Source of the DNA: Gemmatimonadota bacterium
GTDB lineage: Bacteria; Gemmatimonadota; Gemmatimonadetes; Gemmatimonadales; GWC2-71-9
Direction of reading: 5' to 3'
DNA: 64,000 nt
Assembly (NCBI GenBank): GCA_003223395.1
Contig: QHUZ01000040.1
Coordinates: 5,381 to 69,380 of the forward strand
Both the position numbers and the translations under genes were made by a program. Within the stretch, counting starts at the first letter, position 1. Each line of letters begins with the position of its first letter. Below the pieces are notes generated by a model, which had not been told where the DNA came from, did no database searches, and was given only the letters and a program-made list of their open reading frames with translations. Of this stretch, positions 1 through 64,000 are shown piece by piece.

Positions 1-1
1 G

Positions 2-225
2 GCGCGGCGCAGGGTGAGCGCGGTGGGGATCGATACGCCGAGCATCGATTACGGCCAAACGAAGAATTACGGCGTGCATCGCCGCCTGTTCGCGGCGAAC
101 ATCCCGGCGTTCGAGAACGTGGCCCACATGGAGGAGCTGCCGCTGACGGGTGCGTTCGTCATCGCGCTGCCGATGAAGATCACGGGCGGCAGCGGCGGGC
201 CGCTCCGGATCGTGGCTTTGCTCCC

Positions 226-229
<4 letters not shown>
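2..229 (+). CDS. Cyclase-family protein (arylformamidase/kynurenine formamidase-like), C-terminal fragment; the 5' end lies outside the window
   Basis: The frame of track ORF 14..229 is open to the left edge. The tail GIDTPSIDYGQTKNYGVHRRLF...LPMKITGGSGGPLRIVALLP resembles the C-terminal part of putative-cyclase (PF04199-type) proteins. Stop TAG is at 227-229. Confidence 0.55.
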
Positions 230-1381
<1,152 letters not shown>

Positions 1382-1428
1382 CGGGAGCCTCAGGAGCCTC
1401 GGGTGAGTCGACGGACCGTCCGTACGTA

Positions 1429-1470
1429 ATAAAGCAAAACTCCCCGCCCGGCCAGAGCCGGACGGGGAGT
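1429..1470 (-). terminator. Rho-independent terminator downstream of the 1490-2611 lipoprotein gene
   Basis: The minus strand reads ACTCCCCGTCCGGC-TCTG-GCCGGGCGGGGAGT, a 14-bp stem including one G-U pair (1439-1470). It is followed by TTTGCTTTATTA and lies about 20 nt after the gene's stop. Confidence 0.6.
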
Positions 1471-1489
1471 CAGTCTTGCTCCTGCGCGC

Positions 1490-2611
1490 TTACAGGCCGG
1501 CGAACGTTCCGACCGGTGCGAAGAGGTTCGAGACCGTATTCCCGAAGTTCTCGAACGCGTCGAAGAGATCTGCGAGCGCTTGCAAGTCCGCCACGGTCAG
1601 CGGCTCGCCACCCGCATCGACCCAATGCGTCGCGGGATCGGTCGGATCGCCGCTGATCGACGCCACGGGATGGCCGTCCACAGAGACCGTGACGCTGACG
1701 GTGACCGCGCCGCTCAGATTGTTGATCGTGATGTGGCCGACCGCACGGATCGTCTCACCGTTTTGAATCAACCGGAAGTCGGCGCCGATGATGATGTTCG
1801 GGTCGTTGAACGTGACCGACTCGTTGAGCATCAACGTGATCGCCGGGTTGTTCAGCGAGAAGGTCGCATGCACGCTCGCGCCGCTCGCGTTGACCGAAAG
1901 TGTTTCGTCGAACGAGAGCGTCTTGTTGGTGCCGCCGCTGAGCCCGTTCGTGATGGTTCCGGACACGCTCGCGCTCGCGGAAGTGAAGGAGGTGGTCACC
2001 GAGGCCGTGTAGTCGACATACGTCGTCGTCCCACCCGGACCTTTGACGAGCACCTGCGCCTGGAGCTTGGTCGGCGTGCTCTGATCGATGATGTCGAGCG
2101 TGCCGATCGCGCTCACCGGCTCGACGACCTGTCCATCCAGTCCGGTCGCATAGAGGACGAATCGCACGCCGGTGAGATTCGCGACCGTCGTGCCCTGATA
2201 CCGATACTGGTTGAGTGCGGTATCCCACTCGAAGACCCGACCGTACATCGTGTCGGGGATGATGCGGCCCTGCGCGGCTGACACGCTGAGGTTCGGCACC
2301 ATGGCCTGGAGCTTCTGCGCCTGCCGCATGGCGGGGAGGAAGATTCGGGCGCCGCTCTGCACCAGCTTGGGCCGGAGCGTCTCGATCAGCGTGGCCGTCG
2401 GGCGGAAGGCTGGAGCAGTGGCAACGTCGAGCATCACCGAAGCCGTCGAGAAGCTGCGGAAGACGTCGCTATCGAACGCGGAGTCGACCGATGAGAGATT
2501 CGCCGACACCGCCGCCGGATCGTTGAAGTCGACCGGGGACGGCGCGTCTTTGCCGCACGCGACCATCGCCGCTAAGCCGACCACGACTCCGGCACGAAGG
2601 AGCAACCGCAT
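1490..2611 (-). CDS. Hypothetical lipoprotein (Thr/Ser/Asn-rich, beta-rich)
   Basis: Track ORF 1490..2656. The preferred start is ATG 2611, with GGAGG 5 nt upstream, giving MRLLLRAGVVVGLAAMVAC (signal peptide plus lipobox Cys). No family recognised. Confidence 0.6.
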   Translation of the reverse strand: MRLLLRAGVVVGLAAMVACGKDAPSPVDFNDPAAVSANLSSVDSAFDSDVFRSFSTASVMLDVATAPAFRPTATLIETLRPKLVQSGARIFLPAMRQAQKLQAMVPNLSVSAAQGRIIPDTMYGRVFEWDTALNQYRYQGTTVANLTGVRFVLYATGLDGQVVEPVSAIGTLDIIDQSTPTKLQAQVLVKGPGGTTTYVDYTASVTTSFTSASASVSGTITNGLSGGTNKTLSFDETLSVNASGASVHATFSLNNPAITLMLNESVTFNDPNIIIGADFRLIQNGETIRAVGHITINNLSGAVTVSVTVSVDGHPVASISGDPTDPATHWVDAGGEPLTVADLQALADLFDAFENFGNTVSNLFAPVGTFAGL

Positions 2612-2701
2612 ACAACCTCCCGAGAGGAATTGTGGGGACGAAACTGAATTCTGCACGCGCAGCGACCGGAGGCGCTGTGACAGCCGGCACGCCAGGGCAG
2701 G

Positions 2702-3754
2702 CTAGCGGATTACGCCGCCACCCAGTAGGCGATCGCTGGCGTCGTACAGCACGCCGGACTGTCCAGGCGCGATCGCCCGTACCGGCTCTGCGAGCCGGAG
2801 CGCGATGCAGCCGTCCGCCTGCGCAGCAATCGTGCCGGGGACGGCACGCGCGCGATAGCGGCATTGCACCCACACCGCGTCACCTGGCGAAAGCGGATCG
2901 GCGAGCCAGTTGACCTCTTCGAGAGACACGTCGTGTCCGAACAACTCTGGGCCGGGGCCGACGACGACTTCGCGCGACTCGGGCCGGATCGCGATGACGT
3001 AGAGCGCCTCACGGGAGCCGCCGGGGAGCCCGCGGCGCTGGCCGATGGTGTAGCGCGCGAAGCCGTCGTGTTCGCCGATCACTTCGCCGCTCGTGGTGAC
3101 GAGCGGGCCGGGCACCAGCGCCGGTGCATCGGCGGGAAGATGTTGCTCGAGGACCGCCACGTAATTGTCGTCCGGGACGAAACAGATCTCGACGGACTCC
3201 TGCTTGTCCGCCGTCACCAATCCCAGCCGCCGCGCCACGGTCCGCGTCTGCTCCTTGGTGAGATCGCCGACGGGCGTGAGCATGCGGCGCACCACGGCGC
3301 GATCGATTCCCCACAGGAAGTACGACTGATCCTTCTGGCGGTCGCGGCCGCGGAACAGCGCGCCGCCGGCGGCGATCGCGTAGTGCCCGGTGGCAATCGC
3401 GTCGCAGTCCAGCGCGTCCGCATGATAGAGGAAGTCGCGGAACTTGGTGAACGAGTTACACCGCACGCAGGGAATCGGTGTCCGCCCGCGCGCGTACTCG
3501 GCCACGAAATTGTCGATCACGTCGTGCCCGAACCGGTCCTCGAGATTGAGGACGTAGTGCGGAATGCCGAGCTTGTGCGCGACGAGCTTGGCGTCGGTGA
3601 TCGAGTCGAGGGAGCAGCAGGGACGGTCGGGGACACTGTCGCCGTAACAGAACAGCTTCATCGTCGCACCGATGACCTCGTGACCCCGCTCGACGAGCAG
3701 CGCCGCGGCGACCGATGAGTCGACGCCGCCCGACATCGCGACCAGGACTCTCAT
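2702..3754 (-). CDS. mnmA: tRNA-specific 2-thiouridylase MnmA
   Basis: Track ORF 2702..3940. The real start is the internal ATG at 3754 (MRVLVAMSGGVDSS, PP-loop). CVRCN and ATGHYA motifs are present. The start forms an ATGA overlap with the stop of the upstream desulfurase. Confidence 0.9.
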   Translation of the reverse strand: MRVLVAMSGGVDSSVAAALLVERGHEVIGATMKLFCYGDSVPDRPCCSLDSITDAKLVAHKLGIPHYVLNLEDRFGHDVIDNFVAEYARGRTPIPCVRCNSFTKFRDFLYHADALDCDAIATGHYAIAAGGALFRGRDRQKDQSYFLWGIDRAVVRRMLTPVGDLTKEQTRTVARRLGLVTADKQESVEICFVPDDNYVAVLEQHLPADAPALVPGPLVTTSGEVIGEHDGFARYTIGQRRGLPGGSREALYVIAIRPESREVVVGPGPELFGHDVSLEEVNWLADPLSPGDAVWVQCRYRARAVPGTIAAQADGCIALRLAEPVRAIAPGQSGVLYDASDRLLGGGVIR

Positions 3755-4935
3755 CGGTGCAGGACGGTCGAGAGCGACCGCACCTTCTCGACAATGCGGG
3801 GCAGGGCGGCGGCGACGGCCTCGACGTCGTCGGCCGTACTGTCCTTGCCGAACGAGAACCGCAGCGCCGCCACGCCCAGCTCGCGCGGCACGCCCATCGC
3901 CGTGAGCACGTGCGAGGGCTCGATCGCCCCAGTGCTGCACGCGGAGCCGGACGAGCAGGCGATCCCCGCGAGGTCGAGGTGCATCAGCAACGCTTCGCTG
4001 TCCGTCCCGGGGATCGATACGTTCGAGATGTGGGGTGCGCGCGCGCCCTGCCCACCGTTGATGAGCGCATCCGGGACGACCGCGACCAGACGCCGCTCCA
4101 GCTCGTCGCGCAGCTCGCCGAGTCGCACCGCCAGGCCCTGCTGCTCTTCAGCGGCCAGACGGGCGGCCACGCCCAACCCGACGATGCCGGGCACGTTTTC
4201 GGTCCCGGGCCGAATCCCGAACTGCTGGCCGCCGCCGTGGATGATCGCCTCGACTGCCTTGCGGTCGCGCACGATCAGTGCGCCGACGCCCTTGGGAGCG
4301 CCGATCTTATGGCCGGAGATGGTGAGGAGTGTGCAGCCCGAGTCGCGGAACGAGACCGGAACCTTGCCGAATGCCTGGACAGCGTCCGAGTGAAACAGGA
4401 CGCCCGCGTCGCTACATCGCGTGGCCAGCTCGGCCACGGGCTGGACCGTCCCAACCTCGTTGTTCACCCACATCACACTCACGATCGCGACGCCGCCCCC
4501 CCCCCGCGCGAGTGCCTTGTCGAGCGCGCCGTTCTCGACCTGTCCAGAAGCCGTGACCGGGAGGATGACCTCCTCGCCGCCCAGATGCTTCACGGCATGC
4601 GCCGCGGCGAGCGCCGCCTTGTGCTCGGTGGCGGCGACGGCGACGCGGAACGGACCGCCGCGGTCCCTGGCCGCGAGCGCCGCGCCGATGATCGCCAGGT
4701 TGTCGGCCTCCGTGCCGCCGGAGGTAAAGACGACCTGATTCGGCTCGGAGCCGACGGCAGCGGCAACCGCGCGCTTCGCCTCTTCGATCCCTGCGCGCGC
4801 CGCGCGTCCGAACCGATGCGCGGAGGAGGGGTTGCCGAAGGCTTCCTTCCCGAGATAGGGAAGCATCGCCTCCAGCACCTCCGGCCGTACCGGAGTCGTC
4901 GCGGCGTTGTCGAGATAGGTGATGCGCTTGGTCAT
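3751..4935 (-). CDS. Cysteine desulfurase (class I NifS/IscS family; YrvO-like partner of MnmA)
   Basis: 394 aa. PLP-Lys context ISGHKIGAPKGVGAL and persulfide loop SSGSACSTG are present. It sits immediately upstream of mnmA, as in the B. subtilis yrvO-mnmA arrangement. Confidence 0.9.
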   Translation of the reverse strand: MTKRITYLDNAATTPVRPEVLEAMLPYLGKEAFGNPSSAHRFGRAARAGIEEAKRAVAAAVGSEPNQVVFTSGGTEADNLAIIGAALAARDRGGPFRVAVAATEHKAALAAAHAVKHLGGEEVILPVTASGQVENGALDKALARGGGGVAIVSVMWVNNEVGTVQPVAELATRCSDAGVLFHSDAVQAFGKVPVSFRDSGCTLLTISGHKIGAPKGVGALIVRDRKAVEAIIHGGGQQFGIRPGTENVPGIVGLGVAARLAAEEQQGLAVRLGELRDELERRLVAVVPDALINGGQGARAPHISNVSIPGTDSEALLMHLDLAGIACSSGSACSTGAIEPSHVLTAMGVPRELGVAALRFSFGKDSTADDVEAVAAALPRIVEKVRSLSTVLHR

Positions 4936-4954
4936 GGAAGGCGCAATCTACCAA

Positions 4955-5545
4955 CTACATGGACTGGACGCCAAGCTGCAGCACGTCATCGACTTCGTGC
5001 GTCTCGCTCGTGTAGAACGGCTCGCCATAACGGCGCCGGATCAGGGATCCGTAGTGCGCCGCTTGAACCCGGATCAACTCGTACAGATCCTGCCCGGTAG
5101 GATGGATCTCTCCAGCGGCCTTCGCGCCGGTGAACTGTGATGCATAGCAGCGGACTGCCTCCATCTTCGTTTCGAACACCCCCGAAATATCCACGACGAA
5201 CGTCGGCTTCACGGGGTCCTCTCGATAGGCGAGCGCGTACAGCACCTTGAACGGCCGATGGGCCTCGCCCCCCTTGCCGGGCTCGTACTTGGCGAGTCCG
5301 GCCAGATAGCATGCATCGCGCGCCAGCTCGGAGGCGATTCGGTGATCGGGGTGTCGACCAACAGGGAAGGGCAGGATGACGACTCTCGGTCTGAGCTGGC
5401 GAATGAATGTCACGATCTCTTTTCTCGACGCGGCCTTCGCGAGTGTGCCGCCGCAGGTGAGTTCGACGTCGTCCCGATGCGCCGCGATCGCTAACAGGTC
5501 AACGGGTTGACCGTCCGGCCGACCGACCGTCGGACCGTCATTCAT
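4955..5545 (-). CDS. PIG-L/LmbE-family deacetylase (BshB1-like), unusually short
   Basis: 196 aa. It has VDLLAIAAHRDDVELTCGG (family motif AHPDD, but with Arg in place of Pro) and GRHPDH. The segment normally found between these motifs appears to be missing. The start overlaps the stop of the last permease by 8 nt. Confidence 0.6.
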   Translation of the reverse strand: MNDGPTVGRPDGQPVDLLAIAAHRDDVELTCGGTLAKAASRKEIVTFIRQLRPRVVILPFPVGRHPDHRIASELARDACYLAGLAKYEPGKGGEAHRPFKVLYALAYREDPVKPTFVVDISGVFETKMEAVRCYASQFTGAKAAGEIHPTGQDLYELIRVQAAHYGSLIRRRYGEPFYTSETHEVDDVLQLGVQSM

Positions 5546-6782
5546 ACCGCAGCGCCTCCACTGGGTCGAGTTTCGCCGCGCGGGCGGCAGGAGCGATTCC
5601 GAAGACCAGGCCCACGAGAATCGACGCGACGGTGGCGATCGCCGCTGGCACCACGGGGATCGTCGTGCTGAACGCGAGCAGTCGCTTCAACACTTCCCCG
5701 ACGCCCACGCCCAGCGCGATGCCGATGATGCCGCCGAGCAGCGTCAGCGTGGCCGCCTCGACGAGGAATTGCCACAGGATGGCGCGGCGCGTGGCGCCGA
5801 GGGCTTTGCGCAGGCCGATCTCCCGGGTTCGGCTCGTCACGGAAACCATCATGATCGCCATCACCCCGATGCCTCCCACCATCAGCGCGATGCTGGAGAG
5901 CACGAGCATCACGAAGAAGAACGCAAACGTCAGGCTGTCGAAGATACTCAGGACCTGATCGGAGGTGAGCAAATCGAACGTACTGGCGTCGCCGACGCGG
6001 AGCCCACGCAACCGGCGCAACGTGACCGTGGCAGCATCCATCGCGCGGCTGACGCTGATCTCCGGCTTTGGCTTCACGAGAATGATCAGGCTGTTCCACT
6101 CGTCGATGATGAAGCTGCGCCGCGCCGCCTCGAACGGCACTACCGCGGCGATCTCGGGCGCCCCCGGCACCTCGAAGATATTCGTGGGTCGTTGCCAGAC
6201 CCCGATGACCTTGAACGGATGCCCCCCGATCCGGATGACGCGGCCGAGCGGATTGACGGCGCCGAACAGCCGGTCGATGGTCCGCTGCTCCACAATCGCG
6301 ATCGGCTGACCACCGCGCAGCTCGGCCGCGGTGAACGAACGGCCGGACGAGATGCCGCCGCCGAGGATTTCCATAAAGCGGTCGTCGGCACCGAACACCC
6401 CGAGAATGCGCGTGTGATTTCCGCCGTACTCGAACCGCTGAAAGACCTGGGTCCAGATCGCGGCGTAGTGGATTTCGGGCAGTCGCGCGATCGCCGCGGC
6501 GTCCTGCGGGAGCAGTTTGGGTCGAATGCGCACCTCGCGCGGCACCGCGTCGGGGTTCACGCCGGTCGTGGAGAAATAGCGGAGCACGCGGAAGGTCGTC
6601 GGCCCGACGACCTCGAGTGTATTGACGATCTGTTCGCGGAAGCCGGCGACGATGGAGGCCATCGCCATGACCGTTGCGATGCCGATGACGACGCCGAGCA
6701 CCGTGAGCGCGGAGCGCAGCTTGTTGGCGCGCAGCTGATCGAGCGCAATGCGCCAACCCTCGCGGAGGGAGTGGAGTTTCAT
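5538..6782 (-). CDS. FtsX/MacB-type ABC permease, subtype A (third copy)
   Basis: 414 aa. N-terminal TM (ALTVLGVVIGIATVMAMA), about 230 aa of periplasmic domain, then three C-terminal TMs. Motifs GGIGVMAIMMVSVTSRTREIGLRKALGATRR and C-terminus DPVEALRYE. Confidence 0.85.
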   Translation of the reverse strand: MKLHSLREGWRIALDQLRANKLRSALTVLGVVIGIATVMAMASIVAGFREQIVNTLEVVGPTTFRVLRYFSTTGVNPDAVPREVRIRPKLLPQDAAAIARLPEIHYAAIWTQVFQRFEYGGNHTRILGVFGADDRFMEILGGGISSGRSFTAAELRGGQPIAIVEQRTIDRLFGAVNPLGRVIRIGGHPFKVIGVWQRPTNIFEVPGAPEIAAVVPFEAARRSFIIDEWNSLIILVKPKPEISVSRAMDAATVTLRRLRGLRVGDASTFDLLTSDQVLSIFDSLTFAFFFVMLVLSSIALMVGGIGVMAIMMVSVTSRTREIGLRKALGATRRAILWQFLVEAATLTLLGGIIGIALGVGVGEVLKRLLAFSTTIPVVPAAIATVASILVGLVFGIAPAARAAKLDPVEALRYE

Positions 6783-8027
<1,245 letters not shown>

Positions 8028-8037
8028 GGTCTACAAA

Positions 8038-9275
8038 CTACTCGTATCGGAGCGCCTCGACGGGATCCAGTCTCGCGGCCCGACTGGCGGGATACAAACC
8101 GAAGCCGATGCCGGTCAGCGCCGACGCGAGGAGCGCCGCGACGATTGACCAGAGCGGCACGTTGGCCGGGATGGGTGTGACACGCGAGATCAGGAATGCG
8201 AGCGCGCCGCCGCACAGCATGCCGACCGCACCGCCCACGAGCGTGAGGGTCGACGCTTCGACCAGGAACTGCCACAGGATGGCGCGGCGCGTCGCTCCCA
8301 GCGCCTTACGGACGCCGATCTCTCGCGTTCGCTCGGTCACCGAGATCATCATGATGGCGATCACCCCCACGCCGCCCACCATCAAGCCGATCGACGACAG
8401 CACCAGCATCACGAGGAAGAACATCCCCGTCACCTTGTTCCACGAGTCGAGCAGCTTGTCCTGGGTCACGATCGAGAAATTGTTTTCGTCGCTCGGCTTG
8501 AGCCCGCGGATCGAGCGCAGCGTCGCGACGACCTCGTCCATCGACTCCTGTTGGCTGTATTCGGGCGCCGGCGCGACGGCGAGCCGCATCCAGCCTTTGA
8601 AGTACGGCACGTGCTTGACGAACGCGCCGTGCGGAATGCCCACGAACGGCGGCGCCGCACCGCTGAACAGACTCGGCGGCTGCGCGTAGACACCGATGAC
8701 GGTGAACCGCGCGCCGGCGATGTGGATCGTCTGGCCGATCGGATCGCGCCCGCGAAACAGCTGATCCTCGAGCTTCCGATTGATCACGGCGACGGCGCTG
8801 TTGGAGAGGTCCTCGAGCCGAGTGAACGTGCGGCCGGGATACACGTCGCCGCCGTTCACCTCCACCCATTCCGCCGACAAGCCGGAGATGTTCACCGATT
8901 CGAGCCGCAGGGACCCGAACTCCACCGTCGCGGAGCTTTCCTCGCGGCGGGTCACATAACGGACCGACGGCAGCAGGCGGATCCGGTCGGCCTCGAGCTC
9001 GTTGATCGCGGGATTGCGGCGCCACGGGCTGCTTTCGTCCGAGCCGTCCGAGACGTTGATGCCGGCCTGGAAGAAGCGCCATACCAAGAACGTCCGCGGC
9101 GCGATCGACTCGAACACACCGGCGACGCTCTTGTTGATCCCGCTGATCATCGCGGCCATCAGCATCACGACCATCACGCCGATGGCGACGCCCAGAATCG
9201 TGAGCGCCGCACGCGCCTTGCTGGCGCGAAGCGACGCGAGCGCAATCCCTACGCCTTCGAAGAGGCTTCCCCCCG

Positions 9276-9279
<4 letters not shown>
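8038..9279 (-). CDS. FtsX/MacB-type ABC permease, subtype A (second copy)
   Basis: Track ORF 8038..9393. The preferred start is ATG 9279 (MTGGSLFEGVGIALASLRASKARAALTILGVAIGV), in an ATGA overlap with the upstream stop. Motifs GGVGVIAIMMISVTERTREIGVRKALGATRR and DPVEALRYE. Confidence 0.85.
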
Positions 9280-10520
<1,241 letters not shown>

Positions 10521-10522
10521 CG

Positions 10523-11752
10523 TTACTCGTATCGCAGCGCCTCGACAGGATCCAGGCGCGCCGCCTTGCTTGCGGGATAAATCCCGAACAGCAATCCGGT
10601 GACGGCGGCCGCGATCAACGCGGTGATGATAGAGCCGACGGGCACGTACGCCGGGACGGGCGTGAAGTTGTGCAGCACAAAGGCGATGATCCAGCCGATG
10701 ACCATGCCGACGATGCCGCCGACGAGTGTCAGCGTCGCGGCTTCGACGAGGAACTGCCACATGACTTCTCGCTTCGTCGCGCCGAGCGCCTTGCGCACGC
10801 CGATCTCCCGCGTCCGCTCGGTCACGGAAATCATCATAATGGCGACGACGCCGATTCCTCCGACGATCAACCCCACCATCGACAGCGCGACCATGAGTGC
10901 ACGGGCCACGAAGGTAAACTGGTCGATCGCCTTCACGTACACCTCCTGCGTGACCGCATCGAAGTTGTTCTTCTGTCCGGGTCTGAGCCCGCGCATCGTC
11001 CGCATCGCCATGGTCACATCATCGATGGCGTGCTGGGTCGACACCGAGTCTTGCGGAACCACGAACATGTCCATCCAGCCGGGCCAGTACCGCAGGTCCT
11101 TTTGGAAGGTGCCGTGGGGCATCATGACCTCGGGCCGATCGCCATCGCCGAACATCCGGGGCGGGGGATTGTAGACTCCGACCACGTCGTACGGCAGCCC
11201 GCCGATCTTGATGCGACGATTCATCGGGTCGCGCTGCCCGAACAGGTTTTCGGCCAGCTTGCTGTTGATGACCGCGACGTGGGCGTTGGATGCATCCTCG
11301 AGATGTGTGAACGAGCGGCCCGGCTCGATCAGCCCGCCTTCGATCTTCGGCCAATCGGCGTTCCGCCCGCGGATCCCGATCGCGGCCATCCGGCGGCCTT
11401 CGAATTCGATGTCGGCAGACGTGTACTCATCCACCACGACGAAGGCGACGGTCGGGAGCAGCGCCAACCGATTCGCTTCATCGACCGTGATCGGGGGACG
11501 GCGCCGCCAGGGATTCGGATCTTCCGGATCCTCGTCGTTCTGGCCACCCCAGTAGCGCCCGACCCAGAACGTCTTCGGGCCGAGCGACGCCAGCATATCC
11601 GTGACGCCCTTGTTGAAGCCGCTGATCAGGGCACCGATCACCATGACGACCGTGACACCGATCGCGACGCCCAGGATCGTCAGTGCGGCGCGCATCTTGT
11701 GCGCCCGCAGGGACACCAGAGCAATGCCGACGCCTTCGAACAGTGCGGTCAT
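10523..11752 (-). CDS. FtsX/MacB-type ABC permease, subtype A (first copy)
   Basis: 409 aa, starting MTALFEGVGIALVSLRAHKMRAALTILGVAIGV. Motifs GGIGVVAIMMISVTERTREIGVRKALGATKR and DPVEALRYE. Confidence 0.85.
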   Translation of the reverse strand: MTALFEGVGIALVSLRAHKMRAALTILGVAIGVTVVMVIGALISGFNKGVTDMLASLGPKTFWVGRYWGGQNDEDPEDPNPWRRRPPITVDEANRLALLPTVAFVVVDEYTSADIEFEGRRMAAIGIRGRNADWPKIEGGLIEPGRSFTHLEDASNAHVAVINSKLAENLFGQRDPMNRRIKIGGLPYDVVGVYNPPPRMFGDGDRPEVMMPHGTFQKDLRYWPGWMDMFVVPQDSVSTQHAIDDVTMAMRTMRGLRPGQKNNFDAVTQEVYVKAIDQFTFVARALMVALSMVGLIVGGIGVVAIMMISVTERTREIGVRKALGATKREVMWQFLVEAATLTLVGGIVGMVIGWIIAFVLHNFTPVPAYVPVGSIITALIAAAVTGLLFGIYPASKAARLDPVEALRYE

Positions 11753-11755
11753 GCG

Positions 11756-12994
11756 TTACTCCTGCCGCAGGGCGGTGATCGGATCGAGCTTCGCGGCCCG
11801 GCTCGCGGGATACACGCCGGCGACGACGCCGACTCCGGCTCCCATGATAACTCCGAGCACGACGGATGCAGGCGATACACTCGCCGGTAGCGGCGAGATC
11901 TTGTTGATCAGGATCGTGAGCCCGATCCCTGCGAAAATGCCGATTGCCGCGCCGACGGTCGCGATGGCGGTCGACTCGGCCAGGAACTGGCGCAGCACGT
12001 CCCGGCGCCGGGCGCCAAGCGATTTGCGCAGCCCGATTTCGCGCGTGCGTTCCGCGACCGCCATGAGCATGATGTTCATGATCACGATCCCACCGATGAC
12101 GAGCGACACCACCACGATCCCGGGAATGACGGTGACGAGAATGCGGCTGATCCCCGCCCAGAAGCGCTGCACGCCCTCGGAGGTATCGAGGACGAAGTTG
12201 TTGTCCTGCTTGGGCCGAAGATGGCGCCGGCCGCGCATGATCCCCTCGGCCTGCGACATCGCTTCCCGCATTTCGGGGTCCGAGCGTGCCTTGACGAGGA
12301 AGGCATCGAGAATGCCGGGTGGATTCACCAGGTTTTGCGCCGGTGAAAGGGCCGGGACAACGACGAAGCGGTCGAGGGGAAATCCGAGGATGCTGCCCTG
12401 ATGCTCCACGACACCGATGACGCGGTAGGGAACGCCGCCGATTCGCACACTCTTGCCGAGTGGCGTGCGGTCGACGAACAGCCGTTTGGCCACGGCATCG
12501 CCGAGTACGGCGACCGGAGCGCCCGAGCGATTCTCTTCGCCCGTGAACGGCCGGCCCATCGCGATGCCCAGATTCTTGATGTCGAAGTACCGCTCGCTCG
12601 CGGTGGTCAGCTCGATGTCGCGCGCTTCCTTATTGCCGTACGACACCGTGACTTGATCGCTCGACTGCCAGGCGGTCATCACGGGGACGGTGAGGCCCTC
12701 GCTGATCGCTTCGGCGTCGCTGAAGCGGATCCGCGGCCGCCGCGCCCATGCGCGCCACACCGAGTCGGGGACGTTCGGTGTGAACATCGGCCGGCGCCGC
12801 AGCTGGAAGGTGTTCACGCCGTAGAGCGTCTGCGCAAACTTCTCCGTCATGTAGCGGTTCACGCCATTCGCGATGGACCACGCGGCGATGAGCGACGCAA
12901 CGCCGATGAAGACGCCGAGCAGCGAGAAGCCGCTCTTCAGCTTCTGCGCCCGGATCGTTTGAATCGCAAGACGGAAGGCTTCGAAAAACGGCAC
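11756..12994 (-). CDS. FtsX/MacB-type ABC permease, subtype B (first copy)
   Basis: Track ORF 11756..13036. The preferred start is GTG 12994 (VPFFEAFRLAIQTIRAQKLKSGFS), 1 nt after the ATPase stop. Motifs GGIVIMNIMLMAVAERTREIGLRKSLGA and DPITALRQE. Confidence 0.8.
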   Translation of the reverse strand: MPFFEAFRLAIQTIRAQKLKSGFSLLGVFIGVASLIAAWSIANGVNRYMTEKFAQTLYGVNTFQLRRRPMFTPNVPDSVWRAWARRPRIRFSDAEAISEGLTVPVMTAWQSSDQVTVSYGNKEARDIELTTASERYFDIKNLGIAMGRPFTGEENRSGAPVAVLGDAVAKRLFVDRTPLGKSVRIGGVPYRVIGVVEHQGSILGFPLDRFVVVPALSPAQNLVNPPGILDAFLVKARSDPEMREAMSQAEGIMRGRRHLRPKQDNNFVLDTSEGVQRFWAGISRILVTVIPGIVVVSLVIGGIVIMNIMLMAVAERTREIGLRKSLGARRRDVLRQFLAESTAIATVGAAIGIFAGIGLTILINKISPLPASVSPASVVLGVIMGAGVGVVAGVYPASRAAKLDPITALRQE

Positions 12995-12995
12995 G

Positions 12996-13723
<728 letters not shown>

Positions 13724-13727
<4 letters not shown>

Positions 13728-15046
13728 GAGCGCCGCCGGCTGGTCGTGTCGCCTGATTCGCGGCTCGGACGCACGCGTGCCCCTTCCTTCAGATCGCGGA
13801 TCGCTTGATACGGTCCCGCGACGATCGTGTCGCCCTGATGCACGCCGTCCACGACCTCGAAATGCTCCTCACCCGCGATTCCCACTTTCACCGGGTGGAA
13901 GGTCGCGACCCCGTTGTGCACGAGGAACACGCCTTCCGTTTCCTTCTTGTTTGCTCCGCCCTTGTGGCTCGTATCGCTCCGCGTGGGCGTGGCCGCTTCC
14001 GCGGTGTTCCCGCCGCGCGCCGGCCGTTGCTCGGTGGACACGGGGGTGTTCTCGCGCACGGTCAGCGCGATAATCGGAATGGCCAGCGCCTGCTTGCGCG
14101 TGTCGGTGACGATGCGGGCGGTGGCCGACAAGTCGGGGCGCACTTCCGTCGGCGGATTGGACAGCGTGATCTCGACTTCATAATCGACCGCGCGGTCGCT
14201 CTGCGCGCCGCCGACCGCCGAGGCGGCCGTCAGGATTGCGCTGTTGGAGACCTTCGTGACCCGGCCCACGAACGTCGTGTCGGGGAACGCGTCGATCGTG
14301 ACCTCGACCGAATCGCCCAGATGCAGCCGCACGACGTCCGTCTCGTCCACCTGCACCTTGGTCTGGATGACCGAGAGGTCCGAGATCGTGAGCAGCAAAC
14401 CGGTCTCGCGCGAGAACGTGCCCGGCACCGCGACCTCGCCCTCTTCGACGGCCAGTCGCGTGACCCGCCCCGCCATCGGCGCGACCAGGTGTGTCTTGGC
14501 GAGTTGATCGCGTGCTTCCTGGTAGCCCGCGCGCGCCTGCTCGACCAGGTGCGTCGCCGCCGTCTGGTTTGCCTCGGCGATGTCGAACGCCGTCTGCGCC
14601 TGCTCGAGTTGTTCCTGCGAGATGAGATTCGGGTTCTGCTCGCGCAGCTCCTTGGTGCGCGCGAGCGCGCGCTGCGCCTGATCGCGCGAGGCCCGCGCCT
14701 GCACAGCGCCGGCCTGAGCCGACGACATTCCCGCGTTGGCACGCTGCAGATTCGCCTCGTAGATCGTGGGATCGATCTGGAGCAGGAATTGCCCCTTCTG
14801 GACCAGGTCGCCTTCGCGCACCGCGATCCGCGTGATGCGGCCGGTGATGTCGGCGCTGATGTCCACTTTCTTCTTGGGCTGAATCTTCCCGCTGGCGGTG
14901 ACGGCGGCGACGAGGTCGCGGCGTCCGACCTGCTCGAACCGCACCTCGATCCCCTTCTCCCGTTTGGCACTGGCACTCACCATCACCAGGACGATCAGGA
15001 GAACGGCCCCTCCACCTCCCAACAGCACCTTGTTCCGCTTAGACAT
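13724..15046 (-). CDS. Periplasmic adaptor (membrane fusion protein, MacA/HlyD family)
   Basis: 440 aa. N-terminal anchor [19 protein letters not shown], a lipoyl-like segment, and a long coiled-coil ([16 protein letters not shown]...[15 protein letters not shown]). The stop forms an ATGA overlap with the ATPase start. Confidence 0.85.
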
Positions 15047-15065
15047 GGCGGCTCGATCCTCTCGG

Positions 15066-16565
15066 TTAACGCAAGCTGCGGCCGACGGCTGCTTCCAATG
15101 CCGCCAGGGCCTTGTGATAGTCGTACGTCGCGTTCACTGCATCGCTTTCGGCACGGAGCGAGGCGACCTGCGCGTCCAGCAGCTCGAAGAACGTCCCCGA
15201 CCCGACGCGGTAGCGCTCGGTGGCCAGCTGGAGCTGCTCGCGCGCGGCGCTGCGATTCGTATCCTGCAAACCGACGGTCCGGAACGCGGTTTGGAGCGTC
15301 AAAAATGCCTGGCTCACTTCCGTCTGCACCGCGAGGCCGCGCGCCCGCACCGACTCCTCGAGGTTACCGTGCTGTGCACGTGCAGTTGAGACACTCAGCT
15401 CGCGCGCAAAGTTGTTAAAGATCGGCAACGTCACCGTCAAACGGGCCTGGAACGGCTGCCGGGTGAAATTGAACGGGAACACGGAATTCCGGCTCCGCAG
15501 CGCCTGCTCGTCGGACGCGCCCCAGATGAAGCCGCTACAATCGTTCGGGGGCAGTCCCGCGTTCTGACGGATCGTGTTGTTGTCCTGGCATTCCGAGTAC
15601 TGGCCTGCGAAGGCGGCCTGCTGACTGAAAATGATCGGATCGACGTTGGTGAACTGCTGCGTGAAGCCCGACCAGCCCGCCGACAGCGACAGTGCCGGTC
15701 CGTAGCTGGACGTCGCGGCCCGCACGCTCCACGCGGCTGCACCCTCGCGCGCACGCAACGCCTTGAGCGCCGGGTTCTGTTGCTCCGCCATCGTGAGGAG
15801 ATCGGCGAGCTGCCACTCCGGCGTCTGCACGCTGAACGAGTCGGTGAGCTGCACCGCCGCCACGTCGAGCGGTGGCGTCACACCCATCTGCTCGAACAGC
15901 CGCAGCTTTTCTACGTTGACGAGTGTTTGGGCGCGCAGCAGGCCCACTTCCGCCTGCCCGCGTGCGACTTGCGCCTGGCGGACGTCGATCAGCGTCGCTT
16001 GGCCGACGCCGTAGCGTGCCTGCGCGAGCTTCAGGAACTCTTCGTTGCGCTGGAGCGTCTTCTGCGCCAGGTCAGCCTGCGCGCGCGCCTGCAGCACCGT
16101 CAGGTACTGCTGCTTGATGCCGGTGATGAGCGCGTTCTCGGCGCCGGCGACGTCGGCATCGGCGGCGCGCTGCTGGGCTTTGGCCAGTCCCGGTTGGGAT
16201 AGCGTGCTGCCCGACAGCTGCCACGACAGTCCCACATCATAGAATGAAGAGACGGTAGAGACGCTCTGCGTGAAGCTCGACGACAAGAACGTCTGCGAGC
16301 CGGGGCCTGTGTAGCTCATCCCCCCCGACGCGATGATCGACGGGATCAACAGGCTGGAGTACGCGCCCCGCACGCCCCAGGCCGCCGGGGCTAGGTTGTT
16401 CTGGGCCTGCCGGAACGCGGGGTTCTTTTCGCGCGCGACGGCGATGGCGTCGCTGAGCGACAGACCCGCCGTCGTCACCGGCTTCGTGGGAGTTGTGGGC
16501 TGCTGCGCAACTGCGACGGCGGCGGGGCCTAACAGCAGGCCTGCCACGAGCAACACCTGTTTCAT
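15066..16565 (-). CDS. TolC-family outer membrane efflux protein
   Basis: 499 aa. Signal peptide MKQVLLVAGLLLGPAAVAVAQQ. Internally repeated coiled-coil/beta layout with typical TolC N-terminal (LSLSDAIAVAREKNPAFRQA) and second-repeat (LLTMAEQQNPALKAL) motifs. Confidence 0.85.
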   Translation of the reverse strand: MKQVLLVAGLLLGPAAVAVAQQPTTPTKPVTTAGLSLSDAIAVAREKNPAFRQAQNNLAPAAWGVRGAYSSLLIPSIIASGGMSYTGPGSQTFLSSSFTQSVSTVSSFYDVGLSWQLSGSTLSQPGLAKAQQRAADADVAGAENALITGIKQQYLTVLQARAQADLAQKTLQRNEEFLKLAQARYGVGQATLIDVRQAQVARGQAEVGLLRAQTLVNVEKLRLFEQMGVTPPLDVAAVQLTDSFSVQTPEWQLADLLTMAEQQNPALKALRAREGAAAWSVRAATSSYGPALSLSAGWSGFTQQFTNVDPIIFSQQAAFAGQYSECQDNNTIRQNAGLPPNDCSGFIWGASDEQALRSRNSVFPFNFTRQPFQARLTVTLPIFNNFARELSVSTARAQHGNLEESVRARGLAVQTEVSQAFLTLQTAFRTVGLQDTNRSAAREQLQLATERYRVGSGTFFELLDAQVASLRAESDAVNATYDYHKALAALEAAVGRSLR

Positions 16566-16674
16566 GGTCGTCCTTGAAAAGATATGTCGTGAGGTCGAAG
16601 CGCCCTACGCGCGAGTAGCGACAGCGGTTTCGGCCTGCGACAACAACCTAGTCGGGAGGCCAAGCACAGCAAGG

Positions 16675-17349
16675 TCAGCTGCCGGCGAGGCGCTCGACGA
16701 CGAGGTGTCGGGAGGGGATGTCGACCTTCATGAGACGCCCAGCTTCATCCAGCCAGAGATTGACCGTACCCTGACCCTCCGTGCCCACCACGATGTGCCG
16801 CAGGCGGGCGGGGTCTCGGTTGAGGGTCGTGGACGTCATTCCCAGGTCGTGGATCTGGACGACATCACGCCGCAGGCCCCGCGGGAAAATGGCTGTCAAC
16901 GTGCCAGGCTCGGACGCGCCACGCCATGCCGCGAAGACGTAAAGTGCAAACACCGAATCGTCGAGCACCGCCGTTCGCTGCCCGGTCGGGAATTCCCGGG
17001 CGCGCTCGGTGGCGCGCGCGACGAGCCGCACGGTGAACCGTCCCCGGCCCAGCTCGCCGAGAATGCGCGAGGGTTGACGGGGATCGGCGACGTCGTACTG
17101 CAGCGTGGCAGGCATCGTGTCGCTGTTCACTTCGAGGATGGGCGCGAGGACCACCACCGGCCGCGCGCGATCGTAGCGGATCGTCGTAGCCAGTGTCCAA
17201 CCGGCATCGCCGCGCGACAATCGCCCGTGCGTCAAACGGAACGACTCGCGCGCAACCTCGAGTGTATCGATGCGCACGACGAGGACGCCCTCGTCCACGG
17301 GCGATCCTGCGACTTGCAGCAGCGTAAGGGCGAGCAGACATGCGCTCAT
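16675..17349 (-). CDS. Hypothetical secreted protein
   Basis: 224 aa with a short hydrophobic N-terminus (MSACLLALTLLQVAG). It overlaps the upstream creatininase stop by 4 nt. No family recognised. Confidence 0.45.
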   Translation of the reverse strand: MSACLLALTLLQVAGSPVDEGVLVVRIDTLEVARESFRLTHGRLSRGDAGWTLATTIRYDRARPVVVLAPILEVNSDTMPATLQYDVADPRQPSRILGELGRGRFTVRLVARATERAREFPTGQRTAVLDDSVFALYVFAAWRGASEPGTLTAIFPRGLRRDVVQIHDLGMTSTTLNRDPARLRHIVVGTEGQGTVNLWLDEAGRLMKVDIPSRHLVVERLAGS

Positions 17350-18065
17350 GCGGCTACCGCTCCCAAAACTCGCGTCGCGATGCGGTCATGAATCATCTTA
17401 TACAGGCGTGCCCCCTTTTCGGCTGAGGCGAGGCTCGGCCGCCCCACGGAACCAGGGGACAGGGCGGGGACGGAACCGGCGGCCTGCCGCCGGTACCGCT
17501 CCACCTGCCGGTCGCTCAGGAGATAGTCCTGCGCGAGATCCATGCGGACCAGCTCGGGTGCCAGGTGGAGCATGAGCGACGTATCGAGCTCGCCACCGTG
17601 GGTGGGGCCGGCGGGGTCTTCGAGATAACCGGTGAAGTCGAGCGCAAAGATGTCCACGGTGAATACCCGTGCCCGCCGGGTGCGGAGCGTCGAAAGGGCC
17701 TCCTGGTGCGGGTCGTGCCCGTGGGCGGTAAGAATAATGAAGGTGTCCACACCGCACTGCTCCCAGGAGCCAAGCAGATCGTTCATCCAGCGGTGCAACG
17801 TCTTGCGGCGCACCGCGGCGTTCCCGGGGTAGGGTCGCTTCGTAGCGGTGTTCACGCCGTACGGGACCGTAGGCGCCCGCAGGATGCCAAAACCGGCCGA
17901 AAGGTCATCGGCCAGGCGCTCGACGATTATCGTATCACAGCCCAGCGGGAGATGGGGTCCGTGTTGTTCGCAGGTGCCGACGGGCACCAACAATCGTGAG
18001 TCGCGCGCGAGGGCGGCGCGCACCGCGTCGGGGGTGAGAACACTCAGGTGCAGCGGCAAACTCAC
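17346..18065 (-). CDS. Creatininase-family amidohydrolase
   Basis: Track ORF 17346..18203. Motifs: PVGTCEQHGPHLPLG, LTAHGHD, HGGELDTS. The Arg/Gly-rich N-terminal extension looks non-coding, so I prefer GTG 18065 (VSLPLHLSVLTPDAV) or TTG 18059. Confidence 0.75.
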   Translation of the reverse strand: MSLPLHLSVLTPDAVRAALARDSRLLVPVGTCEQHGPHLPLGCDTIIVERLADDLSAGFGILRAPTVPYGVNTATKRPYPGNAAVRRKTLHRWMNDLLGSWEQCGVDTFIILTAHGHDPHQEALSTLRTRRARVFTVDIFALDFTGYLEDPAGPTHGGELDTSLMLHLAPELVRMDLAQDYLLSDRQVERYRRQAAGSVPALSPGSVGRPSLASAEKGARLYKMIHDRIATRVLGAVAA

Positions 18066-21000
18066 GTCGTAATCGCCGGCTGCTTCGTGGGTCTGGCGAC
18101 GGCCGAGTGGCTCCGCGGCGACGCGGCCGTGTGGGCCGCCCTCGCCGCCGGGGCGAGCCTCGTTGCAGTCGTGCTCGCCGTGCGGCTGCCGGCTCCGCGG
18201 CACAAGATCACCATGGCCGCCGCGCTCGCCAGCTTGCTGCTCGGCGTGATCCTTGGCAGCGGCGCGCTGAAAGTGTGGCGCATCGAGTGTTGCTGGCCGG
18301 CGTTGCGGGAGCAGCGTGTGACCGGGGCGTCGCGGTCATTGCAGACCGCGCTCGGCCAGGCGACAGCCGAAGCGCGCCGCCTCGCGGAACGCGGGGCGAT
18401 GGCCGCCACACTGCCGCGCGAGGCGGTGTTCGATCGACTCGCCGGCGCGGTGACATCTGGTCCCGAATTCGAGCGCGGCAGCGCCGTGCTCCAGGATGGC
18501 GAAGCACCAACCTTCGTCGCTTGGGCGGGACGCCACCGCACGATTCCCGCGGCTCCGGACACGACCGAGCTGCAAGCGGTCATGACTCCATTCTACGCGG
18601 TGCTCGAGGCGCGGCGCCAGACACAGACGGCAACGTCGGTAGGCAGCGTACTCTTGTCGGCGACACGGGCGATCGCCGACGGCGATCACAGCCTCGCCGC
18701 CCGGTTTGCGCGCGAGTATGGCGTGTCGCTGCGCTTGTTCCCCGCAGGCCAGGGGCCGCGTGACTCGAGCGTCTTCGAGATTTGCAATCCACGCACGCCG
18801 CCGAACAAGCCGTGCGCGCCCGGCGACACGCTCTTCTCCGTTCAAACGATTCCGCCATCGCAAGGAGACGCGAAACTCGCGGCACTTGCGAATACCGCAT
18901 GGCTCGCCCGACTCGGGCTGGCCCTCCTGCTCGTGACCCTGCTGGCGGCCGCGGCACCCGGTCGCTGGCGCTGGGGCGTGGTCGTGGTGGCGGGCTGGGT
19001 CCTGCTGCGCGCGCCCGTCGGGCCACGGTTGCTGTTCTCACCGGCGACGTTCTATCGGCCCGTTGTTGGCGTCTTCGGCACGTCCGCTGGCTCGCTCCTC
19101 GTTGCGGGTGTGGTCGTGCTTATCGCCGCCGGTGGGTTGTGGCGGCGCGGCGTAAAGCGAACGTGGTGGGGGATGGCCGCCGCCACCTTCCTGATCCTCG
19201 CGGCACCATACGTCGTGCGCCACTTCGGCCGCGGCATCGCGCCGCCGGCGAGCGGCGTCAACCTCGAGCTGTTTGTCTCGTGGCAGGCGGCGCTCGCCGT
19301 GACGGCGATGGCGTTCATTCTGCTCGCGGCCGCGCTGGTGCGCGGCACGAACGAACCCGAGCGTGTCTCGTGGGCGCTGCCCGCCGCGTGCGCCTGGGCT
19401 GGGCTGGCGGCCATTGGCGGCCTGTGGCTCTGGAGCCCGCACGGCGCGTGGCCCGAGTGGTACACGTTCCTCTGGCTTCCCGCGCTCGTCTGGTCGACCC
19501 TCCCCGCGCCGCGACGTTGGGCACTGATCGGCATGGCGGTCGTCGCCGGCACAGCGGCCGCGCTAATCGCGTGGGGCGCTGCCGTCGAGGGGCGTTTGTC
19601 GCTCGCCACCCGCGATGCGCAGCGGCTGGGTCACGAGGGCGACGCCGTCGCGGTCGCGTTGCTCGAGCGTCTCAGCCAGCACCTGATCACCTCCTCACAA
19701 CCGCCGCCGCAGACCGCGGGCGATCTGTACGCGTTGTGGGTCGACTCGCCGCTCGTCGCCGAGGATTATCCCGCGATGCTCGAACTCTGGGGCGCGGGGC
19801 CGGAGGGACCGCTCCTTGCGGAGCTGCAGCTCGCGCAACTCGACCTCAAGCCCGGTCTGCTGTCTGCGCTCGCCCGCTCGGCGGTGGACGGTCCGTGCAT
19901 CGAACGGCTGGAGGCCATCCCGGGCGTTCACTACGTTCTTGTCGCGCCGCTCGCCAACGGCACGGTGCTCACGGTAGGTGTCGGCCCACGCACACGATTG
20001 CTCCCACCCAATCGCGTGGCGCGCTTTCTCCGGGGCGATCCCGGTGTGGAACCCCCGTACACGATCACGCTGTCGCTGCCGAGTCATGCGATGGGCATGG
20101 GCGGGTCGGTCGAGTGGCGACGTGAGGAATGGTCGGTCCGCGGCGAACGGCACGTCGATTTGCCCGGAGGCGCCCGTCACGTGCACCTCCGCGTCGCACT
20201 CGGCGGTCCATGGTCACTCCTGGTTCGCGGCATTCTCATCGTGGGCTTCGACGTGGCGCTCCTGGCTGGCGTGTGGCTGTTCGGACTCATCATCGCCGAA
20301 GGCTGGCGGGCACGCCTGCCGGCGCTGCTCACGACGCTGCGCACGAGCTATCGGGCGCAGCTCACGTCTGTGCTCATCACATTTTTCGTCTTGCCAGTTC
20401 TTGGATTTGCGGCCTGGAGCTTTACCGACCTGGCCGAGGATGCTCGTCGCTCCGGCGATCTGCTCATTCGCCAGACGCTCCGCGACGCCGCCGCCGGCGC
20501 CGAAACCGTGGCCCAAGATCCGCCTGAGATGATCGCTCGCTCCCTCGTCGAGTTGGGCCGCCGGCTCGACGCCGAATTGTGGCTGTATCGCCGTGGCGTA
20601 CTCGTTGCCACGAGCTCGCCCGTGCTGGGGGAGCTCGGTTTGGTCGATCCATTTCTCGCTCCCCAGGTCTTCCGGGGCACGCTCGAGGATGAGCTCGAGA
20701 CGACCATCGACGCGCGCACTGGCGGCCGGCCGACCCGCGTCGGCTTTCTCGTCGTTGCGCCGGGTCCCACCGGTGAGCAGGGAGTGCTGGCAGTGCCGCA
20801 GCTGTTGGACGACGAGCGCATTCGGGAGCAGCGGGAGGATCTCACCTTTGGCATCCTGCTGGCGATGCTCGTCGGGTTGGTGGCCGCGATCTACCTTGCC
20901 GGCCTCGCGGCGCGCCGGCTCGCGAAACCGGTCGCCGCGCTGCGCGAAGCGGCCATAGCCGTGGGGCGGGGCAGTGAGCCGCCGGCCTTCCCACCGGGCA

Positions 21001-22094
21001 CGCCACGGGAATTCGAGCCGGTCCTCAGCGCCTTCGATCGGATGGCGACCGACGTGCGCCGCAGCCAGGCGGCGCTGGAAGAAGCGCGGCTCCGCACCGC
21101 ACGCGTGCTCGCCAACGTCGCCACCGGCGTGATCGCGGTCGACGATGCGCTGCGCGTCACCATGGCCAACCCGCGCGCGTCCGAGCTGGTGTTGGGAGGG
21201 ACCGAGACGCTGGCGCCCGGCAATGTTCTCCCGCAAACGACGGCCCCGGGGTGGGCGTCGGTCTGGCAGGCGGTCGCGGAGTTCATCGCTCAGAATCGCG
21301 ACGTGATCCAGGAGCGCGAATTCGATGTCGGCGGGCGGCAGATTCGCGTGCAGCTGGCGCTGCTGGGCGCCGCGCCCGACGGCTGCGTCATTGCGCTCGA
21401 CGATGCGACGGCGCTGACCCGTGCGGCGCGTGTGCTCGCGTGGGGCGAAATGGCACGCCAGGTCGCGCACGAAATCAAGAATCCCCTCACCCCGATTAGA
21501 CTCGGCATCCAGCATCTGCAGCGGGTGCGAGGGAAGGGTCAGTCCACGACGTTCGAGGCGACGCTCAAGGAAACGTCGGAGCGCATTCTGGCGGAAATCG
21601 ACCGGCTGGACGGAATCGCGCGCGCGTTTTCGCGGTTCGGCGCGCCGTCGGACGCCGAGCAGCTGCCGCTGGAGCCGGTGGATCTCGCGGCGACGGCCCG
21701 CGAAGTCGTGCGGCTCTACGATCTCGGCGCGGCGCCGCGGTTCGAGGTGCAGACGAGCAACGGGGCGCCCCCACCTGCGCTCGCGCGCAAGGACGAGGTC
21801 AAAGAAGTGCTCGTGAACCTGCTGGAGAACGCGCGGAACGCCGATGCGAAGCGGGTGACCGTCCAGATCGCAGCGAGCGGCCGCCAACTGGTCGTCGTCG
21901 ACGATGGCCGCGGGATTCCGGCGGAGGTCCTGCCGCGGGTCTTCGAGCCGACGTTTTCGACGACGTCGAGCGGCGCCGGACTCGGACTGGCGATCGCGCG
22001 CCGCCTGGTGGAGAGCTGGGGCGGGGTGATCACGCTCGAAAGCGGCCCCGGCAAAGGGACACGGGTCACTCTGACGCTCCAAACCGCATCGTGA
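18048..22094 (+). CDS. Large multi-pass sensor histidine kinase, NtrY-like (about 13 TM segments, HAMP, PAS, HisKA, HATPase)
   Basis: 1348 aa. HAMP after the last TM (RRLAKPVAALREAAIAVG), PAS (VLANVATGVIAVDD), H-box WGEMARQVAHEIKNPLTPI, N-box LVNLLENARNA, G1 VDDGRGIP, G2 GAGLGLAIA. Third-position GC is high from about 18066 onward, which supports the GTG 18048 start. The alternative start is ATG 18213. Confidence 0.85.
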   Translation: MQRQTHVVIAGCFVGLATAEWLRGDAAVWAALAAGASLVAVVLAVRLPAPRHKITMAAALASLLLGVILGSGALKVWRIECCWPALREQRVTGASRSLQTALGQATAEARRLAERGAMAATLPREAVFDRLAGAVTSGPEFERGSAVLQDGEAPTFVAWAGRHRTIPAAPDTTELQAVMTPFYAVLEARRQTQTATSVGSVLLSATRAIADGDHSLAARFAREYGVSLRLFPAGQGPRDSSVFEICNPRTPPNKPCAPGDTLFSVQTIPPSQGDAKLAALANTAWLARLGLALLLVTLLAAAAPGRWRWGVVVVAGWVLLRAPVGPRLLFSPATFYRPVVGVFGTSAGSLLVAGVVVLIAAGGLWRRGVKRTWWGMAAATFLILAAPYVVRHFGRGIAPPASGVNLELFVSWQAALAVTAMAFILLAAALVRGTNEPERVSWALPAACAWAGLAAIGGLWLWSPHGAWPEWYTFLWLPALVWSTLPAPRRWALIGMAVVAGTAAALIAWGAAVEGRLSLATRDAQRLGHEGDAVAVALLERLSQHLITSSQPPPQTAGDLYALWVDSPLVAEDYPAMLELWGAGPEGPLLAELQLAQLDLKPGLLSALARSAVDGPCIERLEAIPGVHYVLVAPLANGTVLTVGVGPRTRLLPPNRVARFLRGDPGVEPPYTITLSLPSHAMGMGGSVEWRREEWSVRGERHVDLPGGARHVHLRVALGGPWSLLVRGILIVGFDVALLAGVWLFGLIIAEGWRARLPALLTTLRTSYRAQLTSVLITFFVLPVLGFAAWSFTDLAEDARRSGDLLIRQTLRDAAAGAETVAQDPPEMIARSLVELGRRLDAELWLYRRGVLVATSSPVLGELGLVDPFLAPQVFRGTLEDELETTIDARTGGRPTRVGFLVVAPGPTGEQGVLAVPQLLDDERIREQREDLTFGILLAMLVGLVAAIYLAGLAARRLAKPVAALREAAIAVGRGSEPPAFPPGTPREFEPVLSAFDRMATDVRRSQAALEEARLRTARVLANVATGVIAVDDALRVTMANPRASELVLGGTETLAPGNVLPQTTAPGWASVWQAVAEFIAQNRDVIQEREFDVGGRQIRVQLALLGAAPDGCVIALDDATALTRAARVLAWGEMARQVAHEIKNPLTPIRLGIQHLQRVRGKGQSTTFEATLKETSERILAEIDRLDGIARAFSRFGAPSDAEQLPLEPVDLAATAREVVRLYDLGAAPRFEVQTSNGAPPPALARKDEVKEVLVNLLENARNADAKRVTVQIAASGRQLVVVDDGRGIPAEVLPRVFEPTFSTTSSGAGLGLAIARRLVESWGGVITLESGPGKGTRVTLTLQTAS

Positions 22095-22188
22095 AGCCGG
22101 TTTGGGTGACCTTCCTCACACCAAAGAATGGAAAAATTGGGCACAATGTGCAAAGTTGTGGCGGCCTTTCCAAGCCCCGAGGTGCTTT

Positions 22189-23547
22189 GTGCGAACTGGA
22201 GTCGTCGCTGTTGCACTTGTCCTGCTCGTGCTCGCTCCCCTGCGCACGGCCCGCGCGCAGTTTTCGTTCGACGCGCGGCGCTATGGCATGGGAGGGGTCT
22301 CGCTCAGCCGTGACGGCAACGCCCGTCGCTTCAATCCCGCATATCGCGCCCTGAAAACCAACAGTCGGACTTCGGGAACGCCGAAGTTCTCGATCCCGAT
22401 CCCGATCGGGCTGATCAAATTCTTCAAAGATCACCCGATCAATCAATTGAGCCACGATCCGATGTTCGATCCGCGATCCACGTCGTTCAATCCGTTCGCA
22501 CTGACCAATCTGATTTTCAATCCGCCCATCTTCTATGAAATCAAGAAGTCTCCCACTCCGACCAACAACGTCGAATTCACGATCGGCAAGAATCAACTGA
22601 TTGTGAACCTCGGCGGATCGCGCGTGCTGATTCCCGAACAGGACTTCGGACTCGGCAGCACCAGTCGGCTGTTTGATGCGGGCGCTGGATTCGGGGGCTT
22701 CCATTTCGGCGTCATGGGCTTCCTGCAGTACAACGTGTCATTCACGCTCGACAGCGCGCTGCGCCGTGCGCTAACGGACACGGTGACGGGGGTCCAGCCG
22801 GGAGACACGCTCTCGCTCTTGAGCGACGCTGTGGCACAGGCAGGGCTGGCTCCGACGGTCGGTTTCGCCGGACGCCTGACACATGGTGCCGATCCGGCGA
22901 CAGACGATGGCTTGTACCTCGGCGGCGCCGTGCATTACTACCTGGGAGCGACATACGGGCGCCTCACGGGTCCGGCGCAGATCCTGGTCGGCAATCCGAT
23001 CTTCGGGACCACGCCGGCGGCGGGCGTCAACGACACGCTGCGCACGTCCAACAAAGCCAATGGCCGGGGCGTCGGTGGTGACGTGGGCCTCGTGTGGGTC
23101 AGCGGTCCCTTCGAGGTGGGCCTCGGGGTGAACGACATCGGTGCGGAGCTAACGTGGTCGGATACGAAGCTGCAACACGTCACGTACAACACGGCGACCG
23201 GCAATCTCGTCACGACCCTCGACACGAATCACGTCGAGACGAAGACGAAGCTGCCCCTCACCTACATGGCCAACGCTGCATTGCGCATGGGCACCGGCAC
23301 GACCGTGGGCGGCGACGTTGTCAACTCGGGTCGCGGGACGATCATCCATGTGGGCGTGGAGCAGCGGACGGGCCCGTTCGCGCTTCGCGGCGGTGTGTCT
23401 CGCGATCAGCGCAAGAAAATGCAGTTCGGACTTGGCGGAGGTCTGCGACTCGGACCGATCGGCCTGGACGTCGGATTCTTCACGCACAGCAATTCACTCT
23501 CGACGCAACGGGCCATCACAATGGCCACGGCGATTTCGATCTATTAA
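22189..23547 (+). CDS. Hypothetical outer-membrane beta-barrel protein
   Basis: Track ORF 22102..23547. The preferred start is GTG 22189 (VRTGVVAVALVLLVLAPLRTARA-QF, signal peptide). Gly/aromatic-rich alternating strands and a C-terminal aromatic residue (ATAISIY). No family name recognised. Confidence 0.6.
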   Translation: MRTGVVAVALVLLVLAPLRTARAQFSFDARRYGMGGVSLSRDGNARRFNPAYRALKTNSRTSGTPKFSIPIPIGLIKFFKDHPINQLSHDPMFDPRSTSFNPFALTNLIFNPPIFYEIKKSPTPTNNVEFTIGKNQLIVNLGGSRVLIPEQDFGLGSTSRLFDAGAGFGGFHFGVMGFLQYNVSFTLDSALRRALTDTVTGVQPGDTLSLLSDAVAQAGLAPTVGFAGRLTHGADPATDDGLYLGGAVHYYLGATYGRLTGPAQILVGNPIFGTTPAAGVNDTLRTSNKANGRGVGGDVGLVWVSGPFEVGLGVNDIGAELTWSDTKLQHVTYNTATGNLVTTLDTNHVETKTKLPLTYMANAALRMGTGTTVGGDVVNSGRGTIIHVGVEQRTGPFALRGGVSRDQRKKMQFGLGGGLRLGPIGLDVGFFTHSNSLSTQRAITMATAISIY

Positions 23548-23557
23548 GGGGCGACAC

Positions 23558-24088
23558 ATGAAGGCTTTGACAGCCGCTCTCCTGGTGCTCGTCGCCGCCT
23601 GTGGGCAAGGTCGCGTCATCCTCAACGTCGACGTGTTGAGCTTCCTCGCGGCGAGCGATTCGGTGAAGTCGTTCAGCGTGCTGGGCGGAATACCCCAGAC
23701 GGACTCGACCGTATCGCGGCAGTTCTTTCTGCCCCCCGGATTCGGGAAATCGTCCGTCGATTCGGTCACTGCCACCGCGGCGGCGGCGCTCATATGCACG
23801 GGCGGTGGTGGAAACGTCCGCTTCGATGTGTTCTTCTCGAAAACGCAAGGCAGCGTGTTCACTGGGACGCCCTACCTGACAGCTTCAAGCGGTCCTCTGG
23901 TCGCCGGCGACTCCGTTTCGCTGTTGCCGCCGACGTCGGTGTCCCTTGCGGATACGGTTTTCAACACGGACACGCTCTGGGTCGGCATTCGCGCGCGCAT
24001 TGCAACAAATGTCGGGCCAAACATGACCGGGCGGCTGCGGCTTCAAGATCTCCACCTGAGAATCGCGCTGCAGGACAAGATCTTCTAG
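23558..24088 (+). CDS. Hypothetical lipoprotein
   Basis: Internal ATG 23558 of track ORF 23318..24088 gives MKALTAALLVLVAAC-GQG (lipobox). It lies 10 nt after the barrel gene's stop. Confidence 0.6.
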   Translation: MKALTAALLVLVAACGQGRVILNVDVLSFLAASDSVKSFSVLGGIPQTDSTVSRQFFLPPGFGKSSVDSVTATAAAALICTGGGGNVRFDVFFSKTQGSVFTGTPYLTASSGPLVAGDSVSLLPPTSVSLADTVFNTDTLWVGIRARIATNVGPNMTGRLRLQDLHLRIALQDKIF

Positions 24089-24091
24089 GGC

Positions 24092-24124
24092 AGCGCCGCC
24101 CTGAGCGGCGCTATATTTGTCTCT
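24092..24124 (+). terminator. Rho-independent terminator after the lipoprotein gene
   Basis: AGCGCCGC-CCTGA-GCGGCGCT forms a perfect 8-bp GC stem (24092-24112), followed by ATATTTGTCTCT. It lies directly upstream of the ispG GTG. Confidence 0.5.
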
Positions 24125-25402
<1,278 letters not shown>

Positions 25403-25782
25403 CGTCAACACCTCCGAAAAAAACGTCGCGATCTGACGGGGCGGGAAGTTGACGACCCCCAGCACGAGCTTCCCGACGAGGTCCTGCGGCTCGTAGTACT
25501 TCGTGATTTGTGCACTCGAATTCTTCACGCCGATCGCCTGCCCGAAATCAATTCGTAGCCTGTATGCCGGCTTGCGCGCCTGCGGAAAGAGGTCGGCCTG
25601 AACGATCCGCCCGACGCGGATGTCGATCTTGGCAAAATCGTCGTAGCTGATCTGGTCCATAGCCTACCCTGGATGTCCCCTTTTGAGGTCGGGCATCGCT
25701 GCGGGGCGTGCGGGGGAAGGTTGGCACGGGCATTGCCTTTCCGCTACGCGCAGCCCATTTCCACTCCTACAGGACGGCGATT

Positions 25783-26445
25783 ATGCGGCGGATCGGCATG
25801 GCGGTGCTGGGCCTGACGGTCGTTACGGGTCCCCTGATGGCTCAGCGCTCGGCGCTGCGTGAAGTCCACCGCGGCGGCAACGGGAGCTTCGGGGCCGACT
25901 TCGTCGTCGCTGAGCCGCTCGGTGAATTCAGCCGGAATGGCGATGTCGCCGCCGGTCTCTCGATCTTCGGCGTGACGAGTGGGGGCGCGCTCGCGCTTCG
26001 TGTCGAGGGCGCCTGGATGGCGTACGACGTGTCGTACCAGGGCTATGGTGTTTCTACCACTTCACAGATCGGCACGCTTGGCGCCGGCCCGCAACTGACC
26101 ATGGGCAAGGGCGCATTGCGGTTCTACGGGTTTGCGACGATGGGCGGATCTCTGTTCTGGAGCAATGCCAGCTACAACAGCTGTGGCTGCTCTGCCAGCG
26201 ATTGGCTCGACGGTCACGCGACCTGGATGCGGTCCGCAGGCGGCGGCGTGCTGCTCGGCATTACGGCCGGTCACACACCCATCGCGATCGACATTGGCGC
26301 TCGCGGCGTGCGGCACGATCGCGTGACGTACGTGCCGGCCGGCGGGCTGACGCGGAACCCTGACGGGAGCTTCACCGCACGGCAAGTCACGACGCCGGTG
26401 GACATGCGTGTGTATCAAGTCGGGGTGTCGATCGGGATTCGGTAA
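25783..26445 (+). CDS. Hypothetical secreted protein, probable small beta-barrel
   Basis: Internal ATG 25783 of track ORF 25708..26445 gives MRRIGMAVLGLTVVTGPLMAQ (signal peptide). Gly-rich alternating pattern. Confidence 0.5.
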   Translation: MRRIGMAVLGLTVVTGPLMAQRSALREVHRGGNGSFGADFVVAEPLGEFSRNGDVAAGLSIFGVTSGGALALRVEGAWMAYDVSYQGYGVSTTSQIGTLGAGPQLTMGKGALRFYGFATMGGSLFWSNASYNSCGCSASDWLDGHATWMRSAGGGVLLGITAGHTPIAIDIGARGVRHDRVTYVPAGGLTRNPDGSFTARQVTTPVDMRVYQVGVSIGIR

Positions 26446-26466
26446 CCTCCCCTGCCGTCCCCGGCC

Positions 26467-27323
26467 TCACCCCCTGGCCCCCTCTCCGCGTTGCGTAGAG
26501 GGGGTCTTCTTGTCGAAGATCTGGTGCAAATAGCGCTGCGGCGCGTTCAAAAAGTCCCGCGTGATGCGCACATGATCGAGCTCTTCGTACGCGACCGCCC
26601 GCACCGGTTTCGTGTCGAAGCTGTAGATCTGCGCGTCGGGGTATGCGAGCAACATCGGTGAGTGGGTTGCGATGATGAATTGGGCGTCCTGTGTCACCAT
26701 GTCCCCGATCATCGCGAGCAGCGCGAGCTGGCTCTGCGGCGACAGCGGCGCTTCGGGCTCGTCCAGCAGGTAGAGCCCGCCGGGGACGAAGCGCGACTGA
26801 AACAGCTTGAGAAAGCTTTCGCCGTGCGAATTGGCGTCGAGCTCGGCGCCGTAGCGTTTCTCCAACTCGGCGATGGAGGCGCGCAGCGGTCCCTGCTTCA
26901 AACCAAGCGCGGCGTCCGACCGCCGGCCCGCTGTGTACTGCTGGGCCGCTTCCATCATCTCGATCGCGAGCTCGGCCCGCAGGCGCGCGATGCGCTTGGT
27001 GAACCCGAAGAAGTCCTCCGCGCGCAGAAAAAATCCGCGCGTTGTGCGTTTCCTCCAGCTGAGCCTCAACGCCTTGCCGAGCCTGCGCTGCGCTTCGAGT
27101 GTGTCGTCGCGCTGGACCTCGGCGCTGCCAACCGTCGAGAGCCGGGCAGCGGCGGCGATGCCCTCGAGCAGCGTCGATTTTCCGGATCCGTTCTCGCCAC
27201 GAAGAACGTCACGGTGGCGTCCAGCGGGAGCTGCTCCAACGAGCGGATCGCCGGGACGGTGAACGGGAAGGCGGCGTCGTCACCGCCGCGGCGACTGATG
27301 GATGCCAAATGCACCGAGCTCAC
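26467..27323 (-). pseudogene. AAA/ABC-like ATPase (COG3910-type predicted ATPase) with a 1-nt frameshift at the Walker A motif
   Basis: Track ORFs 27066..27323 and 26467..27069 are two pieces of one gene. Read as GTG GGC GAG AAC GGA TCC GGA AAA TCG ACG, the sequence would give FFVGENGSGKSTLLEGIAAAARL. The actual sequence is gtggcgagaacgg, one G short near 27195-27200. The downstream piece carries Walker B LYLLDEPEAPLSP and ATHSP. Confidence 0.65.
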
Positions 27324-27480
27324 GGGTTCAAGATACCGGCCGCGAGAACTGGATTTGGAGCGAGTGTGGCAGGCGTGCTACAAGTTCCTCGCAGACACAT
27401 GTGGGTCGACGCGCTTGGCGTGGTCAGGAGGGCGATTCGTAGGGTACGGGACTTGCGGCCCAACCGCCACAGTGGACGCC

Positions 27481-28083
27481 ATGTCGGAGTCGAGTCCGGA
27501 CATCGGAGTACGGCCCGTTGCCGCGCAGGCATTCGAGCCCGTCACCCGCTTCCCGTCGCCCCCGCCTCCAAACGTGAGCCGGGAGAACCTTGCGGTGCTC
27601 TTCCCCGAAACGGATCCGGATGACGCGCCCCCTCAGCCGCAAATGCTGCATGGTTTCCAGCGTTTCGCCCGACCTGCCGCGTATGCTGCGTGCGCGTTGG
27701 CCGGTGCCGTCTTGGTGACGGCGATCTCTGGGCTCATCGGCCCTCGCCCTGGTGGGCCCGGTAATCGAGCGCGCGCCGATTCCGCACCGGCCGGCGCGGC
27801 GGTCAGCGACACTGCCCTGCTGGATCGCCGTGCAGACACGTTGGCACTCGCGTTATCCGCGTTCGATATGCGGGCGCGCATGTTCGACACACGCCGGATG
27901 GGGTGCCCGGCCTTGGCGCGTGGTCTCCAACAGGTGGAGGATGGCTGGCTGTCGTACAACCTTGCGCGCAAGGACTTGATGGCTGCCTCGGATCCCGCGC
28001 GCGACGCTCGCGACAAAGGCCTGTACGCGGACGTGCGGTTAGTGGAAGTGCGGTTCGAGCGCTCGACCTGTGCCCGGCCGTAG
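27481..28083 (+). CDS. Hypothetical single-pass membrane protein
   Basis: Internal ATG 27481 of track ORF 26662..28083; the part upstream of it is antisense to the ATPase gene. One TM (AAYAACALAGAVLVTAISGLI) followed by a roughly 110-aa C-terminal domain. Confidence 0.45.
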   Translation: MSESSPDIGVRPVAAQAFEPVTRFPSPPPPNVSRENLAVLFPETDPDDAPPQPQMLHGFQRFARPAAYAACALAGAVLVTAISGLIGPRPGGPGNRARADSAPAGAAVSDTALLDRRADTLALALSAFDMRARMFDTRRMGCPALARGLQQVEDGWLSYNLARKDLMAASDPARDARDKGLYADVRLVEVRFERSTCARP

Positions 28084-29587
28084 CGTGCGCTCCGGCCTCG
28101 GTGTTCTCCTCCTCGCGTCGATCGTCGCGCCGCTGGCGGCGCAGTCACCCCCGCCACTCGACAAGACCGAGCTGATTCGGCTGCTGACCAATCCCCTCTT
28201 CGCCCAGACCGAAGTGGCGGACGTCGTGCGCCGCAGCTGTCTCACGTTCCATCCCACGGAGCGGGACTGGGCCGATTTCCGCACCGCCGGTGCCGGCGGT
28301 GCGGTGATTGCCAGCGCAGCCGCCTGCGACACCCGTCGTACAACGACCTCCGCCGGCAACGCGGCGCCGAGCGCGGAACGGCCCCAACCCATCACGGCCG
28401 TCGCGCAGCCCACCGACATCACGATCACCGCCGGAGCCGCGCCGAGTGTTCGGGTTCGCCTGAGCCGGGGACGCACACCGATCCGGCGCACCACGCTGGA
28501 GCTGCGCGGCACGACCGCGCTGGGTCTGCCGCGCGACGCGACCGCGATGACCGATGACAGTGGGATCGCCGTGTTCCGGCTCCCGACCGTCTCCCGGGTG
28601 GGGGGGCATCTGTTCGAAATCCGGACCGGCGCCGGCGCGACGCTGCCCGGCCAACCGACGGTGCTGCTGTCGGTCAAATCCGCGCGTCCCGGCCGGATAC
28701 GTGTGACGCCGGACTACATCGCGTTCCGGAGCAACGATTCGACGGCGAGCATCGTTGCGGCAGTCACGGACTCACTGGGGAATCCGGTGCCGGGGGAGGC
28801 AGTGGATCTGAATGGCGGCATCGGCGCCCCGCTCACCGCGATCACGGATTCCGGCGGGCGCGCCGCATTTACCATCATGTCGAACGCAGTGGCGCGCGGC
28901 GGGTCAGTCCAGGTGCGTGTGCGGGGCCTCGCGCCGATCGACCTGGAGATCTCGGCACCGGCCGGCCTTTCGGGCGTCAACACCGGCTTTCTGCCTGTCC
29001 CGTCCTCATACGCTCCGGTGGGTAGCGCGTTGAACGACGCGCTGATTTTCCGCGCCCGGACGGTGCAGGGGGCGCCCGCGTCGGGCCGGACGGTCCACTT
29101 CCGCGCCCTCAATGCCCGCGTCACACCGGAAACCGCGGTGCTCGATTCAAGTGGACGGGTGCGGCTGGATGTCGTCCTCGGGATGCGCGCCGGTGAGGCC
29201 GCCGTATTCGCAAGCATCGATTCCGTCGAGCGCGTCGTCACGTTGCGTGCCGAGCCTGGCCCGATCGATTCGTTGATCCTCGACCGCAACGGCGAAGTGG
29301 TCAACGGACGGGCGATCGTGGTGCAGGTGGGTGTGCCCTTCGCCTTACGCCTGCGGGCCCGCGATTTGTACGGCAACGAGACGTCGATCGACGGGCTCGG
29401 TCAGGCGCTGAAGGCTGGTCGCGCCCGCCTCAATGTGCGGCAGCAGGATCTTCAGCTCGTCGGTCTGGAGTCGGCGGACTCGGCCGTCGTCGTGACGCTC
29501 AAGGCCGCGCGGGTAGGGACCTACCAGTTCGTGATCGGGAGCGGCATCACCGCGAACGTCCGGGTCGACGCCATTCCCAAGCCGTAG
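28070..29587 (+). CDS. Secreted protein with bacterial Ig-like (Big_1/invasin-type) repeats
   Basis: 505 aa. Signal peptide SGLGVLLLASIVAPLAAQ. Repeated segments resemble Ig-like repeats: AAVTDSLGNPVPGEAVDL...ITDSGGRAAFTI and FRARTVQGAPASGRTVHF...LDSSGRVRLDV. Confidence 0.55.
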   Translation: MPGRSVRSGLGVLLLASIVAPLAAQSPPPLDKTELIRLLTNPLFAQTEVADVVRRSCLTFHPTERDWADFRTAGAGGAVIASAAACDTRRTTTSAGNAAPSAERPQPITAVAQPTDITITAGAAPSVRVRLSRGRTPIRRTTLELRGTTALGLPRDATAMTDDSGIAVFRLPTVSRVGGHLFEIRTGAGATLPGQPTVLLSVKSARPGRIRVTPDYIAFRSNDSTASIVAAVTDSLGNPVPGEAVDLNGGIGAPLTAITDSGGRAAFTIMSNAVARGGSVQVRVRGLAPIDLEISAPAGLSGVNTGFLPVPSSYAPVGSALNDALIFRARTVQGAPASGRTVHFRALNARVTPETAVLDSSGRVRLDVVLGMRAGEAAVFASIDSVERVVTLRAEPGPIDSLILDRNGEVVNGRAIVVQVGVPFALRLRARDLYGNETSIDGLGQALKAGRARLNVRQQDLQLVGLESADSAVVVTLKAARVGTYQFVIGSGITANVRVDAIPKP

Positions 29588-29588
29588 C

Positions 29589-32500
29589 TCAATCCGCCGC
29601 TGCGGGCTCCTCGACCGGACGACGCTTGGCCCGCCGTCCGAACCAATGCTGCAGCGCGTCGAGGTAGGTGTAGACGACCGGCGTCACGTACAGCGTAATG
29701 AGCTGCGAGAACGCCAACCCGCCTACCACGGCCAATCCCAGCGGCCGCCGCGACTCGCCCCCGGCGCCCCAGCCAATCGCGATCGGCAGCGTGCCCATGA
29801 GCGCCGACATCGTCGTCATCATGATGGGCCGGAAGCGCACGCTGCACGCCTCGATGATCGCCTCGCGCGGTGACTTGCCCTCCGTGCGCTCCGCCTCGAG
29901 GGCGAAGTCGATCATCATGATCGCGTTCTTCTTCACGAGTCCCACCAGCATGATGATGCCCACGAACGCGTAGATACTCAGCTCAGTGCGGAAGATGAAG
30001 AGCGTCAGCAACGCGCCAAATCCGGCGAACGGCAGGCCGGACAGGATCGTCAGCGGGTGAATGAAGCTCTCGTACAGAATTCCCAGCACGATGTAGATCA
30101 CCACGATGGCGAGCAGCAGCAGGAAGAAGAGACCCTGTTGGCTGGACTGGAACGCCTGCGCCGTGCCGGAGAATCCCGTGCTGATGGTCGACGGCAGTGT
30201 CTGCCGCGCGGCCTTCTGGACGTCGTTGACCGCCGTGCCCAGCGACACTCCCGGCGGCAGGTTGAACGACAGCGTCACCGAGGGGAGCTGCCCGCTGTGG
30301 TTCACGCTCAACGGCCCGACATCGTTGGACGCCGAGGCGACCGACGTGAGCGGAATCAGCCTACCGCTTTGCGAGCGGAGGTAGAGCAGCCCGAGCGCCG
30401 ACGGATCGCGCTGGTATTCCGGCAGCAGCTCGAGGATCACCCAGTACTGGTTGTTCGGCGTGTAGATCGTCGAGACCTGGCGCGAGCCGTAGGCGTCGTA
30501 CAATCCCTGCTCGATCTGCTGCACGGTCACGCCCAGGCTCGTGGCGCGATCGCGGTCGATCTGGACGCTGACCTGCGGATTCTTGATCTGCAGGTCGGTC
30601 GTGACATCCTGCAGGGTGGGGATGCCGCGCAGGACGCGCTCCAGCTTGGCGGCGTTCTCATACAGCGCGTCGATGTCGGCGCTCTGCAGGGTGAATTGGT
30701 AGAGGGTCTTGGTCGGGCGGCCGCCGATGCGGATCGACTGTGGCAGCGACAGGTAGGTTCGGATCCCGGTCACCGAATTGAGTTTGGCGTTCAGCTCGCG
30801 AACCACCTGGTCGGCCGGGAGACGCTCACCACGCGGTTTCAGACGAATGCTCAGGCGTCCCTGGTTCATGGTGCCGCCACCGACCGTCGACATGTAGTGC
30901 GCGATGTTCGGGTCGCGCTGCACGATGTCCGCGACGGCGAGCTGATGGTCGCGCATGTTCTCGAACGAGGCGCCCTCGAGCGTCTCGGTGGTGCCCTGAA
31001 TCTGTCCCTGGTCTTCCGTCGGGATGAACCCTTTCGGCACGAACGGATAGAGGAGCACGGTCGCCACGAGAATGCCGAGCGAGAACAGCATCGTCGCCGG
31101 CCGGTGATCCATGACCCAGCCGAGCGTCCGCTCGTAGAACGCCAGGCTGCGCTGGTACACCCGCTCCGTCGCCTCGTAGAAGCGGCCGTGTTTCGCTTCT
31201 TTGGGCGGCCGGAGAAACCGGCTGCACAGCATCGGCGTGAGCGTGAGGGAGACGAAGCCGGAGACGAGAATCGCCACGCCGATTGTCACGGCAAATTCGT
31301 GGAACAGGCGGCCCAGGATGCCGCCCATGAGCAGCACGGGGATGAACACCGCGGTCAGCGACAGCGTCATCGACAGAATCGTGAAACCGATTTCGCGCGC
31401 GCCGTCGAGCGCGGCCTCCATCGCCCGTTTTCCTTTTTCCATGTGCCGGACGATGTTCTCCAACATCACGATCGCGTCATCGACGACGAATCCGACGGAC
31501 AGCGTGAGCGCCATCAGCGACAGATTGTCGAGACTGTAGCCCATCAGGTACATCACCGTGAACGTGCCGATGATGGAGAAGGGGAGCGCCAGACTCGGAA
31601 TGACCGTCGCCGAGAGGTTCTTCAGAAACAGGAAGATGACCATGACGACGAGGCACAGCGTGACGAGCAGCGTCAGCTGGACGTCGTTCACCGACTGTCG
31701 GATCGAGACCGACCGGTCGTAGAGCGTATTCACCTGGACGGATGCCGGTAGCTGGCCCGACAGCGCGGTGACGGTGGCCTTCACCGCGTCGGCAACCTCG
31801 ACGGTATTCGTCCCGGGCTGGCGCTGGATCGCCAGCACGATCGCGCGCCTGCCGTCGTACCAGCTTGCGTTGCGCGAGTCCTGGACGTCATCGAGCACGC
31901 GGGCGACGTCCTGCAGGCGCACGGGCGCGCCGTTCTGGTAGGTCACGGCGAGCTGCCGGAATTCCGGGGCGCTCGAGATCGAGCCGTCCGCGAGCACGGT
32001 GTACGCGCGCTGGGGGCCCCACAGCGTCCCGGTCGGCAGATTCGGATTGCCGGCCGACACCGCCGCCGTCACTTCATCCAGCCCGATGCCGCGCGCCTGC
32101 AGTGCCTTCGGATCTACCTGAATGCGCACCGCGTACTTCGCCGACCCGAACACCTGCACCTGCGCGACCCCGTCCACGGTGGACAGCCGCTGCGCGAGAA
32201 AGGTTTCGGCCTGCTCGTCGAGCGTCGACAGCGGCATCGTCGCGGACGTCAGCGCGAGATAGAGGATCGGCGAATCCGCCGGGTTCGACTTGTTGTACGA
32301 GGGCGGCTGAATGCCGGGCGGGAGCTGTCGCAACGTTTTGGAGATCGCGGCCTGCACGTCCTGCGCGGCCGCATCGATCTGCCGCGACAGCGAAAACGTG
32401 AGCGTGATGTTGCTGCTGCCCATGGTGCTCGACGACGTCATCGCGTCGATCCCGGCGATCGTCGAGAACTGCTTCTCAAGCGGGGTCGCGACGGCGGCCG

Positions 32501-32678
32501 CCATCGTCTGCGGGCTCGCGCCCGGCAAGCCGGCTGAGACGGTGATCGTGGGGAAATCGACGTTCGGCAGATCGCTCACGGGCAGCAGGCGATACGCCAT
32601 CAGCCCGAACATGAGAATCCCGAACATCACCAGCGTCGTGGCGACGGGACGGCGGATGAACAGCCCGGAGATGTTCAC
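29589..32678 (-). CDS. RND efflux transporter permease (AcrB/MdtB/MdtC-type, HAE1-like)
   Basis: 1029 aa, starting MNISGLFIRRPVATTLVMFGILMFG. 12-TM, two-large-loop architecture typical of the ACR_tran family. Confidence 0.92.
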   Translation of the reverse strand: MNISGLFIRRPVATTLVMFGILMFGLMAYRLLPVSDLPNVDFPTITVSAGLPGASPQTMAAAVATPLEKQFSTIAGIDAMTSSSTMGSSNITLTFSLSRQIDAAAQDVQAAISKTLRQLPPGIQPPSYNKSNPADSPILYLALTSATMPLSTLDEQAETFLAQRLSTVDGVAQVQVFGSAKYAVRIQVDPKALQARGIGLDEVTAAVSAGNPNLPTGTLWGPQRAYTVLADGSISSAPEFRQLAVTYQNGAPVRLQDVARVLDDVQDSRNASWYDGRRAIVLAIQRQPGTNTVEVADAVKATVTALSGQLPASVQVNTLYDRSVSIRQSVNDVQLTLLVTLCLVVMVIFLFLKNLSATVIPSLALPFSIIGTFTVMYLMGYSLDNLSLMALTLSVGFVVDDAIVMLENIVRHMEKGKRAMEAALDGAREIGFTILSMTLSLTAVFIPVLLMGGILGRLFHEFAVTIGVAILVSGFVSLTLTPMLCSRFLRPPKEAKHGRFYEATERVYQRSLAFYERTLGWVMDHRPATMLFSLGILVATVLLYPFVPKGFIPTEDQGQIQGTTETLEGASFENMRDHQLAVADIVQRDPNIAHYMSTVGGGTMNQGRLSIRLKPRGERLPADQVVRELNAKLNSVTGIRTYLSLPQSIRIGGRPTKTLYQFTLQSADIDALYENAAKLERVLRGIPTLQDVTTDLQIKNPQVSVQIDRDRATSLGVTVQQIEQGLYDAYGSRQVSTIYTPNNQYWVILELLPEYQRDPSALGLLYLRSQSGRLIPLTSVASASNDVGPLSVNHSGQLPSVTLSFNLPPGVSLGTAVNDVQKAARQTLPSTISTGFSGTAQAFQSSQQGLFFLLLLAIVVIYIVLGILYESFIHPLTILSGLPFAGFGALLTLFIFRTELSIYAFVGIIMLVGLVKKNAIMMIDFALEAERTEGKSPREAIIEACSVRFRPIMMTTMSALMGTLPIAIGWGAGGESRRPLGLAVVGGLAFSQLITLYVTPVVYTYLDALQHWFGRRAKRRPVEEPAAAD

Positions 32679-33826
32679 CGCGGTCCGTTCCCCGAGGCGG
32701 TGGGGTCTGCGCCGCCGCCGGCGGACTCGGTCGTCGGACCGCCGCGAATATCAACCTTGGAATTCGGCGTCAACCGCAGCTGGCCGTCGGTCACGACCAG
32801 CGCGCCCGCGGGCACACCGGCGACGACGCTGAGACTGTCGAGCGTGCGCTCGACGGTGACCGGTTGCGTCGCGGCGGTGCCGTCGTTGGTCACGACGAAC
32901 ACATAGGTGCCCTGCTGGCCTTGCATCACGGCCTGGCTCGGAACGACGACCGCGTCGTTCTGGACGCCGAGGACGAGCGTGATGCGGACGAACTCACCGG
33001 GCCACAGGCCGCCGTCACGATTCTGGAAACGGGCCTTGAGCAGCACGGTCCCGGTGGACGTGTCGACCTGATTGTCGACGAACGAGAGAATGCCTTGGAT
33101 GGACGACGCGGAGTCGCGTGCCGGCATCGCGATCGCGGCGAGCTGTTGACCAGCGCGCTGCCGGATCGCAGGCAGGCTGATCGCGGGAACGGGGAAGCGC
33201 ACGAGGATCGGGCGCATCTGCACGATCGAGACCAGCGGATCGTTCCCCGCGCGGACGAGGTTGCCCTCATGGAGGAGCAACCGTCCCGTGCGGCCACCGA
33301 TCGGCGCGCGGACCGTCGCGTACTCGAGGTTCAGCCGGGCGATTGCCGCCGCTGCCGAATCGGAGCGCACCGCGGCGTAGGCCGCGTCGGCCGTCGACTG
33401 CTTTGCCTCGTAATCTTCCTGCGTCACCGTGTTCGTTGCGGCGAGAGTCTTGTAGCGCGCGGCTTCGCGTGCGCCGCTTACTGCCTGCGTGAGATCGCGG
33501 AGCAGCGCTCCCTCGGCCTGCTGCAACGCGGCGCGGTAGGGACGCGGATCGATCTCGAACAGGATTTGGCCGGCCGCGACTTCGTCGCCTTCGGCGAAGT
33601 TCACGTGGAGGATCGTCCCGTTCACCTGCGGCAAGACGTCCACCGAACGGATCGGCTCTACGGTGCCGGTGGCCTCCAGCTCGTAGGGAAGCGAGCGGCG
33701 CTCGACGCGGGCGACGCTGACAGGGACTTTGGAAACGCCACCGCCCCGGCTCGGGCCACACCCGACCGTCGCGGCGAGCGCTATCGCCGGTACAAGGGTT
33801 CGGAAAGTCACGACATCTATACGCAT
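32675..33826 (-). CDS. RND efflux periplasmic adaptor (membrane fusion lipoprotein)
   Basis: 383 aa with lipobox ALAATVGC and HlyD_D23-type layout. The stop forms an ATGA overlap with the pump start. Confidence 0.85.
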   Translation of the reverse strand: MRIDVVTFRTLVPAIALAATVGCGPSRGGGVSKVPVSVARVERRSLPYELEATGTVEPIRSVDVLPQVNGTILHVNFAEGDEVAAGQILFEIDPRPYRAALQQAEGALLRDLTQAVSGAREAARYKTLAATNTVTQEDYEAKQSTADAAYAAVRSDSAAAAIARLNLEYATVRAPIGGRTGRLLLHEGNLVRAGNDPLVSIVQMRPILVRFPVPAISLPAIRQRAGQQLAAIAMPARDSASSIQGILSFVDNQVDTSTGTVLLKARFQNRDGGLWPGEFVRITLVLGVQNDAVVVPSQAVMQGQQGTYVFVVTNDGTAATQPVTVERTLDSLSVVAGVPAGALVVTDGQLRLTPNSKVDIRGGPTTESAGGGADPTASGNGPR

Positions 33827-33906
33827 ATCGTCCCCATGGCGTCATTTAGACCCGGTGGGCGGCGTTTTGGCTACCCCGCCGGTCGTTGCTAAACCTAGCG
33901 TCGTCC

Positions 33907-35442
<1,536 letters not shown>

Positions 35443-35462
35443 GACCAGCACTCGGCGCGACA

Positions 35463-35491
35463 ACGGGGCAACGAGAGATCCGTTGCCCCGT
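35463..35491. terminator. Bidirectional stem-loop between convergent comM and the bor-like gene
   Basis: ACGGGGCAACG-AGAGATC-CGTTGCCCCGT forms a perfect 11-bp stem. It lies 20 nt from each stop codon. Confidence 0.55.
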
Positions 35492-35511
35492 GTGCAGGCG
35501 GTTGGCCGGTG

Positions 35512-35937
35512 CTAGAAGCGAACGTAGACCGGCTGACCGCTCTCCACAGTCAGGTCAGCCGCGCGCTGGAAGGCGTCGATCACCTGCGCCTCAGTCGGAT
35601 TGGCGCCGACCTTGATTTCGGGCGCACCCGGAATTGCGGACCGCCCGCCCGACGCGCACGTGGCCTTGATACTCATCGGCGAGAAGATGCCACCCGTGAG
35701 ACCGCCGACGAGCATGTTCAGGAACGAGTGCTTCGTTTCAACCTTGGAGACGCCACCGGGGCACTGTGCCATGGTCGACACGGGCTTCGGCGGAACGAGG
35801 CCCCAGAGCCAGCCGGCTGCCCAGTCCTGCCGCACGACTGTGGTGCCGGCCGGTAGGCCGGTCTGAATCGTCGCGTGGTAACAGGCGGGAAGGGCGATCA
35901 ACAGCGAGAGAACGGTGAGCTTCGGCAAGCGGCACAT
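35512..35937 (-). CDS. Bor/Iss-family lipoprotein with a C-terminal extension
   Basis: 141 aa with lipobox LIALPAC. WLWGLVPPKPVSTMAQCPGGVSKVETKHSFLNMLVGGLTGGIFSPMSIKATC aligns by eye with lambda Bor FFVSGIGQKKTVDAAKICGGAENVVKTETQQTFVNGLLGFITLGIYTPLEARVYC. Confidence 0.7.
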   Translation of the reverse strand: MCRLPKLTVLSLLIALPACYHATIQTGLPAGTTVVRQDWAAGWLWGLVPPKPVSTMAQCPGGVSKVETKHSFLNMLVGGLTGGIFSPMSIKATCASGGRSAIPGAPEIKVGANPTEAQVIDAFQRAADLTVESGQPVYVRF

Positions 35938-36051
35938 GGATATCTCCTGACCGGCGGGGGAGGACGGTGAGGAAGCGACGGCAGCGATAGGCGGGCCCGC
36001 CGGCGAGTGAACATGAGGACGCTCGGGCGCATCCGCCAGCAGCCTGTTTCA

Positions 36052-38049
36052 CTACGTGGGCTCCGCTCCAATCAGCACCCGGTACGCGGCTTTGATCTGC
36101 GGCGGCTGTCCCACCACGACGAGTATATCACCGGCGTCCAACTGGAAATCCGCGCTGGGTGTCGCCAGGTCGCTCTCCCCGCGCCGCACAGCCAGAATCA
36201 GCGCGCCGGTTTTCGAGCGGAGTCCTGTGTCGGCGATGGTCTGACCCACCACCGGGGCACTCGGGCCAATGATGATCCGCTCGACGTGCATCTGCGGCAT
36301 GGCCCCGAGCGTCCCGCTGAGTGTGAGCCGGGGTCGGGCGCCGGGGCGCAGCGCCTGGTAGTGCGACGCCCGGATCTCGCTCACGAGCCGCTCGATCTCG
36401 TCGCGCGGGACGTTGTAGTGCGCCAGTACCCGGGAGAAGATCTCGATCGAGGTCTCGAACTCTTCCGGGATCACGACGTTCGCGCCGAGGCGCGTGAGCT
36501 CCGGGATCTCGATCACGTATCGCGTGCGCGCGATGATATAGACCTTGGGATTGAGCTCGCGCGCCACGCGCACCATGCGGCGTGTGGCCGACGGATCGGA
36601 AATCGCGATGACAAACAGTCGGGCGCGCTCGAGGCCCAACGCGCGCAGTATCTCTTCGCGCGTCGCGTCGCCGTAGAACGCCGGCTCGCCTTCCGAGCGT
36701 GCCTTGCGCACGGTCTGCGCGTTCAGCTCGACGATGAGATAGGGCGCGCTGATCGAGCGCAGCGCGGCCGTGAGGTTGCGGCCGTTGAGACCGTACCCCG
36801 CAACAATGACGTGGTCCTTGATTTGCTCGTGCACCGGAGCGAGGTCGCGGGGTCGGAAGCCGGGCAGCAGCCGGTCGAGCGGGAGGACTTTCTCGAGCGC
36901 GTCGAGGATCGTCGGACCGCCCTGCAGCAGGAACGGTGTCACCAGCATCGTGATTACCGCGACGCCGAGGAATTGTTGATACAGGAGGTTCGGCAGCAGC
37001 CCCGCGACCCGCCCCTCTTTCGCGAGCACGAACGAGAATTCGCCGATCTGCGACACCGCGACGCCCGCGAGTAACGCGACGCGGCCGGAATATCCGAGCA
37101 ACGCGGGGCCCACTGCGGCGGCGAGCGTCTTGCCGACCATGATGATCACGACGGCGACGAGCGTGAGGACGATGTGGTCGCGGATGACATCGAGTTGGAC
37201 GAGCATGCCGACCGCGACGAAGAACAGCGAGATGAAGATGTCGCGGAACGGCATCAGCTCGGCGAGCGCCTGGTGGCCGTAATCGGATTCCGAGATGATG
37301 AGACCGGCGAGAAAGGCGCCGAGCGCGAGCGACGCCCCGGCCGCGGCGGTGCCGAGGGCGGTGAGCGTGCCGATGAGGATCACCGCGATGAGAAACAGCT
37401 CGCGGCTCCGTGTCTTGAGGATCTCCGCCAGTGCGCGCGGCACGATGGTCCGTGCCGCGATGATCACGCCGACCACCACGAGCGCGGCCTTGGCGAGGGC
37501 GATCAGGAGCCCGGTTGCGCCGCCTTCCGCCTTCCCGGCGAGGAAGGGGAGCACGAGCATGATCGGCACCACGCACAGGTCCTGGAAGATCAGGACTGCC
37601 GTCGCCAGGCGGCCGTGGGGCGTGTCGATCTCGCCCTTGTCGGTCATCACCTTGAGCACGATGGCGGTGCTGGACAGCGCGATCAGGAATCCGAGGAACA
37701 ACGCCACACGCCAGGCCCCCAGAAACGCGAGTCCCGCCGCCAGCGTCGCCAGAATGGTGAAGCCCATCTGTGAGAACCCGCCCACCAGGATCTGGCGGCC
37801 CATTTCCTTGAGCCGGCTCAGCGAGAATTCGATCCCGATCGTGAACAACAGGAGGATGACGCCGACTTCGGCGAGTCCTTCGACGTCCTTGGCATCGGAC
37901 ACGAATCCCAGCGCGTTCGGGCCGAGCAAAATGCCGGCGACGATGAAGCCGGGCAGCGCGGGCAGCTTGAGCCGGTAGAAAACGAGAATGACCAGCAGCG
38001 AGCCGGCAAAGATGACGGCGAGGTCGCGTAGGATATGGAGCTGCTCCAC
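36052..38049 (-). CDS. CPA2-family cation:proton antiporter with TrkA-N/TrkA-C (RCK) domains (KefB/KefC-like)
   Basis: 665 aa with a GTG start; an in-frame TAG sits two codons upstream of it. Na_H exchanger TMs (GFIVAGILLGP), a Rossmann motif VIVAGYGLNGR, and a C-terminal TrkA-C domain. Confidence 0.88.
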   Translation of the reverse strand: MEQLHILRDLAVIFAGSLLVILVFYRLKLPALPGFIVAGILLGPNALGFVSDAKDVEGLAEVGVILLLFTIGIEFSLSRLKEMGRQILVGGFSQMGFTILATLAAGLAFLGAWRVALFLGFLIALSSTAIVLKVMTDKGEIDTPHGRLATAVLIFQDLCVVPIMLVLPFLAGKAEGGATGLLIALAKAALVVVGVIIAARTIVPRALAEILKTRSRELFLIAVILIGTLTALGTAAAGASLALGAFLAGLIISESDYGHQALAELMPFRDIFISLFFVAVGMLVQLDVIRDHIVLTLVAVVIIMVGKTLAAAVGPALLGYSGRVALLAGVAVSQIGEFSFVLAKEGRVAGLLPNLLYQQFLGVAVITMLVTPFLLQGGPTILDALEKVLPLDRLLPGFRPRDLAPVHEQIKDHVIVAGYGLNGRNLTAALRSISAPYLIVELNAQTVRKARSEGEPAFYGDATREEILRALGLERARLFVIAISDPSATRRMVRVARELNPKVYIIARTRYVIEIPELTRLGANVVIPEEFETSIEIFSRVLAHYNVPRDEIERLVSEIRASHYQALRPGARPRLTLSGTLGAMPQMHVERIIIGPSAPVVGQTIADTGLRSKTGALILAVRRGESDLATPSADFQLDAGDILVVVGQPPQIKAAYRVLIGAEPT

Positions 38050-39006
38050 GGTGGCCTAAAGCTAGGAGGCCCGATAGCTTTGGCCACCGTGCGCGACTGG
38101 CTCCAGGACCGCCTCGGGCTGAGCCCCGCGGTACAGATGCACCTACTGATCACGGTCATCGTGATCGCGGGACTCTGGCTCATCGAGCGACTCGTCCTCG
38201 CGGTCGTCTACCGGCGCGTCACCGACCCGTGGACGCGCTACCGCTGGCGCAAGACGATCACCTACATCACCCTCGTTACCGGCGTCCTGGTGATCGGCCG
38301 GGAATGGCTCGAGGGTTTCAAGTCACTCGCCACATTCCTCGGCCTCGTCTCGGCCGGCATCGCCATCGCGCTCAAGGATCCGCTCACGAATCTCGCAGGG
38401 TGGGCGTTCATCGTGTGGCGGCGGCCGTTCGAGGTCGGTGATCGCATCGAGATCGCCACGCATAAAGGTGACGTCATCGACATTCGACTCTTCCAGTTCA
38501 CGCTGAATGAAATCGGCGTGTGGGTGGATGCCGATCAAAGCACCGGACGCATCGTACACATACCCAACCAGCAGGTGTTCACCGAGCCCGTTGCCAACTA
38601 CGACAAGGGTTTCAGGTACATCTGGAATGAAGTGCCGGTGCTTGTGACCTATGAGAGCAACTGGAAAAAGGCGAAGGAGATTCTGACCGCGATCGCGTTC
38701 AAGCACGCCGAGCATCTGACGGCGGAGGCGGAACGCGACCTGCTCGCGGCCTCGCAGCAGTTCTTGATCAACTACAAGAAGTTGACGCCGATCGTGTATA
38801 CCAGCTCGTCCGCCTCGGGCATTGTGCTGACGATTCGCTACTTGATCGAGCCGCGCCGCCGCCGCGGCACCGTTTCGGCGATTTGGGACGACATCCTGAC
38901 GGAGTTCGGCAAGGCCAAAGACATCGATCTCGCCTACCACACCGTGCGGTCGTTCAGCAATCCCATCGAAGGAAAGATCGTCGGCTCACCCGACGCGCAG
39001 GGCTGA
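38035..39006 (+). CDS. MscS-family mechanosensitive channel
   Basis: 323 aa. The pore-helix/beta-domain region is GIAIALKDPLTNLAGWAFIVWRRPFEVGDRIEI...GDVIDIRLFQFTL. The start is uncertain: ATG 38035 overlaps the divergent kefB-like start, and GTG 38089 is the alternative. Confidence 0.8.
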   Translation: MELLHGGLKLGGPIALATVRDWLQDRLGLSPAVQMHLLITVIVIAGLWLIERLVLAVVYRRVTDPWTRYRWRKTITYITLVTGVLVIGREWLEGFKSLATFLGLVSAGIAIALKDPLTNLAGWAFIVWRRPFEVGDRIEIATHKGDVIDIRLFQFTLNEIGVWVDADQSTGRIVHIPNQQVFTEPVANYDKGFRYIWNEVPVLVTYESNWKKAKEILTAIAFKHAEHLTAEAERDLLAASQQFLINYKKLTPIVYTSSSASGIVLTIRYLIEPRRRRGTVSAIWDDILTEFGKAKDIDLAYHTVRSFSNPIEGKIVGSPDAQG

Positions 39007-40374
39007 GCCGGTCTCGACGACGGCGCGCACCAGTTGATCGAAATCGTCGCGGCGGCTGCGATGGTTCGTGATGGCGACCCGAATCGCGAACTTGCCGGTG
39101 AGCATTGTCTGGGACGGAATCGCCACTCCGCTTTCCTGGATGCGGAGCAAAATCTCCTTGTTCAACGCGTTCAATGCGGCATCGTCTGCGCCCGGCACGA
39201 CAAAGCGGAAGCACACCACGTTGAGCGGCGCGGGCGCGAGCAGCTCGAGCCGCGGGTGTTTCGTCACGAGGCCCGCCAGGTAGTGCGCCTGGCGCACGTT
39301 CTGGTGGATCAACTGGCTGAACGCGTCCAGCCCATGCGCCTTGAATGACATCCACACCTTGAGGGCGCGGAACCCGCGCGAGAGCTGAACCCCTCGCTCG
39401 GCGAAGGGAAACCCGCCCGCTGCGATGCCGCGATCGAACGACGCGAGGTAGGCGGGAGTCACGTTGAACGTGGCGCGATGCGCCTGCTGATCGCGCACGA
39501 GCGTGCATCCCACCTCGTACGGCATGTAGAGCCATTTGTGCAGATCGAATGCGAGCGAATCGGCCTGCTCGAGCCCCGCGACCAGCGGGCGAAGCTCCGG
39601 CACGAGCGCCGCGAGCGCGCCAAACGCACCATCGACGTGGAACCAGAGGTTTTCCGCGCGGCTCACCGCAGCCAGGGCATGGAGATCGTCGGTCGCTCCC
39701 GTGTTCACCGTTCCCGCGTTGCCGACGATGCAGATCGGTCGCAGGCCTTTGGCCTTGTCGGCGGCGATGGTGGCGCGCAGCGCCTGCACGTCGATCGTGT
39801 AATCGGCAGTGACCGGAATGGAGCGAAGCGCGTCGTGACCGAGCCCCAACAGCTCGACTGCTTTCCGCACGGAGGAATGCGTCTCGGTTGAGGCGTAGAC
39901 CGTGAGTTTCGGTCCGGCATGCAGGCCGCCTTCGCGAATGTCGAACCCGGCGCGCGCATTGCGCGCGACGGCGAGCCCCACGAAGTTCGCCATCGAGCCG
40001 CCGGAGACGAGCAGCCCATGCGTCTCGGCGGGAAGCCCCAACAACTCGACCAGCCAGCCGATCACCTGATTCTCGACGACCGCGGGCGCGTCGTCGAACT
40101 CGGCGACCTGCGGGTTCATCCCGGAGGCGAGCATATCCGCCAGCATCGCGAACGGCGTCCCGGTCCCGATCACCCAGCCCCAGAAACGGGGATGGATGTT
40201 GCCGGTCGGGTAGGGGAGCACGTCGCGCTTGAATTCTTCGTAGACGTCCGCGGGATCCGCCGGGCTGCGGGGGGGCGGAGCGCCGGAGAGCCGTTTGCGC
40301 ACGTCGGCGGGCACGGGACGCCACACCGGGCGCTCCCGCACCGTACGCAGGTACTCGAGCATCTCGTCCACCAT
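38986..40374 (-). CDS. Group II PLP-dependent decarboxylase (aromatic-L-amino-acid/tyrosine decarboxylase-like)
   Basis: Track ORF 38986..40683. PLP-lysine context SLAFDLHKWLYMPYEVG, plus SGGSMANFVGL. ATG 40374 is the minimal start. The family-like segment DWEALRQLGHRMVD lies upstream of it, so the true start may be ATG 40521 (92-nt overlap with the ABM gene) or non-canonical. Confidence 0.85.
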   Translation of the reverse strand: MVDEMLEYLRTVRERPVWRPVPADVRKRLSGAPPPRSPADPADVYEEFKRDVLPYPTGNIHPRFWGWVIGTGTPFAMLADMLASGMNPQVAEFDDAPAVVENQVIGWLVELLGLPAETHGLLVSGGSMANFVGLAVARNARAGFDIREGGLHAGPKLTVYASTETHSSVRKAVELLGLGHDALRSIPVTADYTIDVQALRATIAADKAKGLRPICIVGNAGTVNTGATDDLHALAAVSRAENLWFHVDGAFGALAALVPELRPLVAGLEQADSLAFDLHKWLYMPYEVGCTLVRDQQAHRATFNVTPAYLASFDRGIAAGGFPFAERGVQLSRGFRALKVWMSFKAHGLDAFSQLIHQNVRQAHYLAGLVTKHPRLELLAPAPLNVVCFRFVVPGADDAALNALNKEILLRIQESGVAIPSQTMLTGKFAIRVAITNHRSRRDDFDQLVRAVVETGSALRVG

Positions 40375-40429
40375 GCGGTGACCGAGCTGGCGCAGCGCCT
40401 CCCAGTCCCGCGCGCTCTGGGGGTCGAGG

Positions 40430-40771
40430 CTAAGCTCCGGCGAGGACCTCGTAGTGGTCGACGAAGGGCTCGAGCTCGACGAGGAAGTCGCGGTCTTCCG
40501 GGTAGTAGTGGGCTTTCTCATAGTCCTCTCCGGCGAAGCGCCGGATCGCGTCGAATGAATCCCACAACGAAATGAACGTGAATTCGGCGCGATCTTGCTT
40601 GATGCGCCGCAACACATAGACGCCGCGATTGCCGGGCGTCGCGCGGCACTCTCGCGCGCCGGTGCGCTCGAGGTAGGCTGCATACGCTTCAGCGCGGGCG
40701 GCGTCGGTCACGCCATGCCAGATGCGGGCGATCAGTTTAGAGCCGGTCGAGCTTGGGGACCGTGCGTTCAT
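40430..40771 (-). CDS. ABM (antibiotic biosynthesis monooxygenase)/Dabb-fold protein
   Basis: 113 aa. IARIWHGVT...YLERTG...VYVLRR...AEFTFISLWDSFDAIRRFAG is a ferredoxin-like ABM pattern. The start overlaps the cupin stop by 35 nt. Confidence 0.6.
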   Translation of the reverse strand: MNARSPSSTGSKLIARIWHGVTDAARAEAYAAYLERTGARECRATPGNRGVYVLRRIKQDRAEFTFISLWDSFDAIRRFAGEDYEKAHYYPEDRDFLVELEPFVDHYEVLAGA

Positions 40772-41102
40772 TGCGGACGTTTCCCGTGTTCAGGGTCGAA
40801 TGGGGCTCGAACAGGAGGACGTGCGTCTCTTCGTCTGCAACCGGCAGATGCTCCACGCCGTGCGGGATGATGACGAACTCGCCCGGCTCGATCACGAGCT
40901 CCTTGTCTCTGAGCTTCATCCGCAACCGGCCCTTCACCACGAGGAACAGCTCGTCTTCATGTTCGTGATGGTGCCAGACGAACTCACCTTTGAGCTTCGT
41001 GAGCTTCACGTGATTGTCATTCACTTCGCCCACGATCTTGGGACTCCACTGATCCTGAAACCGGCCGAACATCTCGGTGAGATTGACTTTGCGGACGTTC
41101 AT
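40737..41102 (-). CDS. Cupin-domain protein
   Basis: 121 aa. Cupin motifs are WHHHEHEDELFLVVKG and GEFVIIPHGVEH. Confidence 0.8.
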   Translation of the reverse strand: MNVRKVNLTEMFGRFQDQWSPKIVGEVNDNHVKLTKLKGEFVWHHHEHEDELFLVVKGRLRMKLRDKELVIEPGEFVIIPHGVEHLPVADEETHVLLFEPHSTLNTGNVRNERTVPKLDRL

Positions 41103-41668
41103 GAGGCGCGCTCCAGGACGGTTTTCGTATCGACGACGGTGGAGAATTCGCCGTTCAGATCCGCGAGGGCAACGTCGTGCACCAGCTCGGATCCGTAGCG
41201 TTTCCCATTCGGCCCGATGTTGTCGAATGTCGCGGTCGCGTCGGACACGACGTAGGTGTCAAAGCCGAGGTTGCCCGCCATCCGTGCGGTTGTCGAGACG
41301 CACATGTTCGTCTGCATGCCGACCACCACGAGCGTCGTGAGGCCACGGCGCCGCAAATCCGCTTCGAGACTCGTGCCGATGAACGCGCTGCTGACCGATT
41401 TCTGCACCACCGGTTCACCGGGCAGGGGGCGGACTTCGTCTTTGATCTCGACACCCGGCTGGCCCGGCCGCAGTGGAGACTTGGGCTCCGTGGAGAGGTG
41501 CTGGACGTGGATGATCGGTCGGCCCGACTTGCGCCACGCCGCCTGCAGCCGCGCGATGTTCTGCTCGAGATCCGGATTGTTGCGATTGTACTCGGCCGCG
41601 TAGATGTCCATCCCTTTTTGGACGTCGACGACCAAGAGCACCGCATCACGGGGAAGGGGCGGGGTCAT
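41099..41668 (-). CDS. Isochorismatase-family cysteine hydrolase
   Basis: 189 aa. AVLLVVDVQKG; catalytic Cys context VVVGMQTNMCVSTTAR. ATGA overlaps at both ends. Confidence 0.85.
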   Translation of the reverse strand: MTPPLPRDAVLLVVDVQKGMDIYAAEYNRNNPDLEQNIARLQAAWRKSGRPIIHVQHLSTEPKSPLRPGQPGVEIKDEVRPLPGEPVVQKSVSSAFIGTSLEADLRRRGLTTLVVVGMQTNMCVSTTARMAGNLGFDTYVVSDATATFDNIGPNGKRYGSELVHDVALADLNGEFSTVVDTKTVLERAS

Positions 41669-42660
41669 GTGCTAGCCTCGGGCTCGGGGCTGGACGGTCC
41701 GACGGCCGCACGGCCGGACGGTCCCAGATCACCGGTTTCAGTCGGCCGTCTGGCCGTCAGGCCGTCCGACCGTCGCTGTTTAAGCGAGAACTGAATCCAC
41801 ACAACAGCTACCAGAATCATCCCCATCGCAATGAAAGTCCGGGGACCGACCGGTTCGTGCAGCAGCAGCCAGCCGAGCAGCACCGCGATGACGGGGTTCA
41901 CGTAGGCATAGGTCCCGACGATCGTCGCCGAGGCGTGGCGCAGCGCGTACGAATACGCGCTGTAGCCGAGAATCGAGCCAAAGATCACGAGGTACGCGAT
42001 GGCGCCGATGCCGCGCGGGCTCAGTTGCCACGCCGCCCATTCGCCGAGGACCGTGCCGATGAGCGCGACGGCGGCGCCCCCGACGATCATTTGGATCGCC
42101 GCACCCATGTAGGGGCTGGCCTCGGTCGGATGACGCTTCGCGTACACGGTGCCGAGCGACCATGAGGCGCTGGCCATCGTGAGGGCGATCGGTCCGCGCT
42201 TATCCGCCGCGAGAATCTCGGCGGGCGTGGCGCCGACCAGCAGGAGCGTTCCCAGGAAGCCGAGCAGCAGCCCGGCGACCACGCGCCAATTCAGGTCGCT
42301 CGAGCCGCCCGGAATGATCGCGTCGAACAGCGCGGTCCACATCGCGACCGTGACGACGAAGATGCTGGCGATGCCGGAGCCGATGTATTGCTCCGACCAC
42401 ACGACGAACGCGTTGCCGCCGGCGAGGAGCAACAGGCCCACGATGGCGAGCGTCCGCCAGTCACTGCGCTTGGGGAGCGGATCGCCGAGCGCGCGCGCGA
42501 TGATGAGCAGCAGCACGCCCGCGACCGCAAAGCGAAGACCGGCGAACAGGAACGGCGGTAGCTCGGTGACGCCGATTTTGATCGCGAGATAGGTCGAGCC
42601 CCAGAAGACGCAGACGACCAGATAGGCAATGAGCGCTTTGCCTTTGAGCGCCGCCCCCAT
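41665..42660 (-). CDS. DMT-superfamily (EamA) transporter
   Basis: 331 aa with ten predicted TMs in two EamA repeats (VFWGSTYLAIKIG... / ...ALRHASATIVGTYAYVNPV). The start ATG shares a base with the lrp stop. Confidence 0.85.
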   Translation of the reverse strand: MGAALKGKALIAYLVVCVFWGSTYLAIKIGVTELPPFLFAGLRFAVAGVLLLIIARALGDPLPKRSDWRTLAIVGLLLLAGGNAFVVWSEQYIGSGIASIFVVTVAMWTALFDAIIPGGSSDLNWRVVAGLLLGFLGTLLLVGATPAEILAADKRGPIALTMASASWSLGTVYAKRHPTEASPYMGAAIQMIVGGAAVALIGTVLGEWAAWQLSPRGIGAIAYLVIFGSILGYSAYSYALRHASATIVGTYAYVNPVIAVLLGWLLLHEPVGPRTFIAMGMILVAVVWIQFSLKQRRSDGLTARRPTETGDLGPSGRAAVGPSSPEPEAST

Positions 42661-43139
42661 CAGTCGGGCTCCGTGGGAATGAAGCCCGGCTTTTCGAACA
42701 GGGTGGACAGCACGATCGTCGTGCGGGTGTTCATCTGCGAGTTCGGCCCGCGCAGATCACGCAGGATTTCCTGCACGCCTTCGAGATCGGGCGCCACCAC
42801 CTTGAGGATGTAGCAGTCGTCGCCGGCAATGTGGTGGCACTCGAGCACGCCGGGATGTTTTTCCATCTCGCGCATCCGTGGCTCGTCGCCGACGTAGTCG
42901 CTCGAACCGTATCGGACCGCCACGAACGCCGTCACCGGCAGGCCGACTTTGGCGCGGTCGAGCTGCACGCGATAGCCGCGGATGTATCCTGCCTCTTCGA
43001 GTCGCTTGACGCGCTCCATGATGGCGGGCCGCGAGAGGCCGACTTCATCGGCGACCGCCTGGTAGCTCGCGCGGCCATCCTGACCGAGAATGCGCAGAAT
43101 CCGTCGGTCGGTGGCGTCGAGCTCGGTCTTTGCGGGCAT
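42660..43139 (-). CDS. Lrp/AsnC-family transcriptional regulator
   Basis: 159 aa. HTH DRRILRILGQDGRASYQAVADEVGLSRPAIMERVKRLEEAGYI, followed by an AsnC-type ligand-binding domain. Confidence 0.9.
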   Translation of the reverse strand: MPAKTELDATDRRILRILGQDGRASYQAVADEVGLSRPAIMERVKRLEEAGYIRGYRVQLDRAKVGLPVTAFVAVRYGSSDYVGDEPRMREMEKHPGVLECHHIAGDDCYILKVVAPDLEGVQEILRDLRGPNSQMNTRTTIVLSTLFEKPGFIPTEPD

Positions 43140-43266
43140 TTGGGAGGCTCTTGAGTTTTTTTGAGAACGCTTCGTAAGTCTAATAGGTTTCTCCCCTACG
43201 GAATATCCGTTTTAGACCTTCAAACTGTCCTTTGATTAGGACAAGGGCGGGCGTACTATTCCAGCG
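43140..43266. promoter_or_regulatory. AT-rich divergent promoter/operator region between the lrp operon and larE
   Basis: Its G+C is markedly lower than the flanks. It contains T-runs and the small palindrome GTCCTTTGATTAGGAC. No motif could be assigned with confidence. Confidence 0.3.
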
Positions 43267-44058
43267 ATGCAGTCCCTCCGCGCCCTCGTTCGCGAGTTTC
43301 CCTCGGTCCTGCTTGGCTATTCGGGGGGAGTCGATTCAGCGCTCCTCGCTGTGGTGCTGCGCCAGGAACTGGGGAGCGATCGGATGCTGGCCGCCATCGG
43401 TCGCAGCGCCTCGTACCCGGACGCACAGTGGCAGGTGGCTCGCGATGTCGCTGCCCGGTTCGATATCCCGCTCGTCGAAATCCAGACGCATGAGCTCGAG
43501 GACGAGAATTATCTCGCCAACCCCACGAACCGCTGCTTCTACTGCAAGACAGAACTCTGGCACCAGCTCGTGCCGCTCGCGCGCGAGCGTGGGCTCGCGG
43601 TCGTGTGCGACGGGACGAACGCCGACGATCTGCGGGAACACCGGCCGGGCAAGGCAGCCGGCATCGCGGCCGGTGTGCGATCGCCGCTGGCGGAAGCGGG
43701 ACTCACGAAAGCGGAGATCCGCGCCACTTCGCGCGAGCTCGGGCTGCCGACGTGGGATGCCCCAGCGGCGCCTTGCCTGTCGAGTCGCGTCCAGTACGGA
43801 CTCTCCATTACGCCGTCGCGGTTGAAACAGGTGGAACAAGGCGAGGCGTATCTCCGTCGGTTGGGCATCGGTGGAGATCTGCGGGTTCGCCATCTTGGCG
43901 TTGCCGCGCGCATTGAAGTCGAGCCGACCTGGATTCCGTGGCTCGAAGCGCGGCGCGAAGAAGTCAGCACCCATCTCTCGGGTTTGGGATTCGCGCACGT
44001 CGAAATCGACCCGCGCGGCTATCGACGGGGGAGCCTGTTAGAGCGTTCGTCGCCCTGA
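43267..44058 (+). CDS. larE: PP-loop ATP-utilising enzyme, LarE-like sulfur transferase (TIGR00268 family)
   Basis: 263 aa. PP-loop GYSGGVDSALL, CFYCK, and Cys context APCLSSRV. Confidence 0.75.
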   Translation: MQSLRALVREFPSVLLGYSGGVDSALLAVVLRQELGSDRMLAAIGRSASYPDAQWQVARDVAARFDIPLVEIQTHELEDENYLANPTNRCFYCKTELWHQLVPLARERGLAVVCDGTNADDLREHRPGKAAGIAAGVRSPLAEAGLTKAEIRATSRELGLPTWDAPAAPCLSSRVQYGLSITPSRLKQVEQGEAYLRRLGIGGDLRVRHLGVAARIEVEPTWIPWLEARREEVSTHLSGLGFAHVEIDPRGYRRGSLLERSSP

Positions 44059-44609
44059 ATTTTCCCGACGGAGTGCGGCAAAAGCTTTGGGACGCGCTCG
44101 CGCCGCTGCGCGACGCCCGAGAGAAGTTGCCGGTCAAATGGGTGCGTCCCGAGAAAATTCACCTGAGTCTCAAGTTTCTGGGCGACGTGGAGGAAGCGCG
44201 GGAGCCCGAGCTGCGTGAGGCATTGCGGCGCGCGGCGGGAGCGCGCGGCGAGCAACGCCCGCTGACGCTGCAGATCGCTGGTTTCGGCGTGTTTCCGGAC
44301 TATCACCGTCCCCACGTCGTGTGGGCGGGCGTGACGCCCGATCCCGGACTCGAGCTGCTGCAACATGCTGTCGAGCAGGCGTTCGCTCCACTCGCCTTTC
44401 CAACGGAGGCGCGGGCGTTTCGGCCGCACGTAACGCTGGGCCGTGCTGCGCGCGATGCGCGGCCACGCGATTTCACAGGACTCGAAGCGATTCTCGCGGG
44501 AACGGACTTCGACGAAACCGTCACCGTCGCCGAGGTGGACTTGATGCAGAGCACGCTCCAACCCAATGGCCCGGTGTATCAGGTGAGATATCATGAACGG
44601 CTGTCTTAA
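43938..44609 (+). CDS. thpR: RNA 2',3'-cyclic phosphodiesterase ThpR (LigT, 2H phosphoesterase)
   Basis: Two H-x-T/S-x motifs are present (IHLSLKF and PHVTLGR). The family-like N-terminus RAFVALNFP has no canonical start codon just before it. The only in-frame upstream start is GTG 43938, which overlaps larE by 121 nt, so the start is uncertain. Confidence 0.7.
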   Translation: MARSAARRSQHPSLGFGIRARRNRPARLSTGEPVRAFVALNFPDGVRQKLWDALAPLRDAREKLPVKWVRPEKIHLSLKFLGDVEEAREPELREALRRAAGARGEQRPLTLQIAGFGVFPDYHRPHVVWAGVTPDPGLELLQHAVEQAFAPLAFPTEARAFRPHVTLGRAARDARPRDFTGLEAILAGTDFDETVTVAEVDLMQSTLQPNGPVYQVRYHERLS

Positions 44610-45261
44610 GGGCGCCTTCAAGCTCGGCTGCGCCGTCCTCGTGATCGGCGCGCTGGCTCTGGTGTGGTGGTTTCGCGCACCGATCATGTCCACCTTCGCG
44701 CACTGGTTCGGGCGCTCGACGGCGTTGCCGCCGGTGGCCGACACCGCTGTGGGTGCGCCGACGCCGAAGGCAACAGCGTCCGGCCAGGCCAAGGTCGGGA
44801 ACCTTCGAACGAGCACTGGTCCCGACTCGGTCGTGCTCACGCCCAACGAGGTCGCGTCACTGATCGGTGCGGGAATCGATTGGAACGTGCGCAAGACGTA
44901 CGACTCGTTGCGGGTCGAGCTCCAGGAAGGAAAGCTGATTCTGCACGCGCGCCTCGAGACCCGCGCGCTGCCGCCCGGATCACTGGGACCGTTTGCCGGA
45001 ATGTTCGGCGATCGGGAGCCGTTGCGGATGGCCGGGACCTTGTCCGTCGCCAGGCCCGGGACGGCCCTCTACGACATCACCGAAATCAGCCTTCGCGGCA
45101 TCGAGATTCCAGGTCCGTTCGTGAAGCAGATCACGAAGCAAATGGCGGGAGCGTCGGCGAATGGCGCGGTACCGCTGAAGGTGGATCCCGCCGTGTCCGA
45201 CGTGAAGGTGCATCCGACGGGCGTCGTGCTCTACAAGCGACGGGGCAGTGCCACCCCATGA
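44593..45261 (+). CDS. Hypothetical membrane-anchored protein
   Basis: 222 aa with an N-terminal TM (LGCAVLVIGALALVWWF). No family recognised. It overlaps thpR by 17 nt and the next gene by ATGA. Confidence 0.5.
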   Translation: MNGCLKGAFKLGCAVLVIGALALVWWFRAPIMSTFAHWFGRSTALPPVADTAVGAPTPKATASGQAKVGNLRTSTGPDSVVLTPNEVASLIGAGIDWNVRKTYDSLRVELQEGKLILHARLETRALPPGSLGPFAGMFGDREPLRMAGTLSVARPGTALYDITEISLRGIEIPGPFVKQITKQMAGASANGAVPLKVDPAVSDVKVHPTGVVLYKRRGSATP

Positions 45262-46667
45262 GCCCCCGCCGCGTGATGATCGTGGACGACGAGAAGGGCA
45301 TTCGTGAGGCGCTGAAGCAGGTCCTCGAATACGAAGAAATCGAAGTGCAGGCGTGTGCCTCCGGACACGAAGCCATCCGCGTGTATCCCGACTTCAAGCC
45401 CCACCTCGTCTTCCTGGACGTAAAGATGGAAGGGATGGACGGGCTGGAAACGCTGAAGCGCGTCCGGGAGCTGGATCCGCAGGCACAGGTCGTGATGATC
45501 TCGGGCCACGGCACGATCCAGACGGCGGTCGAAGCCACGCAGCTCGGCGCCTACGATTTCCTCGAGAAGCCGCTCGATACCGATCGCATCCTCCTCACGC
45601 TCCGCAACGCGCTACAGCACGTCGTGCTCGTTTCCGAAAACGTGCGGCTCAAGCAGGAAGTCCGCGCGCAGTACGAGATCGTCGGCTCCAGCAAGGCGAT
45701 TCGCGCGGTGATCGGCCTGATCGAGAAGGTCGCGCCCACGCCGGCGCGCGTCTTGATCACCGGCGATAACGGCACCGGCAAGGAGCTCGTCGCGCGCGCG
45801 ATTCACGCGCTCAGCCCGCGCGCCGCCGGTCCGTTCGTCGCGGTCAACTGTGCCGCGATTCCGACGGAGCTGATCGAAAGCGAGCTGTTCGGCCACATGA
45901 AGGGGAGCTTCACCGGCGCGTTCGCCGATCGCGCCGGCAAGTTCGAGCTGGCGGACGGCGGCACGCTGTTTCTCGACGAAATCGGCGATATGAGCCTGTC
46001 GGCGCAGGCGAAGGTGCTGCGCGCCCTGCAGGAAGGCGTGATCTCCCGCGTCGGATCCGGCAAGGCGCTGCCCGTGGATGTGCGCGTCATCGCGGCCACG
46101 AACAAGAATCTCGGCGCGGAAATCGAGGAGGGCCGGTTTCGCGAGGACTTGCTCTACCGGCTCAACGTCGTGCCGATCCATGTGCCGCCACTCCGCGAGC
46201 GACGGGGTGACATTGCGCAGCTGATCACGCATTTCTCCGACGAGCTGATGCAGCGCGGCGGGCTTCCCGCCAAAGGGTTCGATGACGCCGCGGTCGAGCG
46301 GCTGACGGCGCACGACTGGCCCGGCAACATTCGGGAGCTCAAGAACGCGGTCGAGCGGCTACTGATACTTGCGAGCGGCGCGAACGTGAGCCAGAACGAT
46401 GTGGAGCGACTCGTGGGGAAGGGGGACGCGGGAAGGGGCAAGGGGTCGAGCCTCGGCGCCGGTGGCGGCGACGCCGCGTGGCTGCGGGTCGCGACGTTCG
46501 AGGAGTTCAAGCAGGCGGCGGAGCGGGCGTTCCTGCTCGGTAAACTTCAGGAGCACGACTGGAACGTGTCGGAGACCGCCCGCACGCTGCAGATGCCGCG
46601 CAGTAACCTGTACAAGAAGATCGAGCGGTACGGATTGGCGCGTGGTGGCGAAGGAGCAGTCTCATGA
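45258..46667 (+). CDS. Sigma-54-dependent response regulator (NtrC/NtrX family)
   Basis: Internal ATG 45258 of track ORF 44664..46667. Receiver domain (VMIVDDE...FLDVKMEGMDG), AAA+ Walker A GDNGTGKE, ESELFGHMKGSFTGA (a GAFTGA-type loop), FLDEIGDM, and a C-terminal Fis-type HTH (NVSETARTLQMPRSNLYKKI). Confidence 0.9.
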   Translation: MSPRRVMIVDDEKGIREALKQVLEYEEIEVQACASGHEAIRVYPDFKPHLVFLDVKMEGMDGLETLKRVRELDPQAQVVMISGHGTIQTAVEATQLGAYDFLEKPLDTDRILLTLRNALQHVVLVSENVRLKQEVRAQYEIVGSSKAIRAVIGLIEKVAPTPARVLITGDNGTGKELVARAIHALSPRAAGPFVAVNCAAIPTELIESELFGHMKGSFTGAFADRAGKFELADGGTLFLDEIGDMSLSAQAKVLRALQEGVISRVGSGKALPVDVRVIAATNKNLGAEIEEGRFREDLLYRLNVVPIHVPPLRERRGDIAQLITHFSDELMQRGGLPAKGFDDAAVERLTAHDWPGNIRELKNAVERLLILASGANVSQNDVERLVGKGDAGRGKGSSLGAGGGDAAWLRVATFEEFKQAAERAFLLGKLQEHDWNVSETARTLQMPRSNLYKKIERYGLARGGEGAVS

Positions 46668-47146
46668 AAGAGAAGGACGCAAAAGAGCGCGATTGGGATC
46701 GCGAGATGCGCGAGGTGGACAAGCTGCTCGCGAAGTTGCCGGAGGCCGAGCCCACGCTCGGCCACGGCGTGCCCACGGTGCCGGTCTCGCCTCGCCCGTC
46801 GGCCGGCGTAGCGGCTTCCGGAGGATTCCAGCCTGGCCCGGCACGGGGACGCGCCTGGCTTACCACGTGGCTGCGCGTGAGTCTCGGTTTGGGGCTGGGC
46901 ATTGGCATGCTTGTGTGGCCGTACACCCACGCCTGCGGATTGAAGCTGGTGTTCTATCTTATTGGCGCCACGACGGTGACGATCGCCGGGGTCTGGAGCG
47001 CGCTGACGTCGTGGAAACGGCGGCTTGGCATTGCGCACACGCTGTCGATCATCCTGATCGTCTGGGGTCTCGGATTGGCCGGCCGCCAACTCTTGCCGCG
47101 CCTGTACGGAAAGACTCCAGTTCCATTCTTCTGCCCCGAACCGTGA
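46664..47146 (+). CDS. Hypothetical membrane protein
   Basis: 160 aa. A charged N-terminus is followed by 3-4 TMs (WLRVSLGLGLGIGMLVW, LVFYLIGATTVTIAGVW, LSIILIVWGLGLA). ATGA overlap with the regulator's stop. Confidence 0.5.
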   Translation: MKEKDAKERDWDREMREVDKLLAKLPEAEPTLGHGVPTVPVSPRPSAGVAASGGFQPGPARGRAWLTTWLRVSLGLGLGIGMLVWPYTHACGLKLVFYLIGATTVTIAGVWSALTSWKRRLGIAHTLSIILIVWGLGLAGRQLLPRLYGKTPVPFFCPEP

Positions 47147-47151
47147 AAGCC

Positions 47152-48654
47152 ATGGCTCCTTCCGAATTCAAGAACTTCATCGCCGGCGATTGGGTCAGTC
47201 CCTCGACGGGCGAGTACTTCGAGAATCGCAACCCCGCCGACTGGAATGACGTGATCGGCCGGTTCCCGCGGTCGGGCCCCGACGACTTGAAGCGCGCGAT
47301 CGCGTCGGCCAAGCGCGGCTTCGCCCAGTGGTCCAAGACGCCGGCGCCGATTCGCGGGCAAGTGTTGCAACGCGCCGGCCAGCTCCTCGTCGAGCGCAAG
47401 GATGCCATCGCCCGCGCGATGACGCGCGAAATGGGCAAAGTGGTCGCCGAGACCGGCGGCGACGTCCAGGAGGGGATCGACACGGCGTTCTATGCGGCGA
47501 CGGAGGGCCGCCGGCTGTTCGGGCGGGTCGTCCCGTCCGAGCTGCGCAGCAAGTGGGCGATGAGCTATCGCCGTCCGATCGGGATCGCGGGACTCATCAC
47601 CCCGTTCAATTTCCCGCTCGCGATCCCCACGTGGAAAATGTTTCCCGCCCTGCTGTGCGGGAACGCGGTGATCTTCAAACCGGCGGAGGACGTGCCACAC
47701 ACGGCGCACCTGCTCGTCGAGGTGTTGCTCGAGGCGGGCCTGCCGCCGGAGGTCGTGCAGCTGGTACACGGCCAGGGCTCGGTGGTGGGTCGCGCGCTCG
47801 TCGAGCACGCCGACGTGCCGGTCATCTCGTTCACCGGTTCGACGGAAACCGGCTCCGCGATCGGCGCGACGTGCGGCAAGATGCACAAGCGGTTGTCGCT
47901 CGAAATGGGCGGGAAGAACGCGATGATCGTGATGGACGATGCCGATCTGGATCTGGCGCTCGACGGAGTGCTGTGGGGCGCATTCGGCACGACGGGGCAG
48001 CGCTGTACGGCGACCAGCCGGCTCATCCTGCACGACAAGGTCCACGACCGGTTCGTGCAAATGCTGACCGACCGCGCCGCGAAGCTGCGGCTTGGCCCCG
48101 GTCTCGACAACAAGACGGACGTCGGCCCCTTGATCCACGAAGAGGCGCGGCAGAAGGTCGCAGAGTACGTCGACATCGCCAAGCAGGAAGGTGCAAGCGT
48201 GGCGCTCGGCGGACGGATTCCGCAGGGGGACAAGCGGCTCGAGTGCGGCTGGTTCTATGAGCCGACGGTGCTCACCGGCGTGAAGCCGGGGATGCGCGTC
48301 GAGCAGGAAGAGATTTTTGGCCCCGTCCTCGCCGTCCTGAAGGCGAAGGACCTGACCGAAGCGATCCGCATCAACAACGGGGTGAAGTACGGGCTGTCCA
48401 GCTCGCTCTACACGCGCGACATCAACGGCGCGTTCCAGGCCATGACCGATCTGGACACGGGCATCACCTACGTCAACGCGCCCACGATCGGCGCGGAGGC
48501 ACACCTCCCCTTTGGCGGCGTAAAGCAGACCGGCAACGGACACCGCGAGGGGGGGTGGGAAGTCTACGACTTCTACTCCGAGACGAAGACGATTTACGTC
48601 GACTACTCGGGCACACTGCAACGGGCGCAAATCGACACGGAGTTCAGCCCTTGA
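47152..48654 (+). CDS. NAD(P)-dependent aldehyde dehydrogenase family protein
   Basis: Internal ATG 47152 of track ORF 46399..48654. Motifs: FTGSTETG, LEMGGKNA, catalytic Cys GQRCTATSR, EEIFGPV. Confidence 0.9.
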   Translation: MAPSEFKNFIAGDWVSPSTGEYFENRNPADWNDVIGRFPRSGPDDLKRAIASAKRGFAQWSKTPAPIRGQVLQRAGQLLVERKDAIARAMTREMGKVVAETGGDVQEGIDTAFYAATEGRRLFGRVVPSELRSKWAMSYRRPIGIAGLITPFNFPLAIPTWKMFPALLCGNAVIFKPAEDVPHTAHLLVEVLLEAGLPPEVVQLVHGQGSVVGRALVEHADVPVISFTGSTETGSAIGATCGKMHKRLSLEMGGKNAMIVMDDADLDLALDGVLWGAFGTTGQRCTATSRLILHDKVHDRFVQMLTDRAAKLRLGPGLDNKTDVGPLIHEEARQKVAEYVDIAKQEGASVALGGRIPQGDKRLECGWFYEPTVLTGVKPGMRVEQEEIFGPVLAVLKAKDLTEAIRINNGVKYGLSSSLYTRDINGAFQAMTDLDTGITYVNAPTIGAEAHLPFGGVKQTGNGHREGGWEVYDFYSETKTIYVDYSGTLQRAQIDTEFSP

Positions 48655-48830
48655 CGGCGGCAGTACCGGAGGAGTAGACTAGGCTTACAACTGAAGACTC
48701 GTGGTCATTTGCCGCGTATTGCCGCCACGTTAAACAAGGTGCTAAAAAGCGAACTCGCCCGCGGCTTTATTAGTCCGGGCGACGGTCGTTTTAGGAATCG
48801 CTTTCTCGCGGCGCTTACGCCGGAGGTGCG

Positions 48831-49739
48831 ATGACCGCCCGCAAAGTCACAGTCGCCACGTTGTCCGCGTTGAAAGCCCGGAGCGAAAAGGCGGTGTTTG
48901 TCACCGCGTACGATTATCCCACCGCGACATTCGCCGATCGCGCGGGTGTCGACATGATTCTGGTGGGCGATTCCGCGGCGATGACGATGCTGGGCCTGCC
49001 GAGCACGCTGCAGATCGGACTCGACGAAATGCTCGTATTCATCCGTGCGGTCACGCGCGCGGCGCAGCACGCGTTTGTGATCGGCGACCTGCCGTTCCTG
49101 TCCTATCAGCCATCCGACGAAACCGCGATCCGGAGCGCGGGGGCATTCATCGCTGCGGGATGTGACGCGGTGAAATGCGAAGGCGGCGCACGCGTCGCGC
49201 CGCGCGTGCGGGCGATGGTCGATGCCGGCATTGCCGTGATGGGTCACCTGGGCCTCACGCCCCAGAACCTCGGCCAGCTCGGTGGTTACCGCGTTCAGGG
49301 GAAATCGTTAGCCGCGGCGGAGCAGCTGCTTCGTGACGCAGAATCGCTGGAGCGCGCCGGCGTGTTTGCGATTTTGCTCGAGGCCGTCCCCGCGGAGACG
49401 GCGGCGTTCGTGCGCGAGCGCGTTGGGGATGGCGTGCTCGTCTACGGGATCGGCGCCGGCCCCCACGTGGACGGGCAGCTCGTCATTTCGCACGACATGC
49501 TCGGCAACTTCGTCGGCGAGATCGCGCCCCGGTTCGTGAAGCGCTATGCCGAGGTCGGCGGCGTGGTCGAAGGTGCCTTCCGCGACTACGCCCGGGACGT
49601 ACGTGCCGGCGTGTTCCCGGGTCCCGAGCATTGCTATCAGATCGATCCCGCCGACGAGGCGCTGATACGCGCGGCCCGCACGACCCGCACAGTCCGACCG
49701 GCGTCGCGAGCGACGCCGGTGGTGGAGGTCCGGCCGTGA
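48831..49739 (+). CDS. panB: 3-methyl-2-oxobutanoate hydroxymethyltransferase PanB
   Basis: 302 aa. Motifs: YDYPTA, ILVGDSAAMTMLG, VKCEGG, MGHLGLTPQ. GGAGG lies 5 nt upstream of the ATG. Confidence 0.9.
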   Translation: MTARKVTVATLSALKARSEKAVFVTAYDYPTATFADRAGVDMILVGDSAAMTMLGLPSTLQIGLDEMLVFIRAVTRAAQHAFVIGDLPFLSYQPSDETAIRSAGAFIAAGCDAVKCEGGARVAPRVRAMVDAGIAVMGHLGLTPQNLGQLGGYRVQGKSLAAAEQLLRDAESLERAGVFAILLEAVPAETAAFVRERVGDGVLVYGIGAGPHVDGQLVISHDMLGNFVGEIAPRFVKRYAEVGGVVEGAFRDYARDVRAGVFPGPEHCYQIDPADEALIRAARTTRTVRPASRATPVVEVRP

Positions 49740-50746
49740 CGACCAGTGTCGCCGCGCCGCTGGGGCTCCGACCACGGCCGCAGGTGTGCCGCGCCTGCGG
49801 AGCGCTACACGCGCCCGCGCCGATCGCAGTGTGCGAGCAGTGCCTCGGCCCGCTCGATCCTGTTTTCGATGCCGCCCGCGTGACTCCCACCCGGGACGCG
49901 ATTGCCGCGCGCCCCTGGTCACTGTGGCGCTACCGCGAGTGGCTGCCCTTTGACGGTGAGCCGGTGCTCTCGCTCGACACGGGTGGGACGCCGCTCGTGG
50001 AAGCGCCGCGACTCGCCCCGCTGCTCGGCGTAGCGCGCGTCTGGGTCAAGAACGACGCGGTCTCACATCCGTCGTTGTCGTTCAAGGATCGCGTGGTCGC
50101 GACGGCGATCAATGCGGCCGCCGCGTTCGGGCTCGACACGATCGGCTGCGCCTCCACCGGCAATCTGGCAAACGCCGTCGCGGCGCAGGCCGCCCGCGCC
50201 GGTCTCAAGGCGTGGATCTTCATCCCCGAAGACCTCGAGGCGGCCAAGATCGTCGGGACCGCGGTGTACGGCGCGCGGCTGGTCCGCGTGCGCGGTCACT
50301 ACGACGACGTGAATCGTCTCTGCGCGCAGGTGGCCGATCTGTTCGGCTGGGGCATCGTCAACGTCAACCTGCGCGGCTATTACGGCGAGGGCTCAAAGAC
50401 GATGGCGTTCGAGATTGCGGAGCAGCTGGGGTGGCGGCTGCCGACCGCGGTCGTCGCGCCGATGGCCGGCGGTTCGCTCGTTACGAAGCTGCGCAAGGGG
50501 TTCCGGGAGTTCGCCGCGGCGGGACTGGTGAGCGGGGGCGCCCCCCGCATGTTCGGCGCCCAGGCGTCGGGTTGCGCGCCGATCGTTCGGCTTGTGCGCG
50601 AGGACGCAGACGCGGTCGAGCCCGTCGTGCCGCACACCATCGCCCGGTCGATCGCGATCGGGAATCCCGCCGACGGGCTATTCGCCAAGCGTGCCATTCT
50701 CGAGCGGTTATCGCGCCACGCGTTGCGGAAGTGCGCGCTTTGGTAA
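49736..50746 (+). CDS. Threonine synthase-like PLP enzyme (ThrC/MetM-type) with N-terminal Zn-ribbon; C-terminus truncated relative to the family
   Basis: GTG 49736 forms a GTGA overlap with the panB stop, inside track ORF 49631..50746. Motifs: CRACG...CEQC, PLP-Lys SLSFKDR, CASTGN, PMAGGS, GAQASGCAPI, IAIGNPADG. The ORF stops about 25 codons after GNPA, where I recall about 85 more residues in the family. Confidence 0.7.
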   Translation: MTTSVAAPLGLRPRPQVCRACGALHAPAPIAVCEQCLGPLDPVFDAARVTPTRDAIAARPWSLWRYREWLPFDGEPVLSLDTGGTPLVEAPRLAPLLGVARVWVKNDAVSHPSLSFKDRVVATAINAAAAFGLDTIGCASTGNLANAVAAQAARAGLKAWIFIPEDLEAAKIVGTAVYGARLVRVRGHYDDVNRLCAQVADLFGWGIVNVNLRGYYGEGSKTMAFEIAEQLGWRLPTAVVAPMAGGSLVTKLRKGFREFAAAGLVSGGAPRMFGAQASGCAPIVRLVREDADAVEPVVPHTIARSIAIGNPADGLFAKRAILERLSRHALRKCALW

Positions 50747-50762
50747 AGGGGGAAGGCCTCGC

Positions 50763-51713
50763 ATGACCGCACGCGTGCGCGTGCCGGCGAGCTCGAGCAA
50801 TCTGGGCGCGGGATTCGACTGCGTCGGCGTGGCGATCGACCGCTGGCTGGCCGCGTCGGTGACGCTAGAGAGATCGGGGGGCTTCTCGATCCGGCGGCGC
50901 GGGAAACTGAGCGCCGTCAAAGTCCGGCCCGATCAAGATCTTTTCACTCGGGGGTTCCGCGCCGCATGCGCCGCCGGCGGCGCCGTCACACCCGCCGGCG
51001 TGACGATCGATGCCACCTCTGACATTCCGGTCGGTTGTGGTCTCGGCTCGTCGGCGGCGGCAATCGTTGCCGGCGCCATGCTCGCGGATGCCGCGCTGGG
51101 ATTGGGTCTGTCGCGCGCTCAGGTGCTGGAGGTCGGCACAACGATCGAGGGTCATCCCGACAACATTGCGCCGGCCATCTACGGTGGCGCTGTGTTGAGC
51201 GTTCACACGGCCGCGGGATTGGCGACATCGCCGCTGCTCGTCGCGCCCGGTATCGAGCTGCTGATTGCGGTGCCGCCGTTCCCGAACGACACGAAGGCGG
51301 CGCGCGCCGCTCTGCCACACACGTTGCCACACACGGATGCGGTAGTCGCTGCCGGTCGCGCAGCTGCGCTGGTGCAGGGCCTCGCCACCGGTGCCGCCGC
51401 GCTGCTCGCCGCGGCGCTCGACGACGTGCTGCATGTGCCGTTCCGGCGCGGGCGCATTCCCGGCTACGACGCCGTCGTGGCCGCGGCAAAGCAGGCCGGC
51501 GCGTACGGTGCGACGCTGTCCGGCGCCGGATCGGCGATCGTCGCCATCGCGCCGCGCGAGCGGTCGGGTCCCGTCGGGGCCGCGATGATCGCCGCGTGGC
51601 GCGAAATCGGCATTGCTGCCGAACTCATCACATGCCCGAGTCCCGTCGCGGGTGCCATGGTGACCGCATCACCACGCACCACGCACCACGTCCCACTCAC
51701 GAGTCAGCTGTGA
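50763..51713 (+). CDS. thrB: Homoserine kinase ThrB (GHMP kinase)
   Basis: Internal ATG 50763 of track ORF 50592..51713. Motifs: VPASSSNLGAGFD, the GHMP motif PVGCGLGSSAAAIVA, and HPDNIAPA. Confidence 0.88.
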   Translation: MTARVRVPASSSNLGAGFDCVGVAIDRWLAASVTLERSGGFSIRRRGKLSAVKVRPDQDLFTRGFRAACAAGGAVTPAGVTIDATSDIPVGCGLGSSAAAIVAGAMLADAALGLGLSRAQVLEVGTTIEGHPDNIAPAIYGGAVLSVHTAAGLATSPLLVAPGIELLIAVPPFPNDTKAARAALPHTLPHTDAVVAAGRAAALVQGLATGAAALLAAALDDVLHVPFRRGRIPGYDAVVAAAKQAGAYGATLSGAGSAIVAIAPRERSGPVGAAMIAAWREIGIAAELITCPSPVAGAMVTASPRTTHHVPLTSQL

Positions 51714-51726
51714 CGAAGGAGATCCC

Positions 51727-52002
51727 ATGAGCGTGACACTGCAACTGCCGACGGTACTCGCAAAACTCGCCGATGGCCGGCGTTCCCTCGAAGCGGAAGG
51801 AGCGACGTTGGGCGATGTCGTCGCCGACGTGGCAGCCCGGTTCCCCGGGCTCGCGCCGCGTCTGCGAGATGACGCCGGCAAGCCCTATCCCTTCGTGACG
51901 TTTTACGTGAACGACGACGACGCCAGATTCCAGGGCGGGTTTGCGGCCAGCGTGCGTGACGGCGATGAGATCATCGTCGTCCCGGCCATCGCGGGAGGTT
52001 GA
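51727..52002 (+). CDS. MoaD/ThiS-family ubiquitin-like sulfur-carrier protein (C-terminal Gly-Gly)
   Basis: 91 aa, ending DGDEIIVVPAIAGG*, the beta-grasp carrier hallmark. Confidence 0.85.
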   Translation: MSVTLQLPTVLAKLADGRRSLEAEGATLGDVVADVAARFPGLAPRLRDDAGKPYPFVTFYVNDDDARFQGGFAASVRDGDEIIVVPAIAGG

Positions 52003-52004
52003 CC

Positions 52005-53153
52005 GTGACGACACTCGCCCAGGCCGAGCTGGTCCGCTACAGCCGACACCTCATCCTTCCCGACGTCGGGATACCTGGTCAGGAAAAGTTGAAAGCCGCT
52101 CGGGTCCTGCTCATCGGCGCGGGCGGGCTCGGCTCGCCGGCGGCGCTCTATCTCGCCGCGGCCGGGGTCGGCACGCTCGGTCTCGTGGACTTCGACAACG
52201 TCGATGTCACGAACCTGCAGCGGCAGATCCTGCACGGCACCAAGGACGTCGGGCGGCCGAAGCTCGTGTCGGCGCGCGAGCGCATCGCCGATGTGAACCC
52301 GCACGTGCGGTTGGAGACGTACGAGACGGCGCTCACCTCGAAGAACGCGCTGGACATCCTCAGCGGCTATGACATCGTCGTCGATGGCACGGACAACTTC
52401 GCGACGCGCTATCTGGTGAACGATGCGTGCGTCCTGCTTGGCAAACCAAATGTGTACGGCAGCATCTTCCGGTTCGAAGGACAGGCTTCGGTCTTCGCGC
52501 TCCCCGACGGACCGTGCTACCGCTGTCTCTTCCCGGAACCGCCCCCGCCCGGACTCGTGCCGAGCTGCGCCGAGGGCGGCGTGCTGGGCGTGCTGCCGGG
52601 TCTCGTCGGGACGATTCAGGCGACGGAGACGATCAAGCTGATCGTCGGCGCGGGCGAACCGCTCAAGGGCCGGCTGCTGCTCATCGACACGCTTGGGATG
52701 CAGTTCCGGACCGTCAACGTTCGCAAGGATCCGGCATGCCCGGCCTGCGGCACGCGTGAGATCCGCTCTCTGATCGATTACGAACAGTTCTGCGGTGTGC
52801 GGACCGCGGAAGCGGAGCCGCGGGCCGTTGGCGGGTTCGTCGAGATCACGCCGCGCGAGCTGCAGAGCCGGCTATCGCGCGGGGAGGAGCTGCAGCTGAT
52901 CGACGTGCGGGAGCAGTTCGAGTGGGACATCGCCCGCATTCCCGGCGCGCGGCTCGTGCCGCTGGCGACGTTGCCCGAAGTGGCGGAGACGCTTGACCAC
53001 GGCCGCGAAATCGTGGTCTACTGCAAGGGCGGCAGTCGCAGTCGCGCGGCGGCGACGCATCTCGCCGACGCAGGATTCCCGCGCGTGACGAATTTGACGG
53101 GCGGGATCCTGCGGTGGCAGGCGGAGGTCGATCCGACGCTGCCGCGGTATTGA
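52005..53153 (+). CDS. MoeZ/MoeB-type E1-like adenylyltransferase fused to a rhodanese domain
   Basis: Track ORF 51999..53153 (TTG). GTG 52005 sits 7 nt after GGAGG. Motifs: RYSRHLILP, LIGAGGLGSP, Zn cysteines CYRC...CPAC, and a C-terminal rhodanese with active-site YCKGGSRS. Confidence 0.88.
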   Translation: MTTLAQAELVRYSRHLILPDVGIPGQEKLKAARVLLIGAGGLGSPAALYLAAAGVGTLGLVDFDNVDVTNLQRQILHGTKDVGRPKLVSARERIADVNPHVRLETYETALTSKNALDILSGYDIVVDGTDNFATRYLVNDACVLLGKPNVYGSIFRFEGQASVFALPDGPCYRCLFPEPPPPGLVPSCAEGGVLGVLPGLVGTIQATETIKLIVGAGEPLKGRLLLIDTLGMQFRTVNVRKDPACPACGTREIRSLIDYEQFCGVRTAEAEPRAVGGFVEITPRELQSRLSRGEELQLIDVREQFEWDIARIPGARLVPLATLPEVAETLDHGREIVVYCKGGSRSRAAATHLADAGFPRVTNLTGGILRWQAEVDPTLPRY

Positions 53154-53229
53154 GGCAGCCCGCGCGAATTCGATCCCCGCGGCGATAAAATGGTGACGAC
53201 GATCACTGGCGGACGGCTAACGTCCGGGC

Positions 53230-53475
53230 ATGACGCACGAGTCGGTCGTCGTCGTACTCGCGACCCAGGGCGCGACGCTCGAACGTGACGCGCTCGACGC
53301 GTTGCCGGAGACGACCGTCACATGGTGTCGCGTGGAACGGGAGGGTCGGGTAGCCTGTTTGGCTGCCCGAGTGCGTCACCCGGACCCCGTTTCTGAGTTC
53401 CGAGTCAGAGTCCGGCAATGGAGCGCGGCCCGTGGATGGGGCGTAACTGTTGCGCCGTGCGGGCCGGCTTGCTAA
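53230..53475 (+). CDS. Small hypothetical ORF (weak support)
   Basis: 81 aa. The first roughly 30 codons show high third-position GC, but the rest does not. No family recognised. It may be a gene remnant or non-coding leader. Confidence 0.2.
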   Translation: MTHESVVVVLATQGATLERDALDALPETTVTWCRVEREGRVACLAARVRHPDPVSEFRVRVRQWSAARGWGVTVAPCGPAC

Positions 53476-53485
53476 GATACGTTAC

Positions 53486-54256
53486 ATGCTTGACTTGGGA
53501 GCCCCGGTCACCGGACATGGCGCTGAACCGCCACGGCTCCCGTCGCCTCCATCATGGCGACGTTCCGTATTGTCGCGCTGGTTCGACAGCTGGATGCGCT
53601 CGCTGGGTATGGCGCTCGTGTTGTTCTTGATCATCCGCACCTTCCTCCTCGAAGCATTTCAAATCCCCTCCGGCAGCATGGAACGCACGCTCCTGGCGGG
53701 GGATTTTTTGTTCGTGAATAAAGCCGTCTATGGCGCGCAGATTCCCGGCACCAACGCGCGTCTGCCCGGCTTCAATACGCCCCATCGCGGCGACGTGATC
53801 GTGTTCGCGTATCCGAAGGACCCGACGCTGAGCTACGTGAAGCGCGTGATCGGCACGCCGGGCGACATCGTCGAGATGAAGCAGGGGCAGGTATATGTGA
53901 ACGGCCGCATGCTCGACGAGTCGTACGTGCAGCGCAAGGATCCTCTGCACGACCAGTTCGATCCCGAGTTCAACTGGCAGCGCGAGTATCTGGTGCGGCG
54001 CACCGATGAACAGCTCCGCCGCTATCATCCCACGCGTGATACGTGGGGTCCATTGCGTGTCCCCGATGACAAGTATTTCGTGCTGGGGGACAATCGCGAC
54101 AACTCCCTCGATTCGCGTTATTGGGGCTTTGTCGATGCGAGCGCGGTGAAGGGCCGCCCGCTCGTCGTCTACTTTAGTTACAATCGGGAAACGCGCGATG
54201 CGCTTCCCTGGCTGACCGACATTCGGTGGAGCCGGCTCGGTTCGCTGATTCATTAG
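53486..54256 (+). CDS. lepB: Signal peptidase I (LepB)
   Basis: Internal ATG 53486 of track ORF 53450..54256. Motifs: catalytic Ser IPSGSMERTL, Lys YVKRVIGTPGD, and GDNRDNSLDSRYWGFV. Confidence 0.9.
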   Translation: MLDLGAPVTGHGAEPPRLPSPPSWRRSVLSRWFDSWMRSLGMALVLFLIIRTFLLEAFQIPSGSMERTLLAGDFLFVNKAVYGAQIPGTNARLPGFNTPHRGDVIVFAYPKDPTLSYVKRVIGTPGDIVEMKQGQVYVNGRMLDESYVQRKDPLHDQFDPEFNWQREYLVRRTDEQLRRYHPTRDTWGPLRVPDDKYFVLGDNRDNSLDSRYWGFVDASAVKGRPLVVYFSYNRETRDALPWLTDIRWSRLGSLIH

Positions 54257-54289
54257 AGTGGTAGCTTCCCCAAGAGGAGTGGCCACCCC

Positions 54290-55147
54290 ATGCAATTGAA
54301 TACGGCGAAGCGCGCATCATTTGATGAGGGATCTCTGGATCAGTATCTGCGGGAAATCAGCCAGTATCCGCTGATCACGCGCGAAGAAGAGGTCACCCTC
54401 GCGCAGCGGATCAAGCAACAGGATCCGGAGGCGCTCGACAAGCTCGTGCGCTCGAACCTGCGATTCGTCGTGTCGGTCGCCAAGAAATATCAGAATCAGG
54501 GCGTCTCTCTGTCCGACCTGATCAACGAGGGCAACCTCGGCCTGATCCGCGCCGCCCACAAGTTCGACGAGACCAAAGGCATCAAGTTCATCTCGTACGC
54601 GGTCTGGTGGATCCGCCAGGCGATCCTGCAGGCGCTCGCCGAGCAGTCGCGCATCGTGCGCGTGCCGCTGAACCGCGCCGGTACGCTGCATCGCATCGGC
54701 AAACGCTCGGCGTCGCTGCTCCAGGAACTGGGGCGGGAGCCGACGGTGGAAGAGATCGCCGAAGGGATGGACATCTCCGAGGAAGAAGTCGCCAAGACGC
54801 TGTCGATCTCGCAGGCGCACCTGTCGCTCGACGCCCCGCTCACGCCCGGCGAAGACAACAAACTGCTCGACTACCTGCCCGACACCACGAATCCGGGTCC
54901 CGACAACGAGATCTTCGAGCACGCGCTCACCGAGTCGATCGAATCGGTGCTCGCCACGCTGAAGGAGCGCGAGGCCAGGATCCTCCGGCTGTACTTCGGG
55001 CTCGAAGGCCAGGAGCCCATGACGCTCGAGGAAATCGGCTCGCAGCTCGGTATCACGCGCGAGCGGGTCCGGCAATTAAAGGAAAAGGCGCTGGCGAGGC
55101 TCCGTCATGTCTCGAGAGCCCGCGCGCTGGAAAGCTTCCTGTCCTAG
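54290..55147 (+). CDS. Sigma-70 family RNA polymerase sigma factor (RpoD/RpoS-like, short form lacking region 1.1)
   Basis: 285 aa. Region 1.2 LDQYLREI, region 2 DLINEGNLGLIRAAHKFD and YAVWWIRQAI, region 3, and region 4.2 LEEIGSQLGITRERVRQLKEKAL. Confidence 0.9.
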   Translation: MQLNTAKRASFDEGSLDQYLREISQYPLITREEEVTLAQRIKQQDPEALDKLVRSNLRFVVSVAKKYQNQGVSLSDLINEGNLGLIRAAHKFDETKGIKFISYAVWWIRQAILQALAEQSRIVRVPLNRAGTLHRIGKRSASLLQELGREPTVEEIAEGMDISEEEVAKTLSISQAHLSLDAPLTPGEDNKLLDYLPDTTNPGPDNEIFEHALTESIESVLATLKEREARILRLYFGLEGQEPMTLEEIGSQLGITRERVRQLKEKALARLRHVSRARALESFLS

Positions 55148-55152
55148 GGTCG

Positions 55153-55173
55153 GGGCGGGTAGATTACCCGCCC
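55153..55173 (+). terminator. GC-rich stem-loop between the sigma factor gene and yajQ (terminator or attenuator)
   Basis: GGGCGGGTA-GAT-TACCCGCCC forms a perfect 9-bp stem. There is no T-tract, and it ends 1 nt before the yajQ ATG. Confidence 0.35.
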
Positions 55174-55174
55174 T

Positions 55175-55678
55175 ATGGCCTCCACCGCGTCGTTTGACGT
55201 TTCCACCGGCGCCGACCTCCAAGAGGTCGACAACGCCGTCAATCAGGCTCAGAAAGAGATCATTCAGCGCTACGACTTCAAAGGCTCGAAGGCGTCGATC
55301 GCGTTCGACCGCCCGAAGGCGACGCTGACGCTTGTCGCCGACGACGACTTCAAGATGAAAGCACTGTTCGACGTCCTGCAGTCGAAGATGATCAAGCGCG
55401 GCGTGCCGGTGAAAAACATGGAGCTCGGCGCGATCACGCCGGCGGCCAACGACACCGTGCGGCGCGAGATCAAACTCACGCAGGGCATCCCGCAGGAAAA
55501 AGCCAAGACGATCGTGAAGGCCATCAAGGACAAGAAATTCAAGAAGGCGCAAGCCTCGATTCAGGGCGAAGAAATTCGCGTGCAAGCCCCATCCAAGGAC
55601 GAGCTGCAAGAGGTCATCGCGTTCCTGCGGGCACAAGACTTCGGCATCGAGCTGAAGTTCGGGAACTATCGCGGATGA
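55175..55678 (+). CDS. yajQ: YajQ-family (UPF0234) nucleotide/c-di-GMP-binding protein
   Basis: 167 aa. SFDVSTGADLQEVDNAVNQAQKEIIQRYDFKGS...ELKFGNYR is a typical YajQ sequence. Confidence 0.88.
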   Translation: MASTASFDVSTGADLQEVDNAVNQAQKEIIQRYDFKGSKASIAFDRPKATLTLVADDDFKMKALFDVLQSKMIKRGVPVKNMELGAITPAANDTVRREIKLTQGIPQEKAKTIVKAIKDKKFKKAQASIQGEEIRVQAPSKDELQEVIAFLRAQDFGIELKFGNYRG

Positions 55679-56985
55679 AGCTGGGCGTCATCTCCCTCGG
55701 CTGCGACAAAGCGACGGTCGACTCCGAGCGGCTCGTGGGCGAGCTGGTCGGGCACGGGGCGATCGTCACGCCCGAGCTGCAAGCGGCCGACGTCATCCTG
55801 GTCAACACCTGCGGCTTTATCGACGCCGCGAAACAGGAATCGATCGACGCGATGCTCGAGGCCGCGAAGCTCAAGCAACAGGGCGTCAAGGCGGTCGTGG
55901 CGGTGGGGTGCCTGATCCAGCGCTACAAGCAGGAGCTGATGAAGGAGATTCCCGAAGTCGATCTGATGCTCGGGTTCTCGGAGCTCCATCATCTGGTGCC
56001 CGAGCTTGCGCAGCGGGGGCTCATCGAGGATCCCGTCGCGTCGCATCCCGGCGTGCGTCAGTTCCTAGGGCGTCAGTCGCACGTGCGCTACCTCAAGATC
56101 TCGGAGGGTTGCGATCACACCTGCGCCTTCTGCGCGATTCCGCTGATGCGCGGCAAGCATCGCTCCGAGCCGCTCGCTCGACTGGTGCGCGAGGCGCAAC
56201 AACTCGAAGCACAAGGCGCGAAAGAGATTAACCTCGTAGCTCAGGACCTCGGTCACTGGGGTCGGGATCTAGGAGTTGGGAGTCCGAAACTGCCCGATCT
56301 GCTCGAGGCGCTGCTGCGCGAGACGACTGTCCCATGGTTCCGCTTGCTCTACGTCTACTCGGCAGGGATTAACGAGCGCCTCGTCGAGCTGATGGCGCGC
56401 GAGTCGCGCATCGTGCCATACATCGACATGCCGATTCAACACGCGACCGACCGCATGCTCGAGCGGATGCGGCGGCCGGAGCGCCTGCGCACGTTGCGGG
56501 AGAAGCTCACCTGGCTGCGCGGCGCCGTCTCTGACCTCGCGATCCGTACGACATGCCTCGTGGGATTCCCGGGCGAGACGGAGGACGATTTCCGGGCGTT
56601 GCTCGCCTTCCTCGAGGAAGCGCAGTTCGACCGCATGGGCGCGTTCGCGTACTCGCCGCAGGAAGGCACGCGGGCGATGCAATATGAAGACGACGTCGAA
56701 GACGGCGTCAAGCGAGATCGTCTAGAAGAAATCGTCGAGGTACAACGTGCGATTTCTGCCGAGCGATTGGCGCGGTTCGTCGGGCTCGATGTGGACGTCC
56801 TCGTGGACCGGCTGGAAGATGAAGAGGGCATCAAGGTCGGGCGCGTCCAGTGGCAGGCCGACGACGTCGATGGCGTCACCTACCTCGAGCGCGGCGACTG
56901 GGGGGGGGCCGAGCCCGGGGGCTTCGTGCGGGCGCGGATCACGGCCAGCGAAGACTACGATTTCCAGGCGGCTGCGCTGACGTGA
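55675..56985 (+). CDS. rimO: Ribosomal protein S12 methylthiotransferase RimO
   Basis: 436 aa. UPF0004 cysteines (SLGC, NTCGF, VGCL), radical-SAM CDHTCAFCAIP, and a C-terminal TRAM domain. ATGA overlap with yajQ. Confidence 0.9.
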   Translation: MKLGVISLGCDKATVDSERLVGELVGHGAIVTPELQAADVILVNTCGFIDAAKQESIDAMLEAAKLKQQGVKAVVAVGCLIQRYKQELMKEIPEVDLMLGFSELHHLVPELAQRGLIEDPVASHPGVRQFLGRQSHVRYLKISEGCDHTCAFCAIPLMRGKHRSEPLARLVREAQQLEAQGAKEINLVAQDLGHWGRDLGVGSPKLPDLLEALLRETTVPWFRLLYVYSAGINERLVELMARESRIVPYIDMPIQHATDRMLERMRRPERLRTLREKLTWLRGAVSDLAIRTTCLVGFPGETEDDFRALLAFLEEAQFDRMGAFAYSPQEGTRAMQYEDDVEDGVKRDRLEEIVEVQRAISAERLARFVGLDVDVLVDRLEDEEGIKVGRVQWQADDVDGVTYLERGDWGGAEPGGFVRARITASEDYDFQAAALT

Positions 56986-58268
56986 CGCGATCGAGCGAGC
57001 TTTTCAACCGGGCGCAACGGGTGTTGCCCGGTGGCGTGAACTCACCCGTGCGGGCGTTCCGGGCAGTCGGCGGGACGCCTTTTTTCGTGGCTCACGGTCA
57101 CGGATCCAGCCTCGCCGACGTCGATGGTGAGGAGTATCTGGATTACGTGTGCTCCTGGGGTGCGCTGATCCTGGGGCACGCGCACCCCGTCGTCCTCGAT
57201 GCGGTCCGTGCGGCGGCGGGACGGGGATGGACGTACGGCGCTCCGTGCGAGGCCGAAGTCGATCTCGCGGAGGAAGTGCGGCAGCGCATGCCGAGCCTCG
57301 AGATGATGCGGTTCGTGAACAGCGGCACCGAAGCGACGATGGCCGCGGTCCGGCTGGCGCGCGCGGCCACGGGCCGCGACATCATCATCAAGTTCGAGGG
57401 CTGTTACCACGGTCACGCGGACAGCTTTCTCGTCAAGGCGGGCTCCGGCGTCGCGACGCTGGGGTTGCCCGACAGTCCGGGTGTCCCCGCGGCGCTGGCG
57501 AGTCTCACGCTCACGGCGCCCTTCAACGACGCCCGGGCCGTCGCCGATCTGTTCCGCGAGCATGCGGGTCGCATCGCGGCGGTCATCGTCGAGCCGTATG
57601 TGGGCAATGTTGGCTTCATCAGCCCCGACTCCGATTTTCATCCGTCGCTGCGAGACCTGTGTGACCAATACGGCGCGTTGTTGATCTTCGATGAAGTGAT
57701 GACCGGGTTTCGCGTCGCACCGGGAGGTGCCCAGGAGCGTCTTGGGGTGAAACCCGACCTCACAACGCTGGGCAAGATCGTGGGCGGCGGGTTTCCGGTT
57801 GGCGTGTACGGGGGCCGCGCTGATCTCATGAAGCGCATCGCGCCGGAAGGGCCGGTCTATCAGGCAGGGACGCTCTCCGGCAATCCCGTCGCGATGGCTG
57901 CGGGTCTCGCGACTGTGCGAGAGACGAACGCCCGAGGCTTCTACGAGGAGCTCGAGCAAAAGACCGCACGGCTCACGAATGGACTGCAGCGCGCCGCGCA
58001 ACGCCACGGCGTGGCAATCTCGCTCGGACACGCGGGATCGATGTGGGGCGCCTACTTCACGGAAGGCCCGGTTCGCAACTACGCGGATGCCAAGCGCACC
58101 GACACCGCGCTGTTCGCGCGCTGGCATAAGGCTGCGCTCGCTCGGGGGATTTTCCTGGCGCCGTCCGCGTTCGAAGCGGGCTTCGTCTCGGCGGCGCACA
58201 CGGACGGAGATATCGACGTCACCATCGAGCAGCTCGATGCGGCGCTGGCCGAAGCGCGCGCTCACTAG
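56982..58268 (+). CDS. hemL: Glutamate-1-semialdehyde 2,1-aminomutase HemL
   Basis: GTG 56982 forms a GTGA overlap with the rimO stop, inside track ORF 56850..58268. Motifs: LPGGVNSPVRAF, FDEVMTGFR, PLP-Lys TLGKIVGGG, GTLSGNP. Confidence 0.92.
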   Translation: MTRSSELFNRAQRVLPGGVNSPVRAFRAVGGTPFFVAHGHGSSLADVDGEEYLDYVCSWGALILGHAHPVVLDAVRAAAGRGWTYGAPCEAEVDLAEEVRQRMPSLEMMRFVNSGTEATMAAVRLARAATGRDIIIKFEGCYHGHADSFLVKAGSGVATLGLPDSPGVPAALASLTLTAPFNDARAVADLFREHAGRIAAVIVEPYVGNVGFISPDSDFHPSLRDLCDQYGALLIFDEVMTGFRVAPGGAQERLGVKPDLTTLGKIVGGGFPVGVYGGRADLMKRIAPEGPVYQAGTLSGNPVAMAAGLATVRETNARGFYEELEQKTARLTNGLQRAAQRHGVAISLGHAGSMWGAYFTEGPVRNYADAKRTDTALFARWHKAALARGIFLAPSAFEAGFVSAAHTDGDIDVTIEQLDAALAEARAH

Positions 58269-59499
58269 CCTCGCGCTGATCGCGACGGCCGCCTGCCCGC
58301 GGCCATCCCGGGCTCCGCCGCCCGCGGCGGGCGAGCCGGAGCTGCGCATCGGTCTCGCGGTGGGACTCCCCAATGCGTCGATCGGCGGGGCCGAGAGCGG
58401 CGAGCTGTTCGTCAGCGAGGCCGCGAGCGGCACGGCGGTGGGATCGATTCCGGCCGGGGCGCGGTGGGTCGTCTTCCCCGATTCTGCTGATCCCTCGCGG
58501 CTCCGGCTGATGAAGCCCGACAGCACACGCACTGAGCCGTTGCGCGGCATCGCGGTCGTGAACGTCACCGAGAACCGGTTCGTGGTGGCGAACGGCCGGC
58601 GCTATCGCGGGCGCATCAGCATCACGTCGGGGCGCGGCGGTCTCACCGTGGTGAATCGCGTGAATGTCGAGAGCTACATCGCGGGCGTCGTGCCGCCGGA
58701 AATCGGGGCGCGCCGGCCCGACGAGCTGGCGGCCGTCCTCGCCCAGGCCGTCGTCTCCCGCACTTTCGCGATCAAGAACCGGGGCCGCTGGGAGGCGTTT
58801 GGGTTCGACGCGTACGCCGACACGCGCGATCAGGTCTACCTCGGCGTCGCGGTGGAAACCGCACAGGCCTGGGACGCCGTGCGAAAAACCGCGGGCCAGG
58901 TGCTGACGTACGACGGTGACGTCATCGACGCCTATTTCCATTCGGCCTGTGGATTCAGCACCGCCGGTGTGGACGAGGCGTTTGGAACCGCGCGGACGCG
59001 TCCCTACCTGCGACCCGTTTCCGATGACCGGGGCGGGGGCCATTACTACTGTGACATCTCCCCACGATTTCGCTGGTTGGAAGAATGGGACGCCCCCAAG
59101 CTGCGCGCTATATTGTCGCGGACGCTGCCGGGGGTGACGCCGCTGTCCGGTGACGGACTCCAGAAGATCACCGACGTCACCGTGAGCCGCACCACGCGCT
59201 CGGGCCGGGTTGGCGAGCTGCGGATCGTGTTCGAGCGCGGGGACATTCGGATTCCCGGGCCGGACGTCCGTTCGGTGCTGCGCCCGGAAGAGGATCGCAC
59301 GCTCTCGAGTACGGCGTTTCAGCTGACGGTGACGAAGACCAACGGTGTGGTCACGCGCGTCGTCGCGGCCGGCGCAGGCTCCGGGCACGCCGTCGGGATG
59401 TGTCAGTGGGGAGCGATCGGTCGCGCGCGGGTGGGGCAGGACTATAGCAAGATCCTAACTACCTATTTCCCCGGAACGAAAATTGAGAAGCTCTACTAA
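58237..59499 (+). CDS. SpoIID/LytB-domain lipoprotein
   Basis: Internal ATG 58237 of track ORF 57979..59499 gives MRRWPKRALTSLALIATAAC (lipoprotein signal). SpoIID-type motifs VESYIAGVVPPE, QAVVSRTF, YFHSACGFST and GHAVGMCQWGA are present. Confidence 0.85.
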   Translation: MRRWPKRALTSLALIATAACPRPSRAPPPAAGEPELRIGLAVGLPNASIGGAESGELFVSEAASGTAVGSIPAGARWVVFPDSADPSRLRLMKPDSTRTEPLRGIAVVNVTENRFVVANGRRYRGRISITSGRGGLTVVNRVNVESYIAGVVPPEIGARRPDELAAVLAQAVVSRTFAIKNRGRWEAFGFDAYADTRDQVYLGVAVETAQAWDAVRKTAGQVLTYDGDVIDAYFHSACGFSTAGVDEAFGTARTRPYLRPVSDDRGGGHYYCDISPRFRWLEEWDAPKLRAILSRTLPGVTPLSGDGLQKITDVTVSRTTRSGRVGELRIVFERGDIRIPGPDVRSVLRPEEDRTLSSTAFQLTVTKTNGVVTRVVAAGAGSGHAVGMCQWGAIGRARVGQDYSKILTTYFPGTKIEKLY

Positions 59500-59510
59500 G
59501 ACGGAACGAT

Positions 59511-59578
59511 GGAAAGTTGGAATGATGGAATGTCTGTTCGTGCTTCTACTTTCCGCCATTCCATCATTCCATCTTTCC
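59511..59578. repeat. AT-rich 22-bp inverted repeat (hairpin) overlapping the start of the next gene
   Basis: GGAAAGTTGGAATGATGGAATG (59511-59532) and CATTCCATCATTCCATCTTTCC (59557-59578) are reverse complements except for one position. They are separated by a 24-nt loop. Confidence 0.8.
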
Positions 59579-60190
59579 GCCCAAGGCGTCCTCAACCAGT
59601 TCTCCTACGACAATCTCCGGCTGTCCGGTATCCAGCTCGACGCCGGGCTGCTCGGCGCGTCGGACCTCATCGGCACGACCGTCGGCGGCCTCCGCATCGA
59701 TTATGGCCGGATCGCCCCGAAGGTGCGCCTCCTGCTGGGGCTATCGTACTTCCACTCGCGATTCGACCAGCAAGCGCTGCAGCGATTCGAGCGGCGGCTC
59801 GACAGCATCGTGAATCCGGGCACCCCCGATAACATCAATCTCGGCCGGATCTCGCTCGGCGACGTGGTCGGCGATGTCGATTTCCAGTTCGTCTTCCCTC
59901 AGGGCCACGGCATCACCGCGTATCTCGGCACCGGCGTGAGCATTCACGTGCGCAATGGGAGCGGCCCGGCCATCAACGGTACGTTCATGGAGGATGCGCT
60001 CGACGTCATCACGGCGGGCTTGAACGGCACGATGGGGTTCGAGTTCAATCTTTCTCACGCCTGGCGTTTCACCGTGGATGGACGTGGCGTGCTCTCGAGC
60101 GGGCTGCGAAGCGTCAGCCTCCGGACCGGCATCATGTATCGGCTGCACGGGGGCAGGGAGCAGGGAACCGGGAGCGGGACCAGGAAGTGA
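59522..60190 (+). CDS. Hypothetical secreted protein, probable outer-membrane beta-barrel
   Basis: Internal ATG 59522 of track ORF 59483..60190 gives MMECLFVLLLSAIPSFHLSA-QG (signal peptide). Alternating Gly/aromatic strands. No family recognised. Confidence 0.5.
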   Translation: MMECLFVLLLSAIPSFHLSAQGVLNQFSYDNLRLSGIQLDAGLLGASDLIGTTVGGLRIDYGRIAPKVRLLLGLSYFHSRFDQQALQRFERRLDSIVNPGTPDNINLGRISLGDVVGDVDFQFVFPQGHGITAYLGTGVSIHVRNGSGPAINGTFMEDALDVITAGLNGTMGFEFNLSHAWRFTVDGRGVLSSGLRSVSLRTGIMYRLHGGREQGTGSGTRK

Positions 60191-61194
60191 ACGACCCGAT
60201 TCGCGTCGGGGTGCTTGGGGCGGGCGCCATCGCGCAGGTCGCGCATTTGCCCGTGCTCAGGCGGCTCCCCGGCGTCGAGGTCGTCGCGATCTGCGACAAT
60301 GACGTCGGCAAGGCGCAAGCGCTCGCCAGTCGTTTCGAGGTGAAGGACACGTACGACGACATCGAAGAGGTACTCCGCTACGCAAGCGTGGATGTCGTCG
60401 TCATCTGCACGCCCAACCATCTGCACGAGATCCACGTCACCTCGGCCCTGGCGGCCGGCGTGCACGTGCTGTGCGAACGCCCGCTCGCGCTCACACTCGC
60501 GGGCGTCGAGCGTGTCCTCGCGGCGAGCGACAAGTACGGCAAGCGGGTGATGGTCGGCATGAATCACCGGTTCCGCTCCGATGTGCAGGCGGTGCGCGGC
60601 TTTCTCGCAGGGGGCGATCTCGGCGCCCTGCAGGCGGTGCGCGGTGGCTGGTACACGTTTCAGCCGAGCCGGCAGCTGCTGGGGTGGCGGCTGCGGCGCG
60701 AGCAGGCGGGCGGCGGCGCGGTGCTCGATCTGGGCCTGCCGCTCGTCGACCTCGGGATGTGGCTCGCGGGCTGGCCGACGCCCAAGCGCATCTCGGCGCA
60801 TTTGACCAGATCGAGTAAAGATGCGGTTGAAGACATGGGCTCGGCGCTGATTGTCTGCGAGAACGGCGTGTCGATCACGATGGACGTCAGCTGGCGCCAC
60901 CTCGGCGAAGGCGAGCGCTTCTGGTTCGACATCGTCGGGGCGAAGGGCTCGGCGATGATCCAGCCGCTGCGCATCTTCAAGGAGCAGCACGGCGCGGCGG
61001 TCGATGTCACGCCGACCGGCGCGACGGGTCGGGAAACGCAGTTCATCCAGTCTTACCGGGCGGAATGGATGTACTTCCTCGCGGTGATCAAGGGTGACGT
61101 GAACGCGCCGCCGCCGCGCGATCAGCTCGCGTTGCAGCGCGTGCTCGACGCCATCTACCGCTCCGCTGAGGAAGGCCGCGACGTATTGTTGTGA
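60187..61194 (+). CDS. Gfo/Idh/MocA-family NAD(P)-dependent oxidoreductase
   Basis: 335 aa with a GTG start in a GTGA overlap. Rossmann motif IRVGVLGAGAIAQ, plus VVICTPNHLH and VLCERPLA. Confidence 0.88.
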   Translation: MNDPIRVGVLGAGAIAQVAHLPVLRRLPGVEVVAICDNDVGKAQALASRFEVKDTYDDIEEVLRYASVDVVVICTPNHLHEIHVTSALAAGVHVLCERPLALTLAGVERVLAASDKYGKRVMVGMNHRFRSDVQAVRGFLAGGDLGALQAVRGGWYTFQPSRQLLGWRLRREQAGGGAVLDLGLPLVDLGMWLAGWPTPKRISAHLTRSSKDAVEDMGSALIVCENGVSITMDVSWRHLGEGERFWFDIVGAKGSAMIQPLRIFKEQHGAAVDVTPTGATGRETQFIQSYRAEWMYFLAVIKGDVNAPPPRDQLALQRVLDAIYRSAEEGRDVLL

Positions 61195-62750
61195 GCCGGC
61201 GCCGGTTGATCGTACTCGTCGTGTTGGGAGCCCTCGCGCTCACTGCCAGTTATCCGCCGTTTCCTCTCCCGATTCTCAGCTTCTTCGCCATCACCCCCGT
61301 CGTGCTTCTGATCCGGCAGGGCGTGCTCGTTGCCGATCCCCGCGCCGCGTTCCGCTGGGGCTGGTGGTACGGACTGGTCACCAACGCCTTGGTGCTCTAC
61401 TGGATGGTGGTCGCGCTCTGGCACTTCACGCCGTTCTCGGCGCTCGGCTATCTCGCGACGATCGCGATCATCGGCCTGCTCACCGCCGCGATGTTCTGGT
61501 TCGTCGTTCGGATCCGGCTGGCGTCACCGGCCGTGCCACTCTGGGTCGCGCTGCCCGTCGCCTGGACGGCGCTCGAGTGGCTCATTGGCCATCTGGGTGA
61601 CATTCGCTTCCCGTGGCTCGGCCTCGGCACGTCGCTCGCGGATGCGCCGATCCTGGTGCAGTGGGCGGATATCGCGGGCGCGCGCGGGGTGACGCTATGG
61701 CTGGCGTGGTGCAATGTGATGATTGTGGAAGCGGCAATCGACGTGCGCCGTGCGCCGTACGCCGTGCGCCGTTTCGGCGCCGTGCTTGCCACGGTCTTGC
61801 TCGCGCTCGGCTACGGAGCGTGGCGGATGAAGACGCTGCCGCTCCGGGATGTGGGCGTCATCGGGATGGTGCAACCCAACGAAGCGTTCAGCGAGAAGTG
61901 GGATCCCGCGCACGCCGACACTGCCATGAACACGTTGTTTTCGCTCTCGCGCGCCCTGCTGGCTCGACCGCCCCGGCCCCAGCTCCTGGTCTGGCCGGAA
62001 GCGGCGATCCCAGGATACTTCCTCGACCATCCGCAATGGGATGCCGCAATCTCGACGTTTGTACACGAGAATCGCATTCCGCTGTTGACCGGCGGGCTCA
62101 ACGCAGAACCGGAAGATGGGGGAGCAATCGGACGGCCCCGTGCGTATCGAATTTTCAACGCGGCGTTTTACTACGATACGACGGGCGACCGGACGCGCTA
62201 CCCGATCTACGCCAAGCATTATCTCGTGCCGGTGACGGAGCGGGTGCCGTTCGTTCCGGTGAGCCTATTCCGGGCGATCCCGGGCCTGTCGCGGTGGTCC
62301 GGAGGCTTTCGTCCCGGAACCACATCACCGGTCTACGAGTCTCCCGTCGGAAAGTTCGGCGTCGTGATCTGCTACGAGTCCGCGTTCGAGGATGCGACGC
62401 GCATCTATCGGGCGCATGGAGCGGATTTCTTCATCAACGTGACGAACGACGCCTGGTTCGGAAACACCAGCGCACCGGCGCAGCATGCGTCGCACCTGGT
62501 GTTACGAACGATCGAAACCCGCATGGGCGTTGCGCGTGCCGCGAACTCCGGCATTACGGAGTTCGTCGATCCCCTCGGCCGGGCATACGCGGCGACCAAA
62601 CTCAACGAAGCCACGGCCATCGTCGGCAGGCTGCAGACGAGTGATGTGATCCCGCTCTACGTCCGCCTTGGCGATTGGGTCGGGACGCTCGTCGTCGTGC
62701 TCACGCTCCTCGGCGCAGGACAGCTTGTCCAGCGACGCTTGCGTCCATGA
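61191..62750 (+). CDS. lnt: Apolipoprotein N-acyltransferase Lnt
   Basis: 519 aa. Multi-TM N-terminal half, then a CN-hydrolase domain (LVWPEAAIP, FGVVICYES, NDAWFG). Confidence 0.88.
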   Translation: MSRRRLIVLVVLGALALTASYPPFPLPILSFFAITPVVLLIRQGVLVADPRAAFRWGWWYGLVTNALVLYWMVVALWHFTPFSALGYLATIAIIGLLTAAMFWFVVRIRLASPAVPLWVALPVAWTALEWLIGHLGDIRFPWLGLGTSLADAPILVQWADIAGARGVTLWLAWCNVMIVEAAIDVRRAPYAVRRFGAVLATVLLALGYGAWRMKTLPLRDVGVIGMVQPNEAFSEKWDPAHADTAMNTLFSLSRALLARPPRPQLLVWPEAAIPGYFLDHPQWDAAISTFVHENRIPLLTGGLNAEPEDGGAIGRPRAYRIFNAAFYYDTTGDRTRYPIYAKHYLVPVTERVPFVPVSLFRAIPGLSRWSGGFRPGTTSPVYESPVGKFGVVICYESAFEDATRIYRAHGADFFINVTNDAWFGNTSAPAQHASHLVLRTIETRMGVARAANSGITEFVDPLGRAYAATKLNEATAIVGRLQTSDVIPLYVRLGDWVGTLVVVLTLLGAGQLVQRRLRP

Positions 62751-64000
62751 CGCGCGTCGGCGTCGATGTCGGCGGGACGTTCACCGATCTCGTCGCATTC
62801 AGGCCCGACGGCACGCTCGAGATTCGGAAGGTCGCCAGTACCCCCACGGATCCCAGCATGGGTCTGTTCCGAGCGCTCGAGGCTTTGGGTCCCCCATCCC
62901 CCGTCCCCATAGACGTTCTCGTCCACGGCTCGACTGTCGCCACCAACGCCCTGCTCGAGCGACGCGGTGCACGCGTCGTGCTGGTCACGACCGCCGGTTT
63001 CGAGGACCTCCTGTGGCTGCGCCGCCAAGATCGAGCCGCGCTGTACGATCTCGCGAAAGCCCACCCCGAGCCGCTCGTGGCTCGGCGGGACACGATCGGC
63101 GTCCATGAGCGAATGGGTCCGGACGGTGCGATCGAGACGCTCAATGAAAGCGAAGTGTCGCGCGTCACGGATCTGGTTCGCACGCTCGCGGCCGAGTCCG
63201 TCGCCATCGCGTTGTTGTTTGCGTTTCGCCATCCGGCGCACGAGCGCCGTCTCGCCGCCGCCCTGCGCGCCGCGCTGCCCACCATTCCCGTCACCGCCAG
63301 TCACGACGTCCTGCCGGTGTTTCGCGAATACGAGCGCATCAGCACGACCACGGCCGAGGCGTACCTGCGGCCGAAGGTGGCGGCGTATCTGCGGAAGACC
63401 GCGACCTTGACCGCGCAACACGGTGTGCAGTCCCTGCGGATCATGACGTCCAGCGGTGGAACCGTGTCCCCCGAGCAGGCGGCCAACCGCGCGGCGAGTC
63501 TGGCGCTGTCCGGTCCGGCAGGCGGCGTCGTCGGCGCACGACTCGTCGGTGCCGCAGTCCAGGCTCACGATCTCCTCACGCTCGACATGGGTGGCACGAG
63601 TGCCGACGCCAGTCTCATCAGCGGCGGGGTCGCGCTGACGGAGGGCGCAGAATCGGTGGCGGGGGTGCCGCTCGCGCTCCCTGCGATCCTGATCGAGACC
63701 GTGAGCGCCGGCGGCGGAAGTATCGCGGCGGTGGACGAGGGCGGCGCGCTGCGCGTCGGTCCCCGCAGCGCCGGCGCGGAGCCGGGGCCGGCGTGCTATG
63801 GGCGGGGTGGCACGGAGCCGACGGTCACCGACGCCTGCCTGGTGCTGGGCTGGCTCGATCCCCAATACCCGCTCGCCGACTCCGTCCGCCTCGACCGAGC
63901 GGCCGCGGAGCGCGCGCTGTCCACGTTGCCGTTTTCGCACGACGTCTGCGAGATCGCCGCCGGGATCGTGCAGGTCGCCACGGCGGTGATGGCTCGGGCG
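62747..64000 (+). CDS. Hydantoinase/oxoprolinase family protein (HyuA-like), N-terminal 418 codons; continues beyond the window
   Basis: This gene is not in the ORF track because it has no stop before the right edge. Hand translation from ATG 62747 (ATGA overlap with the lnt stop) gives MTRVGVDVGGTFTDLVAF...HGSTVATNALLERRGA...LDMGGTSADASLI...SAGGGSIAAVDEGGALRVGPRSAGAEPGPACYGRGG. Confidence 0.8.
   Translation, partial: MTRVGVDVGGTFTDLVAFRPDGTLEIRKVASTPTDPSMGLFRALEALGPPSPVPIDVLVHGSTVATNALLERRGARVVLVTTAGFEDLLWLRRQDRAALYDLAKAHPEPLVARRDTIGVHERMGPDGAIETLNESEVSRVTDLVRTLAAESVAIALLFAFRHPAHERRLAAALRAALPTIPVTASHDVLPVFREYERISTTTAEAYLRPKVAAYLRKTATLTAQHGVQSLRIMTSSGGTVSPEQAANRAASLALSGPAGGVVGARLVGAAVQAHDLLTLDMGGTSADASLISGGVALTEGAESVAGVPLALPAILIETVSAGGGSIAAVDEGGALRVGPRSAGAEPGPACYGRGGTEPTVTDACLVLGWLDPQYPLADSVRLDRAAAERALSTLPFSHDVCEIAAGIVQVATAVMARA

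Follow-up and report, generated by a model that had tools for sequence, protein, structure and literature searches.

To our knowledge, the structural and mechanistic understanding of tripartite MacB-type pumps is confined to homodimers. MacB works by mechanotransmission ("bellows"), and LolCE is the established heterodimer of separate MacB-type units (PMC5985334). In LolCDE, the sole known heterodimer of this fold and the only characterized one of type VII, the stand-alone permeases LolC and LolE join a LolD dimer, and neither an adaptor nor a duct takes part. Legionella LitOPAI has its genes in the order duct, adaptor, ATPase, and permease (PMC11559062). Several uncharacterized clusters in P. 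gingivalis (PG0679-0685, PG1662-1667, and PG0280-0283) contain a duct and/or adaptor, one ATPase, and 2–3 stand-alone permeases (PMC12094164, Table 1), and the ADOP arrays of Acidobacteria and Psychroflexus torquis hold up to ten two-unit paralogues beside a few ATP-binding genes (PMC3914696); both are genomic precedents for many permease modules per ATPase. Here, we analyzed a locus with six permease genes in a 64-kb stretch of DNA from a soil bacterium of the Gemmatimonadales, phylum Gemmatimonadota (the whole stretch is referred to as the window).

Gene content of the exporter locus

The locus (positions 5538–16565, minus strand) encodes a TolC-family protein, a MacA-like adaptor, a single stand-alone ABC ATPase, and six intact MacB-type permeases that lack a nucleotide-binding domain (NBD). 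A preliminary description had reported the same composition; the nine ORFs, all on the minus strand, lie where it had placed them, and Pfam agrees with its assignments. The features are, in order of transcription:

16566–16674, minus strand: 109-nt gap upstream of tolC, possible promoter region (sequence reading)
15066–16565, minus strand: TolC-family outer-membrane factor, 499 amino acids, first gene of the exporter block (Pfam OEP)
13724–15046, minus strand: periplasmic adaptor (membrane-fusion protein, MacA-like), 440 amino acids (TIGR01730; Pfam HlyD_D23, HlyD_3, and Biotin_lipoyl_2)
12996–13727, minus strand: stand-alone ABC ATPase (MacB/LolD-type NBD), 243 amino acids (Pfam ABC_tran)
11756–12994, minus strand: permease B1, class B, proximal pair, 412 amino acids (MacB_PCD and FtsX)
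10523–11752, minus strand: permease A1, class A, partner of B1, 409 amino acids (MacB_PCD and FtsX)
9276–10520, minus strand: permease B2, class B, second proximal-type pair, 414 amino acids (MacB_PCD and FtsX)
8038–9279, minus strand: permease A2, class A, partner of B2, 413 amino acids (MacB_PCD and FtsX)
6783–8027, minus strand: permease B3, class B, distal pair, 414 amino acids (MacB_PCD and FtsX)
5538–6782, minus strand: permease A3, class A, partner of B3, 414 amino acids (MacB_PCD and FtsX)
4955–5545, minus strand: bshB1-like deacetylase gene (NCBIfam BshB1, 9.5e-44)

From tolC to A3, successive genes are separated by 19, -4, 1, 3, 2, -4, 10, and 0 nt. The GTG start of the ATPase gene overlaps the adaptor stop codon by 4 nt, the GTG of B1 lies 1 nt past the ATPase stop codon, the ATG of A1 lies 3 nt past the B1 stop codon, the start of A2 overlaps the B2 stop codon by 4 nt, and the ATG of A3 follows the B3 stop codon immediately and in the same frame. 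The only sizeable noncoding stretch of the block is the gap at 16566–16674, in which no sigma-70-like site was found. Upstream of this gap, orf224 and a creatininase gene are on the same strand as the exporter, and transcription may start either in the gap or further upstream. Terminator-like matches inside the block are not enriched (4 versus 6.4 expected from shuffled sequence). At the other end, the bshB1-like gene overlaps the 3' end of A3 by 8 nt and is found downstream of the permease array in 51 of 78 related loci; it is possibly cotranscribed with the array and lies outside the exporter proper. The block probably forms one polycistronic operon, which is part of the main reading given below.

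The TolC-family protein matches Pfam OEP in two stretches (6.9e-50) and reaches 120.8 bits with the NCBIfam TolC subfamily model, under the 225-bit cut-off; tolC holds the same position in most related loci. The adaptor, which contains HlyD_D23, HlyD_3, and Biotin_lipoyl_2 domains, belongs to the RND_mfp family (TIGR01730, 146.8 bits, above the 94.9 cut-off) and scores 126.8 bits with the MacA equivalog, under the cut-off of 342. The ATPase (Pfam ABC_tran, 4.5e-36) is most similar among NCBIfam models to the NBD part of MacB (8e-81), with LolD second. Its translation contains Walker [10 protein letters not shown], the signature LSGGQ, and the Walker B motif ILLADEPT, and it is the sole match of an NBD HMM within the 64-kb window (12996–13727). 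At the gene level, both the adaptor and the outer-membrane factor of a MacAB-TolC-type system are present in the same tightly packed operon.

Two permease classes and the B-A pair

The six permeases (409–414 amino acids) belong to two classes in strict B-A-B-A-B-A alternation. Each consists of MacB_PCD and FtsX domains without an NBD (PF12704, 1e-29 to 1e-36; PF02687, 1e-19 to 1e-25; all above gathering scores), which places all six in the MacB/FtsX (type VII ABC) superfamily. Their closest solved relatives, aligned over the full permease length, are MacB and Spr0695 (B1 with MacB 5lil, 3.9e-52; A1 with MacB 5gko, 5e-48), and a protein identical to A1 is on record for a Gemmatimonadetes MAG. 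The AlphaFold2 model of B1, of moderate confidence (pLDDT 73.8), has MacB 5gko_A as its top fold match (E 1.4e-24). Its helices (20-58, 272-315, 317-325, 330-366, 375-401, and 405-410) follow the MacB/FtsX layout of four transmembrane (TM) helices with long TM1/TM2 stalks, a coupling helix after TM2, and a short C-terminal helix, and the arrangement of its periplasmic domain is that of MacB as well.

Sequence identity is 41–60% within class B and 40–55% within class A, versus 31–35% between the classes, in agreement with the alternation of two subtypes noticed earlier. B1 and B2 are 60% identical, A1 and A2 55%, and B3 is 41% identical to both B1 and B2. Class B genes start with GTG and class A genes with ATG, and the TM2 motif is GGIVIMNIML in B1 and GGIGVVAIMM in A1. 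The start codons, motifs, and C-termini quoted in the preliminary description are all present, except that B2 reads SFLDA rather than xFxEA at its N-terminus. Its statement that the periplasmic domains diverge while the TM parts are conserved also stands (21–53% identity among the permeases versus 38–69% for the TM2-TM4 part). TM1 identity is 27–37% between classes and 44–74% within a class, the proximal and distal pairs being the most different. The coupling helix ERTREIGxRK is conserved across all six.

HMMs built for the two classes told about 320 permease ORFs from 78 related loci apart, with a margin of no less than about 90 bits for every ORF and >100 bits for those of full length. In view of this separation, and of the (BA)n order in all 46 complete Gemmatimonadales arrays, the alternation is not due to chance. 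We defined a B-A paired permease module, an uncurated definition of our own, as a class B gene (TM2 GGIV) directly followed on the same strand by a class A gene (TM2 GGIG); the window carries three such modules. A survey of this repeat, proposed earlier as a check, found the unit conserved and the copy number changing only in whole pairs: the 46 complete arrays comprise 5 BA, 24 BABA, and 17 BABABA, none of them odd-numbered or out of order, and the smallest array is always one B plus one A. One further locus (L026) has four pairs. Within Gemmatimonadales, every A gene has a B gene in front of it (144/144), and an A gene comes directly after all but one of the B genes (136/137). The array neighborhood is syntenic and of housekeeping type, and five complete arrays have no ATPase gene.

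The B-like-then-A-like order was also detected in other phyla, Acidobacteriota and Eisenbacteria among them, where the pair is often an orphan; B precedes A in nearly every locus across phyla by three independent sampling routes, and the module definition holds in most loci from other phyla. In Acidobacteriota, most pairs have no adaptor, TolC, or ATPase gene within 10 kb, contig permitting, and B-A pairs are also present in Heliobacteriaceae MAGs. Many pairs from other phyla have no nearby ATPase gene and, together with the arrays that have none, they indicate that the ATPase can be supplied in trans, that is, shared. On the other hand, a few loci from other phyla (L088 and L141) have three undifferentiated permease genes in tandem, which shows that MacB-type permeases can stand in tandem without forming B-A pairs. 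Apparent fusions of B and A in the databases proved to be frameshift or assembly artifacts and provide no "Rosetta-stone" support for pairing. A tree rooted on single-permease Bacteroidota genes splits at the root into A and B (bootstrap 77% and 72.5%), a cross-phylum split that is only moderately supported and comes from neighbor-joining, as do all trees here. The B-A pair is much older than the window locus. A single TM2 residue distinguishes the classes: all B sequences (100%) have V here (GGIV), whereas 98% of A sequences and the outgroups have G, so that GGIG is shared by class A and the single-permease relatives. In MacB, the dimer interface includes TM2 (PMC5673888).

Phylogenetic analysis of the six permeases gave the two clades of three members that had been anticipated, with the same ((1,2),3) topology in each. 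The A tree mirrors the B tree, both dividing into a proximal and a distal subclade; B2 falls within the proximal B subclade, B3 and A3 within the distal B and A subclades, and a distal B is always in the last pair of arrays with two or three pairs. Because the two trees mirror each other, the B-A pair is the unit of duplication. The A and B distance matrices correlate with r = 0.969 for adjacent partners and 0.20 when partners are swapped within the locus. Adjacent partners covary in residual dN (r = 0.78, 0.98 for A2-B2, and 0.79), whereas members of different pairs do not, in 18 phylogenetically non-independent comparisons. This covariation could reflect shared local history, either recombination or, in more distant loci, paralogue replacement. 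Mirrored trees would also be expected from tandem duplication of a two-gene segment even without heterodimerization, so the argument for heterodimers rests on the long-term, strictly paired retention of the two genes.

All six permease genes are under purifying selection, the divergent periplasmic domains included. Compared with close orthologues, dN/dS is 0.04–0.17 (B1 0.08–0.15, B2 0.07–0.17, and A3 0.04–0.17), and none of the copies is a pseudogene, a possibility that had been raised earlier. The periplasmic domains (dN/dS 0.07–0.13) are constrained as strongly as the TM parts. Since they are constrained and yet only 21–53% identical between paralogues, the copies fit specialized rather than redundant permeases.

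Possible assembly of the exporter and alternative explanations

The most plausible reading, to which we give a probability of roughly 0.6, is that the locus encodes a tripartite MacAB-TolC-like (type VII ABC) exporter in which three alternative B-A heterodimers would use a common ATPase, adaptor, and duct. The ancestral Gemmatimonadales locus may have carried one proximal B-A pair and one distal B-A pair, and tandem duplication of the proximal pair would have produced the three pairs in the lineage of the window. The inner-membrane permease would be a B-A heterodimer in the style of LolC-LolE instead of a homodimer. B1A1, B2A2, and B3A3 would each assemble from adjacent, cognate partners with a dimer of the single ATPase via the coupling helix ERTREIGxRK, and each would dock beneath the same adaptor hexamer and TolC duct. 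If transport is outward and follows the MacB mechanism, ATP binding would zip the stalk helices of TM1 and TM2 and push substrate from the periplasm into the duct above. Most of the difference between the pairs is in the periplasmic domains, and the pairs may thus offer three asymmetric cavities for different substrates on shared machinery. As a counterpoint, three periplasmic heads that have diverged strongly would all need to match a single adaptor. Overall, the earlier interpretation of the locus is partly supported, all the comparative checks that it had suggested having turned out in its favor.

A different possibility is that pairing is promiscuous, any B joining any A to give up to nine complexes as a combinatorial toolkit. 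The near-identical coupling helices and conserved TM2/TM3 cores of all six permeases, the same V-versus-G signature in TM2 of all three pairs, and cotranslation from one tightly packed operon would all allow this. However, evolutionary rates covary specifically between adjacent partners, the mirror-tree correlation is partner specific (0.97 versus 0.20), and the difference in TM1 between and within classes leaves room for pair-specific interfaces. We consider free pairing unlikely, though still conceivable. Six homodimeric pumps of the MacB/Spr0695/LitI style on one ATPase, adaptor, and duct, with the alternation as a relic of duplication, seem less probable again. Every solved close relative (MacB, Spr0695) is homodimeric, single-permease T-M-N-P loci exist in Bacteroidota and as Legionella LitOPAI (PMC11559062), and class A retains the GGIG motif of the single-permease relatives. 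Independent A and B genes should nevertheless often lose one member, and unequal numbers occur in 0/46 complete arrays; moreover, the order is B then A at nearly every sampled locus across phyla, the smallest system invariably consists of a single B with a single A, and in the interface helix TM2, class B has a derived residue that does not vary.

It is also conceivable, with the smallest likelihood of these alternatives, that some pairs bypass the TolC duct and act as extractors or mechanotransducers like LolCDE, YbbAP, or FtsEX; the locus would then group type VII machines of different function that have just the ATPase in common. The mostly orphan pairs of Acidobacteriota and those of Heliobacteriaceae MAGs imply that the module has no intrinsic need for an outer-membrane duct, and the conserved housekeeping neighborhood would fit a core envelope function. 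In Gemmatimonadales, however, the pairs always share an operon with the adaptor and TolC, and the permeases are far nearer to MacB than to LolC/E, YbbP, or FtsX.

Beyond the three-pair exporter, a wider joint reading may be offered tentatively, and we would rather bet against it. It combines a hitherto unrecognized, phylum-spanning, obligately heterodimeric class of MacB-type permeases, with V of B opposite G of A at the TM2 interface; a multi-head exporter in Gemmatimonadales, whose 2–4 heads would time-share ATPase, adaptor, and TolC; and a role in housekeeping envelope export (lipid, glycolipid, or lipoprotein) instead of drug resistance, the last part being suggested because the locus is syntenic and in the core genome. 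If the three-pair reading is true, the locus would represent a heterodimeric pump with an asymmetric periplasmic cavity, of which several versions would use the same machinery. A further gain would be a starting point for the function of thousands of unnamed "ABC transporter permease" pairs from Acidobacteriota and Gemmatimonadota, soil phyla that rank among the most abundant and the least understood. Until a substrate or a physical complex is shown, the practical value is modest.

Comparison with known systems

The permease of MacAB-TolC from E. coli, A. baumannii, and A. actinomycetemcomitans shares its fold with those of the window, namely four TM helices with a Porter/Sabre domain on the periplasmic side and a coupling helix that connects TM2 with TM3, and is the top match by sequence and fold; both systems have a MacA-type adaptor and a TolC-family duct, and we presume the bellows mechanism for the window exporter. 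In contrast, MacB has its NBD fused to the N-terminus of the permease and forms a homodimer, whereas the NBD of the window is a separate 243-amino-acid protein, the six permease genes form two alternating classes, and tolC lies inside the operon. The window permeases align only to MacB residues ~254-648 (155–184 bits, cut-off 966) and are thus not fused MacB proteins.

The stoichiometry of LolCDE is that proposed for each B-A pair, as suggested here by the strict co-occurrence and the coduplication of B and A. LolCDE has a single pair and passes its substrate to LolA, whereas the window has three pairs with an adaptor and TolC. The permeases fall outside the lolCE family (TIGR02212, 33–59 bits, cut-off 362) and score at most 42 bits with the LolC and LolE models; fold matches of B1 to LolE have ~15% identity.

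Legionella LitOPAI, Anabaena DevBCA-HgdD, and S. pneumoniae Spr0693-0695 resemble the window in having separate ATPase and permease genes together with an adaptor. The gene order of LitOPAI is identical to that of the window, and two Bacteroidota plasmid loci (L079 and L080) have the same duct-adaptor-ATPase-permease order. However, LitOPAI, DevBCA-HgdD, and Spr0693-0695 have a single permease gene, presumably homodimeric, with neither A/B classes nor tandem amplification. The window proteins also stay below the cut-offs of the models for the Dev glycolipid exporter (DevC ~20 versus 290 bits, DevA 197.6 versus 295.8, and DevB 67.8 versus 129).

The literature yielded no characterized equivalent or homologous locus that explains the permease multiplicity, in line with the preliminary description, which knew of no characterized system with this stoichiometry. 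Its claim of novelty is narrower than it appeared, since the B-A module is widespread and the P. gingivalis clusters and ADOP arrays had already been annotated or described. The comparison of the P. gingivalis clusters with the window covers gene content. ADOP is a fused two-unit polypeptide of about 800 amino acids, whereas the window permeases are single units of ~410 amino acids that score 110–159 bits with TIGR03434 (cut-off 622) and so lie outside that family. In ECF transporters, one energizing module is common to several S components. If the three-pair reading is true, the window exporter would likewise illustrate how a substrate range can be widened by exchanging permease pairs.

Organization of the operon and its two permease classes

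The exporter locus comprises nine minus-strand ORFs of the window, arranged head to tail.

Genes of the exporter locus (window coordinates, strand, description)
15066-16565, minus, TolC-family duct (Pfam OEP)
13724-15046, minus, membrane-fusion adaptor (Pfam HlyD-type domains; passes the generic NCBIfam RND_mfp model)
12996-13727, minus, stand-alone ABC ATPase (Pfam ABC_tran; nearest NCBIfam models MacB, NBD part, and LolD)
11756-12994, minus, permease B1 (Pfam MacB_PCD and FtsX, without NBD)
10523-11752, minus, permease A1 (same domains, without NBD)
9276-10520, minus, permease B2 (same domains, without NBD)
8038-9279, minus, permease A2 (same domains, without NBD)
6783-8027, minus, permease B3 (same domains, without NBD)
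5538-6782, minus, permease A3 (same domains, without NBD)

Successive genes are separated by 19, -4, 1, 3, 2, -4, 10, and 0 nt, and G+C content is uniform over the region. Sequence scans within the block returned promoter- and terminator-like matches at or below shuffle expectation. Judged from this layout, the nine genes are predicted to form a single tightly coupled operon. A bshB1-like gene overlaps A3 by 8 nt. Among NCBIfam models, all six permeases matched the last 400 residues of MacB and, more weakly, ADOP; none of the six reached the equivalog cut-offs of MacB, LolC/E, DevC, or ADOP.

Two further genes flank the operon, and two unrelated features were detected elsewhere in the window.

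Neighboring and other features (window coordinates, strand, description)
16675-17349, minus, orf224, an ORF of 224 aa, hydrophobic at its N-terminus, directly upstream of tolC
4955-5545, minus, bshB1-like deacetylase directly downstream of A3
29589-33826, minus, RND-type efflux pair unrelated to the MacB-type operon: adaptor-like gene (32675-33826, adaptor HMM match), then a 1029-aa ORF (29589-32678)
48700-48749, plus, SAM_alpha (SAM-II riboswitch, RF00521), just above threshold (Rfam 38.6 bits, gathering cut-off 36, E 3.7e-05)

No Pfam family matched orf224 in the window, and its orthologue at locus L280 (L280:4102-4800) has only a weak precomputed match to DUF6134. Its position upstream of the array is kept in 51 of 78 sampled Gemmatimonadales loci; it could be an accessory exporter component or a mere syntenic neighbor. 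In comparison with orthologues at two related loci (L002 and L007), the bshB1-like gene lacks 56 codons in frame, corresponding to about positions 41-83 of the BshB1 profile, and the remainder is 86% identical. This gap could reflect either a true in-frame deletion or an assembly collapse in the MAG.

A preliminary description had distinguished two alternating permease subtypes, B and A, and alignment and the identity matrix of the six permeases confirmed them, together with the motifs, start codons, and C-termini quoted there. The B proteins share 41-60% identity with one another and the A proteins 40-55%, compared with 31-35% across classes. Within each class, copies 1 and 2 resemble each other most, and copy 3 stands apart. 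Among the six proteins, identity is 21-53% in the periplasmic part and 38-69% over TM2-TM4. The classes are separated in all phyla by one TM2 column, about 11 residues above the coupling helix: B proteins carry GGIV (V in 100 of 100), whereas 98% of class A proteins carry GGIG, as do the single-permease outgroups. The coupling helix ERTREIGxRK is kept in both classes, suggesting that both should bind the same ATPase.

The B-A pair as the unit of array evolution

To place the window among its relatives, we scanned species-representative genomes with B1, and 78 Gemmatimonadales loci were found among the matches listed. Each locus scan covered up to 80-120 loci, mostly from MAGs, and the frequencies reported here hold for those samples. 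HMMs built from the three A and three B copies of the window assigned approximately 320 permease ORFs to one class or the other, each with a margin of at least about 90 bits; for full-length ORFs the margin exceeded 100 bits.

When ORFs were ordered by their 3' ends, Gemmatimonadales loci had the order duct-adaptor-ATPase-(B-A)n; apparent exceptions at L017, L026, and L030 proved to be an artefact of sorting stop-to-stop ORFs by start. In five complete arrays (L044, L046, L053, L068, and L072), and likewise at L280, the adaptor is followed by the first B without an intervening ATPase gene, implying that the ATPase must be encoded elsewhere in these genomes. B precedes A in 144 of 144 cases and A follows B in 136 of 137. 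Among the 46 arrays complete on both sides, there were 5 BA, 24 BABA, and 17 BABABA, and no odd-numbered or out-of-order array was present. The survey of the B-A repeat that the preliminary description had called for showed that Gemmatimonadales arrays vary in whole pairs. One sampled locus only (L026:4627-15951) has four B-A pairs; its pairs 2 and 3 lie about 1.3 kb apart, its contig ends inside the last A gene, and the extra pair falls in the proximal subclade described below. In about 50 of these loci, and also at L280, the surroundings are syntenic (histidine kinase, creatininase-like gene, orf224, array, bshB, iscS-like gene, and mnmA), indicating that the array grows and shrinks at a constant site in the core genome.

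A neighbor-joining tree of 297 full-length permeases (Kimura-corrected distances, rooted on two single-permease Bacteroidota genes) recovered A and B as reciprocally monophyletic, which bears out the two clades anticipated earlier. Each class splits in the same way into a proximal subclade (first pairs and, where n = 3, second pairs) and a distal one (always the last pair). This matching split implies that the ancestral state was two pairs and that the third pair of the window came from duplication of the proximal pair.

Distance matrices of A and B correlated strongly for adjacent partners (r = 0.969), compared with r = 0.20 (maximum 0.25 in 200 permutations) when partners were swapped within a locus. 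Selection was measured against 18 three-pair loci. All six genes had dN/dS of 0.04-0.17 in the closer comparisons, and residual dN, with locus and gene means removed, covaried within adjacent pairs (r = 0.78, 0.98, and 0.79); no covariation was seen between different pairs in these 18 loci. Among orthologues, constraint on the periplasmic domains (dN/dS 0.07-0.13) is as strong as that on the membrane parts, so that each paralogue appears to keep its own conserved head. Such conservation argues for specialization of the copies, and against decay or redundancy.

Distribution of the pair and apparent fusions in databases

Relatives in our first homologue search were all close, at least 77% identical and all but one at least 80%, and were uninformative about distribution. 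When 1.84 billion cluster representatives were then searched with a profile, 234,225 relatives were recovered; E was <= 1e-30 for 26,580, and only the closest of these were clearly A or B. A search with a distant A-like representative recovered at least 80 loci from Acidobacteriota (Pyrinomonadaceae, Blastocatellia, Terriglobia, and Bryobacteraceae), Eisenbacteria, Zixibacteria, and other groups, in which an A-like gene again follows a B-like one. The order in Pyrinomonadaceae is adaptor-ATPase-(B-A)x2, and many distant pairs stand alone as orphans: their fetched flanks (up to 10 kb on each side) contain neither adaptor nor ATPase genes. The root of the joint tree splits A from B with moderate bootstrap values (77% and 72.5%); outside Gemmatimonadales, 79 of 97 A members occupy even positions and 78 of 81 B members odd ones. 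A pattern scan with the B motif added at least 119 loci, and an A-like gene lies directly downstream in nearly all of those listed. One of them, L179, is an orphan B-A pair in the cultured acidobacterium Tunturibacter empetritectus M8US30.

The class-B motif GGIVIMNIML also turned up beyond Acidobacteriota and Gemmatimonadota, at three loci that may be mis-binned: L183 and L214 (Heliobacteriaceae/Heliomicrobium MAGs, Firmicutes), where an A-like gene follows, and L164 (Cloacimonadota), where two undifferentiated permease genes follow the ATPase without a clear B-A pair. In a plasmid collection, tblastn with B1 detected only single-permease loci of <35% identity, which served only as outgroups. 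Two of the plasmid loci, both from Bacteroidota, L079 (B. ovatus) and L080 (Chondrinema), have a duct-adaptor-ATPase-permease operon with a histidine kinase gene and a LytTR response regulator gene immediately after it, an order that suggests dedicated two-component control. Their kinase lies directly downstream, whereas Gemmatimonadales loci have a large divergent histidine kinase upstream instead.

Public collections contain many double permeases of 650-860 aa (e.g., database proteins P0011-P0013, P0089, P0321, P0323, P0327, P0332, and P0335). These are chimeras at motifs common to the paralogues, or frameshift read-through across the very short B-A junction. P0011-P0013 and P0089 were rejected as B+A or A+B fusions as their joins fall at shared motifs, marking assembly chimeras. 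A search with concatenated B1 and A1 gave 690-860-aa proteins with a class-B N-terminal and a class-A C-terminal half, rejected as frameshift artefacts whose junctions are R/P/G-rich out-of-frame stretches. At L280, on a 4.46-Mb contig with several frameshifts within one gene, the true B C-terminus and stop codon are visible in another frame. Such double entries could mislead surveys of domain architecture. Some class-B permeases are also called as fusions (P0346 and P0367, 637-651 aa; P0390, P0392, and P0407, 751-858 aa), joined either to an ABC ATPase domain at the N-terminus, the arrangement of canonical MacB, or to adaptor domains; considering the 1-nt ATPase-B junction in the window, these may again be frameshift artefacts. 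Two-unit ADOP proteins (P0121, P0174, P0184, P0258, L150, and L156) were rejected as fused B-A pairs: they are too distant, and neither class could be assigned to their halves.

A putative B-A heterodimer and its relation to known systems

The closest solved proteins, all of them homodimers, are MacB (5gko, 5nik, and 5lil) and Spr0695 (5xu1). B1 as modeled by AlphaFold2 (pLDDT 73.8) has the MacB layout and MacB as its best fold match, followed by LolE and LolC at about 15% identity. In MacB, the dimer interface is formed by TM1-TM3 (PMC5673888); on ATP binding, the TM helices zip up to give a four-helix bundle and the periplasmic domains, which the adaptor contacts, are closed (PMC5985334).

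An obligate B-A heterodimer that sits on an ATPase homodimer, like LolCDE, would best account for the long and strict co-retention of one B with one A. This reading, drawn from comparison of sequences, draws on the fixed gene order, duplication in whole pairs, co-divergence specific to partners, and an invariant, derived residue in an interface helix. In that case, three B-A heterodimers, differing in their periplasmic heads, would be encoded in the window and would use a common ATPase, adaptor, and duct. It is also possible that any A pairs promiscuously with any B, that the six permeases form six homodimers, or that the pairs act without the duct, but we rate each of these lower than the obligate heterodimer.

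In reviews, LolCE is the only heterodimer of separate MacB-type units listed (PMC5985334), and a multi-pair tripartite pump was not described in the reviews searched. Characterized split systems with a single permease are LitOPAI, which has the same gene order as the window operon (PMC11559062), DevBCA-HgdD, and Spr0693-5. Clusters in P. gingivalis contain two or three permease genes, namely PG0682-0684, PG1664/1665, and PG0280/0281, with one ATPase and an adaptor, and a TolC gene in two of three clusters; they have been tabulated as 'potential efflux systems' (PMC12094164) and otherwise appear in the literature mainly in expression and regulation studies. Tandem arrays have also been noted for fused ADOP permeases (PMC3914696). 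Thus, the type VII tripartite ABC exporter, heterodimeric permeases, and shared ATPases are already known; new, as far as the searched literature shows, are their combination, the A/B classes, and amplification in whole pairs.

Follow-up and report, generated by a model that had tools for sequence, protein, structure and literature searches.

A SAM-II riboswitch-led operon of Gemmatimonadales as a probable form of the MetM/MetO thiocarboxylate route to homocysteine

A route to homocysteine in which O-phosphohomoserine reacts with a carrier-protein thiocarboxylate, the MetM/MetO route, has been reported for Streptomyces albulus (Hasebe et al. 2024, Appl Environ Microbiol 90:e01247-24), and a GapMind preprint lists it as part of GapMind 2026 (10.1101/2024.10.14.618325). 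The S. albulus metM gene is described as having a SAM riboswitch upstream and metO adjacent (PMC12172450; GapMind preprint 10.1101/2024.10.14.618325), and one of these reports gives a Microcystis homologue as 51.6% identical to MetM (PMC12172450). The CysO/CysM/MoeZ/Mec system of Mycobacterium tuberculosis follows a similar logic, with a carrier thiocarboxylate attacking a PLP-bound intermediate that derives from a phosphorylated hydroxy-amino acid. A methionine route that uses HcyS, HcyF, HcyD, and MetY was reportedly described in Wolinella succinogenes by Krishnamoorthy and Begley in 2011. The locus described here is most probably a Gemmatimonadales form of the known MetM/MetO route; the lineage is new and the operon is richer, but the route is not new in kind because it is already published and included in GapMind 2026.

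The locus lies in a 64,000-nucleotide stretch of DNA from a soil bacterium of the Gemmatimonadales (Gemmatimonadota), referred to here as the window, and contains the following features.

48651-53153, + strand: proposed operon region, promoter-like site through E1 gene
48651..48680, + strand: promoter-like site TTGACG-18-TAGACT, upstream of the leader (consensus scan)
48700..48749, + strand: SAM-II (SAM_alpha, RF00521) riboswitch aptamer (Rfam covariance model)
48750..48792, + strand: GC-rich hairpin with a trailing U run, putative intrinsic terminator/expression platform (leader alignment)
48831..49739, + strand: panB-like gene (ketopantoate hydroxymethyltransferase family), first after the riboswitch (Pfam/TIGR/PDB)
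49736..50746, + strand: metM-like gene, cut short by a frameshift; product a Zn-ribbon PLP enzyme of ThrC fold (Pfam, TIGR)
50704..50705, no strand: junction at which 229 nt present in intact relatives are missing (L001 and L005 aligned)
50763..51713, + strand: thrB, homoserine kinase, which makes O-phospho-L-homoserine (TIGR00191)
51727..52002, + strand: metO/CysO-like gene for a sulfur-carrier protein of 91 aa (Pfam ThiS, PDB)
52005..53153 (alternative start 51999), + strand: moeZ-like gene for an E1 adenylyltransferase with C-terminal rhodanese, CKGGSRS (Pfam, NCBI models)

An earlier note on this DNA had proposed that four consecutive, tightly packed genes encode a carrier-thiocarboxylate route from O-phosphohomoserine to homocysteine. 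All four ORFs (ThrC-like, thrB, carrier, and E1) were found on the + strand, and Pfam and TIGR models matched the domains that had been named for them. The panB stop and the ThrC-like start overlap (GTGA), the gap between thrB and the carrier gene is 13 nt, and the carrier stop directly adjoins the E1 start. The proposed route gains backing from a SAM-II leader, from the assignment of the ThrC-like protein to a distinct subfamily, and from a CysO-like carrier. Based on sequence and on analogy with described systems, we consider it probable (about 0.8) that 48651-53153 is a single operon for SAM-repressed homocysteine synthesis by way of a MetM/MetO protein-thiocarboxylate route.

The SAM-II aptamer scored 38.6 bits in an Rfam analysis of the whole window (gathering score 36; E 3.7e-5), and elements above the gathering score were found at the same position in seven relatives (L001, L002, L007, L010, L011, L012, and L013), in each case shortly before the first gene of the operon. 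Scores in five other distinct leaders were 39-54 bits, with L007 (52.5 bits) and L012 (53.7 bits) matching the full 79-position model. A SAM-II sequence profile matched 47 of 80 Gemmatimonadota metagenome loci, each having a single copy located at the operon's 5' end on the + strand; nearly all of the other 33 loci are cut by a contig end. Within the promoter-like site, the -35 sequence CTTGAC is kept in most of six aligned Gemmatimonadales leaders. P1 of the aptamer is invariant across these six leaders and therefore gives no covariation support; one possible compensatory change was seen (C...GU versus A...UC), for which the pairing register is not fixed. The hairpin directly 3' of the aptamer is conserved in all six, and the T run that follows it is clear in L012, L007, and L013 and weaker in the window, where a strict terminator scan did not call the leader hairpin. 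SAM-II riboswitches usually act by occlusion of the ribosome-binding site. The aptamer resembles alphaproteobacterial SAM-II (SAM_alpha) in matching the Rfam model above its gathering score, but here it occurs in another host phylum, is followed by a terminator-like hairpin, and lies some 80 nt upstream of the start codon. The hairpin and the distance to the start codon suggest that this riboswitch controls transcription rather than occluding the ribosome-binding site.

The products of the last three genes were characterized by model and structure searches. The thrB product contains GHMP_kinases_N and C domains and scored 214.4 bits against TIGR00191 (cutoff 168.25). The carrier matches Pfam ThiS (E 2.4e-12) and ends in ...AIAGG with no extension past the GG, an exact C-terminal GG being present in 100 of the 139 carrier family members examined. 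In the PDB it is closest to M. tuberculosis CysO (3dwg_C, E 2.1e-23, full length) and to 4n6e_B, a protein of 2-thiosugar synthesis. The carrier is thus nearer to CysO than to MoaD (E 2e-23 versus 3e-7), and its closest solved relative is neither MoaD nor ThiS. The E1, for which gene callers use the start that gives a 382-aa version, contains ThiF (E 1.7e-85) and Rhodanese (E 6e-21) domains, and a GAGGLGS nucleotide loop, CYRC...CPAC, and VYCKGGSRS can be read in its translation. It scored 512 bits against the MoeZ model NF005902 (equivalog cutoff 647) and 515.6 bits against NF005646, also below cutoff, and passed the MoeB model NF006444 with 471.5 bits (cutoff 449). The E1 thus has the MoeZ architecture but falls short of MoeZ equivalog status.

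By homology to S. albulus MetM/MetO and M. tuberculosis CysO/CysM/MoeZ, the operon's products would act as follows. ThrB would convert homoserine to O-phospho-L-homoserine. The MoeZ-like E1 would adenylate the C-terminal Gly-Gly of the carrier, and its rhodanese domain would supply persulfide sulfur to give carrier-COSH. The MetM-like ThrC-fold PLP enzyme would then catalyze gamma-replacement on O-phosphohomoserine, in which the carrier thiocarboxylate acts as the nucleophile; homocysteine would form either directly or by way of a carrier adduct from which it is released. At high SAM levels, SAM would bind the SAM-II aptamer of the leader, and the downstream hairpin and U run would stop transcription.

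A potential concern is the state of the metM-like gene, which the earlier note had flagged as truncated. The truncation was borne out as a frame-shifting gap: the window lacks 229 nt after 50704 that are present in the metagenome contigs L001 and L005, which are otherwise identical. The frameshift leaves 323 native residues followed by 13 frameshifted ones, with a stop at 50744-50746, and the final 96 native codons, among them those of the TGNGLKT motif, are lost; intact relatives encode 419 aa and end in an ATGA overlap with thrB. With these codons missing the route would be dead as assembled, but near-identical relatives have the gene intact. The deletion is absent from six near-identical contigs of six other samples and from four soil metagenomes, so that the gene is a pseudogene confined to this strain or else was misassembled. 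The odds are roughly even that the truncation arose in assembly or consensus calling and that the organism has the intact 419-aa gene and a working pathway. The flanks match the contigs of the six other samples base for base, all six having the intact gene. In the four soil metagenome runs, which contain 86-91% of the words sampled from the region, contigs end at 50704|50705 with loose ends that match the missing 229 nt, and no contig spans the window's junction. A real strain-level variant would be compatible with the facts that Logan contigs drop rare variants and that the junction carries no long repeat that could account for assembler collapse.

The gene that precedes the metM-like gene, inside the SAM-controlled unit, is panB-like. 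Its product matches Pfam Pantoate_transf (E 4e-96), scored 261.5 bits against TIGR00222 (cutoff 207.55), which is an equivalog-level match, and aligns with PDB 1oy0 (E 8e-65) through VGDS, DLPF, VK.EGG, and GIGAG. Where the 5' end of a Gemmatimonadota locus is complete, panB lies within the riboswitch-controlled unit in about half of the cases, and in relatives this part of the unit holds an aminotransferase or a tandem rhodanese. A tandem-rhodanese sulfurtransferase, consistent with a sulfur relay, is the first gene of some operon variants, and a seven-part variant has the order SAM-II-AT-PanB-MetM-ThrB-MetO-MoeZ, with AT a class-I aminotransferase. It is conceivable, if unlikely, that the SAM-controlled operon of Gemmatimonadota encodes all steps from pyruvate to homocysteine, independently of aspartate. 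The PanB-like enzyme would use 5,10-methylene-THF to convert pyruvate to 4-hydroxy-2-oxobutanoate, the co-transcribed class-I aminotransferase would convert this to homoserine, ThrB would phosphorylate homoserine, and MetM, MetO, and MoeZ would add the sulfur. If true, each gene of the seven-part variant would have a function, and the route would be a natural counterpart of a step in the synthetic 'homoserine cycle'.

The central assignment of the MetM/MetO reading is that of the ThrC-like protein. The ORF matches PALP (E 1.2e-48) and solved ThrCs (E 1e-55), retains the Schiff-base lysine motif SFKDR, and has an N-terminal four-Cys ribbon (CRAC...CEQC) with a weak zf-ChsH2 match (E 0.0026); TIGR01136 and CysM matched only at E 1e-6. 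It scored 208 bits against TIGR00260 (thrC, cutoff 167). Because this equivalog cutoff is passed, the protein may yet be the sole threonine synthase of the cell, the operon being an ordinary thrC-thrB threonine operon beside a MoaD/MoeB-type pair for Moco, thiamine, or tRNA thiolation. Adjacency to thrB, the 'threonine synthase' label of orthologues in public records, and the match of the E1 to one MoeB model would agree with this, and neither the 64-kb window nor the sequence flanking about 90 related loci contained a second, canonical thrC. The residues of the protein point elsewhere. With numbering according to Thermus thermophilus ThrC, 82 of 82 subfamily members have L88, N155, R157, Y160, V64, A187, S240, G249, and T323, where five canonical ThrCs have T88, S155, N157, R160, G64, G187, A240, W249, and D323; canonical N188 is replaced by G or S. 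The signature was scored on P0001, an intact orthologue of 418 aa and 96% identity that is among the 82, and the part retained in the window was read by eye. The ThrC-like protein is 32-39% identical to canonical ThrC and 47-57% identical to subfamily members from other phyla, and P0001 scored 191 bits to solved ThrCs compared with 475 bits for a true second-copy ThrC. Canonical ThrCs separated from the subfamily in 100 of 100 neighbor-joining bootstraps. Judged by sequence, the ThrC-like protein is a separate subfamily and not a canonical ThrC. Orthology to S. albulus MetM is indicated indirectly, by 47% identity and a common 16-position signature with riboswitch-linked actinobacterial homologues and by 50-54% identity to cyanobacterial members.

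The genomic context of the subfamily, which occurs in at least 10 phyla, also speaks against a role in threonine synthesis. Across 80 genomes (Acidobacteriota, Planctomycetota, Verrucomicrobiota, Cyanobacteria, Binatota, Nitrospinota, and others), 71 have a ThiS-like/CysO-like carrier gene within the 2 kb that follow the ThrC-like gene, usually without thrB and with no MoaE/MoaA-type gene recognised nearby; in the window the carrier lies one gene away, with thrB between. In 43 of the 80, a SAM-I riboswitch is located ahead of the ThrC-like gene at a distance of 79-260 nt, and in two more (45/80 in total) it precedes a MoeZ-like gene that is itself followed by the ThrC-like gene. Eight of these elements were verified by Rfam, and SAM-I had no match elsewhere in the approximately 1.4 Mb of these loci. 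Actinoplanes derwentensis has SAM-I and then the ThrC-like gene, and Nonomuraea gerenzanensis has SAM-I, the ThrC-like gene, and a ThiS-like gene, with a separate canonical ThrC on the same replicon; this actinobacterial arrangement matches that published for S. albulus metM. Subfamily member and canonical ThrC share a contig or replicon in four genomes (Terriglobia L044, Thermodesulfovibrionia L050, Nostoc L081, and Nonomuraea). A threonine operon is highly improbable: the unit is under a SAM riboswitch and not under threonine- or Moco-linked control, canonical-invariant T88, S155, R160, and G187/N188 are replaced throughout the subfamily, canonical ThrC coexists with it in these four genomes, and the carrier is CysO-like rather than MoaD-like. 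None of the results named in the earlier note as refuting its proposal was found.

That the operon makes another sulfur product (cysteine from O-phosphoserine, or a thio-amino acid or cofactor), with thrB serving only threonine synthesis, is very unlikely. In its favor, the closest solved relatives of the carrier act in cysteine synthesis (CysO, 3dwg) and in 2-thiosugar synthesis (4n6e), and a Nitrospinota locus has the carrier between a MetM-like gene and CysK/CysM-like PALP genes. Against it, the enzyme gene is under SAM riboswitches of two unrelated classes, depending on the phylum, an indication of a role in methionine/SAM supply; many Gemmatimonadota variants have a homoserine kinase within the operon; and the enzyme has a ThrC fold, its nearest relatives being the O-phosphohomoserine-using family and not CysM.

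The MetM/MetO reading places the locus among the known systems. Like S. albulus, it has a ThrC-homologous PLP enzyme beside a small sulfur-carrier gene and a SAM riboswitch upstream, with O-phosphohomoserine as the implied substrate and a MoeZ-type E1 as the activator. It differs in its lineage, in identity to actinobacterial members (~47%), in the riboswitch class (SAM-II, compared with SAM-I in the two actinobacteria checked), and in having thrB and moeZ in one operon with a co-transcribed panB or, in relatives, an aminotransferase or tandem rhodanese. With M. tuberculosis CysO/CysM/MoeZ/Mec it shares a CysO-related carrier and the MoeZ architecture (ThiF plus rhodanese), but the enzyme is of ThrC-fold instead of CysM/OASS type, the proposed substrate is O-phosphohomoserine instead of O-phosphoserine, and no JAMM/Mec-type hydrolase gene was found within the 64-kb window. 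GapMind lists a Mec-dependent maturation step, for which a carrier with GG as its exact C-terminus would have no need. In W. succinogenes the homocysteine sulfur likewise comes from an E1-made protein thiocarboxylate, but that system uses O-acetylhomoserine, a MetY-type (fold-type I) sulfhydrylase, and a JAMM protease, none of which is present here. Finally, the locus has in common with canonical thrC-thrB the fold, the PLP lysine motif SFKDR, the implied substrate, and the adjacency to thrB, and is set apart by an identity of 32-39%, by the exchanges T88L, S155N, N157R, R160Y, G187A, and N188G/S, and by a metM-like gene that is carrier-linked and SAM-controlled.

The operon lies on the plus strand of the window, with neighboring genes that overlap or are separated by no more than 16 nt. 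Its features are as follows.

48651–48680, promoter-like site
48700–48749, plus strand, SAM-II (SAM_alpha, RF00521) aptamer
48831–49739, plus strand, panB, the first gene 3' of the riboswitch
49736–50746, plus strand, ThrC-like ORF (PALP, E = 1.2e-48) with an N-terminal CxxC...CxxC ribbon
50763–51713, plus strand, thrB (TIGR00191, 214 bits; cutoff, 168)
51727–52002, plus strand, carrier of 91 aa, ThiS family, ending in AIAGG
52005–53153, plus strand, ThiF+rhodanese protein (E1) with CKGGSRS

An earlier note had described four of these genes as a row encoding a ThrC-like enzyme, homoserine kinase, a carrier and a MoeZ-like E1. This description was correct, the ORFs, their domains and their tight packing on the plus strand all being found in the window, which has a G+C content of 62–71%. 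Public records assign orthologues of its genes to Gemmatimonadales. Elsewhere in the window, five successive MacB_PCD/FtsX-type permease genes (5538–13036, minus strand) adjoin genes for an ABC ATPase, an adaptor of HlyD type and an outer-membrane efflux protein, the stretch reaching 16565. A 1348-aa ORF (18048–22094, plus strand) gave a Pfam match solely in its C-terminal HAMP/HisKA/HATPase part, from approximately residue 950, and its start may be over-extended.

The SAM-II aptamer was the sole Rfam match in the whole window. It is positioned 5' of the panB start, after an aldehyde dehydrogenase gene that stops at 48654. An aptamer of this class was found at the corresponding place in every Gemmatimonadales relative fetched. 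Matches in related loci (L-numbers) were as follows.

L001 and L002, 38.6 bits each, corresponding position
L007, 52.5 bits, corresponding position
L010, 39.1 bits, 5' of an aminotransferase gene
L011, 39.1 bits, corresponding position
L012, 53.7 bits, corresponding position
L013, 41.7 bits, immediately 5' of the ThrC-like gene

Alignment of six distinct leaders revealed a nearly invariant aptamer. The aptamer is followed on its 3' side by a GC-rich hairpin and then by a run of T residues. Three of the leaders (L012, L007 and L013) have a clear T run; that of the window is weaker, and its leader hairpin was not called by a strict terminator scan. We infer that the leader may be a transcription-terminating OFF switch.

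The ThrC-like ORF had been noted earlier as truncated, and this was borne out, the window being 229 nt short in comparison to L001 and L005. The missing segment follows position 50704, leaving an ORF of 323 native and 13 frameshifted residues. The gene order of the window is kept in six contigs from other samples, and the two of these aligned across the region (L001 and L005) have one mismatch to the window over all shared positions. In six of six near-identical public contigs the deletion is lacking and the enzyme is 419 aa long, with a stop that overlaps the thrB start. Four soil metagenome runs, which contain 86–91% of the region's sampled words, yielded contigs that stop between 50704 and 50705 and whose loose ends run into the missing 229-nt segment; no contig in these four runs crosses the window's junction. 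Based on the intact relatives and the lack of a junction-spanning contig in the four runs, the deletion either belongs to the source strain alone or arose as an error of assembly.

We compared the ThrC-like enzyme with canonical ThrC at signature positions, using T. thermophilus ThrC numbering and an alignment with solved ThrCs. The subfamily residues listed are those of 82 of 82 members, including P0001 (the intact orthologue of the window's protein) and two actinobacterial proteins; the canonical residues are invariant in two solved and three second-copy ThrCs.

Position 64, subfamily V, canonical ThrC G
Position 88, subfamily L, canonical ThrC T
Position 155, subfamily N, canonical ThrC S
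Position 157, subfamily R, canonical ThrC N
Position 160, subfamily Y, canonical ThrC R
Position 187, subfamily A, canonical ThrC G
Position 240, subfamily S, canonical ThrC A
Position 249, subfamily G, canonical ThrC W
Position 323, subfamily T, canonical ThrC D

The retained part of the window's ORF contains the subfamily residues up to position 249. In the T. thermophilus enzyme, T88, S155, R160 and N188 presumably touch the phosphate or carboxylate of the substrate. Every one of 100 NJ bootstraps separated canonical ThrCs from the family, and P0001 scored 191 bits against solved ThrCs, compared to 475 bits for a true second-copy ThrC. A clean MetM-like clade without all other Zn-ribbon ThrC-like representatives was rejected (29 of 100 NJ bootstraps), and basal representatives with partial signatures (P0161, P0164 and P0179) interleave with the MetM-like group. 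The split from canonical ThrC is the only robust one.

Canonical and ThrC-like enzymes are encoded on one contig in Terriglobia (L044), Thermodesulfovibrionia (L050) and Nostoc (L081). Similarly, canonical ThrC and the module, by which we mean the MetM-like gene plus the carrier gene, are found on one 11.85-Mb replicon of Nonomuraea gerenzanensis. This replicon (L172, NZ_LT559118.1) is entered in PLSDB as 'plasmid I', is chromosome-sized, and has 10 annotated features only. In L044 (16247–19999), thrB lies approximately 1.5 kb upstream of the gene for the ThrC with the canonical signature, and the MetM-like/carrier pair 7 kb upstream of it. This canonical-type ThrC has an N-terminal Zn ribbon, so the ribbon is not specific to the MetM-like subfamily and was rejected as its marker. 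No second ThrC homologue was found in the window or in approximately 90 related loci, and a search for a housekeeping ThrB returned operon orthologues only, at 74% identity or more.

Among solved structures, the carrier best matched M. tuberculosis CysO (3dwg_C, E = 2.1e-23 over its full length) and 4n6e_B, with MoaD and SAMP proteins giving far weaker matches. The window's carrier terminates exactly in GG, as do 100 of the 139 carriers examined, and C-terminal processing would for this reason be needless. Many carriers of Acidobacteriota and other non-Gemmatimonadota have 1–4 residues beyond GG. In several Acidobacteriaceae the carrier runs beyond the Gly-Gly into a cysteine-rich tail, e.g. 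...IAGG-SCSCCSYCGREECVCG (L015 3674–4048 and L025 11283–11606, also L017, L019, L020 and L031). No JAMM/Mec-type hydrolase was detected in the approximately 45 window ORFs scanned, nor adjoining the module in six further phyla. In its architecture the E1 is of the MoeZ type; it scored approximately 512–516 bits on MoeZ/MoeB models, under their equivalog cutoffs, and exceeded the cutoff of one MoeB model (471.5 against 449 bits).

To follow the subfamily beyond the window, we used P0001 (full length, 96% identical) to query 1.84 billion cluster representatives and then ran the family alignment on a collection with one genome per species. Members at 50–58% identity were found in Acidobacteriota, Planctomycetota, Verrucomicrobiota, Cyanobacteria, Binatota, Methylomirabilota, Nitrospinota and others. 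A 91-aa ThiS-like gene is immediately 3' of the ThrC-like gene in 71 of 80 genomes, and in three of the other nine the locus is cut by a contig end. Rfam matches placed a SAM-I element immediately upstream in loci of Acidobacteriaceae, Planctomycetes, Kiritimatiellae, Methylacidiphilales, Binatus/Binataceae and Actinoplanes derwentensis. When a sequence profile built from the Rfam-verified matches was run on the flanks of the 80 genomes (approximately 1.4 Mb), SAM-I was found in 45 genomes, always on the coding strand: 79–260 nt upstream of the ThrC-like gene in 43, and in two 5' of a MoeZ-like gene preceding the ThrC-like gene. The profile gave no other match in these flanks. Cyanobacterial loci yielded no SAM-I element, in agreement with the absence of a riboswitch reported for Microcystis (PMC12172450). 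The guarding of the module by two unrelated SAM riboswitch classes in different phyla is strong evidence that it supplies methionine/SAM.

Among Actinobacteria, Nonomuraea gerenzanensis has the order SAM-I, ThrC-like gene, ThiS-like gene. A 91-aa ORF near the ThrC-like gene of Actinoplanes was rejected as a carrier, not being ThiS-like, and carrier adjacency is therefore not universal in this group. A nitrospinotal cluster (L088, 9005–13757) has the order PALP enzyme (303 aa), MetM-like enzyme, ThiS-like protein, ThiF-only E1, PALP enzyme (337 aa), small protein, the last with a sub-threshold match to thioredoxin-like [2Fe-2S] ferredoxin (24.0 bits; cutoff, 24.8). This cluster may bring together, around a single carrier, thiocarboxylate routes to cysteine and to homocysteine.

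Scanning metagenomes with a Gemmatimonadaceae orthologue as seed added 80 loci. The operon is also present in Gemmatimonadales genomes or MAGs such as GCA_964437225.1 and GCA_046263215.1. SAM-II was present in 47 of the 80 metagenome loci as a single copy on the coding strand, 5' of the first operon gene; in nearly all of the remaining 33, a contig end falls inside the operon. The following gene orders were found (AT, class-I aminotransferase).

SAM-II-PanB-MetM-ThrB-carrier-E1 (window type)
SAM-II-AT-PanB-MetM-ThrB-carrier-E1
SAM-II-AT-PanB-(ThrB)-carrier-E1-MetM
SAM-II-PanB-carrier-E1-MetM
SAM-II-[tandem rhodanese]-ThrB-carrier-E1-MetM (Pfam check)
SAM-II-carrier-E1-MetM
(AT-)SAM-II-MetM-carrier

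The kinase and E1, which the earlier note had pointed out as additions to the string, are thus recurrent operon members across gene orders of Gemmatimonadota. The tandem-rhodanese sulfurtransferase comes first after SAM-II (L098 4353–5312, L100 4364–5284, also L112 and L096) and ends in ...YDGSWTEWGN; this variant fits a sulfur relay.

Of the complete Gemmatimonadota loci, approximately half have panB inside the SAM-II-controlled unit. Several gene orders occur among them, often with a class-I aminotransferase gene, which is 5' of panB in at least eight loci. Examples at operon starts are the window (48831–49739), L010 (5308–7456), L146, L162, L167, L138 and L114. The sober explanation is that panB would be there by inherited synteny as a housekeeping gene. 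By sequence the product is an ordinary PanB, scoring 261.5 bits on TIGR00222 against a cutoff of 207.55 and retaining the motifs of solved PanBs; a divergent paralogue was rejected on these same grounds. The alternative, which gives every gene a role, is that a PanB-like reaction of pyruvate with methylene-THF would yield 4-hydroxy-2-oxobutanoate, which the aminotransferase would convert to homoserine. We consider this route improbable. Aminotransferases encoded within the riboswitch unit share 58% identity with those encoded outside it, and we found no literature on a link between PanB and SAM riboswitches or on a natural PanB route to homoserine. The recurrence of panB and the aminotransferase under SAM control is a lead to a possible new precursor supply.

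The MetM/MetO route was reportedly described by Hasebe in 2024. Based on gene context and residue signature, the window's system most likely belongs to this route, its tie to the S. albulus enzyme being indirect: tblastn of a plasmid collection gave no Streptomyces MetM (it gave Nonomuraea), and a search started from a Micromonosporaceae homologue gave matches in Micromonosporaceae only. According to the published accounts, the metM/metO arrangement of S. albulus is that of the Nonomuraea gerenzanensis module (10.1101/2024.10.14.618325; PMC12172450), and the route is included in GapMind 2026 (10.1101/2024.10.14.618325).

The kind of system is thus already known, and the Gemmatimonadota operon is a further case, which would extend the recently discovered O-phosphohomoserine/thiocarboxylate route to homocysteine into this phylum. 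The two-gene module under SAM-I or SAM-II is also found in Acidobacteriota, Planctomycetota, Verrucomicrobiota, Binatota and other soil phyla, where the enzyme is routinely annotated 'threonine synthase'; L88, N155, R157 and Y160, among other residues, offer a simple separation of MetM-like enzymes from true ThrC in annotation and auxotrophy prediction. Gemmatimonadota operons are the fullest versions seen here, containing kinase, carrier, E1, enzyme and sometimes sulfurtransferase, and are therefore convenient for reconstitution. In its carrier and E1 the window's system resembles the CysO and MoeZ types. It differs from the known MetM/MetO route in its lineage, in its riboswitch class, in the inclusion of thrB and moeZ within the operon, in a carrier that would need no C-terminal maturation, and in the panB, aminotransferase and rhodanese genes that Gemmatimonadota add.
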